Assembly: GCA_020148145.1 (NCBI GenBank)
Contig: JAHCRE010000021.1
Coordinates: 2,538 to 66,537 of the forward strand
DNA from: Patescibacteria group bacterium
GTDB lineage: Bacteria; Patescibacteriota; Minisyncoccia; Minisyncoccales; JAHCRE01
Length of the DNA stretch: 64,000 bases
Direction: 5' to 3'
Shown here: in pieces, positions 1-64,000 of the stretch
How positions within the stretch are numbered: position 1 is the stretch's first letter
Layout of the letters: every line of letters starts with the position of its first letter
Position numbers and translations under genes: made by a program
The notes under the pieces: model-generated
The model's input: only the letters and a program-made list of their open reading frames with translations
What the model was told of the DNA's origin: nothing
Databases searched by the model: none

Positions 1-28
1 AAAAGTTATATGATTGGAGATAGAAATC

Positions 29-188
29 ATCTAAACATCTAAACATCTGAACATGTTAACATATAAACATTCTATAAATACTAAACAGGAAACCACTCAA
101 GCACTCAGATATTAAAATGCTTATATGTTTAAATATTAATATGCTAACGGGTTAACATGCTTAAATGCTTAAATGTTAAAATAGCAAG
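29..188. repeat. About 20 in-phase degenerate octamer units (ATCTAAAC / ATGCTTAA type) running into the start codon of the first pilin-like gene
   Basis: Read directly. 29-68 = ATCTAAAC ATCTAAAC ATCTGAAC ATGTTAAC ATATAAAC. 109-188 = ATATTAAA ATGCTTAT ATGTTTAA ATATTAAT ATGCTAAC GGGTTAAC ATGCTTAA ATGCTTAA ATGTTAAA ATAGCAAG. Both blocks keep the same 8-nt phase (109-29=80); the middle (69-108) is more degenerate. Confidence 0.8.
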
Positions 189-729
189 GAAGGGTTTTAC
201 TCTAATTGAAATAATTGTGGCAGTGGCTATTTTTGCTTTAATTGTTGGGACAATTTCTGGGCTTTTCGTTTCGGCTATCCAAAGCCAAAGAAGGATTTTA
301 GCTACTCAAGAGATTCTAAATCAGGCAAGTTATGTAATGGAATATATGGGCAGAGCCTTAAGAATGGCAAAGAAAGAACTTAATACCCCCCCCATTAGTT
401 GTCTTTCTCGGTATGGCTTAAATTACGAAACCACAGCTAACGGGTTAAAATTTATCGACTACAATGATGTTTGTACGGAATTTTTTTTAGACGCCGGGCT
501 ATTAAAAAAAACAGCAGAGGGTGTTACCCTGCCCTTAACTTCAACTGATCTTCAGGTGAATTCTCTTAAATTTAACCTTTTAGGTGCGGATCAGCCTCCG
601 GCTGATAATCTTCAGCCAAGAGTAACAATTTTTTTAGAAATAGAGACTAAAAGATCCGTACCTGGGTTACCGCCAAAAATCCTAATTCAGACCTCAGTTT
701 CTCAAAGAAATCTCGATGTCCAATATTAA
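157..729 (+). CDS. Type IV pilin-like protein / pseudopilin
   Basis: 190-aa ORF. The N-terminus ...ARKG/FTLIEIIVAVAIFALIV is a prepilin cleavage-methylation motif followed by a hydrophobic helix. Confidence 0.75.
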   Translation: MLKCLNVKIARKGFTLIEIIVAVAIFALIVGTISGLFVSAIQSQRRILATQEILNQASYVMEYMGRALRMAKKELNTPPISCLSRYGLNYETTANGLKFIDYNDVCTEFFLDAGLLKKTAEGVTLPLTSTDLQVNSLKFNLLGADQPPADNLQPRVTIFLEIETKRSVPGLPPKILIQTSVSQRNLDVQY

Positions 730-1129
730 AATGAAATTTATAACTTCTCAAAAAGGCGTTTCTCTCTACCTTGCTTTAATGGTTATGATCATTTTGATAT
801 CTATTGGTTTGGGAATAAGTTTAATCATAGTCAGTCAAATAAAAATGATAAAAGGAATGGGATATTCGGTTGTTGCCCTTTATGCCGCTGATACTGGAAT
901 TGAGAGAGTTTTATATGAAGACAAATGGTGTCGTCAAGCTGGCTGCAGCAGTTTATCCTGGCCCTGCGTAGACTCTACAGACTGTGATGATGGGCGCTTA
1001 GGTGGTAGTATTTCTGGTAGTTTAGATACAGAAATAGATTATCAAGTTGATTTTAATGACGGAGCAACTACTATTATATCCAGAGGAGCATATAAGGCAA
1101 CCAAAAGAGCAATTGAAGCCACAAGATAA
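716..1129 (+). CDS. PilX-like minor pilin / pilus assembly protein (alternative start ATG 731)
   Basis: Hydrophobic N-terminus QKGVSLYLALMVMIILISIGLG. Follows a pseudopilin gene. Cys-rich C-terminal part (GCSSLSWPC..DC). Confidence 0.5.
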   Translation: MSNIKMKFITSQKGVSLYLALMVMIILISIGLGISLIIVSQIKMIKGMGYSVVALYAADTGIERVLYEDKWCRQAGCSSLSWPCVDSTDCDDGRLGGSISGSLDTEIDYQVDFNDGATTIISRGAYKATKRAIEATR

Positions 1130-1130
1130 T

Positions 1131-3194
1131 ATGGTAAAACAGCATGCTAGAAAAAGAATTGAAGGGCTCAAAAAATTAATTAATCACCATCGTTATCTTT
1201 ATCACGTCTTAGATAGACAAGAAATTTCTGAAGCAGCTCTTGATTCTCTAAAAAAAGAGCTTTTTGATTTAGAGCAAAAATTTCCTGAATTTGTTACTCC
1301 TGACTCCCCAACCCAGAGAGTGGCTGGAAAACCCTTGGAAAAATTTGAAAAAGTTAGGCATTCCCAGCCAATGTTATCTATCAATGATGCCTTTTCTCAA
1401 AAAGATACGGAAGACTGGATAGAGAGAGTTTCAAAGCTTTTGACCGAGGAAGAAGTTTCTCAAATTGATTTTTTCTGCGAACTAAAAATTGACGGCTTAG
1501 CGATTGAGTTAATCTATGAAGGTGAAATTTTAAAAATTGGATCAACTAGGGGGGATGGGATTGTTGGTGAGGATGTTACCCAGAACTTAAAGACTACTGA
1601 AGCTATCCCCTTGAGATTAAGAGAAAAAGAAGAGATGATAAGAGATCTAAAAAGGATGGGCTCAGAAAGGATCGCCAAAGAAATTTCAAGGAAAGAACTT
1701 AAAAAAATTGTTGTTCGGGGAGAAGTTTTTATTTCAAAAAAGGAATTTGAAAGATTAAACAAAGAACAAGTCAAACGAGGGCTGGTTCCCTATGCCAATC
1801 CTAGAAATGTGGCAGCAGGCTCGATTAGACAATTAGATCCCAAAATTACTACTCAGAGACATTTAGACTCTTATGCCTATGACTTGATTACTGATTTGGG
1901 CCAGAAAACCCACGAAGAAGGGCACAAAATTTTGAAAGTTCTTGGTTTTAAAATTAATCCTAACAATATCTATTGTAAATCCCTAAAAGAGGTTTCTAAA
2001 TTTCACAAATTATGGAAGAAAGAAAGAGAAAAACTGCCTTATGAGATCGATGGGATTGTAGTTAATATTAACCCAAATAAAATTTTCAAGAAGTTAGGAG
2101 TAGTTGGTAAGGCTCCTAGGGGAATTATTGCCTTCAAGTTTCCCTTAAAGCAATCCACAACCATCATTGAGGATATTAAAATTCAGATTGGCAGAACAGG
2201 AAGCCTGACTCCAGTTGCTATTTTAAAACCGGTTGAGGTTGGTGGGGTAACAATTTCTAGAGCGACCTTACATAACGAGGATGAAATTAAGAGATTGGGA
2301 ATAAAAATTGGTGATACGGCTATTGTTGGTCGAGCCGGCGACGTAATTCCAGATATTATTAGAGTCTTGCCAGAGCTAAGAACCGGAAAGGAAAGAAAGT
2401 TTACGATGCCAAAGAAATGTCCAGTTTGCGGATTTGAGATCATTAAACCAGAAGGGGAAGTTGTCTCAAGGTGCGAGAATCCAAAATGTTTTGCCAAACA
2501 GAGGAGATATTTTTATCATTTCATTTCAAGGGGGGCTCTTGATATTGTTGGGCTTGGCCAAAAAATTATCGATAGGTTGATTGAAGAAGGCTTAGTTCAG
2601 GATCCAGCTGACCTCTTTATGTTAAAAGAAGGTGATTTAATTCCCTTAGAAAGATTCGCTAAAAAATCAGTAAAGAATTTAATAAAGGCAATTCAAGGCA
2701 AGAAAAAAATAACCCTACCAAGGTTTATTTATGCCTTGGGGATTAGAAATGTTGGAGAAGAAACTGCCCAGGATTTAGCAGAATATTTTGAAAGCTTCGA
2801 AAGGTTTAAAGGGGCCAACTCCGAGGAGTTAGAAAAAATTAGGGATATCGGTCCGATAGTGGCTGAATCAATTTATGATTGGTTTTCTAAAAAAAGAAAT
2901 TTGGAATTTTTGGAAAAATTAAAAAAAGTAGGAGTAGAAGTTATTATTGAAAAGAAAGTTAAATATCAGCCATTGAAGGGAAAAACTTTTGTTTTAACTG
3001 GTGGATTGGAAATGATAACCAGGGATGAGGCGAAAGAAAAAATTAGACTTTTAGGCGGAGAGATTTCTGAATCAGTTTCAAAAAGAACCGATTTTGTTAT
3101 CGCTGGAAAAAAACCTGGCTTAAAATACCAAAGAGCAAAGGAACTTGGTATTAAAGTAATCGGGGAAAAAGGATTCCTAAAATTACTAAAATAA
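1131..3194 (+). CDS. ligA: NAD-dependent DNA ligase LigA
   Basis: Adenylation motif ELKIDGLA, Zn-finger CPVCG...C..PKC, HhH and C-terminal BRCT-like region. The ORF track starts at 1047, but MVKQHARKRIEGL at 1131 follows the stop of the upstream gene. Confidence 0.95.
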   Translation: MVKQHARKRIEGLKKLINHHRYLYHVLDRQEISEAALDSLKKELFDLEQKFPEFVTPDSPTQRVAGKPLEKFEKVRHSQPMLSINDAFSQKDTEDWIERVSKLLTEEEVSQIDFFCELKIDGLAIELIYEGEILKIGSTRGDGIVGEDVTQNLKTTEAIPLRLREKEEMIRDLKRMGSERIAKEISRKELKKIVVRGEVFISKKEFERLNKEQVKRGLVPYANPRNVAAGSIRQLDPKITTQRHLDSYAYDLITDLGQKTHEEGHKILKVLGFKINPNNIYCKSLKEVSKFHKLWKKEREKLPYEIDGIVVNINPNKIFKKLGVVGKAPRGIIAFKFPLKQSTTIIEDIKIQIGRTGSLTPVAILKPVEVGGVTISRATLHNEDEIKRLGIKIGDTAIVGRAGDVIPDIIRVLPELRTGKERKFTMPKKCPVCGFEIIKPEGEVVSRCENPKCFAKQRRYFYHFISRGALDIVGLGQKIIDRLIEEGLVQDPADLFMLKEGDLIPLERFAKKSVKNLIKAIQGKKKITLPRFIYALGIRNVGEETAQDLAEYFESFERFKGANSEELEKIRDIGPIVAESIYDWFSKKRNLEFLEKLKKVGVEVIIEKKVKYQPLKGKTFVLTGGLEMITRDEAKEKIRLLGGEISESVSKRTDFVIAGKKPGLKYQRAKELGIKVIGEKGFLKLLK

Positions 3195-3245
3195 AATTGT
3201 GTGAGGCTAAGCCTCGAAAGCCTCGAACAATAGTCTCAAAAATTA

Positions 3246-4337
3246 ATGAAATCTTTTTTAGTCCATTTTAAGAAACTTGATTTAATTGTTATTGTCTCCA
3301 CTCTTTTACTTGTTGGAATTGGTCTTTTATCAATATATAGTTCTTCTCTTTCAAGGGGAGATTTTTTCAATTTTAAAAAACAAATTATTTTTTTGGTAAT
3401 AGGGATTTTTCTGATGATAGCTTTAAGTTTTTTTGATTGGCGAATTTTTCAAGATGACCCTTATTTAATTTTAATTTTGTACCTTATTTGCCTAGTTGCT
3501 TTAGCCGGTTTATTTTTTTTCGCTCCCGAAATCAGGGGAGTGAGGTCCTGGTATAAATTAGATGTAGTTTCAATTGATCCAATTGAATTTACTAAAATTA
3601 TCTTGATAATTTTATTGGCTAAATATTTCTCAATGCGTCACGTTGAGATGTATCGCAAAAGGCATATTTTAGTTTCTGGTCTTTATGTTTTAATTCCGAG
3701 TCTTTTAATTTTTTTTCAACCCGATTTAGGCTCAATTCTGATTTTAGTTATTTTATGGGTAGTAACCTTGATTATTTCAGAAATAAAAATTAGCCATTTT
3801 CTGACTCTTTGTCTTTTTTTTCTTTTGATTTTAATTTTAAGTTGGTCATTTTTTCTAGAGGATTATCAAAGACAAAGGATTTTGAGCTTTATTTCCCCTC
3901 AGATTGAACCCTTAGGTATGGGTTGGAGCCAGGCTCAGGCAAAAATTGCTATAGGGTCAGGGGGAGTTTTTGGCCAGGGAATTGGCAAAGGCTCTCAAAC
4001 TCAATACGGTTTCCTTCCTGAGCCCCACACAGATTTCATTTTCTCTGCTATTGCTGAAGAAATGGGCCTGATAGGTATTTTTATTTTATTTTTCTTATTT
4101 TCGATATTGATTTTTAGAATAATAAAAATTGCCCAGTTTTCCAGTAGTAATTTTCCCCGACTTTTTGCCTCGGGCTTCGCTATTTTATTGATTTCCCAAA
4201 TTTTTATTCACATCGGAATGAATCTGGGGATTTTGCCAATAATTGGCATTCCTTTACCCCTGATAAGTTATGGAGGAAGTAGTTTAATCATTACCTTCGT
4301 TGGTTTGGGTATTTTACAAAGTATTAAAATTCATTAA
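3246..4337 (+). CDS. SEDS family peptidoglycan polymerase (FtsW/RodA/SpoVE)
   Basis: Polytopic membrane protein with the typical C-terminal LPLISYGGSSL motif and an LPEPHTDFIFS block. Confidence 0.88.
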   Translation: MKSFLVHFKKLDLIVIVSTLLLVGIGLLSIYSSSLSRGDFFNFKKQIIFLVIGIFLMIALSFFDWRIFQDDPYLILILYLICLVALAGLFFFAPEIRGVRSWYKLDVVSIDPIEFTKIILIILLAKYFSMRHVEMYRKRHILVSGLYVLIPSLLIFFQPDLGSILILVILWVVTLIISEIKISHFLTLCLFFLLILILSWSFFLEDYQRQRILSFISPQIEPLGMGWSQAQAKIAIGSGGVFGQGIGKGSQTQYGFLPEPHTDFIFSAIAEEMGLIGIFILFFLFSILIFRIIKIAQFSSSNFPRLFASGFAILLISQIFIHIGMNLGILPIIGIPLPLISYGGSSLIITFVGLGILQSIKIH

Positions 4338-4527
4338 GAAAACTATTGTCGTAAATTGAGTTTGGGATATAACAATTTAGTATCTCTTGACCCAAGAATC
4401 TTAAATCATTATGATTTTAATTAGTTCTTGGAGATTTTAGAGATTTGCAAAAATCTGGGAATTTAGGTTACCCAACCACCCGTTGAAGGAAAACCACCAG
4501 AAAAATTAGAAAAAGAGTAAAAAGGAC

Positions 4528-4555
4528 TTGACAAAATTTTAAAGAAGGATAAAAT
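4528..4555 (+). promoter_or_regulatory. Candidate sigma-70 promoter upstream of rpoB
   Basis: TTGACA (4528-4533), 16-nt spacer, TAAAAT (4550-4555). About 110 nt upstream of the rpoB ATG. Confidence 0.45.
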
Positions 4556-4664
4556 TAATATCACCCTTTATTATTTTTATAATTTCATCACCCCTTCTAA
4601 TTTAAATATTTCCTGCCTTGATTTACCCTAAAATGAAGATTTAGGGTAATTTTCTGTTTTTTTT

Positions 4665-7600
4665 ATGAAAAAAATAAGATTTAAGAATTTTTCAAAATCC
4701 AAGGTTTTTTTATCTTTACCTTATTTGCTGACCCTGCAAAAAGAAAGTTGGAGGAGATTTTGGGAGAGAGATTTAAAAGAACTTTTTCAAGAGGTATCGC
4801 CAATCCGAGATTATACTGGCGAAGAATTAGAGCTCTGGTTTCTGGGTTATAAATTAGATGAGCCAAAATACAAAACTGATTTAGAGGCAAAACAAAATAA
4901 CGATTCTTATCAAGCCCCCTTACGGGTTAGAATAAAATTAGTTAACCTTAAAACAAAAGAAATCAAAGAACAGGAGGTTTTTTTAACTGATTTCCCCTTG
5001 ATGACTGAAAGGGGAACTTTTATTGTTAATGGGGTGGAGAGAGTGGCAATTTCTCAACTTATTCGTTCACCCGGGGCTTTTTTTACCACCAAAACCACAA
5101 GAGGTAAAAATTATTTTGGAGCAAAAATTATTCCTAACCGAGGGGCTTGGCTTGAATTTGAGACTGAACCCTCTGGCTTCATTGGAGTAAAAATTGACCG
5201 GAAGAGGAAAGTTCCAGCTACCATTTTATTGAAGGCTTTTGGGCTTGATAAAGAAGAAAAGATAAAAGAACTTTTCCAAAAAGTAGATAAAGGAAAAATA
5301 AAGTACATCAAAGAAACTTTATCTCGAGATCCTACTCATAATCAAGCCGAGGCAGTGGTTGAAATTTATCAGAGATTACGACCAGGGGATTTAACTACTC
5401 CTGATACTGCCCGAGAATTGCTTGAAAATATGTTTTTTAATTTCTCCAGATACGATTTATCAAAAGTGGGAAGATGGCGGATGTGGCAGAGGCTTCCTGA
5501 ATTAAAGCCAAAAGTTAATAAAAAAGCTCGGGCTAAAAGTCCAACAGAGGAAATTACTGTATCAGATAGGGTGCTATATCCAGAGGATATTGTGGCTGTT
5601 TTAAGAGAGATTATTCGCCTTAATAATGATCCCGAAGGAAAACCCGATCAAATTGATCATTTAGGCAATCGGAGGGTAAGAACCCTATCTGAACTTTTGC
5701 AAAATAGACTAAGAATAGGGTTAATGAGAATGGAAAGAATCATCAAAGATAGAATGTCAACTTTAGATATTTATACCTTGACCCCTATTCAATTGATTAA
5801 TCCTCGACCCTTTATGGCAGTGGTTAAAGGATTTTTTACTTCTTCTCAAATAGCTCAATTTATGGATAATGAAAATCCTCTAGCCGAGTTAGAACATAAA
5901 AGAAGACTATCGGCTACCGGGCCAGGAGGTCTTACCAGGGAAAGGGCGGGATTTGAGGTAAGAGATGTTCAGCCTTCTCACTATGGAAGAATCTGTCCTA
6001 TTCAGACTCCAGAAGGACCAAATATTGGATTGGTTGGCCATCTAGCTAGCTTCGCTCGAATTAATCCATATGGGTTTATTGAAACTCCCTATTTCAAAGT
6101 GAAAAATAGTAAAGTGACTAAGGAAATTCACTATCTTAATGCCCATGAAGAAGAAAGATACAACATTGCCCATGCTGGGGTGCCTATTGATGAAAAAGGA
6201 AATATTATTCCCAAAAAAGTGGAGGCAAGAATAAAAAGCGAGCCAGGACTAATTGACAGAAAGAAAATTGATTTTTTTGATGTTTCCTCTGAACAATCTA
6301 TTTCCATTGCTTCCGCTTGTATTCCCTTTTTGCAAAATAATGATGCCAATAGAGCCTTGATGGGTTCAAACATGCAGCGTCAGGCAGTCCCCCTTATTAA
6401 ACCGGAGGCTCCCTTAGTCATAACTGGAGTGGAAGAGAGAGTAGCTAAGGATTCTGGGCAGGAGATAATTGCTAAAGAAGATGGAATTGTTACTGAGGTT
6501 GATGCTAGACACATTAAAGTGAAATCTCAAATCTCAAAAAAAGAAAAAATTTATAACTTAAGAACTTTTATTAGAACCAATCAATATACTTGCTCTCATC
6601 AGAAACCTTTAGTTAAAAAGGGTCAAATAATAAAAAAGGGAAATATTTTGGCTGATGGAGGAGGAATATCCCAAGGCTATTTGGCCTTGGGCCAAAATAT
6701 TTTGGTTGCCTTTTTACCCTGGAGGGGAGGGAACTTTGAAGACGCAATTTTGATTTCAGAAAGATTAGTTAGAGATGATAAATATACTTCAGTTCATATT
6801 GAAAACTTTAGTTGTGATGTTAGGGAGACAAAATTAGGACCAGAAATTACTACCTCTGATATTCCAAATGTCTCGGAAGAAAGATTAAAAGATTTAGATG
6901 AAGAAGGAATTATCAGAATTGGGGCAGAAGTCGGACCAAATGATATTTTAGTTGGGAAAATTTCGCCAAAAGGGGAAGCCGATTTAACTGCCGAGGAAAG
7001 ACTGCTACGTGCAATTTTTGGAGAAAAGGCCAGAGACGTAAAAGACACTTCTTTACGAATAGAACATGGGAAACGGGGACGAGTGATTGGGGTGAAGGTT
7101 TTTTCTCGGGAACTCGGTCATAAACTTGAACCCCGAGTTATAAAAAAGATTGAGGTTAAAATAGCCGAGATTCGGAAAATTCAGTCAGGCGATAAATTGG
7201 CCGGCCGCCATGGAAATAAGGGAGTGATTTCTAAAGTTTTACCAGTAGAAGATATGCCATTTTTGGAGGATGGAACTCCGGTAGATATTATTTTAAATCC
7301 TTTAGGCGTAGTCTCAAGAATGAATATTGGTCAGGTTTTAGAAACTCATCTTTCTTTGGCAGCAAAGAAATTGGAATATATAGCTATTTCGCCAGCTTTA
7401 GCTGGAGCAACTGAAAGAGATATAAAAGAAGAGTTGAAAAAAGCTGGTTTATCAGAGGATGGAAAGGTTAAATTATACGATGGAAGAACCGGGCTTCCCT
7501 TTCCAGAAAGGATTACTGTAGGTTATATCTACATGATGAAATTGATTCATATGGTTGAGGATAAAATTCATATGCGATCCATTGGTCCTTATTCTTTGAT

Positions 7601-7886
7601 TACTCAACAGCCCCTGGGAGGGAAAGCTCAGTTTGGAGGTCAAAGATTTGGGGAGATGGAAGTCTGGGCCTTAGAGGGATATGGAGCAGCCCACACTTTG
7701 CAGGAGATGTTAACGATAAAATCTGATGATGTTCCGGGAAGAGCGGCAGCTTATGAGGCAATATTAAAAGGAGAGGCAATTAAAAATCCTAATCTGCCAG
7801 CCTCTTTTAACTTATTGATTAATGAATTAAAGGCCTTGGGGTTAAATGCTGAAGTTAAAGAAAAGCCAAAAGAAGAAAAAACCTAA
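4665..7886 (+). CDS. rpoB: DNA-directed RNA polymerase subunit beta
   Basis: 1073 aa with conserved blocks (RSPGAFF, GRHGNKGV, NPLGVVSRMN, GGQRFGEMEVWALE). Confidence 0.97.
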   Translation: MKKIRFKNFSKSKVFLSLPYLLTLQKESWRRFWERDLKELFQEVSPIRDYTGEELELWFLGYKLDEPKYKTDLEAKQNNDSYQAPLRVRIKLVNLKTKEIKEQEVFLTDFPLMTERGTFIVNGVERVAISQLIRSPGAFFTTKTTRGKNYFGAKIIPNRGAWLEFETEPSGFIGVKIDRKRKVPATILLKAFGLDKEEKIKELFQKVDKGKIKYIKETLSRDPTHNQAEAVVEIYQRLRPGDLTTPDTARELLENMFFNFSRYDLSKVGRWRMWQRLPELKPKVNKKARAKSPTEEITVSDRVLYPEDIVAVLREIIRLNNDPEGKPDQIDHLGNRRVRTLSELLQNRLRIGLMRMERIIKDRMSTLDIYTLTPIQLINPRPFMAVVKGFFTSSQIAQFMDNENPLAELEHKRRLSATGPGGLTRERAGFEVRDVQPSHYGRICPIQTPEGPNIGLVGHLASFARINPYGFIETPYFKVKNSKVTKEIHYLNAHEEERYNIAHAGVPIDEKGNIIPKKVEARIKSEPGLIDRKKIDFFDVSSEQSISIASACIPFLQNNDANRALMGSNMQRQAVPLIKPEAPLVITGVEERVAKDSGQEIIAKEDGIVTEVDARHIKVKSQISKKEKIYNLRTFIRTNQYTCSHQKPLVKKGQIIKKGNILADGGGISQGYLALGQNILVAFLPWRGGNFEDAILISERLVRDDKYTSVHIENFSCDVRETKLGPEITTSDIPNVSEERLKDLDEEGIIRIGAEVGPNDILVGKISPKGEADLTAEERLLRAIFGEKARDVKDTSLRIEHGKRGRVIGVKVFSRELGHKLEPRVIKKIEVKIAEIRKIQSGDKLAGRHGNKGVISKVLPVEDMPFLEDGTPVDIILNPLGVVSRMNIGQVLETHLSLAAKKLEYIAISPALAGATERDIKEELKKAGLSEDGKVKLYDGRTGLPFPERITVGYIYMMKLIHMVEDKIHMRSIGPYSLITQQPLGGKAQFGGQRFGEMEVWALEGYGAAHTLQEMLTIKSDDVPGRAAAYEAILKGEAIKNPNLPASFNLLINELKALGLNAEVKEKPKEEKT

Positions 7887-7906
7887 GGTCAATTTAATAA
7901 ATAAAT

Positions 7907-10900
7907 ATGCGTGTAGCAGATTTAGAATCAATTAAAATAAGATTAGCCTCGCCGGAGGAGATTTTGTCATGGTCCCATGGTGAAGTGATAAAACCAGAGA
8001 CCATTAATTACCGGACCCAAAGACCAGAAAAAGATGGTCTTTTTTGCGAAAGAACCTTTGGACCAGTAAAAGATTACCAGTGCTATTGTGGAAGATATAG
8101 AAGGATTCGCTATAAAGGAATAATTTGTGATAGATGTGGGGTGGAAGTGACAAAGTCAATTGTCAGGAGAGAAAGGATGGGTCATATAAAACTAGCCACA
8201 CCCTGCTCCCATATTTGGTTCTTAAGAGGAGTGCCCTCGCGGATAGGAATGGTTTTGAATATCTCCGCTCCCCAATTAGAAAGAGTAATTTATTTTGCTG
8301 CTTATATCATAACTAAGGTGGATGAAAAGGCAAAGAAAAAAACCCTAGGAGAAATTGAGAAAGAATATAAAAGAAAAATTAAAAAAATTAAAAATAAAAA
8401 GAAAGAAATTCAAAAATTGAAAGAAGCCAGAGATAGAGCAAGAGAGGAAGTCTTAGGAATTAAACCCTTAAAGATCTTATTAGAGATAGAATATCGTAAC
8501 CTTTCTTTAAAATACGGAGAGATTTTTGAGGCAGGAACTGGGGCAGAGAGCTTAAGGAGGATTTTTGAGAAAGTTGATTTAAAAAAGAATATTTTGAGCC
8601 TGAAAAAAGAATTGGAAAAGGCCTCAGGAATAACTAAAAGAAAAATTTTTAGGAGGTTAAAACTTCTCCAGGGAATGATTAGGGGTGGGATTCGCCCAGA
8701 ATGGATGTTCCTAACTATTCTACCAGTTTTACCTCCAGATTTGAGACCAATGGTTCAACTAGATGGCGGCCGTTATGCCTCTTCAGATTTAAATGATCTT
8801 TATAGAAGAGCGATTAATCGAAATAACCGACTTAAATATCTTTTAGAGATTAATGCTCCAGAAGTTATTGTTAGAAATGAAAAAAGAATGTTACAGGAAG
8901 CAGTTGACGCTCTAATTGATAATGGAATGCGGAAAGGGACAATGATTCGAGCCACCACCGGGGGGAGGAGACTTTTAAAATCTCTGGCTGATATGCTTGA
9001 GGGAAAACAGGGGAGATTCAGGCAGAATCTTTTGGGGAAAAGGGTTGATTATTCTGGAAGATCAGTGATTGTTGTTGGTCCAGAGCTAAAACTTAATCAA
9101 TGTGGACTTCCAAAAAAGATGGCTTTGGAGCTCTTTAAACCTTTTGTTATTAGGAAAATCTTAGATAAAGAATTAGCCTATAATGTCCGGGGAGCCTCAA
9201 GATTAATTGAAGGGGAGACAGATGAGGTCTGGGCTATTTTGGAGGAAGTAGTAAAAGATAAATTAGTTTTACTCAATCGAGCCCCAACTTTACACCGGTT
9301 AGGAATTCAGGCCTTTTATCCAGTTTTAATTGAAGGAGAAGTAATTAGAATTCATCCAATGGTTTGTGGAGCATTTAATGCCGATTTCGATGGTGATCAA
9401 ATGGCAATCCATCTTCCTCTTTCAGCCGAGGCCCAAAAAGAAGCCAGTGAAATAATGTTGGCAACCTTAAATCTTTTAAAACCAGCCACTGGTACCCCAG
9501 TTGTTACTATTTATCAAGATATTGTTTTGGGTTGTTATTGGCTAACCAAGATAAAACCGGGAGTAAAAGGAGAAGGAAAGATTTTTGCTAGTCCTGAGGA
9601 GGCGAAAATAGCCGTTAAATTTTCTCAGGTTGATCTTAAAGCAAAGATAAAGGTTAAGATTAAAGATCAAGTCTTAGAAACCTCAGTAGGAAGAATCTTA
9701 TTTAACCGGACTCTTCCTGAAGATTATCCCTTTCAAAATATTAGAATAAATATAAAGGAGTTAGAAAGAATAGTGGGGGAGATTTTAGCTAAATATCCAA
9801 TAGAAATCTATCAAGAAATTTTAGATAAGATTAAAAATTTGGGATTTGAATACTCTACTATTTCTGGTATTTCCTGGGGGATGGATGATTTAATTGTCCC
9901 TCCAGAAAAGAAAGAGATTTTAGAACGAGCAGAAAGAGAAATAGGACAAATTGAAACTCACTTTAAAAAGGGACTTTTATCTCCAGAAGAGAAAAGTAGT
10001 AAGATTATTGAGGTTTGGACCAAGGTTAAGTCAAAAATTGAAAGGCTAGTTCCCGAAACTCTACCTCAACACGGTTCTGTTTTCCAAATGATTGATGCTG
10101 GAGCCAGGGGATCCTGGAGTCAACCTGTTCAGATGACCGGAATGAAGGGCTTAGTGATTAATCCAGCCGGGCAGATTATTGAGTTGCCAGTAAAGAGTTC
10201 TTTCAAAGAAGGACTAGATGTCTTGGAATATTTCATTTCTACTCATGGGGCCAGAAAAGGGACAGCAGATACCGCGCTTCGTACCTCCACTGCCGGTTAT
10301 TTAACTAGGAGACTTATTGATGTTTCTCATGAAGTAATAATTTCAGAAGAGAACTGCCGGGATAAAAAAGGAACCGAAATATTAAGAGAAGATGCTGAGG
10401 AAATTGGTCAGGATTTTCTTTTGAAGATTGTTGGCAGAATAGCATTAGAAGATATCAAAAAGAAAAAATCAAAAAAGAAGATTGTTAAAAAAGGAGAAAT
10501 TATTGATTGGCAGAAGGCAAAAGCAATAATTGAAGCTAAAATTGAAAAGATTCGAATTCGCTCACCTCTAAGTTGTAAATCTATTAGAGGAATTTGCCAG
10601 AAATGTTATGGTTGGGATTTAGGGAAAAACCAACTTATAAAATTAGGGGAGGCAGTAGGAATTGTGGCTGCTCAAGCAATAGGAGAACCGGGTACCCAGC
10701 TTACGATGAGAACTTTCCATTTAGGAGGAGTAGCCGGAGGGGGCGATATTACCTTTGGCCTTCCTAGGGTTGAGGAAATTTTTGAAGCCAGAATACCAAA
10801 AGGAAAGGCAGAAATTTCTCATGTTGAGGGAAAGATAATTGAAATTACCCCAGCAGGAATAATTAAAATTAAACCTAAAACCAAAAATCCAAAACTTAAA

Positions 10901-11461
10901 AAAGGAAAAACAGTGGTAATGGAATATAAAATTCCAGCAAAGATGGCAATCTGGGTGGAGCCTGGACAAGAAATCAAAAAAGGTCAACAACTTTGTGAAG
11001 GAAATTTAGATTTAAAAGATTTTTTTAAACTCAAAGGAAAAGAGGAAACTCAGCGTTATATTGTTAAGGAAATTCAGAGCATTTACGTCTCCCAAGGAGC
11101 CACTATCCATGATAAACATATCGAAGTAATAGTTCGCCAGATGTTTTCTCGAGTAAAGATTAAAAATGCCGGGGATTCCTTTTTCACTCCCGGTGAAATT
11201 ATAGAGCGACCTAAGTTTTTAGAGGAGAATCTTAGACTAAAAAAAGAAAATAAAAAACCAGCTCAGGGAGATCTGGTTTTGCTTGGAATTTCCCGAGTAG
11301 CCTTGACTACTGATAGCTTTTTATCAGCAGCGTCTTTTCAGGAAACTTCTCGAGTTCTGATTAAAGCGGCCATTGAAGGAAAAGAAGATAAACTTTTGGG
11401 ATTGAAGGAGAATGTAATAATTGGTAAACTAATACCAGCAGGAACCGGGCTTAGAAAATGA
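7907..11461 (+). CDS. rpoC: DNA-directed RNA polymerase subunit beta'
   Basis: 1184 aa. Zn-binding CYCGRYRR..C..CGV, catalytic NADFDGDQM, trigger-loop and bridge-helix blocks. Confidence 0.97.
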   Translation: MRVADLESIKIRLASPEEILSWSHGEVIKPETINYRTQRPEKDGLFCERTFGPVKDYQCYCGRYRRIRYKGIICDRCGVEVTKSIVRRERMGHIKLATPCSHIWFLRGVPSRIGMVLNISAPQLERVIYFAAYIITKVDEKAKKKTLGEIEKEYKRKIKKIKNKKKEIQKLKEARDRAREEVLGIKPLKILLEIEYRNLSLKYGEIFEAGTGAESLRRIFEKVDLKKNILSLKKELEKASGITKRKIFRRLKLLQGMIRGGIRPEWMFLTILPVLPPDLRPMVQLDGGRYASSDLNDLYRRAINRNNRLKYLLEINAPEVIVRNEKRMLQEAVDALIDNGMRKGTMIRATTGGRRLLKSLADMLEGKQGRFRQNLLGKRVDYSGRSVIVVGPELKLNQCGLPKKMALELFKPFVIRKILDKELAYNVRGASRLIEGETDEVWAILEEVVKDKLVLLNRAPTLHRLGIQAFYPVLIEGEVIRIHPMVCGAFNADFDGDQMAIHLPLSAEAQKEASEIMLATLNLLKPATGTPVVTIYQDIVLGCYWLTKIKPGVKGEGKIFASPEEAKIAVKFSQVDLKAKIKVKIKDQVLETSVGRILFNRTLPEDYPFQNIRINIKELERIVGEILAKYPIEIYQEILDKIKNLGFEYSTISGISWGMDDLIVPPEKKEILERAEREIGQIETHFKKGLLSPEEKSSKIIEVWTKVKSKIERLVPETLPQHGSVFQMIDAGARGSWSQPVQMTGMKGLVINPAGQIIELPVKSSFKEGLDVLEYFISTHGARKGTADTALRTSTAGYLTRRLIDVSHEVIISEENCRDKKGTEILREDAEEIGQDFLLKIVGRIALEDIKKKKSKKKIVKKGEIIDWQKAKAIIEAKIEKIRIRSPLSCKSIRGICQKCYGWDLGKNQLIKLGEAVGIVAAQAIGEPGTQLTMRTFHLGGVAGGGDITFGLPRVEEIFEARIPKGKAEISHVEGKIIEITPAGIIKIKPKTKNPKLKKGKTVVMEYKIPAKMAIWVEPGQEIKKGQQLCEGNLDLKDFFKLKGKEETQRYIVKEIQSIYVSQGATIHDKHIEVIVRQMFSRVKIKNAGDSFFTPGEIIERPKFLEENLRLKKENKKPAQGDLVLLGISRVALTTDSFLSAASFQETSRVLIKAAIEGKEDKLLGLKENVIIGKLIPAGTGLRK

Positions 11462-13545
11462 AAAGGAAAAATCGAAAAAAATTAAATAAACTCCTGGCTG
11501 AAAAGAAAAAATCCGAAAAGTTTGGTTTATCTGAAAAAACAAAAAGATTGATTTTGGGAATTTTAATGTTCTTGTTGACCATTATTATTGCCTTGAGTTT
11601 TTTTGATTTAGCAGGAGTAATTGGGACTTATCTAATAAAAGGCTTTACTTTCTTAATTGGGAAAGCAATTTTTGTAATACCATTACTCTTTGTTTTAGAA
11701 GGTTTAATATTTTTTAATACAAAGTATAAAAAATTTTTATCCCCAACCATTTTAGCAATTTTCATTCTGATTTTAGGAATCTCGGGAATTTTTGGTGCTT
11801 TTAATTTAAATCAAAAACAAGGGGGCTGGTTGGGTTATATTTTTAATTCTTTTCTTCAAAAGCTCTTTGGTTTTTGGGTGACCCAGATTATATTTACTAC
11901 TCTAATTATTGTCGGAGGTTTAATTTTCTGGCAATTTTTTCGCCAACCTCCACCCTTAGAAGAAAAAAAACCCTTAGTTTCGCGAATATTTCAAAAGATA
12001 GAGAGATTCCCTAAGTTTAAGGTAAAAGGGGTTGAGCCCATTCCTAAGCCTCAAGAAGTTAAGCTAAAACCTCAGGAAATTAAAATGCCTTCTTTAGAAT
12101 TAAAAACTAGACCGTTAGAAACTACTCTTGTCAGTAGAACTTATCGATTCCCACCCTTCGATTTACTGGAGACTGATCGGGAGATTCCGAGTAGCGGTGA
12201 TACTAGAACAAACTCTGCCATTATCAAAAAGACTTTAGAAAATTTTAATATTAGAGTTGAAATGTCAGAAATAAATATTGGTCCAACAGTAACTCAGTAT
12301 ACTTTAAAGCCAGCTGAAGGGGTGAAGTTATCCAAAATTACTAATCTTTCTAATAATTTAGCCTTGGCTTTAGCTTCCCATCCAATTAGAATTGAAGCCC
12401 CTATTCCTGGAAGGTCTTTGGTGGGAATAGAAGTTCCGAATAAAGTTAGGGCTCAGGTTAGGTTAAGAAATTTGATTGATAATCCTGATTTTCAAAAATC
12501 CGTTTCTAGCCTCCTTTTTGCTTTAGGAAGAGATGTTTCGGGTAATCCGGCCTATGCTGATCTTTCTAGAATGCCCCACCTTTTAGTTGCCGGCTCCACT
12601 GGTACTGGTAAAACTATTTTTTTAAACTCCCTAATTTTAAGTCTTCTCTATCGAAGTTCTCCAGAAATTTTGAAACTTATTCTAATTGACCCCAAGAGAG
12701 TTGAGTTTTCCATTTACAACGAGTTGCCCCATCTTTTGTGTCCAGTAATCTATGATCCTTCTCGGACAGTCAATGCGCTACATTGGCTGACTAGCGAGAT
12801 GGAAAGAAGATTCGATGTTTTATCGGAGTTTAAAGCAAGGGATATTGAGAGTTATAATCGGATGATTAAAGAAAAGAGCGAACTAATGCCCTACATTATT
12901 TTAATCATTGATGAGTTAGCCGATTTAATGGCGGCTAAAGGCAGGGAAGTAGAGGCAGGTATTGTTAGATTGGCTCAGATGTCAAGAGCGGTTGGAATTC
13001 ATTTAGTAGTGGCTACTCAGAGGCCATCAGTTGAAGTAATAACTGGTTTAATCAAGGCCAATATTACTTCTAGGACTACCTTCCAAGTAGCCTCCCAAGT
13101 TGACTCAAGAACTGTTTTAGATATGGCCGGAGCAGAAAAACTTTTGGGTTTAGGGGATATGCTTTATGTTTCAGCCGAGATTGTCAAGCCAAGAAGAATC
13201 CAGGGAGCCTATGTTTCAGAAAAAGAAGTTAAAAAAGTGGTTAATTGGATAAAAAAAGAAAGCGAAAAATTAGAAATTGGAGAAGAAATGAAAGAGGAGC
13301 TAACTCAAGATTTAGAAAAAGACTTGAAGGCTTCTGGGAGAGAATTTTTACATGGTTTAGAAGATCCCTTATATGAGGAGGCAAAAAGAGTAGTGGTTGA
13401 AGCTAGGAAGGCATCAGCTTCTCTTTTACAAAGAAGATTGAGAATTGGTTATGCTCGGGCAGCTAGACTAATTGATATGTTAGAAGAAAAAGGGGTGGTA
13501 GGGCCAGGGGAAGGAGCGAAACCAAGAAAAGTTTATTTAGAATAA
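11458..13545 (+). CDS. ftsK: DNA translocase FtsK/SpoIIIE
   Basis: N-terminal TM helices, Walker A GSTGTGKT, DELADLM, C-terminal gamma (winged-helix) domain. ATGA overlap with the rpoC stop. Confidence 0.9.
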   Translation: MKRKNRKKLNKLLAEKKKSEKFGLSEKTKRLILGILMFLLTIIIALSFFDLAGVIGTYLIKGFTFLIGKAIFVIPLLFVLEGLIFFNTKYKKFLSPTILAIFILILGISGIFGAFNLNQKQGGWLGYIFNSFLQKLFGFWVTQIIFTTLIIVGGLIFWQFFRQPPPLEEKKPLVSRIFQKIERFPKFKVKGVEPIPKPQEVKLKPQEIKMPSLELKTRPLETTLVSRTYRFPPFDLLETDREIPSSGDTRTNSAIIKKTLENFNIRVEMSEINIGPTVTQYTLKPAEGVKLSKITNLSNNLALALASHPIRIEAPIPGRSLVGIEVPNKVRAQVRLRNLIDNPDFQKSVSSLLFALGRDVSGNPAYADLSRMPHLLVAGSTGTGKTIFLNSLILSLLYRSSPEILKLILIDPKRVEFSIYNELPHLLCPVIYDPSRTVNALHWLTSEMERRFDVLSEFKARDIESYNRMIKEKSELMPYIILIIDELADLMAAKGREVEAGIVRLAQMSRAVGIHLVVATQRPSVEVITGLIKANITSRTTFQVASQVDSRTVLDMAGAEKLLGLGDMLYVSAEIVKPRRIQGAYVSEKEVKKVVNWIKKESEKLEIGEEMKEELTQDLEKDLKASGREFLHGLEDPLYEEAKRVVVEARKASASLLQRRLRIGYARAARLIDMLEEKGVVGPGEGAKPRKVYLE

Positions 13546-13625
13546 AAATTGCTAATTTGAAAGAAATAAATTATTATTAAATAAGAACCTACCTTCGGCA
13601 GAACCTTGACTTCTTCGAAATTAAG

Positions 13626-14615
13626 ATGAAAAAGAAAACTGAGCAAAAAAAGGATTTGAAAGAGGCGGTAGCTGAGATTAAACAAAGATTTGGTGAGGGG
13701 GCGATTATGAAATTAAAAGAGGCCAAACCAGTCGCTGTTGATGTTATTCCTACCGGTTCAATTTCCTTAGATTTAGCCTTGGGAGTAAGTGGTATCCCTA
13801 GAGGAAGAGTAGTTGAAATTTTCGGACCTGAAGGAGGAGGGAAAACAACTTTGGCGCTTCATATTTTAGCTGAGGCTCAAAAAAGAGGAGGTCAAGCAGC
13901 CTTTATTGATGCTGAGCATGCTTTGGATCCTGATTGGGCAAAAAGAATCGGAGTAAATGTTGATGATCTTTTAATTTCCCAGCCAGATTCTGGAGAACAA
14001 GCCTTAGAGATCGTTGAGACCTTAGTTAGATCAGGAACAGTTGATGTCATTGTTATTGATTCAGTAGCTGCTTTAACTCCTCGGGCGGAAATTGCTGGTG
14101 AAATGGGAGAATTTCAAATCGGTCTCCAGGCTAGATTAATGTCGCAGGCCTTGAGAAAATTGTCTAGCATTATTTCAAAAACAAAGACATCGGTTATTTT
14201 CTTGAATCAGACTAGGATGAAAATTGGTATTCGCTTTGGAAACCCCGAAACCACCCCAGGAGGATTAGCCCTAAAATTTTATTCCTCAGTGAGAATTGCC
14301 TTGAGGAGAATTGCCCAGATAAAACATGGTGAGGAAATTATTGCTAGCAGAATAAAGGCAAAAATAGTTAAAAATAAAGTAGCCGCTCCTTTTAAAACCA
14401 CTGAATTCGATATTTATTACAATGAAGGAATTTCTTATCTCGCCGATATTTTAAATACCGGAGAGAAAGTGGATATTGTTAAAAAAGCCGGGAGTTGGTT
14501 TCAATATGAAAATATAAAACTGGGCCAGGGAATTGAGGGAGCAAAAAAATTTTTAAAAGAAAATCCAGAAATCACAAAGAAAATAGAAAAAGCTATAATA
14601 AGCCAAGCCAAATAA
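13626..14615 (+). CDS. recA: Recombinase RecA
   Basis: [13 protein letters not shown]-loop, [18 protein letters not shown]. Confidence 0.97.
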
Positions 14616-14656
14616 AAACGGCCAAAGTTTATAAAATAATTGAGCCGTTTTTTTAT
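14614..14656. terminator. Possible bidirectional terminator between convergent recA and rpsR
   Basis: ACGGC (14618-14622) / GCCGT (14644-14648), flanked by an A-run and a T-run. The loop is long (21 nt), so this is weak. Confidence 0.35.
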
Positions 14657-14661
14657 TTAGA

Positions 14662-14859
14662 TTACTTGGTGGTATAGGGCAATAATCCTAAATGCCTCGC
14701 TCTCTTAATCGCTTTAGCCAGTTTTCGTTGGTGCTTAGAGCAGACTCCAGTTCTTTTTTTTGCCCTAATTTTTCCTGAGCCTGAGATAAATTTCCGCAAA
14801 AGTTCTATATCTTTAAAATCAATTTCATTTATTCCTTTTTGACAAAAATAACAATCCAT
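14662..14859 (-). CDS. rpsR: 30S ribosomal protein S18
   Basis: 65 aa; ...FKDIELLRKFIS..GKI..KKRTG.C.KHQRKLAKAIKRAR.LGLLPY. Confidence 0.93.
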   Translation of the reverse strand: MDCYFCQKGINEIDFKDIELLRKFISGSGKIRAKKRTGVCSKHQRKLAKAIKRARHLGLLPYTTK

Positions 14860-14880
14860 AGTTTTTTACTTCGTAAAAAA

Positions 14881-15453
14881 TTAGAAATTGATTAAACGAT
14901 TACTTTTTTTAATATTTTTTATTTTCTCTAACAGCTGCAGGTTTTCTAAAGCCCAGCATTGTTTAAATTCTAAATCATTGGGAGAAGTATAATTAAATAA
15001 ACTTTTCGGCTTTATGTGATCAATTTCAATTTCTCCTTTCAAAAATCTTTCCCAATTCATCCTATTTTTAAACTGTTTCTCCAAATGCTCTTTTAATTCC
15101 TCTACTGTGTATCCTACTAAATCCTCCCACCTTCTACCTTTCTTCATTTCTTTTAAACTATTCCTAATTGAAACCTCCATCCGGTGATCTAAATTTCCTT
15201 TTGGTGTCTTTCTTTTTTTCCTATTAAAATGCCGGTGTATTTTCCGTTCCTTTTCGGGATTATTTTTTTTCCATTTGGTGCAAGCAATATACCTTTCTTT
15301 CTTATGGGTAGCTCTGTATTTTCTACAAATAGCATTAGCTCTTTCGGGATTTTTCTTTCTCCACAATCGCCAATATTCTTTTAATTTCTCTCTATTTCTT
15401 CCACGCCATTTTTTATGGTATGTTTTTCTTTTTTCGGGGTCTTTATAAGGCAT
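14881..15453 (-). CDS. HNH endonuclease with a basic repeat-rich N-terminal region
   Basis: C-terminal IDHIKPKS...NLQLL...N..KSN (HNH/His-Me finger). The N-terminus is made of K/R/W-rich repeats (K.YHKKWR.RNREKLKEY...). Confidence 0.8.
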   Translation of the reverse strand: MPYKDPEKRKTYHKKWRGRNREKLKEYWRLWRKKNPERANAICRKYRATHKKERYIACTKWKKNNPEKERKIHRHFNRKKRKTPKGNLDHRMEVSIRNSLKEMKKGRRWEDLVGYTVEELKEHLEKQFKNRMNWERFLKGEIEIDHIKPKSLFNYTSPNDLEFKQCWALENLQLLEKIKNIKKSNRLINF

Positions 15454-15483
15454 TACTTAATTATATCACATAAAACCCAAAAG

Positions 15484-15636
15484 TTAAAGAAATGTTCTGA
15501 AAATGGTTTTAATCTTTTGTATTTTTTCTTTATTTTTTCGATGATATTCCTTCTTATTTTTGAGTATCTTTTCCCTATTCTTCTGATAATACTCTTTTTT
15601 ATTTTGTCGTTCCTTTTCCTTGTCTTTGTAAGCCAT
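15484..15636 (-). pseudogene. 50-codon ORF resembling the N-terminus of the adjacent HNH gene (fragment or remnant)
   Basis: My translation is MAYKDKEKERQNKKEYYQKNREKILKNKKEYHRKNKEKIQKIKTIFRTFL. Compare HNH MPYKDPEKRKTYHKKWRGRNREKLKEYWRLWRKKNPE. Too short to appear in the ORF track. Confidence 0.4.
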
Positions 15637-15743
15637 AATTCTTATAATTAACTCTCATAGATTGTGAGTACTTGAAAAAATAACAAATAAAACGCTCACT
15701 TATTTATTACTTTATTATAAGCATTTTAAGAGTTTTTATTGAC

Positions 15744-16187
<444 letters not shown>

Positions 16188-16209
16188 TTATTTACTATTT
16201 CAATTATAA

Positions 16210-16650
16210 TTATTCACCCAAAATTTCTTCCAATTTTTTTTCAATTTCTTTCAATTCGACCTTTGGAGCCCGCCCGGGTCTTTCAGGAGCTGGAATCTCT
16301 TTTCCAGAGACTTTTCTAAGGACTGGTTCTTTTCTAAAGATTTTGGCGGGAATTTCAATTACCTTTTTTTCTTTTTTAGTTATTACATAACGGAGAACTT
16401 GACTTTCAGATTTGAGTTTTTTCTCCAAATTCTCCAATTTTTTAGAGTCAAGATGAAAATCTACACTAATTAAATAGGCTGTCCCCCTTTTTTTTATTAG
16501 ATAGCCCAGTTCTCTCTTAAGAGGATTTTTTACTTTACCTAAACTCCCTCCTTCTTCTTTAATAAAGGAATTTGTCTTTTCAGAAAAATTTTTAATTTTC
16601 TCTTCAGAAAGTTCTGGTGAAACTAAATAGGTTAATTCGTAGTACTTCAT
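16210..16650 (-). CDS. rpsF: 30S ribosomal protein S6 with a C-terminal extension
   Basis: MKYYELTYLVSPELSEE... is a typical S6 N-terminus. The start is moved to M11 of the tracked ORF (16650), which removes the overlap with ychF. Confidence 0.85.
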   Translation of the reverse strand: MKYYELTYLVSPELSEEKIKNFSEKTNSFIKEEGGSLGKVKNPLKRELGYLIKKRGTAYLISVDFHLDSKKLENLEKKLKSESQVLRYVITKKEKKVIEIPAKIFRKEPVLRKVSGKEIPAPERPGRAPKVELKEIEKKLEEILGE

Positions 16651-16663
16651 TTTTTTCTTCAAA

Positions 16664-17707
16664 TTATATTTTAAATTCAATTACATTTCCATTCTGAACT
16701 AAATAATCTTTTCCAACTGTTTTTATCCAACCTAATTCCCGGGCTTTTGTCCAAATTCCGGCCTCAACCAGCTTTCGCCAGGAGATTATTTCAGCACGGA
16801 TGAATTTTTTTTCAAAATCAGAATGGACTTTTCCTCCAGCCTGAGGGCATTTTAGACCTCTTTTTAGGGTCCAGGCTTTTGTTTCTTTTCCTCCGGCAAC
16901 CGTGAAAAAGGTGATTAAATCAAGAACATTGTAACAACTTAAAATTAACTGGTCAAGCGAGCTTTTTAATTTAAGCTCCCCTTTTTCTTTAAGAGAAAGT
17001 TCTGAGATTTCTTCTTCCAGTTTTAAATTAAGAGAGATAGAACTAACCCCTAATTCTTTTTTTAATTCAAATTTCTCTTGACTATGGTTTAGGAGATAAA
17101 CAATTGGTTTTTGGGTTAAAAATTGAAATTCGTTAAGTTCTGATCTTTCTTTTTCAGTTAAATTAAGTTTCAATATTAATTTTCCTTGAGCTACCGCCTC
17201 TCTAACCCTTTTTAAAAGTTCCCATTTTTTTAAATCCTTTTTGCCTTTTGTTTTGATATCTTTTCCTAATTTCAAAAGTAGATTTTCTAGGGTTTCCAAG
17301 TCTTTCATTAAAAGCTCAGTTTCAATAATTTCAATATCTCTTTTTGGATCGATGTCGCCTTCAACGTGCTCAATTTTCGGGTTTTCAAAAGCTCGGACTA
17401 CTTCAACTATGGCATCGCAATTTCTAATATAGCCTAAAAATTGATTTCCCAACCCCTCCCCTTTATGAGCCCCCTTAACTAAACCAGCAATGTCAACAAA
17501 TTCAATTGTAGTGGGAGTAATTTTTTCCGGTTTAATAACTTTGGCAATTTCTTCCAATCTTTTATCGGGGATAGTAACAAGGCCATAATTTGGATGAATA
17601 GTGGTAAAAGGATAAGGGGCAATATCAACTTTCTTTTTTGTTATAGCCTTAAATAAAGTTGATTTTCCAACATTTGGTAAACCAACAATGCCAACTGAAA
17701 AAGACAT
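16664..17707 (-). CDS. ychF: Ribosome-binding ATPase YchF
   Basis: GLPNVGKSTLF P-loop, DIAGLVKGAHKGEGLGN, C-terminal TGS-like domain. Confidence 0.92.
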   Translation of the reverse strand: MSFSVGIVGLPNVGKSTLFKAITKKKVDIAPYPFTTIHPNYGLVTIPDKRLEEIAKVIKPEKITPTTIEFVDIAGLVKGAHKGEGLGNQFLGYIRNCDAIVEVVRAFENPKIEHVEGDIDPKRDIEIIETELLMKDLETLENLLLKLGKDIKTKGKKDLKKWELLKRVREAVAQGKLILKLNLTEKERSELNEFQFLTQKPIVYLLNHSQEKFELKKELGVSSISLNLKLEEEISELSLKEKGELKLKSSLDQLILSCYNVLDLITFFTVAGGKETKAWTLKRGLKCPQAGGKVHSDFEKKFIRAEIISWRKLVEAGIWTKARELGWIKTVGKDYLVQNGNVIEFKI

Positions 17708-17731
17708 ATTAGTATGATATAATAAAAATAT

Positions 17732-19141
17732 ATGAAAATCAACCCTAATATTTTTCGAGCTTACGATATCCGAGGGGTTTTCCCGAGTGATTTAAATGAA
17801 GAAGTAGCCTATCGAATAACTTTAGCGTATACTTATTTGTATCCATGGGCTGAAAGAATAGTTGTTGCTCATGATCCGCGCACAAGTTCTCCTGCCTTGA
17901 CTGCGAAAATTACTAAGGCCTTAATTGAAACCGGTAAAGAAGTAATAGATATTGGTATAGCTCCCGACCCCTTATTTTATTTCTCAGTTTTTCACTACCG
18001 TTTCGATGGTGGCATTATGGTTAGCGGCTCTCATAATCCTAAAGAGTATAACGGGCTTACCTTACATATTCGAAAACCAGATAAAGAAATTAGCGAAGAT
18101 GCTATTGGAAAAGATTTAGAGAAGATAAAAGAGCTAGTTATAAGAAATGAAAAATTAAAGAGACAGAATAAACAGGGGAGAGTGACTACTTTCCATCCTA
18201 CGAAAGACTATATCAATTACGTAACAGACAGAATCAACCTGAAGCGTTCCTTAAAAATCATTATTGATTCGGGTAATGGGGCTGTTGGGTTTTTGCCTGA
18301 AAAAATTTTTAAAAAACTTGGTTGTCAAGTTAAAACAATTTACGGTGAATTCGATGGGGCATTTCCTCATCATTTACCCGATCCTTATCAAGAAAAAAAT
18401 ATCAAGGATATTAAAAAAATGGTTGTGAGAGAAAAAACCGATTTAGGTTTTGCTTACGATGGTGACGGGGATCGGGTTGCACCAATTGACAATCAGGGGA
18501 GGGTAGTGAGAGGCGATTTTTGTCTCTTGATGTTAGCCCAGCAGGTCCTCAAAAAGAAAAAGGGGCCAATTGTTCACGATATGAGAGTTTCCAAAGCCTT
18601 TTTAGATGAGATAAAAAAGAGGGGAGTAAAAACTTATTTTTCCATTTCTCATCACAATGCCGTTATTGATAAAATTATCGAAAAAGGAGCTGTTTTCGGA
18701 GGTGAGATTACTTATCATTTTTTGTTTCCGCTCGACTATTATCTTTGTGACGATGCTATCTTTTCTTCTCTAAAATTAGCTGAAATTTCTTCAGAATATA
18801 AAAATTTTGCTAAATATATCGATAGTCTGCCCCGTTATCATACAAGTCCAGAGGTATTTATTGATTCGACTGACGAAGAAAAGTTCAGAATTATTAAAAA
18901 TTTACAGAAATATCTCAGAAGAAATAATTATGATTTTATTGATATTGATGGGGCACGGATTAATTTCCTTCATGGTTGGGCTTTAGCCCGGGCAGCTAAT
19001 ACCACTCCAATTATAAAATGCCGCTTTGAAGGCGATACCAAAGAACATTTAATTGAGATAGAAAAAAAGGCTTTGGAGATTTTCAAAAAAGTTGGAATTC
19101 CTGTAACAAAAAAAACCTACCAAGAGTTAGGTTTCGAATGA
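17732..19141 (+). CDS. Phosphomannomutase/phosphoglucomutase (alpha-D-phosphohexomutase family)
   Basis: Active-site SGSHNP and metal-binding DGDGDR motifs. Confidence 0.85.
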   Translation: MKINPNIFRAYDIRGVFPSDLNEEVAYRITLAYTYLYPWAERIVVAHDPRTSSPALTAKITKALIETGKEVIDIGIAPDPLFYFSVFHYRFDGGIMVSGSHNPKEYNGLTLHIRKPDKEISEDAIGKDLEKIKELVIRNEKLKRQNKQGRVTTFHPTKDYINYVTDRINLKRSLKIIIDSGNGAVGFLPEKIFKKLGCQVKTIYGEFDGAFPHHLPDPYQEKNIKDIKKMVVREKTDLGFAYDGDGDRVAPIDNQGRVVRGDFCLLMLAQQVLKKKKGPIVHDMRVSKAFLDEIKKRGVKTYFSISHHNAVIDKIIEKGAVFGGEITYHFLFPLDYYLCDDAIFSSLKLAEISSEYKNFAKYIDSLPRYHTSPEVFIDSTDEEKFRIIKNLQKYLRRNNYDFIDIDGARINFLHGWALARAANTTPIIKCRFEGDTKEHLIEIEKKALEIFKKVGIPVTKKTYQELGFE

Positions 19142-19143
19142 GA

Positions 19144-19160
19144 ATGAGAACAGTTCTCAT
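19144..19160. terminator. Hairpin between the convergent phosphohexomutase and trpS genes
   Basis: ATGAGAA-CAG-TTCTCAT: perfect 7-bp stem with a 3-nt loop. Confidence 0.5.
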
Positions 19161-19173
19161 TTGGGACAGACCG

Positions 19174-20151
19174 TTATATAAGGCCCATTTTCTTTTTAAC
19201 TTTGCACATTGTAGATTGGGCTAAAACTCTAGCCTTCCCTGCTCCTTTTTCCAAGATATTTTTGATATAAACTTCTCTTTTGAGAAGCCCTTTTTTCTTT
19301 TGGCGAAAAGGTTCTAAAGAATTTATTAAAAGTTTTATTAGAGATTTTTTGAATTCTTCGTAACCCCTGCCTTTAAAATTCCTTTCTATTTCTCTAATTG
19401 ACTTTCCGCTAAAGAGGGAATAAATAGTTAAGAGATTAGAAATTCCTGGTTTTTTGATAGGGTTATATTTTATTTTTTTCCTTGGATCAGTAATGGCTAC
19501 CATTATTTTTCTCTTAATTCTTTCTGGGCTGTCAAAAATTCCAATACAACCTTTAGGGTCGTCAGTTTTTGACATTTTCTTTTTTGGACCCTGCAAAGAC
19601 ATAATTTTTGCCCCTATTTTAGGAAGAAGAACCTTAGGTACTTTAAAAGTTTTACCAAATTGCCGATTAAATTTTCTAGCAATAGTTCTAGCTAGTTCAA
19701 CATGTTGCTGTTGGTCTTTACCAACTGGAACTAAATCAGTTTGATACAATAAAATATCAGCAACCATTAATAAAGGATAATTCAAAAGTCCGGCATTAAC
19801 GTACTCTGGATGTTTTTTTGTCTTTTCTTTAAATTGGGTCATCCTTTTTAATTCTCCTAAAGGAGTTATTGTGCCTAGTAGCCAAGCCAATTCAGCGTGC
19901 TCTTTTACCTGAGACTGAACAAAAAAGATGCACTTTTCTGGATTTAAACCAGCTGCCAAATAGGAGATAGCTAGCTCCTGAATATTCTCTTGAAGCCCTT
20001 CAGTTTTGTAGGGAGTAGTTATGGCATGTAAATCAACAATACAAAAAACACACTCATTTTTCTCTTGGAGCTCAACCCAATTCTTTATAGCACCCAAATA
20101 ATTCCCTATATGTAATTCACCTGTTGGCCTGACGCCACTAAAAATCCTCAT
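19174..20151 (-). CDS. trpS: Tryptophan--tRNA ligase
   Basis: HIGNYLG (HIGH) and KMSKT (KMSKS) motifs; size and overall pattern fit class I TrpRS. Confidence 0.95.
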   Translation of the reverse strand: MRIFSGVRPTGELHIGNYLGAIKNWVELQEKNECVFCIVDLHAITTPYKTEGLQENIQELAISYLAAGLNPEKCIFFVQSQVKEHAELAWLLGTITPLGELKRMTQFKEKTKKHPEYVNAGLLNYPLLMVADILLYQTDLVPVGKDQQQHVELARTIARKFNRQFGKTFKVPKVLLPKIGAKIMSLQGPKKKMSKTDDPKGCIGIFDSPERIKRKIMVAITDPRKKIKYNPIKKPGISNLLTIYSLFSGKSIREIERNFKGRGYEEFKKSLIKLLINSLEPFRQKKKGLLKREVYIKNILEKGAGKARVLAQSTMCKVKKKMGLI

Positions 20152-20248
20152 AATTTAAGTCGAATTAACAGTTTTTTAGTTAATCAGTTTTTAAATTTTA
20201 ACATAAATTGATATTTTTCGAAAGCAAAGTCTTCTTAATTCCGATCAA

Positions 20249-21403
20249 TTAATTTTCTTCGTAATAAAACGGAGTTCTTTCATTTAATATGTCGACAGCT
20301 CGATAGTTCCCCTTTCTTCTTATATCAGCTTCGTATTTAACGGTTATCTTTTTTTCCTTTGTGAGTATTCCTACTCCATGGTGAGGTAAAAGTTCAGTTT
20401 CTTTATTAATAGCAAAAATACCTAAGCTTCCCGGCTTGGGAGTAAGAGTACATCTTATTGCCCGAGGGAGAAATTTCTCTTCAAGATTGATATCATATCT
20501 AGTTTTATGAAAAGCATAATATTTTAAGTCCGTTTCTATGGCAGTCTTATAAAGATCGTTTCTGATTTTTCTGAATTTGGCAGGTAATTCTTTATCTTTG
20601 ATGTTGAGATTGTAAACATCAAAGAGATCTTCAAGAGAATGGGCTCTAGAATTAATACTGGTAAATAAAGTAGGGAAAAGTCCTTCTATTTTTTCTCGAA
20701 TAATTTTGTTTCCCTTATTGAACTTCTTGGATATTTCTCTGAGGTTCTCTTTATACTTTTTTCTAAATTCAGGTAGTACAGTTGTGATTTTAGCTAAATC
20801 ATGGAGTCTTATAGTGTCAGTTATACCGAGTTCTTTAATGAATTCGTTGACATAGTTGCAATAGTTTACTGCTTCTCTTTTTGAAATACCAAAAAAATTA
20901 TGGAAAACTACCCCTTCAGTTAAAATAATAAACTTTGCCCCTGGCTTATAAATACTATAGATTAATTGAGTAATGTCAAATAACCTTAAGATAAAGCCTA
21001 ATTCTCCTAAATCAGGTTTTCTCCGCGTAGTTTTTAAAAGATTGGGAGACTTAAAAGGCAATCCCAAAATCGTAAATTCTATAGACTTTCTCTTTTTGAT
21101 AAAATAATCTATTCTTTCAGTAAGAGTTTTTCTAAAATTTTTGATATATTTTATTTTCCCCGCTCTTATTTCCGGATTTTGAAAAATTCTTAAAATATTT
21201 GAAGCAATATCAAGATTTTTATCAAATCTAAAATCAACATCAGATATTCTCTGGATCTTCTTGACAAATTCTTTTAACTGAAAATCCGAAATTCGAATTT
21301 TCTTAAGAGTTTTGTATTTTTTTTGCTCCAGCCCCACCTCAAAAGGTTGGATTGAAGAAATTAAAGAATGAACTAGTAATTTATTAAAGTAGTTTATTTT
21401 CAT
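20249..21403 (-). CDS. PvcA/DIT1 (isonitrile synthase family)-like protein, paralog 2
   Basis: ILGLPFKSPNLLKTTRRKPDLGELGFILRL...IYKPGAKFIILTEGVVFHNFFGISKREAVNYCNYVNEFIKELG and C-terminal RCTLTPKPGSLGI...LPHHGVG. These fit my recollection of the PF05141 core (LPAFPxKSPN...LPD.aE...Y.PGA...I.SDGxVF.DL.G..D..V..Y; RLSIHP...G.K.GI; TPWH). Confidence 0.6.
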   Translation of the reverse strand: MKINYFNKLLVHSLISSIQPFEVGLEQKKYKTLKKIRISDFQLKEFVKKIQRISDVDFRFDKNLDIASNILRIFQNPEIRAGKIKYIKNFRKTLTERIDYFIKKRKSIEFTILGLPFKSPNLLKTTRRKPDLGELGFILRLFDITQLIYSIYKPGAKFIILTEGVVFHNFFGISKREAVNYCNYVNEFIKELGITDTIRLHDLAKITTVLPEFRKKYKENLREISKKFNKGNKIIREKIEGLFPTLFTSINSRAHSLEDLFDVYNLNIKDKELPAKFRKIRNDLYKTAIETDLKYYAFHKTRYDINLEEKFLPRAIRCTLTPKPGSLGIFAINKETELLPHHGVGILTKEKKITVKYEADIRRKGNYRAVDILNERTPFYYEEN

Positions 21404-21435
21404 AATAGAAAGAAAAGAGAGGCTGAGGCCAATAT

Positions 21436-22593
21436 TTAATTGACATCAGCCTCCTTGGGTTTGTAGTAAAAGGGTTGGTCTTCTTGATCATCGTCAACAT
21501 AGACTGCTACGACTTCTCTATACCCTAATAGGATTCGTATTAATAGCGTTGCTAAATGAGTAATCTCGACTGGTCCCTTTGGTATTACCACAGGTATCCC
21601 ATGATGAGGAGGACGCACTGTTGGTATTCTAAAGCAAAACCTCTCTGGTTTATAAGTGATGCTGAAATATAAGTGCTGAGGAAATCGCTTAGCTATTATT
21701 TCGGTTTTCGCTTCGTTAAATGCTACATATTTCCATGCTATTTCTTTTGCTCGATCCCTTAAAAACGCTCTTAGTTCTCTATGGCGAGAAGTCATATCTA
21801 TATAATGATCCCCATAATAGATAACTATAAGATCTTTTAATGGAATCTTGGTTACATCTTGGGACCAGAACATTACCTCCACAAAGGGGTCTATCTGGGA
21901 TCGGTATCTAAACCACTCTTCTCCAGTTCTTCCTTCCTTTAGTCGTCTCAGATTTTCTAAAGATTTTTGATATCTCTCATTAAATTCGGGTCCTTCTATT
22001 GCTTTTTTGAGATCTTTGATCTTTATTATCTTTTCTCCTCCAAGAAGTTTAATGAATCTTTTCATTGTCTCTAGGTACAAAGCCACATCTTCTTTTGATG
22101 CCCCAAGTAAACCTCGATATGCTTCCCCTTCTGCAAGTACAGTCCATTCTATCCCGGGTGGATATTCAGTTTTGACAGCTTCGTTTATCTGTAAAAGTCT
22201 TTGAACAAAGATTAGCTCTCCCAGATCAGGCGTTCTCCGGTTGGTTTTTAATGGATTTTTGTAGTTCTTAAATGGCCAGGCTATAAAAATTATCTTGATT
22301 GGTTCTCCTTCTCCGACGAATTCCTCAATCTTATTTAGATAGTGAACTCTTTTTGTTGCCTTGTCAATGTCTCGGTCTCCGTGTTTCTGAAAGAACTGAA
22401 TTTGTCTCCAGATTCTTCTAATTTCTCCTTTCCTAGTTCCTGCTAATTTATTAGGAACCCAGAAAAAGCGCTGGTTTTCTTCTATCGCCTCCCTAATCGA
22501 TCTAAGGTGTTTGCTTGGTATCCTGTCCACCGACAGTCTTCCGTTTTTCATTTCTAACCCTTTTACCCATTCTTCTATTTTTCCTTTTCTCAT
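21436..22593 (-). CDS. PvcA/DIT1 (isonitrile synthase family)-like protein, paralog 1
   Basis: FIAWPFKNYKNPLKTNRRTPDLGELIFVQRL...EYPPGIEWTVLAEGEAYRGLLGASKEDVALYLETMKRFIKLLG; ...FSITYKPERFCFRI...RPPHHGIPV. Strong SD AAGGAGG 8 nt upstream of the ATG, which is unusual in this window. Confidence 0.6.
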   Translation of the reverse strand: MRKGKIEEWVKGLEMKNGRLSVDRIPSKHLRSIREAIEENQRFFWVPNKLAGTRKGEIRRIWRQIQFFQKHGDRDIDKATKRVHYLNKIEEFVGEGEPIKIIFIAWPFKNYKNPLKTNRRTPDLGELIFVQRLLQINEAVKTEYPPGIEWTVLAEGEAYRGLLGASKEDVALYLETMKRFIKLLGGEKIIKIKDLKKAIEGPEFNERYQKSLENLRRLKEGRTGEEWFRYRSQIDPFVEVMFWSQDVTKIPLKDLIVIYYGDHYIDMTSRHRELRAFLRDRAKEIAWKYVAFNEAKTEIIAKRFPQHLYFSITYKPERFCFRIPTVRPPHHGIPVVIPKGPVEITHLATLLIRILLGYREVVAVYVDDDQEDQPFYYKPKEADVN

Positions 22594-22633
22594 TCTATCT
22601 ACCTCCTTTTTAAGGTGCTTTTTCTCTGGAACT

Positions 22634-22657
22634 AAAAAACCCTCTTTTTAGAGAGGG
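22634..22657 (-). terminator. Intrinsic-terminator-like hairpin inside the 264-bp spacer upstream of the PvcA-like genes
   Basis: Minus strand reads CCCTCT-CTAAAA-AGAGGG followed by TTTTTT. It lies 41 nt upstream of the ATG at 22593. Confidence 0.5.
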
Positions 22658-22857
22658 TGGTTTTGGCTCAAAATCTGTTTTTAAAAACTTAACATATAAG
22701 ATCGATCCTTAAACCAAAACCACTCCTTCCAAAAAAGGGGTACCAATTAACTTCCCAAGTTATAATCTTTCTAAGGTTTCCCATACTTTTTAGTTTTTCT
22801 ACTTAATAACTTATCTTAATCAAGAATACTTGTCAAGAGCTTTCCAAATTACGATTA

Positions 22858-24561
22858 TTAGATTTCAATTACCACTGGTAATATCATTGGCCTTCTCTGA
22901 GTCCTGGTATATAAAAATTGACCGATTTTCTTTCTTATTTCATTTTTAACATGAGCCCAGTTAACTGCTCCTCCTGAACCAGTGGCTTTGTTAACAATAT
23001 CTATTACTTTTTTCCGGGTTTTTTGTAATAACTCCTTTGACTCTCTAAGATAAACAAACCCTCTTGATATTATATCAGGAGAACCCCTAACTTTACCAGT
23101 TTTTTTATCAACCACAGCCACAATGACAAACATTCCATCTTTGGCTAAAATTTGGCGGTCTCTCAAGACAACCTCACCCACATCACCAATTCCTAATCCA
23201 TCAATCATTACATAATTTGAAGGAATAGCCCTTTTTTCGATAAAAATTCTTTTTTTATTTAAATTAACAACCTGGCCATTTTCAGCTATCACTATATTTT
23301 TTTCTGATAGGCCCATCTCTTTAGCTAATTTGCCATGGTTAACTAGCATTGAATATTGTCCATGAATTGGCAAGAAGAACTTTGGTCTAATGATTTTAAT
23401 CATTTGCTTTAACTCTTCTTTCTGGGCATGACCCCCAGCATGAATATCCATCATTCTATAGTGGAAAACCTTAGCTCCTTGTCTTAAAATATTATCTTTT
23501 AAAAACTGGACTGTTCTTTCGTTACCCGGGATAACTGAAGAAGAAAGGATGACCGTATCTCCCCTTTTGATTCTAAGAGAAGGATGTTCTTTATTGACAA
23601 TTCTCATTAAGGCGGCTGATCTTTCTCCCTGAGCCCCGGTGCAAAGAATAGTTATTTTTGAGTCAGGATAATTTACAATTTCTTTGGTTAGAATTTTTGT
23701 TTTCTTTTTTATCTTGACATATCCCAAAATCTTTGAAATCTCAACATTAGTTTTCATTGAATAGCCTTCGATTACCACTTTCCTTCCATATTTCTCAGAT
23801 AAAGTAATGATTTGTTGAATCCGATTAATTAAAGAAGCAAAAGTAGCAGCAATAATTCGGCCGGTAGATCTTTTAAAAATTTTCTCTAAATTTTCTAAAA
23901 TTTCTTTTTCTGAAAAAGAATGACCTTCTTCTTCAGCTCCGGTGGAGTCTGACATCAATAGTAAAATTTTTCTTTTACCAATCTTTTTTAATTTCCAAAA
24001 GTCGGTTGGTAAATCATTTATTGGATTTTCATCAAATTTAAAGTCAGAGGTATGGAAAATATTTCCCACTGGGGTTTCAATAAACAGCCCTAAATTATCA
24101 GGAATATTATGATTCATTCTCAAAAATTCAATTTTAAAGGGACCAAGTTTTATTTTTGACCTATCTTTAATTTCGCGAATATTCAATTTTGGTCGGAGAG
24201 GAAAATCCTCCTGCCTTTTTAAGATAATCCCTCGAGTTAAAGGAGAGGCAAACATAGGCAGACCATCAATTTTTTTAATTAAATAGGGAATTGCCCCGAT
24301 GTGGTCGTAATGGCCATGGGTAAAAACTATCCCTAAAATATTTTTTTCTTTGCCTTTAAGATAAGAAATATTAGGGACAATATAATCAATTCCAGGCATA
24401 TCTTCCTCTGGTAACCTGAATCCCATATCAATAATTAAAATCTTCCTTTTGTATTCCAGGAGCATCATATTCCGGCCAATCTCACCCAGGCCGCCCAGAG
24501 GGATTATTCGGAGATTTTTTTGTTTCTTTGGTTTAGTCATGTTTATCAAATCAAAAATCAA
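22858..24561 (-). CDS. rnj: Ribonuclease J (metallo-beta-lactamase / beta-CASP)
   Basis: HGHYDHIG motif, beta-CASP region and C-terminal domain. 567 aa; the true start is possibly M8. Confidence 0.9.
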   Translation of the reverse strand: MIFDLINMTKPKKQKNLRIIPLGGLGEIGRNMMLLEYKRKILIIDMGFRLPEEDMPGIDYIVPNISYLKGKEKNILGIVFTHGHYDHIGAIPYLIKKIDGLPMFASPLTRGIILKRQEDFPLRPKLNIREIKDRSKIKLGPFKIEFLRMNHNIPDNLGLFIETPVGNIFHTSDFKFDENPINDLPTDFWKLKKIGKRKILLLMSDSTGAEEEGHSFSEKEILENLEKIFKRSTGRIIAATFASLINRIQQIITLSEKYGRKVVIEGYSMKTNVEISKILGYVKIKKKTKILTKEIVNYPDSKITILCTGAQGERSAALMRIVNKEHPSLRIKRGDTVILSSSVIPGNERTVQFLKDNILRQGAKVFHYRMMDIHAGGHAQKEELKQMIKIIRPKFFLPIHGQYSMLVNHGKLAKEMGLSEKNIVIAENGQVVNLNKKRIFIEKRAIPSNYVMIDGLGIGDVGEVVLRDRQILAKDGMFVIVAVVDKKTGKVRGSPDIISRGFVYLRESKELLQKTRKKVIDIVNKATGSGGAVNWAHVKNEIRKKIGQFLYTRTQRRPMILPVVIEI

Positions 24562-24636
24562 ATATTAAAAATACAGATTAAAATTCAAAAATTTTAAATT
24601 TTGATTTTTGCATTTTAAATTTAAGCGAAGCAAAGA

Positions 24637-24720
24637 TGCGGGTAGGAGGACTTGCACCTCCATGGGATTTTTCCCACAAGTTCCTGAAACTTGCGCGTCT
24701 TCTAATTCCGCCATACCCGC
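24637..24720 (-). tRNA. tRNA-Leu (anticodon CAG), class II with a long variable arm
   Basis: Minus strand GCGGGTA-TG-GCG..CGC-G-CAAGT-TTCAGGA-ACTTG-TGGGAAAAATCCCAT-GGAGG-TGCAAGT-CCTCC-TACCCGC-A. CCA is not encoded. Confidence 0.87.
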
Positions 24721-25296
24721 TCATTTTAAAAAATCTAAATTTTTTGGCATTTTTTTTAAAGGTTTTTTCCAGCGAAGTTTTGGTATTTTTTTATAATTTT
24801 TATTTTTTATCCAACCAGATTTTGTATAGTAATAGCAGGCTCCCTGTTTTTTTTCAAATAAACGATAATCGTTTTTACATTTTTTGTTGATCCAATTAGC
24901 CATTTTCAATTCAGAATTTGAAGAATTAATTGCTAAATGGCCGAAATTTGGTGAAACAACAATGAAATCACCCCTCTTGGCCTTAACTACATAGACATCT
25001 TTTACAACATTTCCTTTACACTTTTGCATCAAAAAGATTACTTCCCCCTTTAAAATAAAATAGATTTCTCCGTATTTATTAGAATGCTCATGACCTTTGG
25101 TTTTAACAAATTCCCTCCCTAACATTCTGGAAGGAATAGAGGTTATATCATACCTTAAACTATTTTTTTCTTTAATTCCTCTCCAGACATAATAAAGTTC
25201 AAAATTTTGAGCAGTTTTTGCCCACCTTTGATCATAGAGAACATTTTCCATTTCTTTTAAGAATCGGATTTTGGGTTTGGTTTTTACCATTTCCAT
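24721..25296 (-). CDS. Cupin-type glucose-6-phosphate isomerase (archaeal-type cPGI)-like protein
   Basis: TKGHEHSNKYGEIYFILKGEVIFLMQ ... VVSPNFGHLAIN resembles the cupin PGI motif (T.GH.H...E.Y..L.G.g..llq ... P..aHr..N). Confidence 0.65.
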   Translation of the reverse strand: MEMVKTKPKIRFLKEMENVLYDQRWAKTAQNFELYYVWRGIKEKNSLRYDITSIPSRMLGREFVKTKGHEHSNKYGEIYFILKGEVIFLMQKCKGNVVKDVYVVKAKRGDFIVVSPNFGHLAINSSNSELKMANWINKKCKNDYRLFEKKQGACYYYTKSGWIKNKNYKKIPKLRWKKPLKKMPKNLDFLK

Positions 25297-25315
25297 GCCC
25301 TCTTTGTCTTAATGT

Positions 25316-25507
25316 ACCAATTCGTCGCGGCACGCGTCCGAGCCCACAGATTATGTGCTCGGCGCTAACACCGCTCCTTAGAAACCCACGGTTTCTAACG
25401 CTCGCTTTCAGCTCGCTGTTTTCCTTCATGGGGACGCCACCCACCCACCACCCTCCCGCTTCGCGGGCCCCTACCCAGTTTCCCCGACCCCCTTTGTGAA
25501 AATTGGT
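25316..25507 (-). ncRNA. G+C-rich structured intergenic element A (unknown class; related to element C)
   Basis: Closed by the 7-bp inverted repeat ACCAATT (25316-22) / AATTGGT (25501-07). Internal hairpins: TTAGAAAC-5nt-GTTTCTAA (25377-98), CCGAGC-13nt-GCTCGG, CCCGC-GAA-GCGGG. Orientation is inferred from block sharing with element C. Confidence 0.4.
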
Positions 25508-25510
25508 CCA

Positions 25511-27565
25511 TTATTTCCAAGCCCTTCGTGTTCGGATATACCAATTTTCAATTCCTGAAAATCTTTTTGAAGGGTCAGTAATTATCTTTACATTTATTCC
25601 CCTTATTTCTTCAGAGACAAAATAAATATAATCGGGATTGCACAAAAATACAACCGGAGCATCACTAATTAGAATTTTTTGGAATTCTTGATATTTTTCT
25701 GCCCCCTCTTTTTGGTTTTGAATCTGGCGTCCTTCCTCCAGTAATTTGTCAACAATTTCATTTTCATAAAGGGCTAAGTTTAATCCCGGGTCTTTTTTCT
25801 GGGAGGAGTGCCAGAAGGGAAAGGGGTCGGGAAAAGCACCCAAAACTTCACCAAATAATAAAACCTCATAATCTCGCGGTTTAATAATATCTCTTTTCAG
25901 GGCGGAGATATCGGAAGTCTTGATTTCAATTTCTACTCCTAGGGCCCGCCACTGATTTTCCAAAAGATTGGCAATCTCTATTAAAAATGGCTGATTAACT
26001 GTTACTAAAGAAAATTTGAGCGGTAAGACTTCTTCAGGCGCTTCAAAACAAACTTCATTTAATTTTGCCCTAGTGGTTTTACTTACTAGGCCGGTACCTT
26101 TTTTAAACCCCCAAGGTTCCAAGATCTCTTCTTTGTATTTTTCCTGAAATCTGATTACTGCCTTTTTGGTCAAATCTCCAAAAAGACCGGTAATTTTTCC
26201 TTCAGGATAAACATTGGGATCTTTAGCTAGACATTTTTGAAGTTCTTGAACTTCTGTTCCCCGAGAACCTGATTTTAAGTCGCTTTTAAATTGAAAAGCC
26301 TTCTCTTTTTCAATAGTTTTTTCTCTTAGACCTTTTTCATTTTCAAGGAACCCTGCCTCATCTAAAATTTCTTTAGCCTTTTCAATATTAAATTGATAAG
26401 TTTTAGAAGGGGGTGAAAATCCATAAATTTCTGGTAAAATCGGGGAGTCGACAATTTTTCCTTGCCCTATTAGAATTTTTTCTACGATTTCAGTCTTGTT
26501 GGTTCCATAATTTAAGGCCTTTCTTACTTTTTTTTCAGCCAAAACCTCTGATTTTTCGGGATTGAAAAATACGGCAAAATATCTTGGTAGAGAGAGATGA
26601 TAATCTAAAAATTGATTCTTTTTTAAAAGATGGTAATTTTTTAGTGAAATAATTGAGAATCCTTTAATTTCTCCTTTTTTGATATTCCCAATTAAATCTT
26701 CTTCTTTCTCAAAAAACTGAAAAGAGATTTCAGAAATATTTGGAATTTTACCAAAATAATTAGAGTTTGAGGTTAAAGCCAGAGATTTTATAAAGCCTAA
26801 CTCGTCTTTTTTTACCTCTTTTAATTTATAAGGCCCAGAACCAATAGGATTTGAATTATAAATTGCTAAAGGAAAATTTTGGGGAGAAATGTCCTGCCAG
26901 ATATGTTTTGGCAAGATTTTTAAGGTTAGATTTTCGAGAAAGGCAGAATAAGGATTTTTTAGTTTAAAACGGATAGTAAAATCCGAGATTTTTTCAATTT
27001 CTACTCCCAGCCAAGCTGCTCGGAGGGGGCTTTTGTAATCAGGGTCTTGGATTGTTTTTATAGTAAAGATTATGTCATCGACTGTTAATGGAGATTTATC
27101 GTGCCAAGAGACATTCTTTTTTAAATGAAATTCGAAAACCCTTCCCTCTTCTTTAATTTCAGGATAATTTTGGGCTAAATCGGGAACAATCTGACCATCT
27201 TGGGTATACTTCATTAAACCGGAAAAAATGAGTTCGACTAAATCTCGATCGACATCTTTGGTTGGAGCATAAATTGGATTGATAAATCTTGGGAAACCTA
27301 CTACCCCTTCAATATAAACTCCACCCGAAGCAGGCCTTATTTCCGTATTTTTGAAATAAAAATTGATTAAAAGAAAAATAAAAGAACTAAAGGCTAAAAT
27401 TAAGAAAATAAAAAAAGAAATTTTTTCTTTTTTATTTAAAACTTTTAAAAACTGCCTCCACTGTAACTTAGAAGGCATCCTTCCTCCAACTTTCTTAGAA
27501 ATCGGGGACCACAAAAATTTTTTGAGAGAGTTTAAAAAAACCTTTATCTTAAATTTACTTGACAT
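25511..27565 (-). CDS. Membrane-anchored ABC-type substrate-binding protein (family 5, peptide/nickel-like) with an embedded peptidoglycan-binding-like domain
   Basis: N-terminal TM helix and overall SBP_bac_5-like blocks (GSGPYKL, LNYGTNK...). The insert GTEVQELQKCLAKDPNVYPEGKITGLFGDLTKKAVIRFQEKY resembles PG_binding_1. Confidence 0.7.
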   Translation of the reverse strand: MSSKFKIKVFLNSLKKFLWSPISKKVGGRMPSKLQWRQFLKVLNKKEKISFFIFLILAFSSFIFLLINFYFKNTEIRPASGGVYIEGVVGFPRFINPIYAPTKDVDRDLVELIFSGLMKYTQDGQIVPDLAQNYPEIKEEGRVFEFHLKKNVSWHDKSPLTVDDIIFTIKTIQDPDYKSPLRAAWLGVEIEKISDFTIRFKLKNPYSAFLENLTLKILPKHIWQDISPQNFPLAIYNSNPIGSGPYKLKEVKKDELGFIKSLALTSNSNYFGKIPNISEISFQFFEKEEDLIGNIKKGEIKGFSIISLKNYHLLKKNQFLDYHLSLPRYFAVFFNPEKSEVLAEKKVRKALNYGTNKTEIVEKILIGQGKIVDSPILPEIYGFSPPSKTYQFNIEKAKEILDEAGFLENEKGLREKTIEKEKAFQFKSDLKSGSRGTEVQELQKCLAKDPNVYPEGKITGLFGDLTKKAVIRFQEKYKEEILEPWGFKKGTGLVSKTTRAKLNEVCFEAPEEVLPLKFSLVTVNQPFLIEIANLLENQWRALGVEIEIKTSDISALKRDIIKPRDYEVLLFGEVLGAFPDPFPFWHSSQKKDPGLNLALYENEIVDKLLEEGRQIQNQKEGAEKYQEFQKILISDAPVVFLCNPDYIYFVSEEIRGINVKIITDPSKRFSGIENWYIRTRRAWK

Positions 27566-27571
27566 TTAAAA

Positions 27572-27787
27572 TCAGAGAATTAGATTCAAAAGGGCTAAGA
27601 TAATAAAAAGAACCCCTAAGATAATAGTAGCCCCCAAAAATTTTTTTTGGATACCCCGACGAGTAGCATAGAAACCACCGGTTTCACCAAAGGCAGAACC
27701 TAAAGCAGTCCCTCTTTGCTGTAAAAGAATAAAGATAAGTAAAAATATTGTAACGGTGATTTGAAAAATTGGCAAATAATTACTCAT
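27572..27787 (-). CDS. secG: Preprotein translocase subunit SecG
   Basis: 71 aa with two TM helices and LLQQRG..LGSAFG. Confidence 0.85.
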   Translation of the reverse strand: MSNYLPIFQITVTIFLLIFILLQQRGTALGSAFGETGGFYATRRGIQKKFLGATIILGVLFIILALLNLIL

Positions 27788-27793
27788 AAAAGA

Positions 27794-28138
27794 TTATTTT
27801 TTAATAAAAATTGAGACAATAACGCTTAATCCCCAGACAATAATTATAGTCCAAAAAAAGGATGTGATGCCAGAAATTTTTAGTTCAGGGAAGATAAAAT
27901 CAACAATCCAAACCATCCCCATGTTTATTATTAAAGTAAATAAACCAAAAGTTAAAATTCTGAGAGGCAGAAAAATTTTTTTCAAGATTGGCTTAATAAA
28001 AAAATTAATTAAGCCTAAAACCAGACCAGATAGGAGCAAAACTTGGAAGGAGCCGGTAAATTCTACTCCTCGGACAAATTTAGTAGCCAAAAAAAGACCT
28101 AAGACCCCAGCAATGATTTGTAAAATTAAATGCCTCAC
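27794..28138 (-). CDS. Four-TM membrane protein, phage holin family IV (YvlD/DUF360)-like
   Basis: 114 aa; the pattern LGL.NFFIKPILK..FLPL..LTFGLF.LIIN is typical of PF04020. Confidence 0.55.
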   Translation of the reverse strand: MRHLILQIIAGVLGLFLATKFVRGVEFTGSFQVLLLSGLVLGLINFFIKPILKKIFLPLRILTFGLFTLIINMGMVWIVDFIFPELKISGITSFFWTIIIVWGLSVIVSIFIKK

Positions 28139-28169
28139 TTATTGAGAATAAAAGATTTTTTAATTAATG

Positions 28170-29483
28170 TCAACCCAAAAACCTCTTTTTTCTCAATTTT
28201 CTATGATAAGAAATGGCAAATCGGTGAGCTTCATCCCGGAGCTGCAAAATTAAATTAAAAATTTCTCTAGAAAGATTTTTTAATAAAATTGGCTTTTTTT
28301 GATTCTCAATATAAAGTTTATTTCCTTTCTTAGCAAGAGCAATAACCTTAATATTTTTTGTTTCTGAGCGGGCAGCTTTTAATTGGGTTTTTCCTCCATC
28401 AATTAAGATTAAGTCTGGCCGGCCCCATTCTGGATGTTGAAATCTCCGAAATAAAATTTCCCTTATCATTGCTAAATCATTTGATTTCCCAGTAATTTTT
28501 ATTTTAAATTTTCGATAAAAATTTTTATCAGGTTCTCCGTTTATAAACACCACCATTGAACCAGTAGCTAAATTTCCTTGAAAGCCAGAAACGTCATAGG
28601 CTTCAATTCTCTTGATTCCCCTTTTAATTTTAAGAAGTTTTTTTAAGTTTTTTTCGGTATTTCTCCATTCAAAAATTTTTGCCTGTCTGTCAAAACCCAC
28701 GGCTTCAGACACTGGCAGGCGGGTATGAGAGAGAATTTTTCTTAAAGCCCTAATTTGATCTCTAATTTTTGCTGCCTTTTCAAATTTTTTTTCTTTTGCT
28801 ACCTTTTTCATTTCTTTTTTTAAATCTTTTAATACCTGAATTTTCTTTCCCTGGAGAATTTTTTTCAAACTTTTAACATTTCTCTGACATTCATTTTTTA
28901 TTTGATAAAAGACCTGGGGAATTTGTTGGCTAAGTTTCGATTTCAAAAGGCAGGGAGCTGGACATCTATCTAGTTGATACCAAAGGCAAGGTCTTTTTGG
29001 TAAATTTTTACAGGACCTATAAGGAAAAACCTTTCTTAAAATTTTTAGAGTTTGTTTTAGAGCCCTACCTTCAACAAATGGCCCAATGAATTTAGTTTGT
29101 AGTTTGTAGTTTGTAGTTTGTAGTTTAATTTGGTGGGTCCAAAAAACTCTTGGGAAATCCTCTTTTGTTATTCCGGTATAAAAGAAGTTTTTATCATCTC
29201 GCCAAATTACATTGTATTTTGGTTGATGTTTTTTAATTAAATTTGCCTCTAAAATTAGAGCCTCAATTCCTGAATCAGTTTTTAAAAATCCAATTTTTTT
29301 TGTTTGATTTAAAAAAAGATCTTCTTTAAACCCAGGTTGTTGAAAATGATTTTTTATTCTTTCTTGAATATTGGCCGCCTTGCCAATATATAATTTTCTT
29401 CTTCTATTCAAAAAGCAATAAACTCCCGGTGCTTTTGGAAGTTTTTTAGTTTCCCCCTTTTTTATAAATCGAAATCCTTTCAT
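28170..29483 (-). CDS. uvrC: Excinuclease ABC subunit C (short form, ends after the endonuclease domain)
   Basis: GIY-YIG N-terminus (PGVYCF...LYIGKAANIQERIKNHF), UVR-like KFEKAAKIRDQIRAL, C-terminal DEAHRFAISYHRK. At 437 aa there is no (HhH)2 tail. Confidence 0.88.
   Translation of the reverse strand: MKGFRFIKKGETKKLPKAPGVYCFLNRRRKLYIGKAANIQERIKNHFQQPGFKEDLFLNQTKKIGFLKTDSGIEALILEANLIKKHQPKYNVIWRDDKNFFYTGITKEDFPRVFWTHQIKLQTTNYKLQTKFIGPFVEGRALKQTLKILRKVFPYRSCKNLPKRPCLWYQLDRCPAPCLLKSKLSQQIPQVFYQIKNECQRNVKSLKKILQGKKIQVLKDLKKEMKKVAKEKKFEKAAKIRDQIRALRKILSHTRLPVSEAVGFDRQAKIFEWRNTEKNLKKLLKIKRGIKRIEAYDVSGFQGNLATGSMVVFINGEPDKNFYRKFKIKITGKSNDLAMIREILFRRFQHPEWGRPDLILIDGGKTQLKAARSETKNIKVIALAKKGNKLYIENQKKPILLKNLSREIFNLILQLRDEAHRFAISYHRKLRKKRFLG
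29093..29120. repeat. Tandem heptanucleotide repeat (TAGTTTG x3 + TAGTTTA) inside uvrC
   Basis: Read directly. Encodes ...KLQTTNYKLQTK... in the linker after the GIY-YIG domain. Confidence 0.9.
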
Positions 29484-29573
29484 ATTAAAGATTTTAATCT
29501 AAAATTTTTGATTTTTCAATAGATACCTATTGTTGAAATTTTTTAAAATTTCAGATATAATAGGAAGTTAATT

Positions 29574-29657
29574 ATGTTCAAAGATTTTATTAAAATTCGG
29601 GGAGCTAAAGTTCACCCCGTAAAATTCGCTTCGCTCATCACGTGGCAAGTAATCTAA
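29574..29657 (+). other. 27-codon upstream ORF duplicating the UvrA N-terminus
   Basis: [27 protein letters not shown] versus Uvr[20 protein letters not shown]. Preceded by TATAAT (29556-61) and AGGAAG. Confidence 0.5.
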
Positions 29658-29661
29658 AAAT

Positions 29662-32553
29662 ATGACCAAGAATGTGATAAAAATCAGAGGAGCGAGAGTA
29701 CATAACTTGAAGAATATAAACTTAGATATTCCCCGAAATAAACTGGTAGTTATTACTGGAATTTCAGGTTCTGGTAAGAGCTCTTTAGCCTTCGACACCT
29801 TATATGCCGAAGGACAGAGAAGATATGTTGAGAGTTTATCTGCCTACGCCCGTCAGTTTTTAGGAGTAATGGATAAGCCAGAAGTTGATAAAATCGAGGG
29901 AATTTCCCCGGCAATCTCAATTGACCAAAGAAAAGCAGCTCACAATCCTCGCTCCACTGTTGGAACAATTACCGAAATTTATGATTATCTAAGATTATTA
30001 TTTGCCCGAGTTGGTAAACCCCATTGCCCAAAATGTGGAAAGGAAATTTCTCGTCAAACTATTGATCAGATAACTAAACAAATTTTGAAATTGCCTAAAA
30101 GAACTAAGATTTTAATTTTAGGACCAGTGATTCGCGGCCGAAAAGGAGAACGCCGGGGCCTAATAGAAGAAATTCAAAGATCAGGATTTGTCAGGATAAG
30201 AATAGATGGAATTTTGCATCGAGTAGAAGAAGCCCTATCTCTAACCTTAGATCGAAAACGGAAACATAATATTGAAGTAGTTGTTGATAGATTAATAATT
30301 GAAAAGGATTTAGATAGATCAAGATTAGTTGATTCCCTGGAGATAGCCTTAAAATTAGGAAAAGGAATAGTAATAATAAATCGAAAATCAAAAGATTTGC
30401 TATTTTCCGAACATTTTGCCTGCGAGAGATGTGGAGTTTCTTTGCCAGAATTGGAACCTCGTATTTTCTCTTTCAATTCTCCCTATGGGGCCTGTTCTCT
30501 CTGCCAAGGCTTAGGAGAAAGATTAGAGATTGACCCAAAATTGGTTATTCCTAATCCTAACTTATCAATTGCTGAGGGAGCAATTTTCCCCTGGGCTCAC
30601 GCCTCCCATAAAGTTGGCAGACAGGGTTATTATTGGTGGAAACTTCAAGGTTTAGCTGATAAACATAATTTTTCATTAAATACTCCAATAAAAGATTTGT
30701 CAAAGAGAGCTGTTAATTTAATTTTATACGGCGATGAAGAACTTGAAGGAGTAGTCTCTAATTTGGAAAGAAGATATCATGAGACTGATTCAGAATATGT
30801 TCGTCAGGAAATTGAGCAGTATATGATTAAAAGAAAATGTGAACAATGTCAGGGAAAAAGATTAAAATCTGAGGTATTGGCAGTTAAGGTAGCGGGAAAG
30901 TCAATTGATAAAATTGTTGAAGTGAGCATTAAAAACACAAAAAAGTTTTTTAGAAATTTATTAAACCAAAAACCCTTTGTCCTGAGCCCTAATGAGCAAA
31001 AAATTGCCCAACCTATTATTAAAGAAATCCTTGACCGTCTTCAGTTCCTGATTGATGTCGGTTTGGATTATTTAACCTTAGATCGAAAAACTCAGACCTT
31101 AGCTAGTGGAGAAGAACAAAGAATAAGATTAGCTACTCAAATTGGCTCCCATTTAACTGGTGTTTTATATATTTTAGATGAACCTTCAATTGGTCTTCAT
31201 TCAAGAGATCAAAGCCGACTTATTGGAACTCTAAAAAAATTAAGAGACCTTCAAAATACTGTTGTCGTTGTTGAACATGATCCCCAGACAATAATGGCAG
31301 CTGATTGGATAATTGATATTGGGCCAGGAGCGGGAAAGCGAGGTGGACGGATTATTTTTCAGGGAACACCAAAACAATTATTAAAAGCAAAGACTCTGAC
31401 TGGAGATTATATGGCCGGAAGAAAGAAAGTTGAAATTACAAAGTCAAAACTAAATACCCTCCCATCACCCTTCCGCCAGAAAGGCAGGCTCCTCGTCAAA
31501 GTTCCCACCAAAGTCTTGGCTTCGTCAGGTAAGCAAAACCATTTAATTATTAAAAAAGCAGCTGAGCATAATCTGAAGAATATTAATGTTAGAATTCCCT
31601 TGCAAAAATTTGTCTGTATTGCTGGAGTCTCAGGTTCTGGGAAAAGTTCTTTAATGAATGATATTTTAGCCAAGGTTTTAATGAGAGAATTCTATAGAGC
31701 AAAAGAAGAACCGGGAAAATTTGAAGAGATATTAGGAACTGAATTTTTGGATAAAGTAGTTTTAGTTGATCAGTCTCCCATTGGTCGAACTCCTAGGTCA
31801 AATCCAGCGACTTATACTGGTGCCTTTTCTTATATTAGAGATCTTTTCTCAAAGACTAAAGAAGCCAGAATCAGAGGATATCGACCCGGCCGTTTTAGTT
31901 TTAATGTTAAAGGCGGGAGATGTGAGGCCTGTCAGGGTCAAGGCCAGATTAAAATCGAAATGTATTTTCTCCCTGATGTCTATATTGAATGCCAGGAATG
32001 TAAAGGGAAGAGATTTAATAAAGAAACCTTAAAGATTGAATATAAGGGGGAAAATATTGCCCGAGTTTTAGAGATGACGGTTGAAGGGGCTTTAAATTTT
32101 TTCAAAAATATCCCCAGCCTTTCTCGAAAATTAAAAACACTCAATGATGTTGGTTTGGGTTATCTCCAGATTGGTCAACCAGCTCTTTCTCTGTCTGGTG
32201 GGGAGGCCCAGAGAGTAAAGTTAGCCACCGAGCTTTCTAAAAAATCAACTGGAAAGACTTTATACATTTTAGATGAGCCAACTACTGGTCTCCACCCCGA
32301 TGATATTAAAAAATTACTTTTTGTCTTGCGAGAATTAGTGAACCGGGGAAATACAGTTTTAATTATTGAGCATAACTTAGATGTGATAAAAAATGCTGAC
32401 TGGATTATTGACCTAGGACCAGAGGGAGGGGAGAAAGGGGGTTATATTGTTGCTACAGGTGCACCAAGAGAAATTATTAAAAATAAAAAAAGTTATACCG
32501 GATACTATTTAAAACAAGTTTTGGCTAATTCCCATTTTAATAAGTACTCTTGA
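29662..32553 (+). CDS. uvrA: Excinuclease ABC subunit A
   Basis: 963 aa. Two ABC ATPase modules ([25 protein letters not shown] x2) and Zn-finger Cys clusters. Confidence 0.97.
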
Positions 32554-32578
32554 CATATTTTTTTGTCTAAATAATAAT
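32550..32578 (+). promoter_or_regulatory. Candidate groESL promoter
   Basis: TTGACA (32550-55, overlapping the uvrA stop), then an A/T-rich -10 region TAATAAT about 16-17 nt downstream. Confidence 0.45.
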
Positions 32579-32588
32579 AAAAAGAGAA

Positions 32589-32615
32589 TTAGCACTCAAA
32601 GGTTGGAACTGCTAA
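32589..32615 (+). promoter_or_regulatory. CIRCE-like inverted repeat (HrcA operator type)
   Basis: TTAGCACTC-N9-AACTGCTAA versus consensus TTAGCACTC-N9-GAGTGCTAA. Left arm 9/9, right arm 7/9. Lies 31 nt upstream of groES. Confidence 0.7.
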
Positions 32616-32645
32616 ATATTATTTAAAGATGAAAAAAATAAAACT

Positions 32646-34701
<2,056 letters not shown>

Positions 34702-34725
34702 ATGACCCAAAAGCAATTTTTTCCA

Positions 34726-34745
34726 AAGCCCCTCTAGGGGCTTTT
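34726..34745 (+). terminator. Rho-independent terminator after groEL
   Basis: AAAGCCCC-TCTA-GGGGCTTTT. Confidence 0.7.
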
Positions 34746-34778
34746 GTATTGACTCATTTTTAGTTATAATAGAATAAT

Positions 34779-35516
34779 ATGGGGAAAACTAAACCAAAAA
34801 AAATCCCTAGACGAACTCGCAAACCAGTAATTACCGAAACAGTTTCAATTATTGCTCATCAGTTGAAGTCTCCCCTTTCGGTCATTAAAGGATATTTAGA
34901 AGCTCTAATTTCTGGTGATTGCGGGAGAATAAGTTCTTTTCAGAAAGAATACCTTTCCGACGCTCTTGAGAATGTTGAGAGAATGAAAAAAAATATTGAT
35001 GATCTTTTAATTGTCCAGAGAGTTGAGGAAGGAAGATATGAAATAGTTACTAAGCCCCTATCATTAGAGGAAATAGTCTTTCAGATTTTAGCCGATTTTT
35101 CTCTTTGGGCTAAGGCTTTGAATTGCCAGATTTTATTTAAAAAGCCTAAAGCACTACCTCGGGTCCTTGGCGATCCTAAGGGTATTAGAGAGGTGATTGA
35201 GAATTTAATTTCCAATGCCATGAAATATAGTCGGGGAAGAGGAAAAGTGGAAATTTCTATCTCTTTAAAGGCAAAGAATGAAAAACTCATCTTTGCTTGT
35301 AAAGATAATGGAGTTAGTGTTCCTAAAAAGGATTTCAAGAAAGTTTTTACCAAATTTTACCGCTCAGAAAAAGCAATGGAATTAGATCCTTCTGGTGCTG
35401 GCCTCGGTCTTTATATAAACAAAGCAATTATTGGGTTATGTGGGGGGGAAATTTGGTTTTCTAAAAATAAGGGTTTTGGAATGACCTTTTATTTTAGTTT
35501 ACCTATTGCCAAATAA
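34779..35516 (+). CDS. Soluble sensor histidine kinase (HisKA + HATPase_c only)
   Basis: H-box IIAHQLKSPLSVIKGY, N-box NLISNAMKYS, G-boxes DNGVSV and GAGLGL. No TM segments or sensor domain. Confidence 0.85.
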   Translation: MGKTKPKKIPRRTRKPVITETVSIIAHQLKSPLSVIKGYLEALISGDCGRISSFQKEYLSDALENVERMKKNIDDLLIVQRVEEGRYEIVTKPLSLEEIVFQILADFSLWAKALNCQILFKKPKALPRVLGDPKGIREVIENLISNAMKYSRGRGKVEISISLKAKNEKLIFACKDNGVSVPKKDFKKVFTKFYRSEKAMELDPSGAGLGLYINKAIIGLCGGEIWFSKNKGFGMTFYFSLPIAK

Positions 35517-35521
35517 AATTT

Positions 35522-35911
35522 ATGCCCAAAAAGAAACCAAAAATCTTAATGATTGAAGAAGATCGATTTTTAAGAAAGATTTACAGAAATAAATTATCAG
35601 ACAGCGGTTTTGAATTTATAGAAGCGATTAATGGGATAGAGGGTTTAAACAAGATTTTTTCTGAAAAACCAGACCTAATTTTGCTAGATATAATTTTACC
35701 AAGAAAAAATGGTTTTGACGTTTTAATTGAGATAAAAAGAAGAACCGCTACTAAAAAAATTCCAGTAATTATTCTCTCCAATTTAGGCCAAGAGTCAGAT
35801 GTTAAAAAAGGTCTTTCTCTGGGAGCAAAAGAGTATTTAGTAAAAACAGAAGTTAATCTCTCTGAAGTAGTAAATAAAGTAAAAGAGCATTTAGTAAAAA
35901 CTAGTTTATGA
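35522..35911 (+). CDS. Single-domain response regulator (CheY-like receiver)
   Basis: KILMIEED, phospho-acceptor context LILLDIILP, ...ILSNL, KEYLVK. Confidence 0.85.
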   Translation: MPKKKPKILMIEEDRFLRKIYRNKLSDSGFEFIEAINGIEGLNKIFSEKPDLILLDIILPRKNGFDVLIEIKRRTATKKIPVIILSNLGQESDVKKGLSLGAKEYLVKTEVNLSEVVNKVKEHLVKTSL

Positions 35912-35912
35912 T

Positions 35913-37598
35913 ATGAAAATCACTGAAAAACTTTTAAAAGAGATTTTGGTTGATTCAGAATTGATTTCTCCAAAAGATTTTAATTTAGCAAAATCAGAGG
36001 CGGAGGATAAAAAAAAACTTCTTGAGGAGATCATTATTGATAGAAAATTGATCTCTGAGGAAGAATTGGGCTCTCTTATTTCCGATAAGATTGGTTTCCT
36101 ATTCGCAAATTTAAAGAAAGTAAAAATAAATAAAGAAGTTTTAGAAACTATTCCAGAGATTGTAGCAAGAAAACAAGAAGTTATTGTCTTTGATAAAACT
36201 AAAGAAGGGTTAAGAGTTGCAATGGCCCACCCAGAAAATTTAGAATTTCGAGAATTTCTTGAAAGAAAAACAGGGGAGAAGGTTATCCCTTATTTTACTA
36301 CCAAAAGAAATATCTCAGCCGTCTTAAAATATTACAAAAAAGAAATAAAAGAAGAATTTGAGGAAATTATTGGTAAGACCCTGGAAGAGTTTAAAAAAAT
36401 TGAAACCAGAGCTCCCCAGTCCTTACCTATTATAAAAATAGTTGAATTAATTCTAAATTATGGTTATGAAAATCGAGCTTCTGATATTCATATTGAGCCT
36501 TATATTAATCAAACTATCTTAAGATATCGAATTGATGGAGTATTGCATGACATTTTGACCTTACCTAAAAATATTCATGATTTTTTAATCTCCAGAATTA
36601 AAATTTTAGCTAAGTTGAGAACCGATGAACACGAAGCCGCCCAAGACGGCCATTTTTCATTTCAGGCTCCCGAAGAGAAATTTGATATCAGAGTTTCAAT
36701 AGTACCAATTGAGGAAGGAGAAAAGGCGGTAATGAGACTATTAGCAGAAAGAGCTAGGAAATTTGAGCTTAAAGAGTTAGGATTGGACTCAAAAGACCTA
36801 AAAATAATTAGAAAAAATCTTAAAAAATCTTGGGGAATGATTTTGGCCACCGGACCCACCGGTTGTGGGAAAACCACAACTTTGTATGGGATGTTAAAAA
36901 TTTTAAATACTAGAGGAGTTAATATTATGACCATTGAGGACCCAATTGAATATGATATTGAGGGAATTAATCAAATTCAAGTTAATCCCAAGGCTAAATT
37001 AGCTTTCTCTCAAGGCCTCAGGGCTATAATTAGACAAGATCCAAATATTATAATGGTAGGGGAGATAAGGGATGAGGAGACGGCAAAATTGGCAATAAAT
37101 GCAGCTATGACTGGCCACCTAGTTTTATCAACTTTCCATGCCATTGATACCCCGACCGTTTTGATAAGACTTTTAGATATGGGAATTGAACCGTTTTTAG
37201 TTATTTCAACTGTTAATGTTGTCATAGCCCAAAGATTGGTTCGAAAAATTTGCTCAAAATGTATTGAAAGCTATGAAACTCCTTTTTCAGAGATTAAAAG
37301 GCTTTTAGGAACTGATTTTGTTTCAAAACTACCAAAAACAAAAAAAAATCAAGTTCGACTTTTTCGAGGCCGAGGCTGCCCCCTTTGTCAAAAAACAGGT
37401 TTTTTGGGGAGAATAGGGATTTTTGAAATTTTAGAAATGAAAGAACCAATTAAAAAATTGGTTTTAGAAAAAGCCCCTTCCTCAAAAATTAAAGAGGAGG
37501 CAAAGAAACTGGGAATGACTACTATGGTTGAAGATGGATTAAAGAAGGTAGAGATGGGAATTACCACTATAGAAGAAGTTTTAAGAACAGTAAAATAA
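35913..37598 (+). CDS. pilB: Type IV pilus assembly ATPase PilB/GspE family
   Basis: N-terminal T2SSE_N-like repeats, Walker A GPTGCGKTTT, Asp/His boxes, tetracysteine CSKC...CPLC. Confidence 0.9.
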   Translation: MKITEKLLKEILVDSELISPKDFNLAKSEAEDKKKLLEEIIIDRKLISEEELGSLISDKIGFLFANLKKVKINKEVLETIPEIVARKQEVIVFDKTKEGLRVAMAHPENLEFREFLERKTGEKVIPYFTTKRNISAVLKYYKKEIKEEFEEIIGKTLEEFKKIETRAPQSLPIIKIVELILNYGYENRASDIHIEPYINQTILRYRIDGVLHDILTLPKNIHDFLISRIKILAKLRTDEHEAAQDGHFSFQAPEEKFDIRVSIVPIEEGEKAVMRLLAERARKFELKELGLDSKDLKIIRKNLKKSWGMILATGPTGCGKTTTLYGMLKILNTRGVNIMTIEDPIEYDIEGINQIQVNPKAKLAFSQGLRAIIRQDPNIIMVGEIRDEETAKLAINAAMTGHLVLSTFHAIDTPTVLIRLLDMGIEPFLVISTVNVVIAQRLVRKICSKCIESYETPFSEIKRLLGTDFVSKLPKTKKNQVRLFRGRGCPLCQKTGFLGRIGIFEILEMKEPIKKLVLEKAPSSKIKEEAKKLGMTTMVEDGLKKVEMGITTIEEVLRTVK

Positions 37599-37860
37599 CA
37601 CTCCATATCGGAAGGGGGTCGGTCAAGACGCGAGGCTTCTCCGCGAAACCTGCGAAGCGGGTTGAGTCGGAAAGCCCCATCTGGGAAACCATTCGGTTCT
37701 CCCGTATAGGAAAATATTAAAAACCGAAGGGACGCGAGAGTTCTTAGCTCTGCGGAAACTCCCGTCCTAGGGTTTTTAAAGAGCGAGCCCGAAGCGAGCG
37801 AAAGCGAGCGCCAGAACAGAGTTCTGGTGAGGGCGAGCGACTAACCTTTGTAATAGCACT
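37599..37860 (+). ncRNA. G+C-rich structured intergenic element C between pilB and pilC (unknown class; related to element A)
   Basis: Shares ordered blocks with the minus strand of element A: AAGGGGGTCGG (37612-22), GCGAAGCGGG (37652-61), CCCCAT (37675-80), GCGAGC-GAAAGCGAGCG (37794-810). These are followed by a hairpin (CCAGAAC-AGA-GTTCTGG, 37811-27). Confidence 0.4.
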
Positions 37861-38910
37861 ATGTTTTTTGTTTCTCAAAAAGAAAAAATGTTTTTTGCTG
37901 AGCATCTCTCTCTAATGATTAAAGGGGGAATACCTCTTACTGAGGCCTTAGAAACCTTAAAGAATGAGACTAAATCAAAGACCTTTAAAAAAACTTTAAA
38001 TAATATTTTAAAAAGAATTTTAGAAGGAGAGAGGCTAAACAAAAGCCTCGGACGTTATCCAAAAATTTTTGATAAATTTTTTTGTAATGTGGTTAAAGTA
38101 GGAGAAGAAAGCGGAACATTAGAAGAAAACCTAAAGTATTTAGCCGGCCAGATTCGATCAGATTATGAGATGAAAAAAAAGGTAAGTGGGGCTCTCATTT
38201 ATCCGGTAATTATCATTACAATGGCTTTAATAATTGCCTTAGTGGTAACCCTTTTCATTTTACCTAAAATAACTAATCTTTTTCAGTTTTTAGAAGTCGA
38301 ACTACCCCTGACTACCAGAGTTTTAATAGGTAGCACTTTCTTTTTTAAAAAATACTGGATTTTTATAATAATTGGAATAATTTTTTTAATTTCCGCTTTT
38401 AGAATTCTCCAAAGGTTTAAATCTACTAAATTTTATTTTGATAAAATCAGCTTTTCTTTGCCATTTTTTAGTCAAATTTTTAAAGGTCTTAATTTAGCTC
38501 GATTTTCTCGAACTCTTTATACTCTTTTAAAGAGTAGGATGCCAATTCTTGAGGCCTTAGAAATTTGTGCCGATACTCTCCCAAATGAAGTCTTTAAAAG
38601 AAGTTTAATTTTGGTTAGATCTGGCGTGGAACGGGGAGAAAAAATTAGTCAAGGATTTAAAAGATTTCCTCAAATCTTCCCCCCAATTTTTTCTCAAATG
38701 GTAGTGGTAGGGGAAAGATCAGGCGCCTTAGAAGAAAGTTTTTTATATCTGGCCGAGTTTCATGAGGGAGAAGTAGATTCTATTTTGAAAAATCTTTCCG
38801 GTATCTTGGAACCAATTTTACTAATTTTAGTTGGAGCTTTTGTTGCCTTTGTTGCTTTAGCAATTATTACCCCAATTTATCGATTTATCGGTGCCTTTAG
38901 ATTCAGGTAA
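37861..38910 (+). CDS. pilC: Type IV pilus platform protein PilC/GspF family (short N-terminus)
   Basis: Two T2SSF repeats (GIPLTEALETL...; RMPILEALEICAD...) and three TM segments. At 349 aa it lacks the about 50-60 aa N-terminal region of many PilC proteins. Confidence 0.88.
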   Translation: MFFVSQKEKMFFAEHLSLMIKGGIPLTEALETLKNETKSKTFKKTLNNILKRILEGERLNKSLGRYPKIFDKFFCNVVKVGEESGTLEENLKYLAGQIRSDYEMKKKVSGALIYPVIIITMALIIALVVTLFILPKITNLFQFLEVELPLTTRVLIGSTFFFKKYWIFIIIGIIFLISAFRILQRFKSTKFYFDKISFSLPFFSQIFKGLNLARFSRTLYTLLKSRMPILEALEICADTLPNEVFKRSLILVRSGVERGEKISQGFKRFPQIFPPIFSQMVVVGERSGALEESFLYLAEFHEGEVDSILKNLSGILEPILLILVGAFVAFVALAIITPIYRFIGAFRFR

Positions 38911-38914
38911 AAAA

Positions 38915-39538
38915 ATGAAGAGTTTTACCTTAATTGAATTTTTATTAGTGATTGGGATTATTGGAACCTTAATATCTTTTACCCTATCCTTGGGCTTTAG
39001 TTTTTATAAAAACCAACAGCTAGAAACCCACGGCCAAGAAATTTTGCAGATCCTTAGGAGGACCCAAGCTAAAGCAATGTCAGTTGAACTCGATTCTTCT
39101 TTCGGAGTTTATTTAACTGACGACAATTATACTCTTTTTAAAGGAAACTCTTATACCGGCAGAGACGCTCAATACGATGAAATTTTTAATTTAACCCAGA
39201 TTATAAAAATTAGTGGTCTTTCCGAAATTGTTTTTTTAAAAATAGAAGGATTGCCAAAAGAGAGCCCTGCCTATTGTGGAGGGATTTGTACTCCATGTAA
39301 TGAATTTACGAGCCAGAGACCATGTAGAAAACAAGATGGCTGTAGTTGGAATCGATTGTTAGGTCGGTGTACTGGTCCTTGTACTCCCTGCAATAACTAC
39401 CAAAATCAGGCTGAATGCGAAGATCAATCAGGTTGTTCTTGGTATCCAGCCAGTCGGGGCGGAAACATTATTTTAAGTAGCAATGGTGATAGTAGAACAA
39501 TAAATATAAATGAAATAGGAAGGGTAAACCTTGAATAA
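38915..39538 (+). CDS. Minor pilin/pseudopilin with a tandem 5-Cys repeat module
   Basis: MKSFTLIEFLLVIGIIGTLISF prepilin motif. C-terminal CGGICTPCNEFTSQRPCRKQDGCSW / CTGPCTPCNNYQNQAECEDQSGCSW. Confidence 0.7.
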   Translation: MKSFTLIEFLLVIGIIGTLISFTLSLGFSFYKNQQLETHGQEILQILRRTQAKAMSVELDSSFGVYLTDDNYTLFKGNSYTGRDAQYDEIFNLTQIIKISGLSEIVFLKIEGLPKESPAYCGGICTPCNEFTSQRPCRKQDGCSWNRLLGRCTGPCTPCNNYQNQAECEDQSGCSWYPASRGGNIILSSNGDSRTININEIGRVNLE

Positions 39539-39544
39539 TTGGCT

Positions 39545-40423
39545 ATGAATTCAATTAATTTAGGAAAAGGACAGTCTTTAATTGAACTTATTATTGCTAT
39601 AGGAATTTTTATAACAGTGATCAGTGGCTTAGCTTTTTTTGTACTTAATAGTTATCTCTCTGGCCTTTTGGCTTCGGAAATAACAATGGCAAATTTTTTG
39701 GCCGAGGAAGGAATAGAGGCAGCAAGGTCAATCAGAGATAATTCTTGGGACGATCTTTTAATTGGAAATCATGGCTTAGCGATTTCTGGAAATCATTGGG
39801 TTTTTCAGGGAAGCCAGGAAGATATAAGTAGTGAATTAAAAGAAGGGAAAAGGATTATCACGATTAAAAGCGTTGATTCTGATAGAAAAAAAATTACTTC
39901 CAAAGTTAATTGGCAATTTAATGAAGGAAAATCTCAAGAAGTTCAATTGATTACTTATTTCACTAATTGGCAAAAAATTACCAGAGTTGAAATAAGAAAA
40001 CCAACTGCCCATACTGATTCTGCTGGAAGAACCACTAGAGACTCTAATGCTTATGACTATCCAGATGGAACTACCTATGCTACTACTCACTATGATGCTA
40101 CAGCTGATCCCTCAATTACATTTCATACCTGGCAATTAGCAACTCAGAGTTATACCTCTTTGGTTTTGAAATATCGCTATCATGCTCAGGCAGCAGGAGA
40201 TGACAGGTATGCCATTACCTATTCTACAACTGGTTGTAGTGGGACTTTTACTGATTTGGTTTCTCCAACCTCGGCCGGTGCCTCTGATACTATCATTTCG
40301 GTTAATCTCTCTCCTTCCCAGGATTTATCCCAACTCTGTCTAAAAATTTATTCCATAAGAACCGGACAGGCTGACCATAGAAGGCTCTACACCAGAGATG
40401 TCTGGGCTGAGGGTATCTATTAA
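39545..40423 (+). CDS. Minor pilin/pseudopilin-like protein
   Basis: GKGQSLIELIIAIGIFITVISG prepilin-like N-terminus. The start could also be TTG 39539. Confidence 0.6.
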   Translation: MNSINLGKGQSLIELIIAIGIFITVISGLAFFVLNSYLSGLLASEITMANFLAEEGIEAARSIRDNSWDDLLIGNHGLAISGNHWVFQGSQEDISSELKEGKRIITIKSVDSDRKKITSKVNWQFNEGKSQEVQLITYFTNWQKITRVEIRKPTAHTDSAGRTTRDSNAYDYPDGTTYATTHYDATADPSITFHTWQLATQSYTSLVLKYRYHAQAAGDDRYAITYSTTGCSGTFTDLVSPTSAGASDTIISVNLSPSQDLSQLCLKIYSIRTGQADHRRLYTRDVWAEGIY

Positions 40424-40426
40424 TCT

Positions 40427-40942
40427 ATGAGAAATCAAGGATTTACCTTAATTGAATTTATAATTTATATTTCAATTGTTGTTGGGATTTTAGTTTTAAT
40501 GACTGGATTTTTATGGAATATTATTTTTGGTAACATCAAGGAAACTTCCTATCAGGAAGTTCAACAGAACGGTCGATTTGTTTTAACAAAAATAATCCAG
40601 GAAATAAAAAAAGCCACAGGTATTAATAATCCCTTACCGGGCGAATTAGCTAATTCTCTTTCTTTGGCCATGTCCGATTCTAATTTTGACCCAACAATAT
40701 TTGATCTTTTTCAGGGAAAGCTGAGGATCGCTCAAGGGATTGGTAATTCTTATGAATTAACTACAGATCGGGTAATTGTAACTGATCTCCGATTTACCAA
40801 TCTCTCTTACGAAAATACCCCAGGAACAATCAGAATAGAAATGACAATTGAGCATTCAAATCCTGCTAATCTAATCGAATACCAGGCCTCAACTAATCTA
40901 AAATCAACAGTTTCTTTGGTCCCTGGTGGAGCTGCCCCTTAA
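40427..40942 (+). CDS. Minor pilin/pseudopilin
   Basis: MRNQGFTLIEFIIYISIVVGILVL prepilin motif. Confidence 0.7.
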   Translation: MRNQGFTLIEFIIYISIVVGILVLMTGFLWNIIFGNIKETSYQEVQQNGRFVLTKIIQEIKKATGINNPLPGELANSLSLAMSDSNFDPTIFDLFQGKLRIAQGIGNSYELTTDRVIVTDLRFTNLSYENTPGTIRIEMTIEHSNPANLIEYQASTNLKSTVSLVPGGAAP

Positions 40943-40943
40943 T

Positions 40944-41372
40944 ATGAAATTAAATTTTATTAAAAAGAATCTTTCAGAGAGTCGCTGGCAACAAGAGCAA
41001 TCAGGCTTTATTGCCCTGATGACAGTTTTAATAATTTTTGCTGTCGCTCTATTGGTTGGTTTAAGCGTTAGCTTACTTAGTATTAGCGAGGCTACAATGG
41101 GATTTAAAAAAACTCAGTCTTCCCAGGCTTATTTCTTGGCCAATCTTTGTGCCGAGCAGGCGCTGGTGAAATTAAAAGAAAATATTAATTATTCTGGAAA
41201 TGAAACAATTGACATAGAAGGGGGTAATTGTCAAATTTTGCCAATTGAAGGGAATTGGAGTATAAAGGTTTTAGGAAGTTTCCAAAATCAAACAAAAAAG
41301 ATAAAAATTGAAATTTCTCAAATTAATCCAGAGATGATAATTTCTTCCTGGCAGGAAGTAGCAGATTTTTAA
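40944..41372 (+). CDS. PilX-like pilus assembly protein
   Basis: QSGFIALMTVLIIFAVALLVGLSV hydrophobic N-terminus. The ATG at 40944 follows the upstream stop; the track starts at GTG 40926. Confidence 0.5.
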   Translation: MKLNFIKKNLSESRWQQEQSGFIALMTVLIIFAVALLVGLSVSLLSISEATMGFKKTQSSQAYFLANLCAEQALVKLKENINYSGNETIDIEGGNCQILPIEGNWSIKVLGSFQNQTKKIKIEISQINPEMIISSWQEVADF

Positions 41373-41373
41373 T

Positions 41374-42447
41374 ATGCTTAATCTTTTTCAAAAACCCTTT
41401 GGTTTAGATATCTCTGATTATTCAATAGAGGTGATTTCTCTTGGCGGTTCAATAAAAAATCCCAAGCTTCAAGCCATGGGAAGAAAAATTTTAACTCCAG
41501 GAATTTTTAAGGATGGAAAAATTTTAAATAAAGAAGATCTAAAAAAAATTCTTAAAAATCTAATCCCCAGTCCTCAATTTGGAAAAATAAAAACAAAAAA
41601 ATTAATTTTTTCTATACCTGAATCCAAAAGTTTTATTCATATTCTTGAACTCCCAAAAGATTTAAAAAAACCAGAAATTTTAAAATTTATAAAATCCCAA
41701 GCCAGCCAGACCCTCCCCTTTTCTCTAACTGAACTTTATTTTGATTTTCAGATTAAAAATTTTGAAGTTCTCTTAGTGGCTGCTCCCAAAAATATTGTCA
41801 ATGATTATTTAGAGGTATTTAAATCTTGTCAGCTTCGACCGATAGCCTTGGAGGTTGAGTCAATGAGTTTAGCCCGGGCCTTAATCAAAGAAGAAAAGGA
41901 AATAATCCTAATTGCCGATATTGGTACTAGGATGACAAATTTCAGCCTTTTTGATAAAAAAAGATTGAGATTGAGTATTTCTATTCCTGTTGCCGGAAAT
42001 AAATTCAGCCAGGCAATTTCAGAAGAATTAAAAATTCCTCTTAAAGAAGCTGAAGATCTTAAAAGAAAGGTTGGTTTAAATCCAGAGATTAAAGAGGGAA
42101 GAATTTTTTTAATTTTGCAAAAAGAAATTCAAAAAATAATTAAGGAGATAAAAAATATTGAGAAATATTTTCAAAGAAAAGAAAAAAAGACTATTAAAAA
42201 AATAATTCTCGCTGGTGGTTCAACCGCTTTACCAAATATTTTAGAATATCTATCTGAAAATTTAGAAAAAGAAGTTATAATTCCTGATCCTTGGGTAAAG
42301 ATAAATATCGATATTTTAAAGAAAAAAAAATATTTTAAAGAAACCCTAAAGATTAACCAAATTTTTTACTCCACTGTTATTGGCTTGGCTTTGCGGGGAT
42401 TAGCTAAAAATCCCAAAAAAACTGGAATTAACCTAATTGGTAAGTAG
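41374..42447 (+). CDS. pilM: Type IV pilus assembly protein PilM (actin-like ATPase)
   Basis: FGLDISDYSIEVISL N-terminus, ...ILAGGSTALPNI..., and position in the pilus locus. Confidence 0.8.
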   Translation: MLNLFQKPFGLDISDYSIEVISLGGSIKNPKLQAMGRKILTPGIFKDGKILNKEDLKKILKNLIPSPQFGKIKTKKLIFSIPESKSFIHILELPKDLKKPEILKFIKSQASQTLPFSLTELYFDFQIKNFEVLLVAAPKNIVNDYLEVFKSCQLRPIALEVESMSLARALIKEEKEIILIADIGTRMTNFSLFDKKRLRLSISIPVAGNKFSQAISEELKIPLKEAEDLKRKVGLNPEIKEGRIFLILQKEIQKIIKEIKNIEKYFQRKEKKTIKKIILAGGSTALPNILEYLSENLEKEVIIPDPWVKINIDILKKKKYFKETLKINQIFYSTVIGLALRGLAKNPKKTGINLIGK

Positions 42448-42532
42448 TTTTCCACAGGTTTTCTATTTTATTTTGTGTTATATTAAAAATAATAAAGGTC
42501 GAGTTTATAAACTCTAAACTTTAAATTTTAAA

Positions 42533-43021
42533 ATGTTAAAAACTAAAGGGTTTACTCTAATTGAACTTTTAATAGTTATTGGAATTGTGATGATTTTAAT
42601 GGCAACTGCCCTGATAGCAATTAACCCTTTTAGACAATTTGCCATGGCTAATGATGCCAATAGGTGGAGTGGGGTAACTACCACTATGAATGCTGTTTCT
42701 CAGGCGATGGTAGATGGACGCGGGGCTTTTAATTGTACTCCGGCCGGTGCAGCTGTTACCGATTGTCCTGCGACCGGCGATACCATTCCTACCTCTGCCA
42801 CAAATATGGCTGATCCAACTTCTGACCCTACAGGCTATGATATTTGTAACTGTATTGTTGATACTTATGTAGCAACTATGCCCTATGACCCTCAGAATGG
42901 AGGCTATACAGATTGTTTAACTTATGATACCGACTATAATATTTCCTGTAATACAGCTAATGGGAGAATTACCATTGAAGCTCCCGATGCTCAGCTTGAA
43001 ACAATCAGTATAACTCGCTAA
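42533..43021 (+). CDS. Type IV major pilin candidate, paralog 1
   Basis: MLKTKG/FTLIELLIVIGIVMILMA; C-terminal variable Cys-containing domain. Confidence 0.8.
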   Translation: MLKTKGFTLIELLIVIGIVMILMATALIAINPFRQFAMANDANRWSGVTTTMNAVSQAMVDGRGAFNCTPAGAAVTDCPATGDTIPTSATNMADPTSDPTGYDICNCIVDTYVATMPYDPQNGGYTDCLTYDTDYNISCNTANGRITIEAPDAQLETISITR

Positions 43022-43107
43022 ATAGTCGAGAGATAAATAAAACTTACTGCTCCAGAATTAGGTAAGAAATTTTATATAAAAGATCGAAGATATAAAAATC
43101 TAAAATT

Positions 43108-43608
43108 ATGGAGGTTCTAAAAACTAAAAAAGGCGGGTTTACTCTAATTGAACTTTTAATAGTTATTGGAATTATTGTGATTTTAATGGCAGCTACCTTG
43201 GTAGCAATTAATCCTTTCAGGCAGTTTGCCATAGCTAATAATGGAAATAGATGGAGTGGAGTAAATACCATTTTGAATGCCGTCTCTCAAAGGGTGGTGG
43301 ATAATCAAGGACGCTTTGCTTACAATGAACCAAATTTCGCTATAACTGATTGTCCAGCTACTGGAGATGATGTTCCCGCTGTTGCAACAGCCATAGGTTC
43401 AGCTGGCGGTCAATATGATTGTTGTACTGCTCTTGCCCCTACCTATACAGCAGCCCTGCCTTATGACCCTCAGTTTGGAAGCTTTGGCACTACTTGTGCT
43501 GATCCTTATGATACTGACTACAGTATTTCCTGTGACTCAGCTACTGGTAGAATTACTGTTTGTGCCTTAGATTCCCAACTTGGCGAGACAATCTGTGTAA
43601 CTCGCTAA
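43108..43608 (+). CDS. Type IV major pilin candidate, paralog 2
   Basis: MEVLKTKKGG/FTLIELLIVIGIIVILMA. Shares a 39-nt identical stretch (43135-43173 = 42548-42586) with paralog 1, then diverges. Confidence 0.8.
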   Translation: MEVLKTKKGGFTLIELLIVIGIIVILMAATLVAINPFRQFAIANNGNRWSGVNTILNAVSQRVVDNQGRFAYNEPNFAITDCPATGDDVPAVATAIGSAGGQYDCCTALAPTYTAALPYDPQFGSFGTTCADPYDTDYSISCDSATGRITVCALDSQLGETICVTR

Positions 43609-43664
43609 ATAATTAATTAAAAAACTTATTTTCAGAATTTAGACTAACTTGTTTTAATCTATTG

Positions 43665-43716
43665 ACGGTAAAAGGTACCAAAATGAATTTAATTTTACCT
43701 TTGACCGTTTTTTTAT
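43665..43716 (+). terminator. Terminator-like long hairpin after the pilin genes
   Basis: ACGGTaAAAGGTA ... TACCTTTgACCGT followed by TTTTTTT. Confidence 0.55.
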
Positions 43717-43875
43717 TACCGAAGAATTTGAGATTACCTTATAACAAACCCCACTTGATATATAACAATACCTGCATTATAATTCAAACTAGTAATAACT
43801 AATTAACAATTAGCATTAGAGAGAAAACCTTTTAAGGATTAAAGGTTTTCTTCAATGTTTTTTGTTCACTAACTT

Positions 43876-44421
43876 ATGGTTATTTTCTGGATTATTTTAG
43901 CCATTATCATTTTCTGGTTAATTTCTACCTACAATCGTTTGATTACTTTTAGAAATCGGGCCAAAGAGGCCTGGGCAGATATCGATGTCCAGTTAAGGAG
44001 AAGATACGATTTAATTCCTAATTTAGTTGAGACAGTTAAGGGCTATGCCGCTCATGAGAAAGAAGTTTTTGAAAAAGTAACCGAAGCCAGAACTCGGGCA
44101 ATGGGGGCTAAAGCAATGAAGGAGAAGGGAGAGGCTGAAAATTACCTTTCCCAGACCTTAAAAACCCTTTTTGCTGTAGCCGAAAATTATCCTCAATTGA
44201 GAGCTTCTGAGAATTTTTTAGAATTACAACGAGAAATTCGGGATACCGAAGACAAAATTCAGGCTGCCAGGAGATTTTATAATACAAATGTCAGGGATTT
44301 AAATATCAAGATAGAAAGTTTTCCCTCAAACATTGTTGCTAAAATTTTCAATTTTGAAAGAAAGGAATTTTTCGAAATTGAAGAAGCAGCTCCTAGAGAA
44401 CCAGTTACTGTGAAGTTTTAA
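43876..44421 (+). CDS. lemA: LemA family protein
   Basis: N-terminal TM helix, then YNRLI..RN...AWADIDVQLRRR.DLIPNLVETVKGYA.HE. Confidence 0.88.
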   Translation: MVIFWIILAIIIFWLISTYNRLITFRNRAKEAWADIDVQLRRRYDLIPNLVETVKGYAAHEKEVFEKVTEARTRAMGAKAMKEKGEAENYLSQTLKTLFAVAENYPQLRASENFLELQREIRDTEDKIQAARRFYNTNVRDLNIKIESFPSNIVAKIFNFERKEFFEIEEAAPREPVTVKF

Positions 44422-44426
44422 TTTTA

Positions 44427-45323
44427 ATGACCTTATATACTCAGGCTGAAAAAAATATTAAGAAAACCTGGCTGTATTTGAGTTTCTTTTGTCTTTTGGT
44501 CATTGGAATTGGTTGGTTAATTTCCTATTCTTTACAGAGCCCAGTAATTTTTTGGATTGCATTGGTTTTCGGCATTTTTACGAACCTTTTTTCTTATTGG
44601 TACTCTGACAAGATTGTTTTGGCAATGGCTAGGGCCAAACTGATTGAAAAAAAGGACAACCCTGAACTATATCGAATTGTTGAGAACCTTTGTATTACCG
44701 CCGGCTTGCCTTTACCTGAAATTTATATTATTAATGAACCACAGCCAAATGCCTTTACTACTGGAAGAAACCCAGCCCATGCCGTCATAGTAGTAACCCA
44801 GGGATTATTGAATAAACTTGAGAGGGTGGAATTAGAGGGGGTGATTTCTCATGAATTAGCTCATATTGGTAATAAGGATATGCTATTGGCGACAATTGTT
44901 GTTATTTTAGTTGGAATAGTAGTTCTAATGACTGATTTTTTCTTCAGGATAAGTTTTTGGGGGAGGTCAAGAGATAGAAGAAAAAGAGGAGAAGGAGGTC
45001 TCATCATGATAATTGCTTTAATTCTAGCTGTTTTTGCTCCCCTTTTGGCAACTTTAATAAAACTGGCTATTTCCAGAAAAAGGGAATTCTTAGCAGATGC
45101 AGCCGGAGCTCTTTTAACAAGATATCCTGATGGATTGGCCAGGGCTTTAGAGAAAATTTCAAGAGACCCGACACCATTAAGGGTGGCCAATGATGCAACT
45201 TCTCATCTTTATATAATTAATCCTTTTCGGGGCAGGGAGCAAAAATCCTGGCTCCACCGTTTGTTTATGACCCATCCCCCAGTTGAAGAAAGAATAAGAG
45301 CCCTTAGAGGTATGAAAATATAA
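44427..45323 (+). CDS. htpX: M48 family zinc metalloprotease HtpX-like
   Basis: HELAHIGN zinc motif, four TM segments, C-terminal THPP.EERI. Confidence 0.88.
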   Translation: MTLYTQAEKNIKKTWLYLSFFCLLVIGIGWLISYSLQSPVIFWIALVFGIFTNLFSYWYSDKIVLAMARAKLIEKKDNPELYRIVENLCITAGLPLPEIYIINEPQPNAFTTGRNPAHAVIVVTQGLLNKLERVELEGVISHELAHIGNKDMLLATIVVILVGIVVLMTDFFFRISFWGRSRDRRKRGEGGLIMIIALILAVFAPLLATLIKLAISRKREFLADAAGALLTRYPDGLARALEKISRDPTPLRVANDATSHLYIINPFRGREQKSWLHRLFMTHPPVEERIRALRGMKI

Positions 45324-45327
45324 AACC

Positions 45328-45858
45328 ATGCTCTGTCCTATTTGTAAAAAAGATTTAGAAAAAGCAATTTTTTATAATATCGAGATAGATTTCTGCCCCA
45401 AGTGCCTTGGTATTTGGTTTGAGGAAGAAGAATTAAGGTGGGTTAAAGATGAAAAAGATGAAGGATTAATTTGGTTAGATATTGATCTTTGGAAAAATAG
45501 TAAAAAATTTAAAATTTATCCAGGTATAAGGCTTTGTCCTTTCTGTAGGTTTCCTCTTTACGAAGTATATTATGGTGATTCCCGGGTCATTGTTGATGTT
45601 TGTAATTTGTGTCATGGAATTTGGTTGGATAGGGGAGAATTTAAAAGAACAATTGAATATTTAAAAGAAAAAGCAGATTATGAGACCTTAAATCATTACG
45701 CCAAAAATTTACTGAAAGAAGCAACGGAAATACTCATTGGCCCGGAAACTCTAAGAGAAGAAATTTTAGATTTTCTAGCAATCTTGAAAATTTTAAATTA
45801 TAAATTTGTTACCCAATATCCAACAATAACAAAGATAATTTCTAATTTACCCCGTTAG
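45328..45858 (+). CDS. Zinc-ribbon (zf-TFIIB-like) domain protein
   Basis: Two CPxC...CPKC/CxLCHGIWLD units (C.IC...FC.KC.GIWF..EEL). Confidence 0.55.
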   Translation: MLCPICKKDLEKAIFYNIEIDFCPKCLGIWFEEEELRWVKDEKDEGLIWLDIDLWKNSKKFKIYPGIRLCPFCRFPLYEVYYGDSRVIVDVCNLCHGIWLDRGEFKRTIEYLKEKADYETLNHYAKNLLKEATEILIGPETLREEILDFLAILKILNYKFVTQYPTITKIISNLPR

Positions 45859-45928
45859 AAATTTAGGAGAGAATAAACTAAAAGAAGTATCCCATTGAAA
45901 TCTCTAACGGGGTTTACCTAAATAAAAA

Positions 45929-46013
45929 GGAGAGGTGCGCCGAATGGTAAGGCACTGGTTTGGAGAACCAGCGGGTAGAAATTCCCTTGCAGGTTCGAGT
46001 CCTGTCCTCTCCG
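45929..46013 (+). tRNA. tRNA-Ser (anticodon GGA), class II
   Basis: GGAGAGG...CTGGT-TTGGAGA-ACCAG-long variable arm-GCAGG-TTCGAGT-CCTGT-CCTCTCC-G. Confidence 0.9.
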
Positions 46014-46083
46014 TAAAAGAAGTTATTAAAAAAATTGTGAGGTAATAAGCTTTTAAAAGGAAATAAATTAAAATAATAGAATT

Positions 46084-47592
46084 ATGCCAGATTCAATTGC
46101 TGAAAAAATTACTCTTTTTAAAAAACCTCTAAAGGTCCTTTTTGTAGTTGCTGAAGTTTATCCCTATGCCTCAGTTGGGGGATTGGGGATGGTAGTTTTT
46201 TCTTTATCTCGAGCTCTTAAAAAAATGGGATTAGATGTCCGAATCTTTATGCCAAAATATGGCTTAATTGATAAAGAAAAATATCAGCTAAAGATGATTT
46301 CTAAAGGATTAAAAGTTCCAACTGATGAAGAAGCAGAAGGAAAAAATTTTTTAATTTGTAATATCAAAAGATATTCACCCCCTATACCTGATGTTCCAAT
46401 TTATTTTTTAGAAAATATGGAATATTACGAAAAGAGATCTAATGTTTATGGCTATTCTGATGATCCGATTCGTTTTACTCTTTTATCCCGGGGGGCCTTA
46501 GAATTTTTACGTCAATCAGACTGGGTTCCTGATATCATCAATTGTGCTGACTGGCACACTGGTGCTTTACCAAATTATTTAAAAACTGTTTATAGTAATG
46601 ACTCTGTTTTGGCAAAGATTAAGACAATTTTTTCAATTCACAATCTTGCTCATCAGGGAGTTTTCGATCACCGCTTTGTTTCGGAGTTAGACCTTGATGA
46701 TGGAAAATCCCCCATTTCCCCCTTTTTTTCAGAAAGACTTTTAAAACAAAATTTCATGAAAAGAGGAATTATTTCTTCTGATTTGGTAAATACCGTTTCT
46801 GAGACCTATGCTCGAGAAATTTTGACACCAGAATATGGTGAAAAATTAGAGGACCTTTTAAAAGAAGTTAGGACAAAGATTTTCGGGATTTTAAATGGTT
46901 TGGATTACCGGGAATTAAATCCTGCCACTGACAAATTAATATCATTTAATTTTAATACCTCAAGTCTTAAAAAAAGAGTTGAAAATAAAATCCATCTTCA
47001 AAAAGAATTTAATTTAGAGATTTCTCAGGATACCCCAGTTTTAGGGATGGTCACAAGACTAGATGAGCAAAAAGGGATTGATCTTTTATTCCCAATTTTG
47101 GAAATCTTACTGTCTGAATTTAAGACCCAATTTGTTATTGTCGGAGGAGGCAAAGCAAATTATCGAAGTTTTTTTGAAGAAATTAATAAAAAATTCCCAA
47201 AAAAAGTCGGTTGTCATTTAATGCCTGATTTTACTTTGGCCAGACATATTTTTGCTGGTTCAGACTTATTTTTAGTGCCATCTAAATTTGAACCCTGTGG
47301 CATTACCCAGATGGAGACGATGAGATATGGAGCGATACCAGTTGTTAGAAAAACAGGTGGTTTGGCTGATACCGTTGAAGATTTTGATCCCAAAAAAAAT
47401 TCGGGAACCGGTTTTGTTTTTGAGAAATTTAATTCTTATGCCCTTTTTGCCTCAATTATCCGAGGTTTAGAAACTTACAAATACAAAAAAATCTGGCAGA
47501 GTTTGCAAAAGAGAGTAATGAGGGCTGATTTTTCCTGGGGAACCTCAGCTAAGAAATATTACAATCTTTACAAAAGAGCAATCTCTTTATGA
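46084..47592 (+). CDS. glgA: Glycogen/starch synthase (GT5), paralog 1
   Basis: FVVAEVYPYASVGGLGMVV, ...HNLAHQG..., PSKFEPCGITQMETMRYG. Confidence 0.85.
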   Translation: MPDSIAEKITLFKKPLKVLFVVAEVYPYASVGGLGMVVFSLSRALKKMGLDVRIFMPKYGLIDKEKYQLKMISKGLKVPTDEEAEGKNFLICNIKRYSPPIPDVPIYFLENMEYYEKRSNVYGYSDDPIRFTLLSRGALEFLRQSDWVPDIINCADWHTGALPNYLKTVYSNDSVLAKIKTIFSIHNLAHQGVFDHRFVSELDLDDGKSPISPFFSERLLKQNFMKRGIISSDLVNTVSETYAREILTPEYGEKLEDLLKEVRTKIFGILNGLDYRELNPATDKLISFNFNTSSLKKRVENKIHLQKEFNLEISQDTPVLGMVTRLDEQKGIDLLFPILEILLSEFKTQFVIVGGGKANYRSFFEEINKKFPKKVGCHLMPDFTLARHIFAGSDLFLVPSKFEPCGITQMETMRYGAIPVVRKTGGLADTVEDFDPKKNSGTGFVFEKFNSYALFASIIRGLETYKYKKIWQSLQKRVMRADFSWGTSAKKYYNLYKRAISL

Positions 47593-49076
47593 TCTGGGCA
47601 AATTTTTTACATATTTATCAGCCGCCGCGTCAAGTTACAGAAATTTTTGATCGAGTAGTTAATGAAAGCTATCGTCCTCTGATCGAGAGTTTTAAACAGA
47701 ATCCTGAAATTAAAATTAATCTTAATATTAATGGCTCTCTATCAGAGCAGCTTTTGGAAAGAGGTTATGAAGATGTGATTGAGGGGTTGCGATTTGTTGC
47801 TGAACGTGGCCAGATAGAATTTACTGATAGTGCCAAGTATCATGCCTTATTGCCGCTTTTACCAGAAGACGAAATTAGGAGACAGATCATATTAAACCGA
47901 CAAACCAATCAAGAGATTTTTGGGTCGGTTTATAAACCTGCAGGATTTTTTCCTTCTGAAATGGCTTACGCTCCAAATTTACCTGCGATTTTGGAAAATT
48001 TAGGTTACAAATGGATAATTATCGATGAAATTGGTCTAAATGGAAAGGTCAATCAAGTAGACACAAAAATTATTTACGAGATTGCTGATACCGATTTAAA
48101 AGTTTTCTTTAGAGAACGCAATCCTTCGAATTTAATTATGAGTGCTTTAGTTAGACGGGAGCAAGATTTTCAAGAAATTATGAAAGATGAATATATTAGG
48201 GAAGGTTATATGGTTACTGGTATGGACGGAGAAACCTTTGGACATCATCGCCCAGGATTACTCAAGCTATTGATTGGGCTTTTAACTTCGAAAGATTTTG
48301 ATCACGCATTTATTTCCGAATTACCCAAATTTTTCAAAGCTCGAGAAGAAATTTCACCAGTGACTTCAACTTGGGCATCTACCGAAAAGGATATTAAAAA
48401 TGGGGTTCAATTTTTAACTTGGAAAGATCCAGAAAACCTGGTTCATACCTGGCAATGGGAACTGCAGAGATTGGCCCTTTCTGTAGTTAAGGCCCGTGAT
48501 GAGAAAAATCCTAAAATGCAACTTAGCCGTCATAAATTAGACCAAGCTCTCGCTTCAGATCACTTTTTTTGGGCATCAGCTCGGCCATGGTGGTCGTTAG
48601 AGGTTGTGGAGGCAGGAGCTTGGGCATTATTGGATACAATTAGAAGTGTTCCAGACGTAGAAGAAGCTCAAATTAGATTAGCAGAAGACTATTATCAGAA
48701 AATTATAGCTAAGATTTTCGAGTGGCAACGCACAGGCTACATACGCAAAATTTATAAAGAATACAAAGAACATCCTAGAGTTCCTTTTAAAACTCGGACT
48801 ATCGAAAAAGGAGAACCTTGGGTTTACGATGCTTTTGTGGAGTTAATGAAAAAAGCCGTGAAGGAGGCAGCAAAGAAAGAGAATTTTGAAAAAGCGATTT
48901 TATGGAGAGACGCTATTTGGAAATTAGAAACTAAAAATGATATTTATGATGCTATTCACGCAGTAGATTTGTTAAGAAAACAGATAACTAATGCTGAGAT
49001 TTTGGATATGATCGGTAAATATCGTAAAAAATATGAGCGTTTATCATCTGGACAGCCCGAACAAAGGGGGCTTTAA
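47589..49076 (+). CDS. Glycoside hydrolase family 57-like protein with a C-terminal UVR-like motif
   Basis: N-terminus WANFLHIYQPPRQ, GMDGETFGHH block, C-terminal NFEKAILWRDAIWKLE (UvrB/C-type helix). Confidence 0.7.
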   Translation: MIWANFLHIYQPPRQVTEIFDRVVNESYRPLIESFKQNPEIKINLNINGSLSEQLLERGYEDVIEGLRFVAERGQIEFTDSAKYHALLPLLPEDEIRRQIILNRQTNQEIFGSVYKPAGFFPSEMAYAPNLPAILENLGYKWIIIDEIGLNGKVNQVDTKIIYEIADTDLKVFFRERNPSNLIMSALVRREQDFQEIMKDEYIREGYMVTGMDGETFGHHRPGLLKLLIGLLTSKDFDHAFISELPKFFKAREEISPVTSTWASTEKDIKNGVQFLTWKDPENLVHTWQWELQRLALSVVKARDEKNPKMQLSRHKLDQALASDHFFWASARPWWSLEVVEAGAWALLDTIRSVPDVEEAQIRLAEDYYQKIIAKIFEWQRTGYIRKIYKEYKEHPRVPFKTRTIEKGEPWVYDAFVELMKKAVKEAAKKENFEKAILWRDAIWKLETKNDIYDAIHAVDLLRKQITNAEILDMIGKYRKKYERLSSGQPEQRGL

Positions 49077-49093
49077 ACTCTATTTTAAAAATT

Positions 49094-49285
49094 ATGATTA
49101 AAAAAATTAGCTTACCCAAAGAGTATCAATTTTTGACTAATAAATCTTTTGTTAAAGATTTTTTTTAAAAAATATTTTTTTCAAAGTCAAAAAAATAAAA
49201 ATTCAAGAAATTAAAGAAAGTTCGGTTTTAATGGATAACGCTTTAAAAATATTTATTAATTATCAAATTAGATTAGTAAACAATA
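49094..49285 (+). pseudogene. Frameshifted, diverged duplicate of the 5' end of the downstream kinase gene
   Basis: MIKKISLPKEYQFLTNKSFVKDFF* then, shifted by one nt at a T8A6 tract, ...KIQEIKESSVLMDNALKIFINYQIRLV. Compare kinase LLDKKWVGNFFQGRF...RIKILKIFLNYQRISIRY. The nucleotide block TTAAAAATATTT.TTAA.TTATCAA is shared. Confidence 0.45.
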
Positions 49286-49288
49286 TTA

Positions 49289-50323
49289 ATGTCAATTTTA
49301 AATTTGTTAGACAAAAAATGGGTTGGGAATTTCTTTCAAGGCCGTTTTGCTAAATATTTTCCCGAAGCAGAAAAATTAATAGATTTTAGAATAAAGATTT
49401 TAAAAATATTTTTAAATTATCAACGGATAAGTATCAGATATAACCTGCTTTTATCTTCCCAGAGTAAAAGTTTTAAAAAGTCGGTAATCGTTAAAGCAGA
49501 GAAAAAAACAGGTTCCGTCAAAAAAACTTCTGGAATAGAAATAGATTATTTAACCAACCTCTTTATAAAAGCTCAAGGATTAAATTATCTTATTCCTCGT
49601 ATCTTAGAATATTACCAACCGTTAGGGGCTTTTTTTTATGAACCAATTGAGGGCCTTTGCCTTAAGCAATTAAGCATTGAACACCGCAGCGAAGAATTTA
49701 TGAAACTTATCCCAAAGGTTGCCGTGGCTATTAAAAAAATACATCAGTTTAGAAATAAATACCAAATAATTTTAAAAAATCAAGCCTGGGAAAACGAACA
49801 ATATAAACATAATTTATTTTTAATAGAAAAATACTACCCTTTTAATTTCGAACGTTTTAAAAAATTAATTAAAGCTTGTAAAGATTTCAAACTAAAACAT
49901 AAAGATGATTTCTCTTCCGAAAATTATTGTTTGACTCATGGCGATCTTCATAGTGGAAATATTTTTATAACTGACCAACGAATAAAATTTTTGGATTTTT
50001 CCGATGCTGGATTATATGACCCTCTTAGCGACTTAGGTTCTTTTTTCATTCATACTGAATTAATGTTTGAGTATGACTTCCACCAAAACTACCAAGAAAT
50101 GATTAAGGAAGTTAGAGGTTTGTTTTATCAAGATTATTTTAACCGTTCCCCAACTAATTCAGAAAAAAATAGAATCTATTATTATATCCTTAATAATTTG
50201 TTTCGAATTATCGGTTATGCTGCCCTAAACGAAGGTAGTTATAAAAAACTGACAGGGCCGAATAAACTACTAGAAAAATTAATTAAAATCGGGGAAGAAA
50301 AATTAATTTCTAAAAATTTTTAA
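49289..50323 (+). CDS. APH/choline-kinase-fold phosphotransferase (possible sugar kinase)
   Basis: Catalytic loop LTHGDLHSGNIF and FLDFSDAG (DFG-like). Confidence 0.65.
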   Translation: MSILNLLDKKWVGNFFQGRFAKYFPEAEKLIDFRIKILKIFLNYQRISIRYNLLLSSQSKSFKKSVIVKAEKKTGSVKKTSGIEIDYLTNLFIKAQGLNYLIPRILEYYQPLGAFFYEPIEGLCLKQLSIEHRSEEFMKLIPKVAVAIKKIHQFRNKYQIILKNQAWENEQYKHNLFLIEKYYPFNFERFKKLIKACKDFKLKHKDDFSSENYCLTHGDLHSGNIFITDQRIKFLDFSDAGLYDPLSDLGSFFIHTELMFEYDFHQNYQEMIKEVRGLFYQDYFNRSPTNSEKNRIYYYILNNLFRIIGYAALNEGSYKKLTGPNKLLEKLIKIGEEKLISKNF

Positions 50324-50329
50324 AAAAAT

Positions 50330-51727
50330 ATGAAAGTTCTATTTGTAGCTTCAGAAGTAGCTCCCATTGCTAAGGTTGGAGGTTTAGCTGACGTAGTCGG
50401 ATCTTTACCTAAGACCTTAAAAAAAATGGGGGTTAACGTTTCTGTAGCTTTACCTTTTTATGAGGTAATAAAGATTAAAAAGAAAGACTTAAAATTAATT
50501 CAGAAAGATATTCTTGTTAGATTTAAACAAAAAAGAGAGAGCTTTAACCTCTGGCAGACCTTTTTACCCAAAAGTCGTGTTCCCCTTTTTTTAATTGAAA
50601 ATAAAAACTACTTTCCTGGAAAATATGTTTATCCTGAAGCTGATGCTTCTTCCGGGGGAAGCGAACAAGAGTTCAGTAGATTTTTATTTCTGTCGGTAGC
50701 TGCCATAAAAGTGGCAAAACTGATTAAGGCTAAAATTTTGCATTGTCATGACTGGCATATAGCATTAATTCCTTTTTTGGTCAAAAAAGAAAATTCTAAA
50801 GTAAAGACACTTTTAACCATTCATAACTTAAGATATCAAGGTATATATCCTAATAAACTTGTCAATAAATTTTTAGGAACAAACTTCTCTAAAAAAAAAG
50901 TAAATTGCCTAAAACTGGGAATTTTAACTGCTGATTTTTTAAATACTGTAAGTCCAACCTATTCCCGAGAAATTTTGACCAAAAGATATGGTGAGAATTT
51001 AAATAGAATACTTTTAAAAAGGAAAAAAGATCTTTTTGGGATTTTGAATGGTATCGATCAAGATCAATTTGACTCAAACACTGATCCCAATTTGAAAGTA
51101 AATTATTCTTTCTCCACGGTGAATAAAAAAAGAGAAAATAAAGCAGATCTTCAAAAAATTTTAAAACTTCCTCAAAGTCAAAAAACTCCTTTATTCAGTT
51201 TTATCGGACGTTTAACTTTTCAAAAAGGAGTTGATTTAATTAGTCAAATTGTTCCTGACTTAGTAAGTTCTGGTTGCCAATTGGTGATTTTGGGGGTAGG
51301 AGAACGAAAATATGAAAAAAAGCTCTTAAAATTAGCAAAAAGATATCCAAAAAATGTCTCGGTTCAAATCAAATTTGATCCAGTCTTAGCTCAAAAAATT
51401 TATGCTGGTTCTGATTTATTTCTAATGCCTTCTCGTTTTGAGCCTTGCGGCTTAGGTCAGTTAATTGCCCAGAGATACGGGACTATTCCGATTGCGAGGA
51501 AAACCGGAGGCTTGGTTGATACAATAGAGCAAGAAAAAACCGGATTTCTTTTTAAAAAATACAAAAAACAAGCTTTTTTAAAAATCATTAAAAAAGCTTT
51601 AAAATTTTATCAAAATCAGAAAAAATGGAGAAAATTAATTAAAAAAGCAATGGAAAAAGATTTTTCCTGGAAAAAATCAGCCAGAAAATATCTAAAATTA
51701 TACAAAATTTTAGCCCTTGATTTTTAG
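50330..51727 (+). CDS. glgA: Glycogen/starch synthase (GT5), paralog 2
   Basis: FVASEVAPIAKVGGLADVVGSLP, HNLRYQG, PSRFEPCGLGQLIAQRYG. Confidence 0.87.
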   Translation: MKVLFVASEVAPIAKVGGLADVVGSLPKTLKKMGVNVSVALPFYEVIKIKKKDLKLIQKDILVRFKQKRESFNLWQTFLPKSRVPLFLIENKNYFPGKYVYPEADASSGGSEQEFSRFLFLSVAAIKVAKLIKAKILHCHDWHIALIPFLVKKENSKVKTLLTIHNLRYQGIYPNKLVNKFLGTNFSKKKVNCLKLGILTADFLNTVSPTYSREILTKRYGENLNRILLKRKKDLFGILNGIDQDQFDSNTDPNLKVNYSFSTVNKKRENKADLQKILKLPQSQKTPLFSFIGRLTFQKGVDLISQIVPDLVSSGCQLVILGVGERKYEKKLLKLAKRYPKNVSVQIKFDPVLAQKIYAGSDLFLMPSRFEPCGLGQLIAQRYGTIPIARKTGGLVDTIEQEKTGFLFKKYKKQAFLKIIKKALKFYQNQKKWRKLIKKAMEKDFSWKKSARKYLKLYKILALDF

Positions 51728-51750
51728 CAAAAATTTGATAAAATTAGGAT

Positions 51751-53496
51751 ATGATTTTTTCTCCAATCGATGAGATAAAAAATAGATTGGACATTGTTGA
51801 GGTAATCAAAGGTTATATTAAATTAAAAAAAGCCGGACAGAATTATAGAGCACTTTGCCCCTTTCACTCTGAGAAAAGGCCCTCATTTTTTGTTTCGCCA
51901 GCCAGACAAATCTGGCATTGCTTTGGGTGTAATTTAGGGGGGGACATTTTTAGGTTCGTAATGCAAGTTGAGGGAGTTGAATTTGGCGATGCCCTGAGAA
52001 TTTTAGCCCAAAAAGCTGGGGTTGAGTTAAAAAGGCAAGATCCAAAATTAAGAACTGAGAGACAAAGACTTTACGAGGTTTATGAATTATCCACTCTTTT
52101 TTTCGAAAAGCAACTTAAAGGAAGTAAAAGAGGTCAAGAGGCAAAAAAATATCTCATTCAAAGGGGGATAAATGAAGAATCAATTAAAAAATGGCAAGTT
52201 GGCTATGCTCCTGAAACCTGGAGAGGTTTGACCGATTTTTTAGTTTCAAAAGGTTACAGACCAGAGGAGGTGGAGAAGGCTGGTTTATCTATAAAATCTG
52301 AAACTGAAAATTTCTATGATCGATTTCGGGGAAGAATTATTTTCCCCATTTTTGATTTAAATTCTCAGGTTATTGGTTTCGGTGGTCGAATATTTGCAGA
52401 AATTAAAAAAACAGATAAAGAAGTAGCGAAATACATTAACATCCCTAACACCTTACTTTATGATAAAAGTCGGATTTTGTATGGCTTAGATAAGGCAAAA
52501 ATGGAAATTAGAAAAAGAGATTCCTGTATCTTGGTCGAAGGATATACTGACGTGATTATGAGTTCCCAGGCAGGTTTTGGAAATGTAGTAGCAACTTCCG
52601 GAACTGCCTTAACTCCTTATCAATTAAAGATCCTTAGACGTTTCACAGAGAATTTATTAACTGCTTTTGATATGGATGTTGCCGGAGATTCAGCAACTAA
52701 GAGAGGAATAGATTTAGCCCAGTCTACCGGTTTTAATATAAAGATTGTTACTATGCCAGAAGATTTAGATCCGGCTGATATTATTTCCAAAAACCCAAAA
52801 GACTGGGAAAAAGAAATTAATCAGGCCAAATCAATCCTCGATTTTTATTTTGAAAACACTTTTTCAAGATTTGATAAAAAAACACCACAAGGGAAAAAAG
52901 AAATTTCAAGAATTATATTACCGGTTATAAAAAGGATTCCAAATAAGATTGAGCAGGCCCACTGGGTTCAGCAGTTGGCAAAGGCCCTTGAGGTTAAAGA
53001 AGAAGATGTGGCAGTTGAATTGAGGAAAACAAAAATAGAGCCCCAAGAAATCGAAACTGAAATTACCTCTCTGCCTCCAAAATCAAGAAAAGAACTTTTA
53101 GAAGAGAGGTTCTTAATCTTAGCCTTGAAATCTCCAGAAAATCTTAAAAAAGTTTTCAAAGAAGATTTTCATTTTTTTTCTCCCAAAACTTCCCAGATCT
53201 TTGCTTATTTTAAAAAAGAAATTCCAGAGAAAAAATTAGATTCTGAATCAACGGATTTTTTAAATTATATTTATTTGAAATCAGAAATTGAAATTGAAGA
53301 AGGAGATTCAAAAGAGGAATTTAAAAACTGTCTAAAGGAAATTAAAACTTTAGAAATTAAAAATAAATTAGATAAAATTTCTCGGGAGATTAAAAAGGCT
53401 GAAGAAGAAAAAGATTTAACAAAAATTCAGAAACTTTTGGAGGAATTCAATCTTTACTCAAAATCGCTCCGCGATTTGGAGACCTCAATTCAATAG
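51751..53496 (+). CDS. dnaG: DNA primase
   Basis: Zn-ribbon [11 protein letters not shown]...HCFGC, RNAP domain, TOPRIM VEGYTDV. Confidence 0.93.
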
Positions 53497-53506
53497 CCCC
53501 GAATCT

Positions 53507-54757
53507 ATGAAAAAAACAAAAAAAATAAAGAGAATAAAGAAAACAAAGAAAGCGAAAAAGACGAAAAGAAAAAAAAGAGCAAAAAGAACAAAAAAGAGAC
53601 CCTTACCTGTCAAAAAAAGAAAAAAGATCAAAAAACGAAAAAAGATTAAAAAAAGAAGGCCTAAGAAAAAGGCAAGAGTGCCCAAAAAGAGAAAAGAGAT
53701 TATTACCCCAGAAAAAATTCAGGCTTTAAAAAAAAGGGGGAAAGAGCGAGGCTTTGTTACCTTGGCTGAGATTTTATATTTTTTCCCAAAAATAGAAAAA
53801 GATATTCAAGGTTTAGAGGAACTTTATGGAGAATTGGAAAAAGAAGAGATTCAGGTTAAAGAGGCTAAAGAACTTTTGGAAGTAAAAGAGATTCCTGAGA
53901 AAAAAAAGGTTCTTAAAAAATCTAGAAAATTAAAAATCGACCCAGTCCAGATGTATTTAAAAGAAATTGGAAAAGTATCTTTTTTGACTGCTGATGAAGA
54001 AAAGGAATTATCTAAAAGAATCGAGAAAGGAGATGAGGCGGCAAAGAAAAAATTAGCCAGGGCAAATTTAAGATTGGTAGTTTCTATTGCCAAAAGGTAT
54101 ATAAGAAGATCCCCAAATTTAACTTTACTTGATTTAATTCAAGAAGGAAATCGTGGCCTTTTCCGGGCAGTGGTAAAATTTGATTGGAGAAGAGGATATA
54201 AGTTTTCTACCTATGCTACCTGGTGGATAAGGCAGGCGATTACTAGGGCTTTGGCTGATCAGTCCAGAACTATCAGAGTTCCAGTCCATATGGTTGAAAC
54301 AATTTCAAAATACGTTAAGGTTAAAAGAAAACTTTTACAGGATTTAGGTCGAGAACCTTTACCAGAGGAGATTGCTGCTGAGATGGGAATTAATGTTAAC
54401 AAAGTCCATCATATCAAGAGGGTTTCTCAGAAAACTGTCTCTCTAGAAACTCCGGTTGGGGAAGAAGAAGATAGTACTTTAGTTGAATTTATCGAGGATG
54501 AAAAGACAATTTTACCATCTTTATCTGCCGCTAGAACTCTTTTAAAAGAAAGATTAAAAGAAATTTTAGTTGACTTGACTCCTAGAGAACAAAAGATATT
54601 AAGAATGAGATTTGGTTTAGACGATGGAATCACCCATACATTAGAAGAAGTAGGAAGAGTATTTGGAGTAACTAGAGAAAGAATTAGGCAAATTGAAGCC
54701 AAAGCCCTAGAGAGGATAAGAGAACATAGAAAGCTTAAAAAGTTGAAAGGATACTAA
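53507..54757 (+). CDS. rpoD: RNA polymerase sigma factor RpoD (sigma-70 family) with an extremely basic N-terminal tail
   Basis: Region 2 (LIQEGN.GL..AV.KFD...[16 protein letters not shown]) and region 4.2 ([20 protein letters not shown]). The first 65 or so residues are almost only K/R. Confidence 0.93.
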
Positions 54758-54794
54758 AAATATTTTATAATATAAGTGTCGCTTCGCGACACAT

Positions 54795-55124
54795 TCCGGC
54801 GTAGCGCAATGGTAGCGCGGGTGCCTGTGAACTTATACGCAGCTTCCTCGAGAAATCGAGGTTGAAAAACGAGGTGAATTGCGGGAAGCCTAATCCGCCT
54901 TAGGCGGAATGGTAATCCGCAGCCAAGCCCTGTGAGATAATTTCACATCTCATAGGGAAGGTTCAGAGACTATCCCGAAAGGGAGTACCCATTCAGAGAG
55001 TAAATTCTGAATGGGGAAGCGCCTCGCTCCCACAATTTTTGGGAGATGAGATAGTCCACCCTTAGTGGAAACACTAGGATAAGGTGTAAGCACTAGGTTG
55101 TAGGTTCGAGTCCTACCGCCGGAG
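54795..55124 (+). tRNA. tRNA-Asn (GUU) interrupted by a group I intron (exons 54795-54828 and 55087-55124)
   Basis: Spliced product: TCCGGCG-TA-GCGC-AATGGTA-GCGC-G-GGTGC-CTGT/TAA-GCACT-AGGTT-GTAGG-TTCGAGT-CCTAC-CGCCGGA-G. Discriminator G73 fits Asn. Thr(UGU) is the alternative if splicing occurs after U33. Confidence 0.8.
54829..55086 (+). ncRNA. Group I intron (IC3-like, no ORF) in the tRNA anticodon loop
   Basis: AATGGTAATCCGCAGCCAAGCC and GAAGGTTCAGAGACTATCC closely match blocks I recall from the Azoarcus tRNA-Ile and cyanobacterial tRNA-Leu introns. P7 GACTATC/GATAGTC. P1: exon CUGU pairs with GCAG (54839-42), with U.G at the splice site. Terminal G at 55086. Confidence 0.85.
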
Positions 55125-55125
55125 C
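55103..55125 (+). repeat. Direct repeat copy 1 (tRNA-Asn 3' end), GGTTCGAGTCCTACCGCCGGAGC
   Basis: Identical 23-mer recurs at 58172-58194. Confidence 0.9.
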
Positions 55126-55194
55126 AGGCTAGTGCTCGATTCGAGCGACCGAGATGCCTTTGGCTTGTGTCCAGTCCGCAAAGCTGATATTTTT

Positions 55195-55214
55195 CGCCCG
55201 AGAGTTTTTCTCGG
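55195..55214 (+). terminator. Hairpin module beta (CCGAGAG-TTTT-TCTCGG), copy 1
   Basis: CGCCCGAGAGTTTTTCTCGG. Near-identical copies end at 58221 and 63663; an inverted half-copy lies at 58572-58584. Confidence 0.5.
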
Positions 55215-55253
55215 ACTTTTCGTTTTACAGGGAAGGAGATATAATGAGGTAAG

Positions 55254-56888
55254 ATGAAAAAAGCGATTTTAATAATATCCGTAATAATCCTTGTAATTGT
55301 TATATTGGTTTTTCTTTTTTTTGTTGGTTTTTCAAAGATATCAACAAATAAGGATATCTATAAAACAAGAGAAGAAGTTATTGTTTCTTTTTCTGATTTT
55401 AGACTACTTCGCTGTAACACTAGCCCAAGTATTACAAACATGTTATTTTATTATGAAACTTCAGAGGGCTGGAAAAGAATAATCCACGAAGACTGGCATG
55501 TTACCTGGGGAGGCATAGCTTGCGTTGATGGTAAGCCCGTACACGGTGTTCATCCAGGAGATATACAAAGATGTACTTTTTTTATCCTTCCATATAAATC
55601 GGGAACATATACTTGGGACTCTAAAGTTTATGAATCAAAAGGGGTGGAAGAAATTTGCGGAGAATTAGAGAAACCCGTTCCTTCTTTTCAATCAAAACCT
55701 GCCTCTCCTGGCAAATATAAAGTAAAATTTGGCAGTGCACAAAAAATTTTTGAGATTAAGGAAGCGATACTGCTAGAACAAATAATACCGCAGGGCGAAG
55801 AACAAGAAAAAGAAACTAGATCAAATAAAGTTCTGACATTACTTACCAAGGTGCCGGCAGACTACAGAAACTTTGCTGATCGTTATGTTGCGTTAAGCTC
55901 ATTGGATATCACAACCGGAGAAAAAACAGAACTTACCCGTTGGGCAGCCTGTGAAGCAACTATTGTACTGTCTCCAGATAAGAATAAGATAGCATATTTT
56001 ATAAAACCGAATGATCGATGCGAAAAAGAATACTATGAGGGAGGTGATGGTCATACAGAATTATGGATATCTGACATATCGGGTAAAGATAAACAGCCTG
56101 CCGCGCGATGGGTATGGAAATTCACTACCCCAAAGTGGTCAGCAGATGGAAAATATGTTGCGTATGACCGGGTCATTGAACACCCCTATCCGCAAGAAAG
56201 AGAACATATATTACTTGTGTATGATCTGCAGAAAAAGACTGAGCAATCTCTTGGATCATTTTTCGGAGCGGCTCATAAGATTATTGGATTTTCTCAAGGT
56301 AGCGAATCGGTCTATTATAATGATGGTCAATTCCTCTACAAAGTAGATATCTCAAACCAAGATAGAGAAAAAATATATACTCACGAATATGGCTTTTATC
56401 AGCACTTTGTGGTATCTCCGGATAGTCGCAGCATTGCTGTCTTTAAAGAGGAGGACTGGTACGGAGGGAAAACGACTCCTCTGGAAACAAAGATTGGGGT
56501 AATCGAAACGTCAACCGGAAAGTATCGCGAACTCTATAATGGCACAGACGCCTTCGCATCTTATACTTACCGAAATAGCTTCGTTTTTCTACCAGATAAT
56601 TCTCGTGTAGTATACGGAACGGCAAAAAAAGGTGAAGGAGGGTTGTGGGCTATTGATATAACTACAGGCGAACGAAAGGAATTAGAGGAAACTTCATCTT
56701 CAACTCTGCACGGAATAGCGCCAATAGCGCTATCTGCAGACGGCGATCTTGTGCTGTATAGCGGTTGGGCATCAGAAACAACATATTATTATACGATCTC
56801 CCTATCTACTGGCGTCGTCACAAACCTTGAGAATACCCGTACCGCTACGCCATACTCAGGAGAGAGATTTTTGGATTGGTTAAATTAA
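55254..56888 (+). CDS. Membrane-anchored PD40/TolB-like beta-propeller repeat protein
   Basis: N-terminal TM helix. Repeated ...SPD...IAY / SADGKYVAY / SPDSRSIAV / LPDNSRVVY / SADGDLVLY motifs. Visibly higher G+C than the core genes. Confidence 0.6.
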   Translation: MKKAILIISVIILVIVILVFLFFVGFSKISTNKDIYKTREEVIVSFSDFRLLRCNTSPSITNMLFYYETSEGWKRIIHEDWHVTWGGIACVDGKPVHGVHPGDIQRCTFFILPYKSGTYTWDSKVYESKGVEEICGELEKPVPSFQSKPASPGKYKVKFGSAQKIFEIKEAILLEQIIPQGEEQEKETRSNKVLTLLTKVPADYRNFADRYVALSSLDITTGEKTELTRWAACEATIVLSPDKNKIAYFIKPNDRCEKEYYEGGDGHTELWISDISGKDKQPAARWVWKFTTPKWSADGKYVAYDRVIEHPYPQEREHILLVYDLQKKTEQSLGSFFGAAHKIIGFSQGSESVYYNDGQFLYKVDISNQDREKIYTHEYGFYQHFVVSPDSRSIAVFKEEDWYGGKTTPLETKIGVIETSTGKYRELYNGTDAFASYTYRNSFVFLPDNSRVVYGTAKKGEGGLWAIDITTGERKELEETSSSTLHGIAPIALSADGDLVLYSGWASETTYYYTISLSTGVVTNLENTRTATPYSGERFLDWLN

Positions 56889-57081
56889 TTTTGGTTTAAC
56901 ACATATTTTTGGATCACCTAAAATTGCGTCTTCTTGCCGGGTTTCTGCCAAGGCGGTTCAGTCCTAAGCTCTTCGAAGGGTTTTTGTTTTGGAAAGAATG
57001 TGGTAAAACGAATAATTCAACCTCAACCGGAGAAAAAGCACGAACAAACATCAAGTCAAAACACTCTTTTGTGGTCATCCA

Positions 57082-57144
57082 GTAGGTTCTAATGTTGTCC
57101 ACGACTCGGAGCAGGTTAGTGCTCGGTTTGAGAGACCGAGCCGC
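57082..57144 (+). repeat. Degenerate tRNA-3'-end + flank repeat (module alpha), copy R2
   Basis: GTAGGTTCTAATGTTGTCCACGACTCGGAGCAGGTTAGTGCTCGGTTTGAGAGACCGAGCCGC. Compare tRNA end + flank GTAGGTTCGAGTCCTACCGCCGGAGCAGGCTAGTGCTCGATTCGAGCGACCGAG. Confidence 0.75.
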
Positions 57145-57278
57145 ATCTCATTTTCAGAATCAGTTCGAGAAAAAAATCGCCCTACCCCGCTAGGAAATCG
57201 AACTTTTCCGAACAAATAGAAATTCGCCGACGAGGCGAATTTTTGTTAGAATGAAATAAAAGATAATCTAATTAGCTT

Positions 57279-58055
57279 ATGGAGATAACTTTTTTAGGCA
57301 CTGGCGGAGTATTAGGAGTTCCTGTTTGGTCCTGTAATTGTAAAGTTTGTAAAGAAGAAATCAAGAAAGACAAAAGAAATATTAGGACAAGACCATCAAT
57401 TTTAGTTACTTCTGGAAATAAAAGAATACTTGTTGATACCGGCCCTGATTTTAGAGCCCAAATGCTAAGAGAAGGAATAAAAAAAATTGATTATGTTCTC
57501 TTAACTCACATTCATATGGATCATAGTGCTTGCCTGATGGAATTAAGAGCTGGAGGCAAACTCCAGTTAGAAATACCAAAAGAAGTCTACGAAGGATTGA
57601 AAGAAAACAGAAGAGTTTTAAGTTATTTATTCGCCAGAAATCCAGACATCAAAATTGACATATTTAAACCTAAAAAGATTGGAAATCTTTTTGTTGAACA
57701 AATTAAGGTTAAACATAAAAAAGATTATTCAGAAGAAGAACAACCAACTTTCGGCTTTCTTTTTATAGAAAATGGATACAGGGTTGCATATATTCCTGAC
57801 TTCTCTGAAGTAGTAGATAAAGAAAAGGTAAAAGGCTTAGATATTTTTATATGTGACGGTGCAACTCTTGAGACTAAGTGGGGTCATATAGGTATTAAAG
57901 GGGGTATTAAATTATATAAAGAACTTAAACCAAAATTAATGATTTTTACTCATTTAAACCACTCGCACTCACATAAAGAACTTGAGAAATACGTGAGTCA
58001 ATTCGGCAATATTAAATTAGCTTACGATGGTTTAACTATTAAGGCAAATGATTAG
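57279..58055 (+). CDS. MBL-fold metallo-hydrolase (PhnP/PqqB-like)
   Basis: HIHMDH motif; N-terminal CNCKVC cysteine cluster, as in PhnP-type enzymes. Confidence 0.72.
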   Translation: MEITFLGTGGVLGVPVWSCNCKVCKEEIKKDKRNIRTRPSILVTSGNKRILVDTGPDFRAQMLREGIKKIDYVLLTHIHMDHSACLMELRAGGKLQLEIPKEVYEGLKENRRVLSYLFARNPDIKIDIFKPKKIGNLFVEQIKVKHKKDYSEEEQPTFGFLFIENGYRVAYIPDFSEVVDKEKVKGLDIFICDGATLETKWGHIGIKGGIKLYKELKPKLMIFTHLNHSHSHKELEKYVSQFGNIKLAYDGLTIKAND

Positions 58056-58129
58056 AAAAATTAAATTATCAGACAAGGTATCCTTATTGCCCAATTCCCA
58101 AAAAACCAAACTCCAGTATTGTACTCTTT

Positions 58130-58221
58130 GGAGCAGACCGAGCCGCCTATCCCGTTAGGGCGACCGAGAGGGGTTCGAGTCCTACCGCCGGAGCCCGTCG
58201 CCCCGAGAGTTTTTCTCGGGG
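58130..58221 (+). repeat. Composite repeat R3: truncated alpha + GTTAGGGCGACCGAG hairpin + perfect 23-bp tRNA 3' end copy (58172-58194) + beta hairpin
   Basis: GGAGCAGACCGAGCCGCCTATCCCGTTAGGGCGACCGAGAGGGGTTCGAGTCCTACCGCCGGAGCCCGTCGCCCCGAGAGTTTTTCTCGGGG. Confidence 0.85.
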
Positions 58222-58286
58222 TTGATTTTGAGTTAGAGATTTGATAGAGTAGATTTAGATCGTTAACAAAAAATGGGAGTGAGAAG

Positions 58287-58508
58287 GTGAGTAATAGATA
58301 CCAAAACATATATACTATTGGCTTCTTTGTCACATTTATCGGGGCTTTGCTTTGTATGTTCGGTGTAATATGGGAATCCTTATTCTTCATAGCTCTTCCA
58401 ATGATAGTTATCGGAATAGCCTTCACCACATATGCGTCGTGGGATGACAGAGATTTGCGAGACACGAACCGCTGTAAGAACGAGGCCCAACAGAAGTGTG
58501 TAATCTAA
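58287..58508 (+). CDS. Small two-TM membrane protein (GTG start)
   Basis: 73 aa and hydrophobic, followed by a clean terminator. Function unknown. Confidence 0.45.
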   Translation: MSNRYQNIYTIGFFVTFIGALLCMFGVIWESLFFIALPMIVIGIAFTTYASWDDRDLRDTNRCKNEAQQKCVI

Positions 58509-58534
58509 ATCCTCTCTATTTAAATAAGGAATCC

Positions 58535-58566
58535 AAGTCAGGTTTTTTAAACACCTGACTTTTTTA
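58535..58566 (+). terminator. Rho-independent terminator
   Basis: AAGTCAGGT-9nt-ACCTGACTT followed by a T-run. Confidence 0.7.
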
Positions 58567-58584
58567 TTCAACCCCGAGAAAAAC

Positions 58585-58647
58585 AGGTTCTAACATCGTC
58601 CGTCCCTCGGAGCAGGCTAGTGCTCGGTTCGAGGTGACCGAGCCGCC
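58585..58647 (+). repeat. Degenerate tRNA-3'-end + flank repeat (module alpha), copy R4
   Basis: AGGTTCTAACATCGTCCGTCCCTCGGAGCAGGCTAGTGCTCGGTTCGAGGTGACCGAGCCGCC. Confidence 0.8.
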
Positions 58648-58648
58648 T

Positions 58649-58682
58649 AAAAATCGCCAAGAAGGCGGTTTTTTAGTAGAAT
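58649..58682 (+). promoter_or_regulatory. Hairpin + T-run + TAGAAT -10 box module directly upstream of the ATG at 58689
   Basis: AAAAATCGCC-AAGAA-GGCGGTTTTTT then TAGAAT (58677-82), 6 nt before the ATG. Analogous modules lie at 57221-57252 (TAGAAT) and 61378-61409 (TATAAT). Confidence 0.5.
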
Positions 58683-58688
58683 GGGGTA

Positions 58689-60059
58689 ATGTTTATTAAA
58701 GAAGAAAAAACCAATATTAAATATCTCTTAATTGTAGTTGTTTTAGCTGCCATTGTTGGCGGAGGAATTTTACTTTATGCAAAACAGACCGTAAAAGAGT
58801 TAAGTTTTCTTAGCTACTTCCCAGAGATAAAAAAACCTGAAAAAAGGCCAGAAAAAAAGCCCGTCTATCTTAAATTATTTGAAGAAGTAAGGGAACAACT
58901 AATTTCTAAAAAAACTGATTTTTTGGAAGTTAATCTTGCTAAGATGAAAATAGGGCTTTACAAAAAGGGTCTTATGACAAAAGAGGTTTTTATTTTAACA
59001 AAAGGAGATCCTCAAGGTTGGGGAGGGTCGGCAGCTGGGATATATAAGGTTATATCTGGAAACAAGCTCAGCTTTTCGGTTATTTCAAATGTTTATATGC
59101 CATACGCTCTTCGCTATTACGGGAAGTATTACCTTCACGGAGAGCCCTATTATCCTGGGGGAGGGCAGCTTGATTCTTCAATTTCAGGAGGTTGTCTTCG
59201 TCTGAGCAACGAAGACGCAAAACTCATTTATGAATTAACCGAACTAGATATGCCTGTTTTAGTGACAGATAAAGAGAAGGATCACTATGAATATTCTAAG
59301 CAAAAATTATCCAGGTTTCCGGAAATTTCCGCTCAGAGTTATCTGGTGGCAGACTTGGATTCAGGATATGTTTTTGCCGAAAAGGATTCTCGGAAACGAC
59401 TTCCCGCGGCTTCATTAACAAAATTAATGACAGCTGTAGTTGTAGCTGAGAATATGAATTTAAGAAAACCTATTTTGGTAAAAGAAAAAATGCTTGAAGC
59501 TTACGGTTCTACCGAAGGACTGGAATCCGGTGAATGGTTTAGGGTGGTGGAATTGTTTTACCCTCTTTTGATAGAATCCTCTAATGATGCTGCCGAGGTT
59601 CTTAGTTATTTCTTAGGCAGAGAGAAAACTATCAAACTAATGAACGAGAAAGCCGAAGCTATTTTCATGGAGCAGACAGAATTTGTTGATCCTTCTGGTT
59701 TTGCTCCCGAAAACGTTTCCACGGCCCGAGACCTCTTTTATTTGGTCAGATACTTATTAAATAATCGTCCTCCAATTTTAGAGATTACCAAAGGGAAAGA
59801 GGTATTGAGCTTTGGAGAGGTTGATTTTGAAATTGAAGAGTTATGGAACAAGAATGTTTTTATTAACGACCCAACTTTTGTTGGCGGAAAGACGGGTTTT
59901 ATTAAGGCTTCTAAATACACGGCTGTGTTTATTTTTCGTTTTACCGCTCAAGACGGCACAGAACGTAACATAGTGATTATCCTTTTGGGCTCTGAAAATA
60001 ATGAGACCGATACCCAAAAAATTTACAAATGGCTTCAAGAAAATTATTTCGAAAAATAA
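58689..60059 (+). CDS. Membrane-anchored fusion: L,D-transpeptidase (YkuD) domain + D-alanyl-D-alanine carboxypeptidase (S11/PBP5-like) domain
   Basis: YkuD: YLHGEPY...SGGCLRLSNEDA. S11: ASLTKLMTA (SxxK), SSNDAA (SxN), GGKTGF (KTG). Confidence 0.8.
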   Translation: MFIKEEKTNIKYLLIVVVLAAIVGGGILLYAKQTVKELSFLSYFPEIKKPEKRPEKKPVYLKLFEEVREQLISKKTDFLEVNLAKMKIGLYKKGLMTKEVFILTKGDPQGWGGSAAGIYKVISGNKLSFSVISNVYMPYALRYYGKYYLHGEPYYPGGGQLDSSISGGCLRLSNEDAKLIYELTELDMPVLVTDKEKDHYEYSKQKLSRFPEISAQSYLVADLDSGYVFAEKDSRKRLPAASLTKLMTAVVVAENMNLRKPILVKEKMLEAYGSTEGLESGEWFRVVELFYPLLIESSNDAAEVLSYFLGREKTIKLMNEKAEAIFMEQTEFVDPSGFAPENVSTARDLFYLVRYLLNNRPPILEITKGKEVLSFGEVDFEIEELWNKNVFINDPTFVGGKTGFIKASKYTAVFIFRFTAQDGTERNIVIILLGSENNETDTQKIYKWLQENYFEK

Positions 60060-60180
60060 AAAAGTTATTTTGATTTCTCCAAATAAAACAGAATTTTTCT
60101 CGGGTTTTATTGTGCGGGGAAAGAGGTACAATAATATAAAAATAAAAGGTCGATAGATATAAATTAAAACAAATGAAAAT

Positions 60181-61233
60181 ATGTCTTTTATTATAGAAGG
60201 TAAAACTAACTTAAAGTATATTTTAATTATACTTATTCTGGCCGTCTTGGTTGGCGGGTGGGCTTTATGGTTGTCAATAGAAGAAGAGATTTCTCCTGTC
60301 GAAGAAATTAAAGACGAGGTTTTAACTCTTCTTGAAAATCTCAAACAAGAAACTGGAATAGATTTTTCAGGGATAGAAGAGCTTGAATTTAAGTGGATTA
60401 TTAAGGTAGACCCCGAAATAGGAGAAGAAACTGTAGCTGGAAAAGGATTTGAAGCTGAACGCATATCAAGTGAACAATATGATAGTATTGAACTGTTTTT
60501 AAAAGATAATGGCTTTGAAGTAGATCTTTACAATATAGCTGCTGGCACTATTTCAGAATTAACAGGATATATCAAAGGCAAGACTGTTTGTACTGTTGCA
60601 GGAGGTTTTACCGGATACAAAGAAGCAGAAGGCCAGTGGGTTCCGACTGATACTGATAATAACTGGGACACAACTATCAAATGTGGCAAGGTAGAGAAAA
60701 CCAAAATAGAATACGCAACAGAGGATTGGCAGGTTTATACGAATGAAAAATACGGCTATTCTTTGAAGTATCCTCAGCCCTGTCTTTATGGTCCTTTGCC
60801 AGGTTATTGCAAGCAAAGTCCACCAGAAGAAAGACCCCGGGAATGTCTGTGCTACTTTAATGCTGAAGATCCAAACAACGTGTCTCTGGCAACATTTACC
60901 GGCACAAAATCTGATTTAACCGGTGCTGAATTTGTTGTTTTCCATTCTATTTACGTTGATTATTATAGTCCTCCTGCTGGTACAGACCTGGTTGAATGGG
61001 TTAAAGAAAACTTTTCTTACTATGACGATATTCCCGATGAAATAAATATGGAAGTAGACGGAATACCAGCTTTAAGGGTTTACACTCCTTTTTCAGGAAT
61101 GGCCTGGTCTCAAGAAGATATCTACTTTATAAAGAATGATAAACTTTTTAAGATTAGTATGTTAGATGTAGACAACCAAGATAATAGGGCACTGTATGAT
61201 AAAATACTTTTTACTTTTAAGATTTCGGAATAA
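60181..61233 (+). CDS. Membrane-anchored/secreted hypothetical protein
   Basis: N-terminus MSFIIEGKTNLKYILIILILAVLVGGW is shared with 58689 and 63701. No recognisable catalytic motif. Confidence 0.5.
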   Translation: MSFIIEGKTNLKYILIILILAVLVGGWALWLSIEEEISPVEEIKDEVLTLLENLKQETGIDFSGIEELEFKWIIKVDPEIGEETVAGKGFEAERISSEQYDSIELFLKDNGFEVDLYNIAAGTISELTGYIKGKTVCTVAGGFTGYKEAEGQWVPTDTDNNWDTTIKCGKVEKTKIEYATEDWQVYTNEKYGYSLKYPQPCLYGPLPGYCKQSPPEERPRECLCYFNAEDPNNVSLATFTGTKSDLTGAEFVVFHSIYVDYYSPPAGTDLVEWVKENFSYYDDIPDEINMEVDGIPALRVYTPFSGMAWSQEDIYFIKNDKLFKISMLDVDNQDNRALYDKILFTFKISE

Positions 61234-61299
61234 ATTCCAATAATTCCCTCATCTGTCCCAATACTATCTCTGGATACTTAAACACCTCTTCCTATTTCA

Positions 61300-61370
61300 A
61301 GGTTCTAAAATCGTCCGCTAGACCGAGCATGCGACCGAGAGGCCCTAGGCGTTAGGGCGACCGAAGGGTC
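61300..61370 (+). repeat. Mosaic repeat R5 (tRNA-T-arm-like AGGTTCTAAAATCGTCC + GACCGAG motifs + GCCCTA/TAGGGC hairpin)
   Basis: AGGTTCTAAAATCGTCCGCTAGACCGAGCATGCGACCGAGAGGCCCTAGGCGTTAGGGCGACCGAAGGG. Confidence 0.7.
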
Positions 61371-61415
61371 TCATTTAAAAATCGCCGAAAGGCGATTTTT
61401 TGGTATAATAAAGGA

Positions 61416-62006
61416 ATGAAAACTAAAGTTTTAATTATTTTAATAATTTTAGTTGGTTTAACAGGGATTTGGCTGGGCTTAAGATTTATAATTGACAAAT
61501 CCAAGCCGCTAGAGCCTATTGCCTGCACAATGGACGCAAAACTCTGCGCGGACGGTTCTTATGTCTCTAGAATTCCGCCGAAATGCGATTTTGCGCCGTG
61601 TCCAGAAACAAAAACAATAAAACTTTATTATTATAATTACGAACTGGATAGAGACGAGTGGGGGAATATCGCTTGTAGTAGAAATGGATTGGTGCCGGTT
61701 GAGAGAAAAATTCCAATAACCAAGACGCCGATTCAGGATACTATCAAACTTTTGCTTTCGGGCAAACTTAACGATGAAGAGCGGGCTCAGGGAATCAGCA
61801 CAGAATATCCTCTGGAGGGGCTTTCGTTGAAAGGAGCCTCATTAGGGGAGGGCGTTTTAACGCTCGAATTTGACGATTCCAACAACAAAACCGTTGGCGG
61901 CTCCTGCCGGGTGGGCATTCTTTGGTTTCAGATTGAAGCAACGGCCAAACAATTTTCAGAAGTCCAGCAAGTCCGCTTTCTGCCAGAGGAAATTTTTCAG
62001 CCGTAA
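61416..62006 (+). CDS. Membrane-anchored GerMN-domain-like protein
   Basis: IKLYYYN...VPVERKIP.TK.PIQDTIKLLLSG.L..EE...G.STE.P....L......GVLTLEF pattern. Confidence 0.6.
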   Translation: MKTKVLIILIILVGLTGIWLGLRFIIDKSKPLEPIACTMDAKLCADGSYVSRIPPKCDFAPCPETKTIKLYYYNYELDRDEWGNIACSRNGLVPVERKIPITKTPIQDTIKLLLSGKLNDEERAQGISTEYPLEGLSLKGASLGEGVLTLEFDDSNNKTVGGSCRVGILWFQIEATAKQFSEVQQVRFLPEEIFQP

Positions 62007-62025
62007 GATAAACTATAAGTAAATT

Positions 62026-62400
62026 ATGACCAGAAATAAAAAAATTATCACTATCTTTGTCGCGTTAATTGTTATCGGGATAGTTTTTGTTGTCAGTTAT
62101 TATAAATTAATCAATAAAAACTCGGACGAAGTTATAGAGATAGCACAACAGACAAAAGAAGTTCAGGAATTTTTGAAGAAATATCCTGAAGCAAATCTAA
62201 AAGTAATAATCGGGGATATATTTGACAAAATTGCCTTTGTTGAATATATAGTTAGAACTGAGAAGGAAAGATTAAACTTTTTCATTTATATTGATAAAAC
62301 CACGGGGGAAATAGAAAGGATGGAAATCGCGGTTTTAAATGAGACAGGACTGGAATACAGCACTGACAATATTCTAGGATTTTTATTTAATCAACCATAA
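62026..62400 (+). CDS. Small membrane-anchored hypothetical protein
   Basis: N-terminus MTRNKKIITIFVALIVIG, similar to the ORF at 63036 (MARNKKIIIIATITALVV). Confidence 0.45.
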   Translation: MTRNKKIITIFVALIVIGIVFVVSYYKLINKNSDEVIEIAQQTKEVQEFLKKYPEANLKVIIGDIFDKIAFVEYIVRTEKERLNFFIYIDKTTGEIERMEIAVLNETGLEYSTDNILGFLFNQP

Positions 62401-62411
62401 AATATTTTAAA

Positions 62412-62669
62412 ATGCCAATCACTTTTGATACCGATCTTCTCGGCCCATTCTTATCAGAAAATCAGTGGATTTTTTGGTTGATTCTTCTTTGGACTTTACC
62501 TTGGAAAGGGGTGGCCCTTTGGAAATCAGCCAGAAATAGCCACAAGAAATGGTTTGTAGCCTTACTGATACTCAATACAATGGCTATTTTAGAAATTGTA
62601 TATATTTTCTTCTTTAGCAAGAAAAAGGCACAAAAGTCAGATAATTTAAAATCAAACGAAGTATTCTAA
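62412..62669 (+). CDS. Small two-TM protein (DUF5652-like)
   Basis: WKGVALWKSARNSHKKWFVALLILNTMAILEIVYIFFF pattern, recalled from a family common in CPR genomes. Confidence 0.5.
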   Translation: MPITFDTDLLGPFLSENQWIFWLILLWTLPWKGVALWKSARNSHKKWFVALLILNTMAILEIVYIFFFSKKKAQKSDNLKSNEVF

Positions 62670-62678
62670 CTACACCAA

Positions 62679-62909
62679 ATGAAAATTTCCCGAATAATTG
62701 CAATATTTCTTATTGTCTTTCTGTGCATCTCGGGGATTTCCTTGTTAGTTTCATATTTTCTGTTTAATCCTCACGACATATGTTTTCTTTGCCATCTCAG
62801 GAATTGCGTTTGGGTTTTGTATTTTGGTGTTAATCCCTCCGACTTAAATGGAGATGGTAAAGTAGATACACAAGATGTAAGTATTTTACTAAAACCATTC
62901 ACTAAATAA
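62679..62909 (+). CDS. Small membrane protein with a dockerin/EF-hand-like DLNGDGKVDTQDV motif (possibly a remnant)
   Basis: 76-aa ORF with a single Ca-binding-type repeat at the C-terminus. Confidence 0.3.
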   Translation: MKISRIIAIFLIVFLCISGISLLVSYFLFNPHDICFLCHLRNCVWVLYFGVNPSDLNGDGKVDTQDVSILLKPFTK

Positions 62910-63035
62910 TGAAGTATGGTTATCTTAGCCTAGTCCTTTTGATAATAAGCGGGTCCCGAATCAAGAGCCTTTGCTTTTGAGAAAAAAAAGAATTGCCCTC
63001 GGTTACTTATCTAAAAAATATTTCAAAAGACAAAA

Positions 63036-63218
63036 ATGGCCAGGAATAAAAAAATCATTATAATTGCAACAATTACTGCTTTGGTCGTTATAGTGGCATG
63101 GGCGCCGTGGCTGGATAATCAAATTCTGCACGATAAGGTGTTTCAGGAAAGAGCTAAAATAGATGGAACAATAGATAAATACACTGGTGAGCTGATTTGC
63201 GACTACAATGTGATGTAG
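63036..63218 (+). CDS. Small membrane-anchored hypothetical protein
   Basis: 60 aa, with an N-terminus paralogous to the ORF at 62026. Confidence 0.35.
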   Translation: MARNKKIIIIATITALVVIVAWAPWLDNQILHDKVFQERAKIDGTIDKYTGELICDYNVM

Positions 63219-63320
63219 GCGCCATTTGGCAGATGGGTGGCAAGTTGCGAGGGCGGTTACTATGTAACTTTTTGGGGTAAAATATTATTGCCCTAGGGCG
63301 GTTTTTGATATAATAAAAAT

Positions 63321-63518
63321 ATGGATAATAATCTATCTAAAAAAAGATGGTCAAAAGAAGGCGCGATTATTGGAGCAGTTGTTGGGGCAATTAGTGGATT
63401 TTTAACTGGCTGGTTAAAAGACGAATTCGGGTTTGATTTTTTAACACGACTCTTAATAGTAGTTATTGTTAGTATTATTGTTGGGGGGATATTGTATTTT
63501 TTGCTAAGGAATAAATAA
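63321..63518 (+). CDS. Small two-TM hypothetical protein
   Basis: 65 aa; TATAAT (63309-14) lies 6 nt upstream of the ATG. Confidence 0.4.
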   Translation: MDNNLSKKRWSKEGAIIGAVVGAISGFLTGWLKDEFGFDFLTRLLIVVIVSIIVGGILYFLLRNK

Positions 63519-63612
63519 GTTTTTTACACTTTTTCATTTTAGCTTAAAAACGCCCCGACCGAGGGGCGTTATGGGGCACGTCTAAAAACCGTCAAATTTG
63601 TTCCTGAAACCT

Positions 63613-63663
63613 AGGTTCTAGACCGACTACGGGAGCCCGCCGCCCTGAGAGTTTTTCTCGGGG
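63613..63663 (+). repeat. Repeat R6 (T-arm-like AGGTTCTAGACCGAC + acceptor-like GGGAGCCCGCCGCCC + beta hairpin)
   Basis: ...ACGGGAGCCCGCCGCCCTGAGAGTTTTTCTCGGGG versus R3 GCCGGAGCCCGTCGCCCCGAGAGTTTTTCTCGGGG. Confidence 0.75.
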
Positions 63664-63700
63664 TTTGTTTTGCGGGCGGTTTGAGTTATAATTAGACAAT

Positions 63701-64000
63701 ATGCCTTTTCTTACTCAAGGTAAAACTAGTTGGAAATATATTTTAATTGTATTGATTTTAGCTATTATTGTTGGCGGAGGTATTTTAGTATGGCGGTACT
63801 GGTGGATACCGAAAGAAAAAGGAAAGTTATGCTTTAATGAAAAATATGAGACAGAGCGAAGATATGTTGGTGGCTTTGGGAAATTGATTGATTTAACGCT
63901 CAAGAGTGGCGATAAACTTAGAGAAGTAATTAGAAAAGATGGGAATATTGCATTACAGGGAATTAGTAACCTCACTTGTTTGGAAATGTTGAATATAAAT
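63701..64000 (+). CDS. Partial (3'-truncated by the window) membrane-anchored protein of the GKT..KYILI family
   Basis: My translation is MPFLTQGKTSWKYILIVLILAIIVGGGILVWRYWW..., open to the window end. It is not in the ORF track because no stop is reached. The tracked minus ORF 63715-63975 is its antisense shadow. Confidence 0.55.
   Translation, partial: MPFLTQGKTSWKYILIVLILAIIVGGGILVWRYWWIPKEKGKLCFNEKYETERRYVGGFGKLIDLTLKSGDKLREVIRKDGNIALQGISNLTCLEMLNIN

Follow-up and report, generated by a model that had tools for sequence, protein, structure and literature searches.

A probable family of small, hairpin-rich insertion elements with an unusual insertion signature in Parcubacteria

Element A, a G+C-rich sequence between two genes of a patescibacterial genome, probably (at roughly 70%) belongs to a family of insertion elements in Parcubacteria (Patescibacteria) whose members are small, non-coding, and rich in hairpins. 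Our verdict is that the element is MITE-like and structured, that it was previously undescribed, and that its insertion signature is unusual. The original prediction, which rested on A and on a second element, C, had offered as candidates a new structured RNA family (a processing site, a cis-regulator or a small RNA) and a MITE-like insert. A structured family was indeed found, and the MITE-like insert is favored because orthologous junctions are empty, target duplications are long, and the same core stands at six unrelated junctions; a locus-specific cis-regulator and an essential processing site receive no support. The element may still have a secondary role at the RNA level.

Materials and Methods

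The window is the whole 64-kb stretch of DNA that was analysed, and all positions refer to it. Its closest protein matches place it in a metagenome-assembled genome of Patescibacteria/Parcubacteria. Relatives were gathered from contigs that carry the closest PilC homologues and as 80 metagenome loci, each with a uvrC homologue (58-65% identical) and 10 kb on either side, a span that includes the counterparts of A, C, and the groES/groEL spacer. The family was defined by BLAST, nhmmer, and two covariance models in about 0.97 Mb of related Parcubacteria DNA. Covariance model R1 was built without A or C, and R2 was built with both. Plain MAFFT alignments misaligned the helices; covariance-model and hand-fitted alignments were used instead.

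Results

Location, composition, and fold of element A

Spacer A is a 214-nt gap (window positions 25297-25510) between two minus-strand genes. Its G+C content was 58.4%, compared with 35.2% for the whole window, in agreement with the prediction of a strikingly G+C-rich spacer between same-strand genes in AT-rich DNA. The element itself, nested insert included, is 187 nt long and contains no plausible ORF. The features of A and its neighbors are as follows.

25511-27565, minus strand: SBP_bac_5 (family-5 solute-binding protein, SBP) gene, upstream neighbor of A
25511-25513, minus strand: SBP stop codon TAA
25513..25546, minus strand: DR1, target copy 1 (AATTGGTATATCCGAACACGAAGGGCTTGGAAAT), the final 34 nt of the SBP ORF
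25498..25507, minus strand: 5' inverted repeat ACCAAUUUUC, exact reverse complement of GAAAAUUGGU (25540-25549, start of the duplicated target)
25484..25495, minus strand: conserved 5' motif AAAGGGGGUCGG of the family core
25427..25486, minus strand: hairpin 1 (CGGGGAAAC ... CCCC), broken by the nested module, 3' strand partly missing
25434..25471, minus strand: 38-nt G-rich nested module GGGGCCCGCGAAGCGGGAGGGUGGUGGGUGGGUGGCGU, with four G-tracts 3' of a GAA-loop hairpin
25417..25428, minus strand: linker J1 UGAAGGAAAACA, with GGAAA invariant in 9/9 aligned members
25400..25416, minus strand: optional hairpin 2, GCGAGCU-GAA-AGCGAGC
25378..25398, minus strand: hairpin 3, UUAGAAACC-GUG-GGUUUCUAA, kept in 9/9 members
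25324..25377, minus strand: 3' domain (P5), GGAGCGGUGUUAGCG - variable hairpin - CGCGUGCCGCGAC, with GCGAC as the core end
25289..25322, minus strand: DR2, target copy 2 (AATTGGTACATTAAGACAAAGAGGGCATGGAAAT), covering the ribosome-binding region and start codon of GPI
25294-25296, minus strand: GPI start codon ATG, within DR2
24721-25296, minus strand: cupin-type glucose-6-phosphate isomerase (GPI) gene, downstream neighbor of A

The predicted 7-bp inverted repeat ACCAATT/AATTGGT (plus-strand 25317-25323 and 25501-25507) and the perfect hairpins (UUAGAAACC/GGUUUCUAA, 9 bp; CCCGC-GAA-GCGGG; CCGAGC../..GCUCGG) were all located in the sequence. The repeat had been taken for a terminal inverted repeat; however, it is not borne by the element: the 3' arm is where the duplicated target begins, and the 5' arm repeats that target sequence in inverted form. 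Pairing between the 5' inverted repeat of A and the start of DR2 (AAUUGGU) closes the element. Folding energies were -76.3 kcal/mol for the sense strand and -57.6 kcal/mol for the antisense strand, and the z-scores against shuffled sequences were modest (about -2 for A and about -2 to -2.8 overall). Because U-G pairs fit the sense strand only and the sense strand folds more stably, the sense strand is probably the one that folds.

Two further features were considered and set aside. A small ORF beginning at AAGGAG-N4-GUG in the 3' domain was treated as a coincidence, since it meets a stop in A and is missing from L074; as read from the sequences, L061 carries a uvrC remnant in the same frame. 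A pseudoknot between the 5' and 3' ends (GUCG/CGAC) was dropped because GUCG is missing from the L067 copy.

Members and conserved core of the family

Further homologues, which the original prediction had named as a check, were found: nhmmer and the covariance models recovered A, C, L061, L067, L072, L074, L036, and L112 (E = 1e-32 to 3e-4), together with the partial copies L082 and L034. This amounts to about ten copies in approximately 0.97 Mb, two of them in the window. Models R1 and R2 recovered A, C, and eight other copies, and a search of the whole window with filters off returned A (E = 4e-6) and C (E = 4e-5) only. The copies occupy six different gene junctions.

SBP/GPI junction: copies A, L067, and L072
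uvrC 3' end: copies L061, L074, and the degenerate L034
uvrC-uvrA interval: copy L036
groES/groEL junction: copy L112
pilB/pilC junction: copy C
ychF/rpsF junction: copy L082, apparently circularly permuted

All of them lie in the sense orientation relative to the adjacent gene, and the core copies are positioned between genes or after stop codons. The core was about 90% identical between copies at different targets, and the UvrC proteins of the same genomes were about 60% identical.

The core, approximately 110 nt in length, consists of AAAGGGGUCGG, hairpin 1, a GGAAAA linker, hairpin 3, and a branched 3' domain ending in GCGAC. Its 5' motif has the family form AGAAAGGGGUCGG; AAAGGGGGUCGG was found in A, C, L061, L072, L074, L112, and L034, and L067 has a diverged version (GGGGCGAUGG). 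Hairpin 1, in the family form GGGGAAAC-loop-GUUUCCCC, is intact in L067 and L072, reads GGGAGAACC/GGUUCUCCC in L112 and C, and contains three covarying pairs. It is followed by the family linker GUGGUGGAAAUA. At the position of hairpin 2, other hairpins with GAA or UGAA loops occur in L072, L036, and L082, and nothing is present in L061, L067, and L074. Hairpin 3 has the family form UUARAAACC-loop-GGUUUYUAA, in which the middle pair is G-C, A-U, or missing on both sides. In the branched 3' domain (GGAGCGGUGUUAGC...GCGUGCCGCGAC), compensatory changes convert GCGGUG/UGCCGC to GCAGCG/UGCUGC in L074 and GCC/GGC to GCG/CGC.

In a structural alignment of nine related sequences, which was hand-fitted to the structure, 97% of cells were paired and double changes were seen in 6/30 pairs. 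Control alignments in which the partners were slid by 1-3 columns gave 36-49% paired cells and 0-1 double changes. This covariation, another check proposed with the prediction, lends the family fold good support, short of proof.

Compared with L067 and L072, A is composed of the core, the 38-nt G-rich module in hairpin 1, and a larger hairpin in the 3' domain. The module is missing from L067 and L072, which are otherwise collinear with A. Its consensus is GGGTGGYGGGNGGGTTGKAGTCY, often preceded by a GGGGCCC hairpin, and it is dispersed among many related loci on either strand, also in-frame within long ORFs. The module would be unrelated to the element and would have entered hairpin 1 of A after the element had inserted. 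Inserts break up helices in A, C, and L074, and the nested insertions range from 38 to 170 nt.

Element C and its relation to A

Element C (37599-37860, plus strand) measures about 240 nt including nested inserts and contains no plausible ORF. Its features are as follows.

37603..37622, plus strand: 5' motif CCAUAUCGGAAGGGGGUCGG, matching the L112 copy (CCACAUCGGAAAGGGGUCGG) and A
37623..37681, plus strand: nested insert 1, 59 nt, with a CCUGC-GAA-GCGGG hairpin, missing in the collinear L112
37682..37716, plus strand: hairpin 1 (UGGGAAACC-AUUC-GGUUCUCCCG) and linker UAUAGGAAAAUA, aligned to covariance model R2
37717..37779, plus strand: hairpin 3 (UUAAAAACC ... GGUUUUUAA), whose loop holds nested insert 2
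37726-37770, plus strand: nested insert 2, 45 nt, in the loop of hairpin 3
37780..37860, plus strand: 3' domain with GCGAGC repeats and the hairpin GCCAGAAC/GUUCUGG, ending GGGCGAGCGAC at 37841
plus strand: 19-nt tail, reaching the pilC ATG at 37861

Read on the minus strand, A has three 11-nt blocks in common with C, in the same order, two of them exact and one with a single-base difference (AAGGGGGTCGG, YGCGAAGCGGG, and GAAAGCGAGCG). The two elements also have 13 8-mers and 9 9-mers in common when compared in sense, against none in antisense, and 0/2000 dinucleotide shuffles matched either count. Since both elements are G+C-rich and full of short GC hairpins, and their folding z-scores are modest, their similarity might be put down to chance among G+C-rich debris; the shuffles and the recovery of both elements by R1 and R2 refute this reading, to which we assign a negligible probability. 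A and C are thus, by sequence comparison, homologous.

The series of ordered blocks on which the prediction was based thus reflects a relatedness far above chance, but only AAGGGGGUCGG among the blocks is truly homologous in the core. The CCYGC-GAA-GCGGG hairpin sits in nested inserts in both elements, and the GCGAGC-GAAA-GCGAGC block lies 5' of hairpin 3 in A and 3' of it in C. The 9-bp hairpin of A had been equated with GCCAGAAC/GUUCUGG as a structure-preserving replacement. This was the wrong partner, the counterpart in C being UUAAAAACC...GGGUUUUUAA, which is split by the 45-nt insert; the idea itself holds for C and L112, whose 3' domains differ in the hairpin found at one corresponding position. 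Hairpin 3 of L112 matches that of C but has a 4-nt loop, and the 3' domain of L112 is collinear with that of C (GAGCCCGAAG..GAAA.., the other hairpin UGUC-GAAG-ACAG, GGGCGAGCGAC, and a similar tail ..CCACUAUG). From this collinearity with the uninterrupted L112 and from the model alignment, C can be described as the core plus two nested inserts of 59 nt and 45 nt.

Three assemblies from the source sample break or switch within C. One contig ends at about window position 37669, a Logan contig begins at 37769, and in a third contig, C and pilC (99.98% identical) are linked to a pilB whose protein is just 45% identical, with one base different in the element start. Together with the high identity of the core, these breaks hint at recent movement. 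They suggest that a second organism in the sample has a near-identical copy after its own pilB, although the assembly may be chimeric.

Empty sites, target duplication, and the inverted target copy

Orthologous spacers, whose occupancy the original prediction had put forward as a check, proved to be filled in some genomes and empty in others. The SBP/GPI site of L042 is empty, and there the SBP stop and GPI start overlap (GTATGGAAATGA); the flanks of this empty site and of the filled site in L072 were 89.6% and 96.3% identical. At the uvrC 3' end, L034, L061, and L074 carry a copy, and the window, L044, L054, and L055 have none. At pilB/pilC, L034 (PilC 74% identical) has a 2-bp spacer and no element, and L036 and L037 have an unrelated spacer of 102 bp. 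The groES and groEL alignment blocks abut in L055, and L112 has a copy at this position. As judged from these alignments, the element is an insertion and not a conserved regulator of its locus. Recurrent filling of the same two sites could also reflect vertical inheritance with loss.

Direct repeats at the flanks of the copies were scored against shuffled sequences, with the following results.

L067: 36/37, touching the element on both sides; score reached by 0/1000 shuffles
L074: 41/46; score reached by 0/1000 shuffles
L034: 32/41; score reached by 0/1000 shuffles
L072: 25/31; score reached by 2/1000 shuffles
A: about 27/34, with two small gaps; score reached by 14/1000 shuffles

The duplication is 31-46 nt long and varies by copy. 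The same shuffle-scored search returned no significant flanking repeat at C, L112, or L036, so that only two independent targets, the ends of SBP and uvrC, document the full footprint. The L067 copy has a non-coding downstream repeat with a tRNA after it, implying that the duplication is mechanistic and not merely selected. At its 5' end, the element repeats the opening 10-16 nt of the duplicated target in inverted form: ACCAAUUUUC versus GAAAAUUGGU where the target is SBP (with 16 nt in L067), and GCAAAUCGG versus CCGAUUUGC where it is uvrC (L074, L061, and L034). The closing repeats thus depend on the target, and each of them, ACCAAUUUUC for SBP and GCAAAUCGG for uvrC, matches the local sequence.

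At A, the element appears to have landed at the overlap of the SBP stop codon and the GPI start codon. The upstream copy of the duplicated target completes SBP, and the downstream copy supplies the ribosome-binding site and ATG of GPI. The insertion would have been harmless because the duplication left both genes intact.

Searches against known RNAs and mobile elements

That A and C would show no known RNA signature was borne out by scans against Rfam 15. With permissive filters and E = 10, no match was obtained for A, C, or the canonical L067 copy; the best scores were 11-22 bits against thresholds of 45-91, so no family was matched with confidence. A scan of the whole window at the gathering thresholds returned two tRNAs only. 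Scans of short regions were preferred, because the fast whole-window scan overlooked a genuine group I intron elsewhere in the window. Neither a known ribozyme signature nor an Rfam ribozyme match was found, even at E = 10. Promoter-like sites were not found in A and C, nor were terminator-like sites on either strand; an intrinsic terminator or attenuator was rejected, as neither element has a G+C-rich hairpin followed by a U tract.

Scanning of species-representative genomes with the pattern AAGGGGGTCGGN{10,40}GCGAAGCGGG gave 32 matches, all in high-G+C genomes and 0 in CPR genomes, which implies that they arose by chance; the pattern is also a poor probe because it spans the nested module of A. 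Patterns for the core and the G-rich module had no match in viral contigs, and phage and plasmid collections likewise gave none. Neither the window nor the surroundings of the copies showed a transposase, integrase, or reverse transcriptase in the gene lists. A diversity-generating retroelement was considered and rejected, since the repeat differences are not adenine-specific, no reverse transcriptase lies nearby, and the repeats are only about 40 nt long. In the literature on CPR/Parcubacteria repeats, MITEs, and structured intergenic RNAs, we found no description of the element.

Discussion

The family reading has the element transcribed through in the operon mRNA, since it has no promoter or terminator of its own, and folding on the sense strand. 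It would be essentially selfish, with a conserved fold required for it to be propagated, in the form of RNA or single-stranded DNA, by an enzyme whose gene lies elsewhere. Three other explanations of the same data have to be weighed against it. One is that the element is a cis-acting structured RNA useful to the host in operon transcripts, where, like REP/BIME in enterobacteria, it could block 3'-5' exonucleases, serve as a processing site, or act as an insulator that tunes the expression of the two neighboring genes relative to each other; it might have originated by insertion and been retained for that role. G+C-rich intergenic regions in AT-rich genomes are an established predictor of structured RNAs (the GC-IGR approach). 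The strict sense orientation and the restriction to gene ends or junctions agree with such a role, as do the compensatory helix changes and the conservation of purine-rich single-stranded motifs (AAGGGGGU, GGAAA, and AAGGAG); the strong conservation of the core would also fit, read-through is expected since there is no terminator, and the element start also follows the 45%-identical pilB of an apparent second organism. However, the same junctions are empty in the nearest relatives, including a pair about 90% identical, the flanking genes are functionally unrelated (SBP/GPI, uvrC, groES/EL, pilB/C, and ychF/rpsF), L067 has only a tRNA downstream, and insertions as large as 38-170 nt are tolerated within helices. 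We consider a host-useful RNA unlikely; a role as mRNA stabiliser or insulator is possible, and the data can be explained without it.

It is harder still to believe in a replication error, namely that the whole cassette of direct repeat, inverted repeat, and core arises locally by template switching at a strong hairpin, with no transposition machinery, and spreads solely by homologous recombination between orthologous loci after DNA uptake. Such a process would account for the recurrence of the same two target sites, each with its matching inverted repeats, in different lineages; the searches revealed no mobility enzyme, and the window contains type IV pilus genes, type IV pili being able to serve DNA uptake. 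Yet a core of about 90% identity at six unrelated junctions requires at least five moves between non-homologous sites, and we regard this explanation as improbable. A gene for a trans-acting small RNA or self-cleaving ribozyme that lies in operon spacers by chance is very improbable: the compact multi-helix fold, the conserved unpaired nucleotides, and the lack of an Rfam match speak for it, and the seemingly circularly permuted L082 recalls RNAs with circular forms, but the element has no promoter or terminator of its own, varies in location and copy number, is interrupted within its helices in A, C, and L074, and gave no ribozyme match.

As to how the putative insertion element moves, our preferred route is a staggered, target-primed copy-in, and the footprint can be modelled as X-t1t2 / t1'-core / t1t2-Y. 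One target strand would be nicked at the left edge of t1t2 and serve as the primer for copying the element. The new strand, its ends brought close by the fold of the element, would then continue for 10-16 nt along its own primer, and the opposite strand would be cut 34-46 nt away. The long duplication would result from the staggered cut and the inverted target copy from the strand turning back on its primer. We offer this snap-back model as a doubtful proposal in its specifics. In an alternative version, the 5' inverted copy would act as a homing guide by pairing with the target. Recombination between or next to the direct repeats could excise a copy precisely or carry it to the corresponding site in relatives, and the patchy distribution fits such precise removal. 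No mobility enzyme was found near the copies, and group II introns, from which a reverse transcriptase for target priming would most obviously come, are reported to be absent from Patescibacteria (PMC13011429); both points count against the family reading and its target-primed route.

The element resembles Correia/NEMIS, ERIC, RUP, BOX, and other bacterial MITEs in being small (a core of about 110 nt, below the limit of approximately 500 bp), non-coding, hairpin-forming, and located in or next to genes. MITE duplications are short and of fixed length (2-10 bp), whereas those of the element span 31-46 bp and are variable. The inverted termini of MITEs are borne by the element and come from a parent IS. 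The element described here has target sequence as its 3' arm and an inverted target copy as its 5' arm, so that the closing repeats follow the target and no element-borne terminal inverted repeat is common to all copies. MITEs derive from a parent IS, and none was seen for the element, whose copy number is apparently low. High-copy proliferation was not seen in about 0.97 Mb, and this low copy number counts against the family reading. MITE-type repeats have direct repeats of the target at their flanks, are co-transcribed with their neighbors, and are patchy among relatives (PMC10969869), and the element would share all three traits.

Rickettsia palindromic elements (RPEs) are structured repeats that colonise a reduced genome and spare its genes (PMC10969869). 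The nested G-rich module of A is like an RPE in behavior, being found in-frame within ORFs. The core does not insert in-frame into coding genes; it lies untranslated at gene ends and junctions, and damage would be avoided by target duplication rather than by in-frame translation. The GC clusters, double-hairpin elements, and 'byp' elements of yeast and fungal mitochondria are mobile, nesting, merging, and structure-constrained, and their mechanism is unknown (PMC4478555). Like the element, they are G+C-rich hairpins in very AT-rich, compact genomes. However, GC clusters are 30-60 nt long and have 2-3-nt target duplications (AG/ACT) (PMC4478555), whereas the element has a core of about 110 nt, duplications of 34-46 nt, and a bacterial host.

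REP/BIME sequences likewise combine several hairpin modules into intergenic mosaics that are transcribed in operons and may stabilise the upstream mRNA, and the element is a similar mosaic of hairpin modules, presumably within operon transcripts. REPs are palindromes of 20-40 nt with a GTAG-type tetranucleotide, present in hundreds of copies, associated with RAYT transposases, and free of target duplication. The element differs from them in its multi-helix core of about 110 nt, its low copy number, and its target duplication. Long target duplications are known from target-primed reverse transcription, where they are variable, and from Cas1-Cas2 integration, where they have the length of the repeat (28-37 bp). 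The likeness of the element to SINE-like retroposons and to CRISPR-type integration is confined to the insertion footprint: the variable long duplications are present, but no reverse transcriptase was found in the DNA examined, and the element has neither an A-tail nor an associated Cas1 gene or repeat array.

Few known genomes are as compact as those of CPR/Patescibacteria, with their frequent gene overlaps, and to our knowledge almost nothing has been described of their non-coding or selfish DNA except self-splicing introns. The present family would mean that small structured elements do colonise such genomes, and that damage is avoided by a long target duplication that cleanly splits an overlapping gene pair. 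Its elements may explain many of the G+C-rich structured intergenic regions flagged in RNA-discovery screens, and they can break metagenome assemblies, as at C. We know of no characterised bacterial transposition system whose footprint combines a duplication of 34-46 bp with an inverted copy of the target start, so there is a real chance that the insertion chemistry is new, and the footprint may point to an unrecognised enzyme. More speculatively, and with the odds against it, the element could represent a new bacterial mode of transposition, in which a non-autonomous structured RNA or single-stranded DNA is primed from a target nick, with a stagger of about 35-45 bp and a snap-back on the primer that would leave a long target duplication and a closing stem derived from the target. 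If this were true, gene overlaps in ultra-compact CPR genomes could be invaded without harm.

Structured Spacers at groES/groEL

The spacer between groES and groEL carries a G+C-rich structured element, which is probably the "element B" of the original prediction. The spacer was compared with those of related Parcubacteria loci (L-numbers).

Window 32937-33086, plus strand: G+C-rich structured element, groES/groEL spacer
L034:5215-5365; L036:5195-5379; L112:4900-5100 (minus strand): groES/groEL spacer in relatives

The elements of the window and L034 were almost identical, and the differences CGACCTGTCA..TGACAGG versus CGGCCTATCA..TGATAGGCC appear to be compensatory. The L036 element had the same ends and a different interior. 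In L112, a member of the A/C family (small hairpin-rich insertion elements) took the place of the window-type element, and L055 groES/groEL had no such spacer element.

Element C and the pilB/pilC Junction

Assemblies of the source sample conflict within element C, the pilB/pilC spacer, at window ~37603-37770. ENA scaffold_27 stops at ~37669 and a Logan contig begins at 37769. In ENA scaffold_119, element C and pilC are attached to another pilB (45% identity), along with a histidine kinase and a response regulator that also differ. The pilB-pilC join of the window, though provisional, agrees with the gene order found in relatives. In a 72%-identical relative, the pilB/pilC spacer was an unrelated 102 nt (L036:9899-10000; L037:447-548) containing GTTTTC-TCGCTTCGCTC-GAAAAC. 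A short motif, GAGCGAAGCGA(G), was repeated on either strand in several G+C-rich elements, namely L071 and, within their 3' domains, L061, L067, and L074.

An Intron-Containing tRNA Gene and Further G+C-Rich Repeats

Window 54770-55145, plus strand: tRNA gene interrupted by a group I intron (Intron_gpI covariance match)
Window 55110-55145, 57097-57132, 58598-58633, plus strand: further G+C-rich intergenic repeats
Window 58172-58230, 60090-60118, 63614-63672, plus strand: further G+C-rich intergenic repeats

The split tRNA was detected neither by ARAGORN nor by the Rfam scan of the whole window; Intron_gpI scored 88.7 bits at 54770-55145 when this region was scanned alone. From ~54795 the 5' half extends into the anticodon loop, where its last bases are ...CCUGU; GGTTCGAGTCCTACCGCCGGA closes the 3' half at ~55125. 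Reading the junction as CU-GU|U-AA fits a tRNA-Asn interrupted at position 35/36 by the intron, an arrangement known from Patescibacteria (PMC13011429).

One set of the repeats has the form GTCC....CGGAGCAGGCTAGTGCTCGGTTCGAG.GACCGAG, and the second consists of copies of the intron-containing tRNA 3' half (GGTTCGAGTCCTACCGCCGGAGCC) followed by a hairpin. Downstream of the repeats are paralogous ORFs for membrane proteins (58689, 60181, and ~63702).

Repeats within Open Reading Frames

L034:1174-1417 and L034:~3150-3260: near-identical G+C-rich palindromic segment pair, GGGTTTAGGGTAC.CGCCTGCCAGCGCCTCGAGCGCAGGCGAGTGGCGGGCAGGTAGGGTTTGGAG
Window 25434-25471, minus strand: G-rich module nested in element A
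L036:1870-1911; L054:8782-8822; L066:17419-17445; L072:2984-3024: example copies in relatives
L076:12371 and 12893; L102:10335 and 10404: further example copies

One palindromic segment of L034 lies within uvrC and the other, in opposite orientation, within uvrA, making this another ORF-internal repeat; uvrC encodes 488 aa in L034, against 437 aa in the window.

In the G-rich module, GGGTGGYGGGNGGGTTGKAGTCY follows a GGGGCCC...GGG hairpin; the module is dispersed and separate from the A/C core. Its four G-tracts are G-quadruplex-like in appearance. Copies occur on both strands, sometimes as inverted pairs, and are often hosted by long ORFs (uvrA, uvrC, and others) with the reading frame kept, a behavior resembling that of Rickettsia palindromic elements.

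Follow-up and report, generated by a model that had tools for sequence, protein, structure and literature searches.

A G+C-rich block of 262 nt, here called element C, is wedged between pilB and pilC in a 64,000-nt stretch of DNA from a Patescibacteria group bacterium (this whole stretch is called the window). Element C belongs to a family of structured elements which, judged by the sequences compared, appears to be dispersed among Paceibacteria-like Patescibacteria at gene boundaries. The secondary structure of this family is maintained by compensatory changes. The family is absent from Rfam 15. It is previously uncatalogued, and in the literature searched for an intergenic RNA or repeat family of Patescibacteria, only a paper on tRNA group I introns was found (PMC13011429). 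The explanation that we favour, and to which about even confidence is given, is that this dispersed family of structured elements is non-autonomous and is, or once was, mobile, that C is a copy specific to its lineage and that it has a presumed effect on the pil operon.

The Insert between pilB and pilC

The features that frame the insert are as follows.

35913-37598, plus strand: pilB, a T2SSE ATPase of 561 aa (ORF list; Pfam PF00437, 1.9e-120, and PF05157)
37599-37860, plus strand: element C as a whole, a 262-nt family member (nhmmer and covariance-model matches)
37861-38910, plus strand: pilC, a T2SSF protein of 349 aa, full length for the clade (Pfam PF00482, 2.9e-58)

Element C directly abuts the TAA stop of pilB (37596-37598) and fills the gap up to the pilC start at 37861 exactly, in the sense orientation relative to the pil operon. 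Its G+C content is 54%, as against 35% for the whole window and 17-36% for ordinary intergenic regions in it; both the coordinates and the composition given in the first-pass annotation hold. The plus strand folds better than its shuffled versions (z = -2.9), while the minus strand folds no better (z = -1.3). In the predicted fold, the tail of the element is unpaired, and the A/U-rich start region of pilC is likewise left unpaired. Neither a terminator-like nor a promoter-like site was found on the plus strand inside element C, and the element would, therefore, have to share a transcript with pilB and pilC.

The pilB-pilC Junction in Related Genomes

PilC of the window is identical to an NCBI protein that is annotated ‘Patescibacteria group bacterium’, and the relatives of the window belong to the Parcubacteria/Paceibacterales. 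The junction was surveyed in about 65 related contigs in which it could be read, and in most of them the spacer between pilB and pilC measures 1-10 nt. The five closest PilC relatives (71-77% identity), with junctions such as TAA-AT-ATG, are among them; gaps of 1-7 nt in close relatives agree with the earlier view that element C is an insertion. Only two of the roughly 65 junctions are occupied by this family, namely those of the window and of a locus labelled L126. The latter, with a PilC that is 70% identical, carries a 154-nt insert at the same position and with the same ends (taaCGTCTCATATCGG...GTGATACCACTatg; in element C, CACTCCATATCGG... and ...GTAATAGCACT). The two cores differ in three respects: a 61-nt domain (37622-37682), a 41-nt hairpin (37728-37768) and a different GNRA-capped hairpin. 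On this comparison, element C is an L126-like core with two nested hairpin insertions.

In a neighbour-joining tree of PilC, which is built from a single protein and has no support values, the window groups with the empty-site locus L205, and L126 groups with L127 and L207. The window and L126 are thus not sisters, and the pattern calls for two gains or, failing that, for no fewer than four precise losses. In other lineages, the same junction holds unrelated inserts, some with terminal inverted repeats or tandem repeats and others from another structured family.

It had also been suggested that PilC starts shortly before its first T2SSF repeat, the insertion having replaced or truncated the 5′ end of the gene. 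The first part stands, as the repeat begins at residue 12, but a short N-terminus caused by the insertion does not. The best 120 PilC homologues are 331-357 aa long, mostly 345-353 aa, and PilC of the empty-site relatives begins with the identical MFFVSQKEK. A truncated PilC is ruled out by these lengths and by this shared N-terminus. The comparison of junctions and PilC N-termini that the first-pass annotation had proposed, hence, gave empty sites in the closest relatives together with an unchanged protein.

Members of the Family and Their Sites

The family was searched for with nhmmer, using element C, the L126 insert and element A of the window as queries against 0.76 Mb of related DNA. A covariance model, R1, was built from seven copies with A left out; to let MAFFT align the helices, insertions specific to single lineages were trimmed away beforehand. 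R1 recovers every copy found by nhmmer and, in addition, element A.

25297-25510, minus strand: element A, a divergent family member matched by R1 over its full length (41.2 bits, E = 1e-9)

Element A is flanked by genes for a family-5 solute-binding protein and a cupin-type glucose-6-phosphate isomerase (Pfam), and it is sense to both. A and C have only short blocks in common, among them three collinear 10-11-mers; their alignment has z = 2.9, which none of 300 shuffles matched, against z = 0.08 in the opposite orientation. By nhmmer, A is connected to L003, L168 and L154. The proposal that C and A are one family with ordered common modules is supported by these shared words, by the z-score and by the R1 match. 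Element C itself scores 64 bits. On C, R1 picks a nearer, degenerate 5′ strand at 37658 and so skirts the 61-nt insertion; the 5′ strand of C that is perfect to the consensus is found at 37606-37622.

A second set of copies was reached through proteins. The antisense core translation LLRNPRFLT...VSPTPF retrieved at least 20 ‘hypothetical proteins’ from the protein collection, and the DNA fetched for six of them gave eight loci, three of which are one GT4 site from different samples. R1 was run on seven of the eight (given as L209 and L212-L216), and all match with 49-85 bits, always on the strand that does not carry the called ORF. The seven spurious-ORF loci amount to six new sequences, L209-L211 having one in common.

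Altogether, 16 distinct copies, C included, were found at 11 kinds of site, ten of which have an assigned context, and empty orthologous sites were found too. The 15 further copies comprise 8 in PilC-anchored loci (L003 and L125 counted as one) and 7 in the spurious-ORF loci. All are G+C-rich, and their lengths range from 105 to 262 nt. The sites are groES|groEL in L154 and L168, the junction of lemA and an htpX-like protease gene in L168 and L134 (with a reduced copy in L151), the region upstream of pilM in L151 and the 5′ region of uvrC in L003 and L125. Copies also stand upstream of a sugar transferase gene (Bac_transf) and beside fusA, pth and a tRNA. The nhmmer-found copies are all co-oriented with their flanking genes and, with the exception of the one at uvrC, extend up to the downstream start codon or beyond its first letter. 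Five intercistronic copies (C, L126, the groES|groEL copies of L154 and L168, and the pilM copy of L151) have a tail that reaches exactly to the start codon, and in the three htpX copies the start codon lies inside the tail. Directly before the start codons of groEL (L154, L168) and pilM (L151), this tail reads GUAAUACCACU, or GUAUUACCUCG in L151. The identity between copies is 78-90%, independent of host and site, and that of the adjacent coding DNA is 73-80%.

Occupancy is sporadic. Among groES|groEL junctions, several hold a B-type element, which fills this junction in the window and in relatives; the family of C is found at two, other unrelated inserts fill several more, and just 2-5 nt separate the genes at six nearly empty ones. 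The lemA|htpX and pilM junctions are occupied by the family in a likewise sporadic manner. Solo tails stand at nearly empty junctions, namely TATTACCACT before pilM in L147 and CCACT before groEL in L181, and they look like deletion remnants. In L151 (6606-6710), both family ends are kept while the interior is replaced. The B-type element of the window was considered as a family member and rejected, since R1 does not match it on either strand and a GCGAG-type terminal helix motif is the sole thing in common. A search of genome contigs with the exact pattern GGGGGTCGG-N(10-40)-GCGAAGCGGG gave at least 120 loci, those listed being chance matches in G+C-rich genomes, none below 48% G+C, and the conserved P4 sequence gave no match in viral contigs.

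Conserved Fold of the Family

The family has a common architecture. A closing helix P1 (5′ CGGAR...GGUCG / 3′ CGAYY...CUYYG) is followed by the hairpin P2, by a nearly invariant junction CCGURUAGGAAAAC, by an optional hairpin P3 and by P4 (UUAGAAACC/GGUUUCUAA). P5 (GCGAGCC/GGCGAGC), which bears either a short loop cap or two extra hairpins, comes next, and the tail GUAAUACCACU precedes the AUG. In element C, these parts are placed as follows.

37609-37621, plus strand: 5′ strands of P1, namely P1a CGGAA (37609-37613) and P1b GGTCG (37617-37621), within the conserved block AUCGGAAGGGGGUCGG (family alignment)
37622-37682, plus strand: nested insertion 1, a 61-nt hairpin domain with CCUGC-GAA-GCGGG, missing in L126 (fold)
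37683-37703, plus strand: P2 hairpin GGGAAACC-AUUC-GGUUCUCCC (helix 3; 92.5% of cells paired, three pairs changed on both sides)
37704-37716, plus strand: unpaired conserved junction GUAUAGGAAAAUA (family consensus CCGURUAGGAAAAC; alignments)
37717-37779, plus strand: P4 hairpin, UUAAAAACC (37717-37725) paired within GGGUUUUUAA (37770-37779); nine pairs, the first G in the loop
37728-37768, plus strand: nested insertion 2, a 41-nt hairpin module in the P4 loop, which L126 does not have
37783-37838, plus strand: P5 domain, with base helix GCGAGCCC/GGGCGAGC and tandem G·A pairs (helix 6)
37794-37809, plus strand: P5a hairpin GCGAGC-GAAA-GCGAGC, enclosed by the P5 base helix
37811-37827, plus strand: P5b hairpin CCAGAAC-AGA-GUUCUGG, with a compensatory change relative to L126 (CCAGCAC/GUGCUGG)
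37838-37860, plus strand: 3′ strands of P1, CGACU (37838-37842) and CUUUG (37846-37850), then the conserved tail UAAUAGCACU, which ends at the pilC start codon

Covariation was examined in 10 copies, in an alignment fitted to R1, a model that itself comes from partly trimmed sequences. In this model-guided alignment, 93.9% of the cells are in standard pairs, and 13 of the 40 pairs are changed on both sides, a number reached by none of 500 shuffles; a control in which the partners were slid by 1-3 columns gave 1-4 such pairs. All six helices have at least one compensatory pair each. Helices 1 and 2, which make up P1, have two pairs each that changed on both sides, and P4 shows 100% pairing in the family, a G-C pair having become A-U by compensatory change in C and L126. 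G·U occupies 25 cells, as compared with 7 for A·C, and seven of the eight copies with the full helix keep the tandem G·A of P5. From these two facts, it follows that the sense strand is the one that folds.

Around this core, whole helices are present or absent between copies, as are P3 and the P5 extensions. P3 is found in most members and is missing from C and L126. A hairpin similar to the one in the 61-nt domain, GCGAAGCGGG, stands at the matching place in element A and provides a 10-mer common to A and C. The 41-nt module of C recurs at another position in an L168 copy and, with its orientation reversed, in the groES|groEL element of L003.

Flanking Repeats and Gene-Terminus Duplications

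The first-pass annotation had pointed to an imperfect direct repeat around the insert as a possible target-site duplication. Both strings are present, GTAAAATAACACT at 37590-37602 and GTAATAGCACT at 37850-37860; their significance is marginal, and the 3′ copy is the conserved tail of the family, which also stands before groEL and pilM. The best common core is AATAACACT versus AATAGCACT, 8 of 9 positions, and 124 of 2000 shuffles do as well. No significant flank repeat was found in L126, L154, L168 or L151. No terminal inverted repeats exist at the ends of C, where only the internal P1 strands pair. The repeat of C does stand at a position equivalent to the gene-end duplications of other members, and it may be a short, decayed duplication of this kind.

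Such duplications of a gene terminus were seen at five loci in four gene contexts. The duplicate, 15-70 nt long, stands 3′ of the element, and its source is the terminus of the gene that lies beyond the 5′ side. It consists of the first 22 codons of a GT4 glycosyltransferase gene in L209 and L212, of about 21 codons of fusA in L213, of about 16 codons of pth in L214 and of a perfect 15-nt copy (15/15) of a tRNA-Cys 3′ end in L215. P1 draws its 3′ strand from the duplicate, as with GGCGGAGCG...CGCUCCGCC in L212, and in L209 the repeat is perfect over 30 nt. Between the real and the duplicate N-termini, the differences are mostly synonymous (9 versus 2, 9 versus 2 and 9 versus 5). Slower evolution of the duplicate than of synonymous sites, as in the remainder of the element, would account for this pattern; selection at the peptide level or a captured donor fragment are also possible. 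Template and variable repeats of the kind found in diversity-generating (DGR-like) systems were considered for the duplicated N-termini and rejected, as the differences are not limited to adenines.

In L213, the copy runs antisense to fusA, and no gene downstream of it is co-oriented. In L209, L212 and L214, the copy runs antisense to the GT4 or pth gene beside it and is at the same time upstream of a co-oriented gene. The antisense placement of the duplication-bearing copies relative to the real gene next to them speaks against a role as a plain leader for whatever gene follows, and for a duplication process at the level of DNA.

Comparison with Known RNA Families and Repeats

Rfam 15 was searched against the whole window at gathering thresholds and against 37500-37960 at E ≤ 10 with permissive filters; in neither case was a riboswitch family found, and element C matched nothing in Rfam 15, neither RF01051 nor RF01786 nor any other family. 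Element A gave no match at the gathering threshold or at E ≤ 10, and RF00028, the group I intron, gave none to C or A at E ≤ 10. The same type of search does detect a true group I intron at 54770-55078, in a tRNA gene of the window. The first-pass annotation had called a likeness to c-di-GMP-I riboswitches not convincing, and the Infernal check with RF01051 and RF01786 at E ≤ 10 bears this out. It had also named two observations that could overturn its reading. One was a known RNA family, of which Rfam 15 gave none; the other was a short PilC without any insert in relatives together with no further copies, and here the length of PilC is the usual one, yet further copies exist.

Group I introns, which are structured RNA insertions rich in G+C, occur with unusual frequency in Patescibacteria (PMC13011429). 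The family resembles them in being structured and G+C-rich, and one such intron is present in the window together with C and A. C and A, however, are not matched by RF00028, are far smaller than typical intron cores and lie between genes, where splicing is not required.

The family can also be set beside several known repeat classes. Like ERIC/IRU, REP/BIME, the Correia elements of Neisseria and the Rickettsia palindromic elements, the family is short, non-coding and placed in transcribed intergenic regions of operons. Like them, it is better conserved than the surrounding genes and variably present among related genomes; in both, internal insertions give longer variants, and effects on the fate of the mRNA are possible. 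Unlike these repeats, it forms a junction of 4-6 helices rather than a simple imperfect palindrome, and lacks terminal inverted repeats. Its unpaired nucleotides are conserved, its G·A pairs come in tandem and its G·U pairs are specific to one strand. Its copies are, moreover, diverged within one genome, and several are flanked by duplications of a gene terminus of 15-70 nt.

The GC clusters and ‘byp’ elements of yeast mitochondria are, like this presumably mobile family, folded insertions rich in G+C that move within a reduced, A+T-rich genome, nest in one another and are tolerated at or near coding boundaries. In contrast to them, the family is bacterial, much larger and of conserved multi-helix architecture, and it lies between cistrons instead of in reading frames, so that no translational bypass is needed. 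With riboswitches and other leader RNAs (RF01051 and RF01786 among them), it shares a complex conserved fold directly before start codons as well as variable peripheral helices. It differs from them in having no model match, no coherent regulon and no recognisable expression platform, and in its sporadic sites and antisense copies.

Possible Explanations

Sporadic occupancy, remnant tails and terminus duplications suggest that the element is mobile but non-autonomous, and that its folded form is a single strand. The family would be mobile now or have been so formerly, and its copying or recognition would probably proceed through the folded single strand, either RNA or single-stranded DNA. Copies may survive only at gene boundaries, where genes are not destroyed, and in several cases the insertion would have been accompanied by duplication of the neighbouring terminus, by which that gene is kept intact. 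Against mobility, no transposase, reverse transcriptase or other mobilising gene was linked to the family. The divergence of A and C within one genome means that there is no sign of recent bursts.

A more specific proposal is offered tentatively, as somewhat improbable in its full form: the family may be a new small mobile element of the CPR which, through a folded single-stranded intermediate, integrates at gene termini and duplicates 10-70 nt, the duplicate serving as the 3′ strand of P1 while fusA, pth, the tRNA and pilB|pilC are spared, or else the junction may be a new ribozyme or ligand-binding RNA.

In the pil operon, element C would be co-transcribed with pilB and pilC. P1 would bring the pilB stop to about 10 nt from one helix end and the pilC start to about 10 nt from the other. 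With stop and start so close, downstream translation, which in relatives presumably relies on tight stop-start coupling, could still proceed. Element C would then be at most a modulator of the pilB:pilC expression ratio and not a ligand sensor. As the genes near its copies form no coherent functional group and some copies run antisense to the adjacent gene, the family is not taken as a regulator.

Further features speak against mobility. The intercistronic copies have neither terminal inverted repeats nor a consistent target duplication. The unpaired junction is near-invariant, and the spacing from tail to ATG is constant before unrelated genes, as in a functional cis-acting RNA. Owing to this invariant junction and conserved spacing, two rival explanations keep appreciable weight.

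The first of these, possible but unlikely, is a cis-regulatory leader RNA (riboswitch, thermosensor or protein-binding element) whose junction senses a signal and controls the translation of pilC, groEL, htpX and pilM. The complex multi-helix fold with nearly invariant unpaired nucleotides is what such an RNA would show, as is the sense orientation of the five intercistronic copies with tails exactly up to the start codon; groEL and htpX are, furthermore, classical stress genes, and the conservation exceeds that of coding DNA. The filling of orthologous sites is nevertheless sporadic, with only 2 of about 65 at pilB|pilC, and the genes concerned (pilC, groEL, htpX, pilM, phosphoglucose isomerase, uvrC and sugar transferase) are incoherent. 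The copies of L213, L209, L212 and L214 are antisense to the adjacent gene, and one copy lies downstream of a tRNA. P3 and the P5 extensions come and go, one copy has a replaced interior, and neither a sequestered Shine-Dalgarno sequence nor a sequestered start codon is evident, the tail being unpaired in the predicted fold.

The second, which we consider rather unlikely, is an intercistronic mRNA module that benefits the host as a processing site and/or a 5′ stabiliser, uncouples the cistrons and has spread by duplication. It would account for the location between cistrons of operons and for a compact, G+C-rich fold that is followed at once by a start region rich in A/U and free of structure, and structured inserts are indeed common at the same junctions, as the B-type element at groES|groEL illustrates. 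The sporadic distribution and the antisense copies are at odds with it. The cleavage or stabilisation is, besides, putative, and inside C there is neither a terminator-like nor a promoter-like site.

A classical MITE with a target-site duplication, whose arrival destroyed the original 5′ end of pilC, is very improbable. The imperfect flank repeat AATAACACT/AATAGCACT and the relatives with empty sites would suit it, and the family is multi-copy and polymorphic for presence and absence (16 copies, empty orthologous sites). PilC, though, is of full length with the N-terminus of the empty-site relatives, and the element lacks terminal inverted repeats. Its repeat is not significant in the shuffles and was not seen in four other copies, and the 3′ copy of the repeat is the conserved family tail.

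Still more remote is the idea that a small protein, encoded antisense to the element and containing the recurrent peptide LLRNPRFLT...VSPTPF, accounts for the conservation. Many copies do have open antisense frames, from which gene callers have annotated at least 20 ‘hypothetical proteins’. Two copies (L134 and the htpX copy of L168), however, have no long antisense frame, and the indels in the family alignment are not multiples of three. The correlated changes E → G and S → P are explained by compensatory base pairs in P2, and the G·U and G·A asymmetry favours a structure of RNA or single-stranded DNA. Antisense coding is ruled out by the frame-less copies, the P2 compensation and this asymmetry.

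Pilus genes are known targets of c-di-GMP in other bacteria, and the block GGGACGCGAGAG loosely resembles one of GEMM-I, but a c-di-GMP (GEMM-I/GEMM-II) riboswitch controlling the pilus genes has a negligible probability and is ruled out at the level of sequence and structure models, as Rfam gives no match at the gathering threshold or at E ≤ 10 and the block lies inside the nested 41-nt hairpin, which is missing from L126 and most other members.

Biological Significance

Patescibacteria have very small, gene-dense genomes in which few regulators and mobile elements are known. The family of element C sits in junctions of housekeeping operons (pilus, chaperonin, protease) where stop and start are otherwise only 1-5 nt apart. 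The pil operon exemplifies how 262 nt of folded RNA can break the tight coupling of pilB and pilC with both genes retained. If the favoured explanation of a dispersed, non-autonomous mobile family is true, it would represent a new class of genome ‘parasite or tool’ for the phylum, and many spurious ‘hypothetical proteins’ that stand in metagenome annotations would find their explanation in it. The family, moreover, provides concrete candidate RNAs for self-cleavage, ligand binding and mobilisation.

C-family elements and the neighbouring genes

In related contigs, some copies of the C family, to which the structured insert between pilB and pilC (element C) belongs, are found next to repeated pieces of the adjoining genes.

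C-family loci with a duplicated neighbour terminus
L209, 6001-6257
L212, 6001-6241
L213, 4001-4272
L214, 1031-1299
L215, 3058-3264

At these loci, the far side of the element carries a duplicate of the terminus of the neighbouring gene, namely the N-terminus of GT4, fusA or pth, or the 3' end of tRNA-Cys. Where an N-terminus is duplicated, most of the differences between the copy and the real gene are synonymous. A decoy ORF runs through the antisense C-family element, with its stop at, or close to, the start codon of the real gene; in L209 and L212, the two overlap as ATGA. No fewer than 20 proteins annotated as 'hypothetical' (58-95 aa; P0121-P0140 of the protein collection) are spurious translations of the C-family antisense strand, and one of them, P0129, is present on more than 40 contigs.

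Other elements at intercistronic junctions

A second conserved intercistronic element, termed B-type, has fixed ends (UCGCUCGGCA...GCCUCGCUCU), variable interiors and a compensated closing stem.

B-type elements
Window 32937-33087, between groES and groEL
L001, 5215-5365
L003, 5195-5379
L147, 5203-5369
L213, about 3820-3935
L127, L128 and L140, further copies

The covariance model built from seven C-family copies (R1) did not match the B-type element. Its terminal helix, when read on the opposite strand, would have tandem G·A pairs, as in the C-family helix domain P5.

Different elements contain a nested G+C-rich hairpin module of 41 nt (GGGACGCGAGAGUUC...GCGGAAACUCCCGUCC), which varies in position and occurs in both orientations.

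41-nt hairpin module
Window 37728-37768
L168, 15390-15430
L003, 5233-5272, reverse orientation

The module itself has the look of a separate, smaller mobile hairpin.

In related genomes (L138, L144, L145, L146, L158, L163, L172, L174, L175, L176, L182 and L195), the pil, lemA-htpX and groESL operons have several other, unrelated insert families at their stop-start junctions. Among them are MITE-like inserts bearing terminal inverted repeats (CCCCGTAGGAAA...TTTCCTACGGGG and AACCCCGCCCTCTAAGC...TAGAGGGCGGGG), tandem repeats of CTTTAAA, repeats rich in TACGAAT, and a further structured insert of about 145 nt.

A split tRNA gene and possible further split or unusual ones

At window 54770-55130 (+), a tRNA gene is split by a group I intron, which is about 260-310 nt long. 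The intron was matched by RF00028 (Rfam) at 88.7 bits in the permissive 'evalue' mode only, the split gene being missed by both the gathering-mode Rfam scan and ARAGORN. Group I introns were recently reported in tRNA genes of Patescibacteria (PMC13011429), and the split tRNA fits this report.

tRNA-like 3' ends also recur in the window as a T-arm plus acceptor (GGTTCGAGTCC...GGAGC), some followed by a hairpin and a T-run.

tRNA-like 3' ends (families D10, D17 and D19)
57097-57132
58172-58230
58598-58633
63614-63672

G+C-richer intergenic stretches with such ends
56889-57278
58056-58688
61234-61415

No tRNA was called at these places, which may hold additional intron-split or unusual tRNA genes.

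Follow-up and report, generated by a model that had tools for sequence, protein, structure and literature searches.

A Patescibacteria tRNA-Asn(GUU) gene interrupted at position 35/36 by a predicted 258-nt IA-type group I ribozyme

The analysed stretch of DNA (64 kb in total, referred to as the window) belongs to a Patescibacteria genome and contains a tRNA-Asn(GUU) gene that is very probably interrupted by an IA-type, ORF-less group I ribozyme inserted between positions 35 and 36. The gene is composed of a 5′ exon of 34 nt, an intron of 258 nt and a 3′ exon of 38 nt (Table 1), and it is located directly 3′ of dnaG-rpoD. On recheck, all coordinates given in the preliminary description were correct, including those of GCAG (54839-54842) and CUUA (54832-54835). 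When the exons were joined, ARAGORN reported a tRNA-Asn(GTT) of 72 nt with U1-A72 and G73; both fit Asn, as had been proposed for G73. A CCA end was not encoded in the 3′ exon (55087-55124). The promoter-like site overlaps the end of rpoD and is situated 24 nt upstream of the tRNA.

The host had been described as CPR-like, and the rpoD gene agreed with this. Its top relatives were MAGs labelled Patescibacteria, Moraniibacteriota, Paceibacterota and Kaiserbacteria, with an identity of 54–64%. No close genome was found in the GTDB representative set (rpoD ≤64% identical).

RF00028 had been named as a check on the intron. A local search of positions 54700-55250 matched this model with 88.7 bits (E 2.2e-23), above the gathering score of 50. 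With default filters, a scan of all 64 kb at the gathering threshold gave no RF00028 match. This miss was a filter artefact, and reading it as a refutation of the intron would have been wrong. The core blocks quoted in the preliminary description were present and correspond to J3/4-P4-P5, J5/4-P4′-P6 and P6′-J6/7-P7. RF00028, the helices and the ARAGORN result for the joined exons uphold the original reading of a 258-nt group I intron splitting tRNA-Asn(GUU). Homologous loci were found in metagenomes at more than 120 places. Because of the E-value, these loci and the covariation of the helices, the observation is far beyond chance. A generic core probe (CCGCAGCCAAG..GGTTCAGAGACTA) gave more than 120 matches in viral contigs alone; it was unspecific to the family and was therefore left out of the metagenome scan. 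A homing endonuclease was not found in the intron, where just a 47-aa antisense ORF was present and was deemed meaningless. Rfam gave no match at E ≤ 1 in the downstream repeat region (55087-64000). Weak Rfam matches to YrlA, anti-hemB and LOOT (E 0.7–2.7) were taken as chance.

Table 1. Features of the split tRNA-Asn gene and its flanks (positions in the window; pairing and covariation refer to the homologous precursors)
Feature	Position	Strand	Basis or remark
Promoter-like site, sigma-70 type: TTGAAA, 17-nt spacer, TATAAT	54743..54771	+	11/12 consensus matches; putative function
tRNA-Asn(GUU) 5′ exon: acceptor 5′ strand, D arm, anticodon-stem 5′ strand, loop C32 U33 G34 U35	54795..54828	+	Sequence and ARAGORN
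P1: exon C32-U35 (54825-54828) and intron G1 (54829) with C10-G14 (54838-54842)	54825..54842	+	Covariation
Group I intron, 258 nt, IA-type, ORF-less	54829..55086	+	RF00028, helices, covariation
P2 hairpin, 6 bp, GAAA tetraloop (L2)	54846..54861	+	97.3% paired; 6/6 pairs changed on both sides
P3 5′ strand CGAGGUG	54870..54876	+	7 canonical pairs with 55020-55026
P4 (54880-85/54916-21), J4/5 AA, P5 (54888-90/54911-13), P5a (54894-54908), J5/4 AA	54880..54921	+	
P6 (54922-24/54960-62) and long P6a hairpin (54928-38/54947-57)	54922..54962	+	
P7 5′ strand: G138, bulged A139, G140 A C U A144	54966..54972	+	5 pairs invariant, 55/55
P7.1 hairpin UCCC-GAAA-GGGA	54973..54984	+	Folds in 23/23 class members
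P7.2 hairpin, 10 bp	54988..55015	+	Hairpin at exact position in 23/23 class members
P3 3′ strand CGCCUCG; P3/P7 pseudoknot	55020..55026	+	
P8 hairpin, 6 bp	55027..55045	+	70% paired, 5 covarying pairs
P7 3′ strand UAGUC and C229	55052..55057	+	Preceded by J8/7 AUGAGA (55046-55051)
P9 hairpin, 7 bp, GAAA tetraloop (L9)	55061..55078	+	82.8% paired, 6 covarying pairs
Omega G, final intron nucleotide	55086	+	
tRNA-Asn 3′ exon: U36 A37 A38, anticodon-stem 3′ strand, variable loop, T arm, acceptor 3′ strand, G73	55087..55124	+	
Intrinsic-terminator-like hairpin CCGAGAG-TTT-TTCTCGG, then T-rich tail	55198..55224	+	Consensus match; putative function

The fold was compared among 55 homologous split tRNA-Asn precursors by DNA alignment and folding of each segment. 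The helices P2 to P9 of the window's intron were all fully canonical. Across the 55 precursors, 87.1% of the cells were paired, compared with 35–44% (a maximum of 43.7%) when the partners were slid. The covariation score was 0.435 against a maximum of 0.098, and none of 500 shuffles reached the observed score. The tRNA stems were 99.5–100% paired in these precursors, with covariation.

Four pairs of P1 (C-G, U-A, G-C and U.G) were invariant (55/55), and the fifth, which spans the splice site, covaried (GC 19, CG 17, AU 13, GU 3). The P1 loop (54830-54837) contains CUUA, for which a P10 pairing with UAAG of the 3′ exon had been suggested. This pairing is possible in the present sequence but is not conserved: the anchored pairing had a mean of 2.2 bp, and shuffled loops gave an equal value. 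Among the remaining helices, P4/P5 were 92.5% paired with seven covarying pairs, P6 was 91.5% and P6a 74.8% paired with 10 covarying pairs, and P3 was 77% paired over all classes with changes on both sides in four pairs. P5a was variable and poorly aligned among the homologs. The alignment of P8 was degraded because its length varies. GNRA loops were found in about 53 of the 55 precursors for L2 and about 52 for L9.

In P7, the pair G138-C229 and the bulged A139 were invariant (55/55), and so was G140-C228. The latter is probably the guanosine-binding pair, as judged from the analogous G264-C311 of Tetrahymena. P7 had initially been drawn with seven pairs (GACTATC/GATAGTC). The first five of these stand, and the last two were given up: C146-G222 pairs in only 2 of the 23 relatives in the same class as the window's intron, whereas C146-G155 of P7.1 pairs in 22 of 23. 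Likewise, U145-A156 and C147-G154 of P7.1 were each paired in 22 of 23, and C-G to U-A changes occurred in these pairs. The insert between P7 and P3′ is 43 nt long and comprised exactly two hairpins in all 23 class members. The stem sequences of P7.2 were unrelated among them.

The following course of splicing is proposed. Transcription would begin near 54778, from a promoter belonging to the gene itself, and run to the terminator at ~55215. The intron is predicted to fold into P1–P9 with the P3/P7 pseudoknot, the peripheral hairpins P7.1/P7.2 and GNRA loops on P2, P7.1 and P9. The internal guide GCAG would pair with C32-U35, which would put U35 into a U.G wobble. An external guanosine, bound at the G-C pair of P7, would attack the bond 3′ of U35. 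The terminal G would then occupy the same site, and the freed 3′-OH of U35 would attack the bond before U36 (55087). Ligation of the exons would result in the loop CUGUUAA with the junction GGGUGCCUGU/UAAGCACU, and the intron would be released.

The same 258-nt intron can also be placed 2 nt further leftward, at 33/34, which would turn the gene into a tRNA-Thr(UGU). ARAGORN with option -i made exactly this call (tRNA-Thr(TGT), intron 54827-55084), and with the 33/34 register, too, the 5′ exon ends in U, the intron ends in G and the loop has 7 nt. We nevertheless regard the Thr assignment as extremely unlikely. U33 forms a Watson-Crick pair with A13 of P1 in 55/55 precursors, and the only wobble is at U35, where U35.G11 is equally invariant. 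P1 moreover runs on across 35/36 with its covarying pair. The 5′ exon ended in CUGU in all 76 reconstructed homologs. As the metagenome probe demanded ...GTG/TAA..., conservation of the 3′ junction was judged from L017, L067 and the published table. Two published relatives have the 3′ junctions CAUG/UAA and AAAG/UAA, for which 35/36 is the sole possible register and 33/34 is unusable. All published relatives have a G before U36, also those without a GUG end, and the terminal G noted in the preliminary description is present at 55086. The body of the tRNA argues for Asn as well: intronless tRNA-Asn(GUU) genes from nine fetched genomes ranked nearest to the spliced product (65–77% identity), and all lie immediately 3′ of rpoD, i.e. 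in a conserved rpoD-tRNA-Asn position. Bacterial tRNA-Asn typically has U1-A72 and G73. The same Thr(UGU) miscall of split tRNA-Asn by ARAGORN/tFind was recorded by Nakagawa et al. and disproved by sequencing of the spliced product (PMC13011429). The original proposal of a P1 of CUGU/GCAG with U35.G at the splice site, and of splicing between 35 and 36, is therefore retained; no register other than 35/36 works in every published relative.

The subgroup had to be revised. The intron had been assigned to IC3, like the Azoarcus and cyanobacterial tRNA introns, and its P4, P6 and P7 core blocks do resemble those of IC3 introns; yet such blocks are very widely shared. An IC3 assignment is highly improbable in view of the conserved P7.1 and P7.2 hairpins inserted between P7 and P3′, an IA hallmark. 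IC3 introns are not known to carry P7.1/P7.2; in the Michel-Westhof scheme, P7 joins P3′ directly in them. A phage intron beside a terminase gene has this two-hairpin module, too (see below), and the host and site found here, Asn and 35/36, do not match those of classical IC3 introns. In a covariance-model classification, 25 of the 28 introns at 35/36 were IA, and the tRNA introns of Patescibacteria were nearly all IA and none IC (Nakagawa et al. 2026, PMC13011429). Based on the P7.1/P7.2 architecture and this published classification of its relatives, the intron is most probably of the IA type. A separate question is whether the gene is a decayed, non-splicing relic, i.e. a tRNA pseudogene, with tRNA-Asn supplied from elsewhere in the genome. 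The window covers 64 kb of the genome, and a second tRNA-Asn gene may lie outside it. Against such decay, which we consider very unlikely, the core helices are all intact and canonical, the U.G pair and the omega G are present, both exons are perfect, and the gene is flanked by promoter-like and terminator-like sites. Moreover, the intron of GCA_016700035.1 has identical J3/4, J4/5, J6/7, J8/7 and P7 sequences, and this includes the J8/7-P7′ block (GATGAGATAGTCCAC). That homolog (69% identical) spliced itself precisely at 35/36 in vitro, alongside an omega G-to-C control (PMC13011429). According to the same paper, copies of one anticodon with and without an intron rarely share a genome. From these points, we infer an active, self-splicing intron at this locus.

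The preliminary description had considered an Asn host and this insertion point to be unusual. Both were already known: group I introns at tRNA-Asn 35/36 in Patescibacteria were described by Williams ('Asn.4Ug'; 2020, bioRxiv 10.1101/2020.01.27.920355) and by Nakagawa, Amikura, Omae and Suzuki (mSystems 2026, PMC13011429; preprint 2025, 10.1101/2025.07.03.662931). The split tRNA-Asn is a new example of these already described introns, with an identical insertion site. In common with the Patescibacteria tRNA-Asn 35/36 introns, it has the host tRNA, the anticodon, the site, P1 (CUGU/GCAG with U35.G), the omega G before U36, the phylum, the lack of a homing endonuclease and the ARAGORN miscall as Thr(UGU). 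Its 258 nt are typical of the family, which has a mean of 257 nt. The sequence is new. Identity to six published precursors was 60–69% over aligned positions, with identical core junction blocks, and the best metagenomic relatives were 70–81% identical, over parts alone. The P7.1-GUA-P7.2 module of the window's intron recurs in that of GCA_016699245.1 (Paceibacteria, 259 nt), whereas a single hairpin separates P7 from P3′ in the in-vitro-tested intron of GCA_016700035.1.

In long relatives, a 115-aa ORF with a motif that looks HNH-like lies in the P1 loop. Pfam gave no match for this ORF at E ≤ 1e-3. HNH was reported by Nakagawa et al. (PMC13011429).

With the classical IC3 tRNA introns, the window's intron has in common that it is small, ORF-less, probably self-splicing and located in the anticodon loop of a bacterial tRNA. 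The P3-P8 core, the GNRA-capped P2 and P9, the U.G wobble and the omega G are common to both as well. The classical introns are those of Azoarcus tRNA-Ile(CAU), Agrobacterium tRNA-Arg(CCU), cyanobacterial/plastid tRNA-Leu(UAA) and tRNA-fMet; they occur in other host tRNAs and other phyla. Their sites are 34/35 for Leu, 33/34 for fMet and 36/37 for Arg and Ile (PMC13011429; Williams 2020, 10.1101/2020.01.27.920355).

The phage intron is found in Rhizobium phage RHph_N3_13 (MN988507.1). It is unannotated, lies upstream of the large terminase gene and matched RF00028 with 60.7 bits. An exact 32-nt match to the window's intron extends across P6′-J6/7-P7-P7.1, and the architecture is shared: GACUA, UCCC-GAAA-GGGA, GUA, the P7.2 hairpin and GAAGCGC (P3′). 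The phage intron differs in that it lies between protein-coding ORFs and not in a tRNA, and the non-core sequence is unrelated.

Two wider readings were considered. Instead of being carried along neutrally, the intron might be kept as a control point, where the level of guanosine nucleotides or the conditions for RNA folding would gate the maturation of tRNA-Asn and hence the translation capacity. This reading, which we consider unlikely, arises because group I splicing needs free guanosine/GTP and because the gene is possibly the sole tRNA-Asn gene and follows right after the gene of the primary sigma factor. If true, the control point would act in a cell whose protein regulators are few. A similar regulatory speculation was made by Nakagawa et al. 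(PMC13011429). A recent exchange of introns between phages and Patescibacteria is suggested by the P7-P7.1-P7.2 module that is common to the phage intron beside the terminase gene; we rank it as weaker than the control-point reading.

The locus, whose lineage lacks a close reference genome, adds one further case to the IA-type introns at 35/36 of GUN-anticodon tRNAs in Patescibacteria, and it poses no new biological question. Its main value is practical, as standard annotation overlooks or mislabels the split gene. ARAGORN missed it without the intron mode and called it Thr(UGU) with the intron mode. As a result, such a genome would be scored as having no tRNA-Asn, and its completeness would be underestimated.

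The sequence at 54795–55124 agreed letter for letter with the preliminary description, which had proposed a tRNA-Asn(GUU) gene interrupted by a group I intron. ARAGORN called the joined exons (72 nt) as tRNA-Asn(GTT), bearing out the proposed cloverleaf. The spliced tRNA has a 7 bp acceptor stem starting with U1–A72, the discriminator G73 and the 7 nt loop CUGUUAA. Upstream lie dnaG and then rpoD, whose stop codon is 38 nt from the tRNA gene.

Without intron mode, ARAGORN did not detect the gene, and Rfam at gathering thresholds returned two other tRNAs only and no intron for the whole 64 kb window. The suggested Infernal search with RF00028 did find the intron when a short stretch (54700–55250) was scanned with lax filters: 88.7 bits (E 2.2e-23) versus a gathering score of 50. 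As the default whole-window scan misses the intron in the stretch 54770–55078, a missing RF00028 hit, which had been named as refuting evidence, would be a false alarm. The intron of L017, a fetched Patescibacteria locus, was likewise missed by an Rfam search in a 123 kb batch. The value of the window locus is therefore mainly for annotation. The cmscan alignment to RF00028 placed the 5′ half of the tRNA as P1/P2, and the helices were therefore derived independently. What cmscan took for P1 was a perfect 7 bp hairpin (GTGTCGC-TTC-GCGACAC, 54776–54792) that separates the -10 box from the start of the tRNA; this hairpin may represent a leader structure or a 3′ element of rpoD.

Features of the split tRNA-Asn(GUU) gene; intron nucleotide i is window position 54828 + i
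Feature	Position	Remark
Promoter-like site near consensus, upstream	54743–54771	TTGAAA, 17 nt spacer, TATAAT
5′ exon	54795–54828	
P1	exon C32–U35 and G1, with C10–G14	U35.G11 wobble at splice site
P2	intron 18–23 / 28–33	GAAA loop
P3	intron 42–48 / 192–198	
P4	intron 52–57 / 88–93	
P5	intron 60–62 / 83–85	
P5a	intron 66–71 / 75–80	
P6	intron 94–96 / 132–134	
P6a	intron 100–110 / 119–129	
P7	intron 140–144 / 224–228, plus G138–C229	A139 bulged
P7.1	intron 145–148 / 153–156	GAAA loop
P7.2	intron 160–169 / 178–187	
P8	intron 199–204 / 212–217	
P9	intron 233–239 / 244–250	GAAA loop
Omega G	intron 258	
3′ exon	55087–55124	
Terminator-like hairpin, downstream	55198–55214	

All P1–P9 pairs in the window intron are canonical, and the classical group I pseudoknot is formed, with P3 crossing P7. 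The intron contains no ORF of note.

L017 and L067 (a second Patescibacteria locus) carry split tRNA-Asn genes with junctions as in the window. L067 scored 107 bits with RF00028, and its gene again lies just after rpoD. A metagenome probe (P7 3′ strand, ...GTG/TAA and T arm) matched at least 120 loci; the lengths of the matches fell in a narrow band of 57–59 nt. Among the matches listed, 76 full split tRNAs were reconstructed, requiring acceptor-stem and anticodon-stem pairing only. Their introns were 190–898 nt long, and the 5′ exon ended in CUGU in 76/76. For the covariation counts, the window structure was projected onto an alignment of 55 precursors. Standard pairs occupied 87.1% of cells versus 34.7–43.7% when the 3′ partners were slid by 1–3 columns. 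Both-side changes occurred in 73 of 100 pairs, and the covariation score was 0.435 (at most 0.098 when slid); the observed values were reached by 0 of 500 shuffles. The cleanest helices were P2, P4, P6, P9 and the four tRNA stems. P7 is invariant and thus without covariation information, and P5a, P6a, P7.2 and P8 scored lower, since a linear alignment cannot hold both strands in register for elements of varying length.

In intron mode, ARAGORN calls tRNA-Thr(TGT), with the 258 nt intron shifted 2 nt to the left, at 33/34. Here too, the 5′ exon ends in U, the intron in G, and the loop has 7 nt; since both registers give such a loop, the loop length put forward as a check in the preliminary description cannot separate them. 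The geometry of P1 argues against 33/34. The proposed pairing of CUGU with GCAG (C32–G, U33–A, G34–C and U35.G at the splice site) is invariant in 55/55 precursors, U33 being Watson–Crick paired, and the pair of intron nucleotides 1 and 10 covaries (GC 19, CG 17, AU 13, GU 3). Hence, the only wobble U is U35, and the helix runs on across 35/36. Moreover, an intronless tRNA-Asn(GUU) directly follows rpoD in nine fetched genomes, Patescibacteria and Firmicutes-like, and these nine Asn genes are the tRNAs most similar to the spliced product (65–77% identity, above all other isoacceptors in the set). Two published relatives end in CAUG/UAA and AAAG/UAA, with no G where 33/34 needs one. For a homolog, Nakagawa et al. 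found splicing at 35/36 by sequencing the product, and they described exactly this two-base miscall by ARAGORN and tFind (PMC13011429). The Thr reading was rejected, and the site 35/36, as originally proposed, is upheld by four independent lines: P1 geometry, synteny, the tRNA body and published relatives.

The intron had been assigned to subgroup IC3. In the window, an insert of 43 nt that follows GACUA, the 5′ strand of P7, and precedes the 3′ strand of P3 forms two hairpins. Three architectures occur here across the alignment: no insert (about 20 sequences, e.g. L017, with a differing P3-P4-P6 sequence type GGGATAACGGTGAA...ACCGTGGGAACC), the window-type P7.1-GUA-P7.2 module (23 sequences) and a single different hairpin of the GGGAG...CTCCC type (about 11 sequences), also the type of the tested GCA_016700035.1 intron. 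In 23/23 window-type members, two hairpins, neither more nor fewer, take up the whole length of the segment between GAGACTA and GAAGCGCC. Their P7.1 is mostly GNRA-capped and its pairs are kept in 22/23, C-G being exchanged for U-A; the sequences of the P7.2 stems show no relationship. The intron of GCA_016699245.1 (Paceibacteria) shares this P7.1/P7.2 architecture. In the Michel–Westhof scheme, extra P7.1/P7.2 helices at this place are the mark of subgroup IA and are absent from IC3 introns. The window intron has both and is by its architecture IA, not IC3, in agreement with Nakagawa et al., whose covariance models placed 25 of 28 introns at 35/36 in IA and no Patescibacteria tRNA intron in IC (PMC13011429). 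The core blocks taken for an IC3 signature belong to the generic group I core; on its own, the pattern CCGCAGCCAAG..GGTTCAGAGACTA matched >120 viral contigs.

The first five pairs of the proposed P7 (GACTATC/GATAGTC) stand. U145–A223 is uninformative (T and A in 23/23 window-type members), and C146–G222 (2/23) falls away, C146 pairing with G155 of P7.1 instead. G140–C228 would be the guanosine site. The proposed P10 (CUUA/UAAG) is present in the window sequence as a 4 bp pairing. However, helices anchored at the first 3′ exon nucleotide averaged 2.2 bp in 60 family members, no longer than in shuffled P1 loops, so P10 is not a conserved feature. About 95% of members have GNRA tetraloops at L2 and L9, which would make tertiary contacts, docking as in solved group I structures.

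In 50,697 phage records, the sole match was an exact 32 nt across P7–P7.1 in two Rhizobium phages. In RHph_N3_13 (MN988507.1; fetched locus L321, 1088–1305, about 65814–66031, reverse strand), the match belongs to a group I intron that is not annotated (RF00028, 60.7 bits) and shares the P7-P7.1(UCCC-GAAA-GGGA)-GUA-P7.2 module of the window intron. This intron is flanked on one side by the CDS of a 'hypothetical protein' and on the other by that of the large terminase subunit; the two CDSs may be exons of one split gene.

The Asn host and the insertion point, put forward as unusual, were already published. Williams raised the number of bacterial tRNA types with introns from the classical four, all IC3, to 21 (bioRxiv 2020, 10.1101/2020.01.27.920355), among them 'Asn.4Ug' as quoted by Nakagawa et al. 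(PMC13011429). Nakagawa, Amikura, Omae and Suzuki (preprint July 2025; mSystems 2026, PMC13011429) reported 35/36 group I introns in 15 tRNA-Asn(GUU) and 3 tRNA-Asp(GUC) genes of 95 complete Patescibacteria genomes. The site is enriched in this phylum, and the introns were classed IA, with a mean of 257 nt and mostly without a homing endonuclease. Precise in vitro self-splicing was demonstrated for two examples, one from Asn and one from Asp, and an omega G-to-C change served as the control. The window precursor is 60–69% identical to their Table S3 sequences, and the blocks GGTGAATTGCGGGAAGCCTA, TGGTAATCCGCAGCCAAGCC, GGAAGGTTCAGAGACTA and GATGAGATAGTCCAC are identical to the in-vitro-active intron. 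The locus is a new sequence in a published, experimentally validated kind of intron; the core of the preliminary description holds, and its subgroup, two minor helices and novelty do not.

With high confidence, we read the element at 35/36 of tRNA-Asn(GUU) as a functional IA group I intron that splices itself by the standard two-step guanosine-initiated pathway. Fold, covariation, register, homology and tRNA identity were established in this analysis; catalysis and the exact junction were established by Nakagawa et al. on a homolog (PMC13011429), and the window copy is presumably active in splicing as well. The guide GCAG would read C32–U35 (CUGU), common to all GUN-anticodon tRNAs, which would explain 35/36 introns in Asn, Asp and Tyr genes, the published hosts (PMC13011429).

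Introns of 16 homologs exceed 500 nt. In 15 of these (524–619 nt; L214, L220, L225, L227, L239, L249, L250, L266, L273, L291, L303, L307, L311, L313 and L315), the P1 loop contains an ORF of 104–116 aa with an HNH-like CxxC...CANCHxEIH signature. Pfam gave no match to it at E ≤ 1e-3; ORFs at this position have been assigned to HNH (PMC13011429). L203 (intron of 898 nt) has a LAGLIDADG_2 ORF instead, downstream of P7. Several of the nearest BLAST relatives of the ORF-less window intron carry ORFs.

The guess of a CPR host was right: among 185,579 species-representative genomes, the best sigma-70 relatives were Patescibacteria MAGs (54–64% identity), labelled Moraniibacteriota, Paceibacterota, Kaiserbacteria, Falkowbacteria and 'Saccharibacteria' bins. 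No exact match to the window sigma-70 protein is on record, and this comparison gave no close reference genome among these representatives. The order rpoD, tRNA-Asn(GUU), with the tRNA immediately downstream, is conserved across Patescibacteria and several Firmicutes-like genomes, with or without intron (L003, L010, L024, L031, L036, L038, L048, L074, L080, L067 and window 53507–55124).

The tRNA 3′ end recurs downstream (55103–63672), with junctions near 55103, 57084, 58172, 58585, 61300 and 63614. An exact 23 nt copy (55103–55125 = 58172–58194) is followed by a terminator resembling the tRNA's own, and this terminator also accompanies a degenerate copy at 63614–63672. In three or four further units, tRNA-3′-like sequence leads into CAGGYTAGTGCTCGRTTYGAG..GACCGAG, which is followed by a terminator hairpin and a -10 box; a cassette ORF comes after each unit. 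These ORFs encode a 544 aa TM protein, an MBL-fold protein, YkuD plus S11 peptidase, a Germane-domain protein and small TM proteins. The arrangement resembles a cassette array or the result of serial integration at tRNA-Asn. The window shows no integrase, the repeat region had no Rfam match, and of 38 homologous loci only 3 had a comparable tRNA-3′ copy. Within the cassette region, the starts of three ORFs (58680–58762, 60175–60257 and 63695–63777) share a conserved coding sequence for an N-terminal membrane anchor (M.F..EGKTN.KY.LI...LA..VGG) at 65–75% DNA identity.

Follow-up and report, generated by a model that had tools for sequence, protein, structure and literature searches.

A probable tandem array of small gene cassettes behind an intron-containing tRNA-Asn gene in a Patescibacteria group bacterium

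In the 64-kb window studied here (the whole stretch of DNA that was analysed), the region from the 3′ end of a tRNA-Asn gene to at least 63.7 kb is, on balance, best regarded as a tandem array of small cassettes that arose by repeated site-specific recombination, probably by a serine recombinase acting in trans. Between 55.1 and 63.7 kb there are five sites, A, B, D, C and E, that stem from the tRNA 3′ end and share one orientation (Table 1). A perfect 23-bp repeat, which marks DNA joined at the tRNA-Asn 3′ end, is one pair among these at least five attachment-type sites.

Results

The 23-bp repeat and the tRNA-Asn gene

An earlier note on this DNA had described a perfect 23-bp direct repeat whose first copy belongs to a real tRNA-Asn, and both statements hold. 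The 23-mer GGTTCGAGTCCTACCGCCGGAGC occurs exactly twice in the window, both times on the + strand, against a chance expectation of 0. Its first copy is part of a genuine tRNA-Asn(GTT) and comprises the final two bases of the 5′ strand of the T-stem, the T-loop, the acceptor 3′ strand, the discriminator and one further base. This tRNA was not reported by ARAGORN or by Rfam at the gathering threshold from the unspliced sequence, because a 258-nt group I intron (Rfam RF00028, 88.7 bits, E 1.5e-22) interrupts the anticodon at position 35/36; the 5′ exon ends with U and the intron with G. Joined in silico, the exons yield a canonical tRNA-Asn that ARAGORN recognises. Group I introns at position 35/36 of Patescibacteria tRNA-Asn, where standard tRNA finders fail too, have been described (PMC13011429). 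The window contains the group I ribozyme core at 35/36 as well as exons that join into tRNA-Asn, and it resembles the described cases in tRNA, insertion position and tRNA-finder failure, with no differences seen; this part of our findings is already known from that work. The terms 'integrase', 'pseudogene' and 'tRNA fragment' are absent from the main text of PMC13011429.

Sites and cargo of the array

Two types of site can be distinguished. Type b has the tRNA-type spacing and is represented by the live tRNA end (A), a perfect copy (D) and a decayed copy (E), while type p, represented by B and C, is a 29-nt pseudo-T-arm with 5 extra bases between the motifs GGTTCKA and CYCGGAGC. Copy D is not a tRNA because the T-stem 5′ strand is not preserved. 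Beyond the two 23-mers, related sites occupy positions 57084-57146, 58585-58649 and 63614-63663. The same hairpin leader stands after each b site; hairpin T1 is present in only three copies in 64 kb, every one following a b site, and the 18-mer hairpin CCCGAGAGTTTTTCTCGG is also duplicated, downstream of both 23-mer copies. Modules carry terminator-like hairpins and TAGAAT/TATAAT boxes, and cassette 3 is flanked by a 17-nt perfect inverted repeat (58209-58225 / 58568-58584).

Table 1. Features of the array behind tRNA-Asn (positions within the window)
Feature	Position	Strand	Basis
tRNA-Asn(GTT) exon 1 (acceptor 5′ strand, D-arm, anticodon stem, loop to position 35)	54795..54828	+	Spliced sequence, ARAGORN
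Group I intron, 258 nt, anticodon position 35/36	54829..55086	+	Rfam RF00028
tRNA-Asn exon 2, through discriminator G	55087..55124	+	Spliced sequence, ARAGORN
Site A, b-type 23-mer inside live tRNA	55103..55125	+	Exact-match search
Leader h following site A, AGGCTAGTGCTCGATTCGAGCGACCGAGATGCCT	55126..55159	+	Same leader after tRNA-Asn in L082, L086
Hairpin T1, first copy; then TATAAT-like box and PD40-like gene	55197..55216	+	Repeat comparison
Cassette 1 gene, 544-aa membrane-anchored beta-propeller-like protein	55254..56888	+	Weak PD40/Tricorn/DPPIV_N matches
Site B, p-type pseudo-T-arm AGGTTCTAATGTTGTCCACGACTCGGAGC	57084..57112	+	Sequence comparison
Leader h following site B	57113..57146	+	Sequence comparison
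Terminator-like hairpin and TAGAAT box before MBL gene	57220..57252	+	Sequence comparison
Cassette 2 gene, MBL-fold hydrolase, 258 aa	57279..58055	+	Domain search
Internally deleted h remnant (GGAGCAG/ACCGAGCCGCCTA) and conserved linker ...TAGGGCGACCGAGAGG preceding copy D	58130..58171	+	Sequence comparison
Site D, b-type 23-mer, 23/23	58172..58194	+	Exact-match search
Hairpin T1, second copy	58202..58221	+	Repeat comparison
Cassette 3, 73-aa predicted membrane ORF (weak 8xMP match)	58287..58508	+	ORF and domain search
Site C, p-type pseudo-T-arm AGGTTCTAACATCGTCCGTCCCTCGGAGC	58585..58613	+	Sequence comparison
Leader h, terminator and TAGAAT following site C	58614..58682	+	~90% identical to sequence directly 3′ of tRNA-Asn in L082
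Site E, decayed b-type copy GGTTCTAGACCGACTACGGGAGC, 17/23, tRNA-type spacing	63614..63636	+	Sequence comparison
Hairpin T1, third copy	63644..63663	+	Repeat comparison

The DNA bracketed by the 23-mers had been read as an attL/attR-flanked island in the tRNA 3′ end. The joining of DNA at this end is borne out, but the notion of one island is not, given that there are at least five sites and that a p site with leader h (57084-57146) divides the segment; the bracketed DNA therefore consists of two single-gene cassettes rather than one unit. Regarding its predicted content, the MBL-fold hydrolase is clear (Lactamase_B_2, E 1.6e-28), whereas the 544-aa ORF, proposed to be a PD40 protein, has weak beta-propeller matches only (DPPIV_N, E 3.4e-4; Tricorn faint). 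A domain search found no recombinase among the ORFs of the segment, as the note had stated. The segment was said to be visibly richer in G+C, yet the difference is marginal (0.382 versus a window mean of 0.351), at the 92nd percentile of equal-sized windows whose maximum is 0.406, and its tetranucleotide distance corresponds to the 95th percentile. The PD40-like gene (GC3 0.31) falls inside the spread seen for other genes; the MBL gene is below average (GC 0.32, GC3 0.23). Hence, now that it has been computed, the composition of the segment is not deviant and bears no mark of foreign origin. The suggestion that the segment is decayed or mobilised in trans remains a fair description because there is no recombinase in cis.

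Recurrence of the sites and gene turnover behind tRNA-Asn

At least 120 metagenome contigs contain matches to the p pattern, and the same layout recurs in more than 100 contigs, mostly of the candidate phyla radiation (CPR) type. None of 120 loci has p copies on both strands, and successive copies are spaced by a median of 1,069 bp. Genes are co-oriented with p in 77 of 85 cases upstream, 57 of 67 downstream and 21 of 23 between copies. In at least 11 loci a tRNA-Asn gene, with or without intron, is located upstream of p and in the same orientation, and p lies downstream of tRNA-Asn in every contig that contains this gene. GGTTCKA and CYCGGAGC are spaced by 8 nt in sites of the tRNA type and by 13 nt in 156 p-type copies; one copy has 14 nt. 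Homology stops sharply at ...CGGAGC; to the right there are many unrelated leader classes, with no inverted match to b or p on inspection, and the same leader classes are found behind b or p. Typically, p is positioned 3′ of the terminator of the upstream gene and 5′ of the promoter that follows, and itself shows features of neither. As many as 7 p sites occur in one array. Breaks in Logan contigs fall at module copies, which indicates that the modules are multi-copy in the sample.

The dnaG-rpoD-tRNA-Asn synteny is kept in relatives L082-L086, and the genes after the tRNA differ in every one of them. L084 and L085 encode an identical RpoD, and their sequences part exactly after ...CCGCCGGAGC, the tRNA end. 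The position behind tRNA-Asn is a hot spot of gene turnover. A 102-nt stretch of locus L112 matches the predicted junction of a circle (D-left + 23-mer + A-right) colinearly, with 86% identity. Copy D and linker TAGGGCGACCGAGAGG form a conserved composite that is also present in L155 (41/41) and L112. In L218, a 22/23 copy of the 23-mer stands alone after a core gene, directly 3′ of a DNA polymerase III delta′-like gene, and the neighbouring cassette DNA is only 81% identical. This MBL cassette (81% DNA identity over 855 bp) follows p and leader h in the window and a stand-alone b in L218/L219, with different genes downstream; the homology to L218 starts at 57224, approximately at the hairpin and TAGAAT box in front of the gene. 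Because the D composite is conserved and the L218 copy stands alone, perfect identity of the 23-mers can reflect selection on the site instead of a recent event and does not date one. An exact-junction search of JGI metagenomes revealed neither an excised circle nor the predicted empty site; the power of this search is low, since the encoding-contig index has no entry for the exact RpoD of the window, and even the nearest relatives share only ~82% RpoD identity.

Recombinases at related sites

No recombinase of any kind was detected in the array or elsewhere in the window by domain search, tblastn and a tyrosine-recombinase probe. By contrast, large serine recombinases (Resolvase + Recombinase + Zn_ribbon_recom) adjoin such sites in six related loci: in L084 and L067 the neighbour is tRNA-Asn, and in L111, L132, L189 and L192 it is p. 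All six genes run on the opposite strand and overlap the site with their 3′ end. They are the only recombinases seen adjoining b or p sites, and only in related loci. The closest relatives of the L084 enzyme sit on contigs with a GC content of 51-54%, possibly from outside the CPR. A tyrosine-recombinase probe that does detect its targets in controls gave no hit among 1,588 ORFs, which came from the window and from the other loci retrieved, most of them low in GC and of CPR type.

For serine integrases, the distance between ZD motif and crossover is 5 bp shorter in attB than in attP (Rutherford et al. 2013, PMC3783163). The spacing of b and p (8 versus 13 nt) shows this 5-bp difference, and the motifs of both types may tentatively be assigned to protein domains on this basis.

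Discussion

We propose that cassettes, mostly single genes, were added by repeated site-specific recombination just after ...CGGAGC of the tRNA, where the crossover would lie. The most likely enzyme would be a large serine recombinase that a phage or some other element provides in trans; b would serve as its attB-type and p as its attP-type half-site. After integration the tRNA on the left would still be intact, and a scar made of p and the former trailer would mark the right end. Sites B and C resemble such scars, as expected under this model, and site C with its leader is ~90% identical to the native tRNA-Asn trailer of L082, as expected for attR = P + B′. The bracketed segment would thus represent two cassettes (PD40-like gene, MBL hydrolase) without their own recombinase, which may be mobile to this day. 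Several points speak against the model, among them the lack of any recombinase in the window, the 51-54% GC of the contigs with the closest relatives of the L084 enzyme, and the failure to observe an excised circle or empty site. On inspection, the right-hand leaders show no evident inverted counterpart of b or p, such as canonical sites of serine integrases would have. In an alternative alignment p is 2 nt shorter than the stretch from the tRNA variable loop to its end, not 5 nt longer than b, so that the 5-bp argument rests on motif spacing and not on unambiguous homology. The b copies D and E need an extra explanation because canonical serine integration does not duplicate ~23 bp. Finally, up to 7 p sites per array would require many rounds of integration into attB sites that are no longer canonical.

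A single 3-kb island, inserted by a tyrosine integrase into the T-loop-to-3′-end block of tRNA-Asn, is an unlikely but serious alternative. The 23-mers would then be attL and attR, the earlier wording 'classic attL/attR' implying an enzyme of this kind, and the integrase would have been lost or, as for a CIME, would be encoded elsewhere. The repeat does extend from the T-stem/T-loop to one base past the discriminator, as tRNA att identity blocks usually do, and the same block flanks a 10-kb provirus with a tyrosine integrase on L094, an unrelated high-GC contig. Colinearity of L112 with what would be attP, and copy E, older, decayed and followed by the same hairpin, which fits serial accretion, also agree with this scenario. 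It is difficult to reconcile, however, with the att-type module B splitting the segment internally, with the composite of D and its left linker being conserved elsewhere and the lone L218 copy lying beside DNA of only 81% identity, and with a segment composition that is not foreign. Moreover, the recombinases at related sites are large serine recombinases, tyrosine recombinases being absent from the window and the other searched, mostly low-GC loci, and the low-power search yielded no empty site.

The strict strand polarity of p, its fixed 29-nt form in at least 120 contigs and its anchoring at tRNA-Asn make it improbable that modules of tRNA end, terminator and promoter spread without a dedicated recombinase, i.e. 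through homologous recombination by RecA, gene conversion and import of related DNA, and were conserved as transcription punctuation. RecA and type IV pilus/competence-type genes are encoded in the window, the modules do carry hairpins and promoter-like boxes, their multi-copy state is apparent from the broken Logan contigs, and direct repeats of just this kind would result from a Campbell-type single crossover between homologous stretches of ~23-60 bp. Yet p, located between terminator and promoter, has the features of neither, homology breaks sharply in front of unrelated leaders, and six loci have serine recombinase genes directly beside the sites. We give very little credence to the idea that the elements act as RNA, i.e. 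as tRNA-like 3′ structures that guide RNase P/Z processing or stabilise mRNAs. Derivation of the sites from T-arm and acceptor strand, and co-transcription of the first leader h with the tRNA as a trailer upstream of the terminator, are compatible with it. Nine b/p+h units together give a weak consensus fold, though (-7.8 kcal/mol; covariation term +0.19), and on inspection the T-stem cannot form in p. Apart from the intron no Rfam family matched, and p is usually beyond the terminator of the upstream gene.

Comparison with known systems

Tandem genomic islands accrete serially at tRNA genes, and CIMEs are att-flanked elements without integrase. The cassette array resembles them in its insertion at a tRNA 3′ end, in the direct repeat of the tRNA 3′ part at both ends of the segment (23/23), in modules without recombinase, and in the older copy further downstream being more decayed (site E). 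An adjacent integrase and a deviation in composition, both typical of tRNA islands, were not found in the segment. Unlike such islands, the array has tiny units of ~0.4-2 kb, usually with one gene, a site type (p) without tRNA spacing alternates with tRNA-type copies, and the recombinases at related loci are of the serine type only, not tyrosine.

Chromosomal integron cassette arrays are defined by IntI, attI and attC. Common to both systems are co-oriented cassettes of ~1 kb, mostly single genes, which each end in a conserved repeat, a fixed site at which the array is anchored, and repeats that are homogeneous as in sedentary integrons. By contrast, IntI or another tyrosine recombinase is lacking in the window and the other searched loci (mostly low-GC, CPR-type); rpoD and tRNA-Asn are upstream, with the tRNA end and not attI as anchor; the weakly folding repeat is not a palindromic attC hairpin; and the cassettes have their own promoter-like boxes and terminators.

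With attB and attP of serine integrases (PMC3783163) the array shares two half-site versions whose distal motif is shifted by 5 bp and, in related loci only and not in the window, a recombinase gene directly beside the site. It differs in having no quasi-palindromic right half-site that is clear on inspection and in its duplicated b copies, which are not a canonical product of serine integration; the crossover would be placed here from sequence.

In SCC/ECC composite islands, ccr-less modules are bounded by direct repeats at the rlmH 3′ end. According to PMC6222049, these islands use CcrAB large serine recombinases. The array differs in its target, which is a tRNA or a stand-alone copy of a tRNA end and not rlmH, in its two spacing classes of sites 5 bp apart, in its single-gene cassettes and in having no ccr-like gene. 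Alike are the insertion, probably of the large-serine-recombinase type, at the 3′ end of a housekeeping gene that is conserved and left intact, the highly variable cargo, and recombinase-less modules, presumably moved in trans. Insertion at the 3′ end of a conserved gene together with tandem, repeat-bounded modules, some of them recombinase-less, is what we found at sites A, B, D, C and E.

Results

An intron-split tRNA-Asn gene and the DNA behind it

Two exact copies of the 23-mer GGTTCGAGTCCTACCGCCGGAGC, both on the + strand, are present in the window, whereas none would be expected by chance; the perfect direct repeat described in the earlier note is thus real. Its first copy lies in a genuine tRNA gene, as had also been claimed, and extends from the final two bases of the 5' strand of the T-stem through T-loop, 3' strands of T-stem and acceptor, and discriminator to one base beyond. 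Neither ARAGORN nor Rfam at its gathering threshold reported a tRNA at this position because the gene is split by a group I intron, which sits between anticodon positions 35 and 36 (U precedes it and G is its last base). Patescibacterial tRNA-Asn introns at 35/36 that are invisible to standard tools have been published (PMC13011429), and the intron as such is therefore already known. Intron-containing tRNA-Asn genes are also present in L067, L206, L115, L105, L153 and L200 (L numbers denote related or comparison contigs and loci fetched from databases). Whatever the enzyme involved, such tRNAs hide integration hot spots from standard annotation.

Coordinates of the tRNA-Asn gene, the sites behind it and other features of the window
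Feature	Position	Strand	Composition or evidence
tRNA-Asn(GTT) exon 1	54795-54828		joined exons give a canonical tRNA-Asn
Group I intron, 258 nt	54829-55086		Rfam RF00028, 88.7 bits, E 1.5e-22
tRNA-Asn exon 2	55087-55124		joined exons give a canonical tRNA-Asn
23-mer, first copy	55103-55125	+	in site A
Site A		+	b within the tRNA, then h, T1 and the PD40-like gene
Site B		+	p and h, then terminator and TAGAAT box, then the MBL gene
23-mer, second copy	58172-58194	+	in site D
Site D		+	deleted h remnant, linker TAGGGCGACCGAGAGG, b (23/23), T1, then a 73-aa membrane ORF
Site C		+	p and h, terminator and TAGAAT box, then a DD-carboxypeptidase/YkuD gene and several others
Site E	63614-63663	+	b (17/23) with tRNA-type spacing, then T1; decayed copy
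Perfect 17-nt inverted repeat	58209-58225 / 58568-58584		flanks the 73-aa membrane ORF
DIT1_PvcA-domain genes	20249-22593	-	two neighbouring paralogues
RecA and type IV pilus cluster	13626-14615 and 37861-42447		T2SS-F and PilM domains

Two main ORFs lie between the repeat copies. The first, the PD40-like gene (544 aa, with an N-terminal hydrophobic stretch), gave only weak beta-propeller-type matches, and the second (57279-58055) is a clear metallo-beta-lactamase-fold (MBL) hydrolase. Domain searches found no recombinase in the segment, in agreement with the earlier note. Its supposed richness in G+C is weak on computation: the GC content is 0.382 vs 0.351 for the window, which places the segment at the 92nd percentile among windows of equal size, and in tetranucleotide distance it reaches the 95th. 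The PD40-like gene has a GC3 inside the range of other genes, and the MBL gene lies under the window average. The composition of 55126-58171 is accordingly unremarkable, and compositional foreignness was rejected.

Similarity of the PD40-like protein to a Tricorn-like protein at the same locus in L086 was not significant, and orthology of the two was rejected. Precomputed Pfam matches to Anti-Pycsar_Apyc1 are weak for the MBL hydrolase and not so marked for its homologues on L220-L222 (the set of homologues being L217-L222), while our own Pfam scan (E<=0.01) did not list this domain for the window protein. These matches hint at a possible cyclic-nucleotide-degrading, anti-defence function. Elsewhere in the window, the two DIT1_PvcA paralogues (pyoverdine/dityrosine biosynthesis) carry an annotation that is uncommon in a reduced candidate-phyla-radiation (CPR) genome.

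A site array extending beyond the repeat

Four elements recur behind the tRNA. The 23-mer of tRNA type is called b, and p denotes a pseudo-T-arm of 29 nt (AGGTTCKAAYNTYGTCC....CYCGGAGC). The leader h reads AGGYTAGTG...TTCGAG.GACCGAG.CGCC, and T1 is the hairpin CCCGAGAGTTTTTCTCGGGG, of which 64 kb contain just three copies, every one after a b site. Because the att-like site B lies inside it, the bracketed 3 kb consists of two single-gene cassettes. The repeat does mark a junction at the tRNA end, as proposed earlier, but this internal site and the further sites C and E do not fit attL and attR of one element. The array runs on for at least 5.5 kb past the segment. Given the decayed copy E with its T1, the genes from 58.7 to 63.6 kb may be accreted DNA too. 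Site E, 5.4 kb past the segment, shares the T1 hairpin leader with copy D. The right arm of the 17-nt inverted repeat is an inverted half of T1 immediately 5' of site C; the repeat could have been left by an inversion or by the insertion of a small element.

Turnover behind tRNA-Asn in relatives

The closest RpoD proteins (80-82% identity) belong to Candidatus Nealsonbacteria and other Patescibacteria. Five related loci keep the order dnaG-rpoD-tRNA-Asn with an intronless tRNA, and the genes behind it differ in all five. Leader h directly follows the tRNA in L082 and L086, and this native trailer of tRNA-Asn in L082 shares about 90% identity with site C taken together with its leader, terminator and TAGAAT box. 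Second copies in L083 and L086 have the 29-nt form of window sites B and C. L084 and L085, which encode the same RpoD and come from two samples, part exactly after ...CCGCCGGAGC. In L074 (11270-12709), a Thermoleophilia rpoD is followed by tRNA-Asn and a tyrosine integrase; rpoD-tRNA-Asn synteny and use of the tRNA as an integration site therefore extend well beyond CPR.

The predicted empty site (tRNA, 23-mer and CCGTCGCCCC) had no exact match in JGI metagenomes, a search of low power, as the exact RpoD of the window is not on record in the encoding-contig index. The 73-aa ORF had no record in the exact-protein look-up. For the exact PD40-like, MBL and PBP proteins the short Logan contigs shown came from one run, a second, longer contig being counted for each, and these short contigs yielded no alternative junctions. 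They (L081, L217 and L096; SRR10836662) span 55109-57085, 57187-58184 and 58604-60171, and all three start or end inside module copies (55109, 57085, 57187, 58184, 58604), which indicates that the modules are multi-copy or polymorphic in this sample. Since the exact repeats of the window are shorter than the assembler k-mer, the breaks point to more copies elsewhere in the genome or in co-occurring strains.

Parts of the array recur in other contexts. L155 has 41 nt identical to the linker and 23-mer of copy D, and L112 reads ...h-linker-b-h-terminator, colinear on both flanks with the predicted circle junction of the segment (102 nt, 86%). Copy D is thus a conserved unit rather than a private scar. 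The MBL cassette is found in L218 and L219 with 81% DNA identity over 855 bp, beginning at the terminator/TAGAAT leader; there it is followed by genes other than those in the window, with a p site further downstream. On L218, a contig devoid of tRNAs, what precedes the cassette is a stand-alone b (22/23; 757-790), 8 nt past the stop of a DNA polymerase III delta'-like gene; this b heads an array that includes the MBL cassette and closes with a p site. We take the MBL cassette as direct evidence of modularity. More distant MBL homologues lie in unrelated contexts without such sites, and one of these contexts looks archaeal (CDC48 and NFACT neighbours). As b is better conserved than the adjoining coding DNA, the perfect identity of copies A and D is not simply evidence of a recent event.

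The p element as a family

In metagenomes, the p pattern matches at least 120 contigs. The pattern itself dictated 20 of the 29 positions, so that their conservation in the set is by construction; abundance, polarity and context of the family are independent of it. Among the 120 matches listed, no locus has p copies on mixed strands and 14 are multi-copy, with a maximum of seven copies in 5.9 kb and a median p-to-p spacing of 1,069 bp (range 168-2,563). Among the same matches, genes are mostly co-oriented with p, both upstream (77/85) and downstream (57/67) as well as between copies (21/23). It usually comes after the terminator of the upstream gene (...AAAC/AGGTTC...). The leaders right after ...CGGAGC fall into recurring classes that are unrelated to each other, and the same classes occur behind real tRNA ends. 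A same-strand tRNA-Asn lies upstream of p in at least 11 loci, intron-containing genes missed by ARAGORN included. Anchoring of arrays at tRNA-Gln is probably a synteny artefact, because in the rechecked loci L105 and L115 a missed intron-containing tRNA-Asn sits between tRNA-Gln and the array. The one viral contig matched by the pattern is a phage or prophage that joins low-GC DNA right after ...CGGAGC. The literal p sequence appeared in no searchable paper.

Recombinases adjoining the sites

No protein family was present on more than six of the 120 p contigs listed, so that p has no obligatorily linked recombinase among them. The sole relevant family recurring near p is that of large serine recombinases. 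In L084, the gene for a 526-aa member runs on the opposite strand and stops within the 3' end of the tRNA; mobile-element-type genes lie beyond it (HTH_17, N6/N4 DNA methylase, DEAD-type helicase); attR of this element was not within the 10 kb fetched, which leaves the attL/attR pair incomplete. Homologues of this enzyme (38-40% identity, E ~1e-95 to 1e-134) are encoded directly right of p in L111, L132 and L189, again on the opposite strand and with the gene's 3' end overlapping p. More distant serine recombinases adjoin p in L192 and an intron-containing tRNA-Asn in L067. The L084 gene takes its stop codon from the T-stem 3' strand, where CTA is read in reverse complement (11264-11278), and in L192 (6813-6897) the recombinase ORF reads through p; recombination at such sites would alter the C-terminal tail of the enzyme.

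No tyrosine recombinase was found among 1,588 ORFs drawn from the window and from the other loci searched, which are mostly low-GC and CPR-type. The probe, an XerD sequence iterated with jackhmmer, did detect integrases in unrelated high-GC proviruses and in the Thermoleophilia rpoD-tRNA-Asn locus. The exact 23-mer also occurs on viral contigs, but all of these represent high-GC proviruses or attP sites from unrelated hosts and were set aside as precedent only.

Discussion

We read the DNA behind this tRNA-Asn gene as an accretion or cassette array that is anchored at the tRNA and whose sites, derived from the tRNA end, fall into two spacing classes. GGTTCKA and CYCGGAGC are separated by 8 nt in the tRNA-type sites and by 13 nt in 156 p-type sites, one copy having 14 nt. 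For large serine integrases, attB is known to have its distal ZD-binding motif 5 bp nearer the crossover than attP (PMC3783163). On this model b would be an attB-type and p an attP-type half-site. Integration beside a tRNA end would then leave an intact tRNA (attL) and p followed by the native trailer (attR), and sites B and C look exactly like this predicted attR form. The array is probably serviced in trans by serine recombinases.

More tentative, and in our estimation less likely than not, is the proposal that CPR bacteria such as Nealsonbacteria possess an integron-like yet mechanistically distinct mode of gene capture. Single-gene cassettes with promoters of their own would each terminate in a 29-nt sequence imitating the 3' end of tRNA-Asn (an attP-type half-site), and would insert into, and be excised from, the end of the tRNA-Asn gene or stand-alone copies of that end (attB-type half-sites). 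The enzyme would be a large serine recombinase that phages or plasmids provide in trans. As recombination of b^x with p^x again yields these two site types, the reaction would be reversible without a directionality factor. Several observations do not fit the serine-recombinase model. The window encodes no recombinase of any kind, no inverted symmetry to b or p is evident in the flanks on the right, and the closest serine recombinases lie on contigs of 51-54% GC. In an alternative alignment p is 2 nt shorter than the tRNA stretch starting at the variable loop. Moreover, decay along the array is not monotonic, and a 23-bp duplication is not a product of canonical serine integration. Sites D and E therefore call for an event of Campbell or tyrosine type, or for b having been present on the incoming DNA beforehand.

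Some support remains for one island moved by a tyrosine integrase, or a CIME: the identity block has a fitting extent, comparison locus L094 offers a precedent, L112 is colinear and copy E is decayed. This reading is weakened by site B inside the segment, by the conservation of the D-type unit, by the b that stands alone in L218 and by the failure to find tyrosine recombinases in the window and the other loci searched. Reshuffling of modules by homologous recombination alone is possible as well: RecA and competence-type pilus genes occur in the window and would fit DNA uptake followed by homologous recombination as a possible route of cassette exchange. This route leaves unexplained the fixed form of p, its polarity and the sharp junction, as well as the adjoining recombinases. 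Action of the sites at the RNA level is not supported, as a conserved RNA structure for p or b with h was rejected on consensus-fold evidence; Rfam gave no match besides the intron.

With their tiny genomes, CPR bacteria are believed to harbour few mobile elements, and gain and loss of their accessory genes are therefore poorly understood. A conserved recombination site mimicking a tRNA end, recurring between envelope, hydrolase and unknown genes of arrays on over 100 contigs, would indicate a dedicated route of gene turnover in this group. It would also provide a simple sequence handle for finding the variable gene pool of CPR in metagenomes. Should serine recombinases indeed prove to be involved, b and p would be natural attB- and attP-type half-sites derived from one tRNA end.

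Compared with known systems, the array does not pass as a classical integrase-bearing island. The array resembles integron cassette arrays in layout only and was rejected as an integron, being devoid of IntI and attC hairpins. Among the closest known things are tandem island accretion at tRNA genes and integrase-less CIMEs, together with the SCC/ECC composite islands, which, according to PMC6222049, large serine recombinases build at the 3' end of a housekeeping gene.
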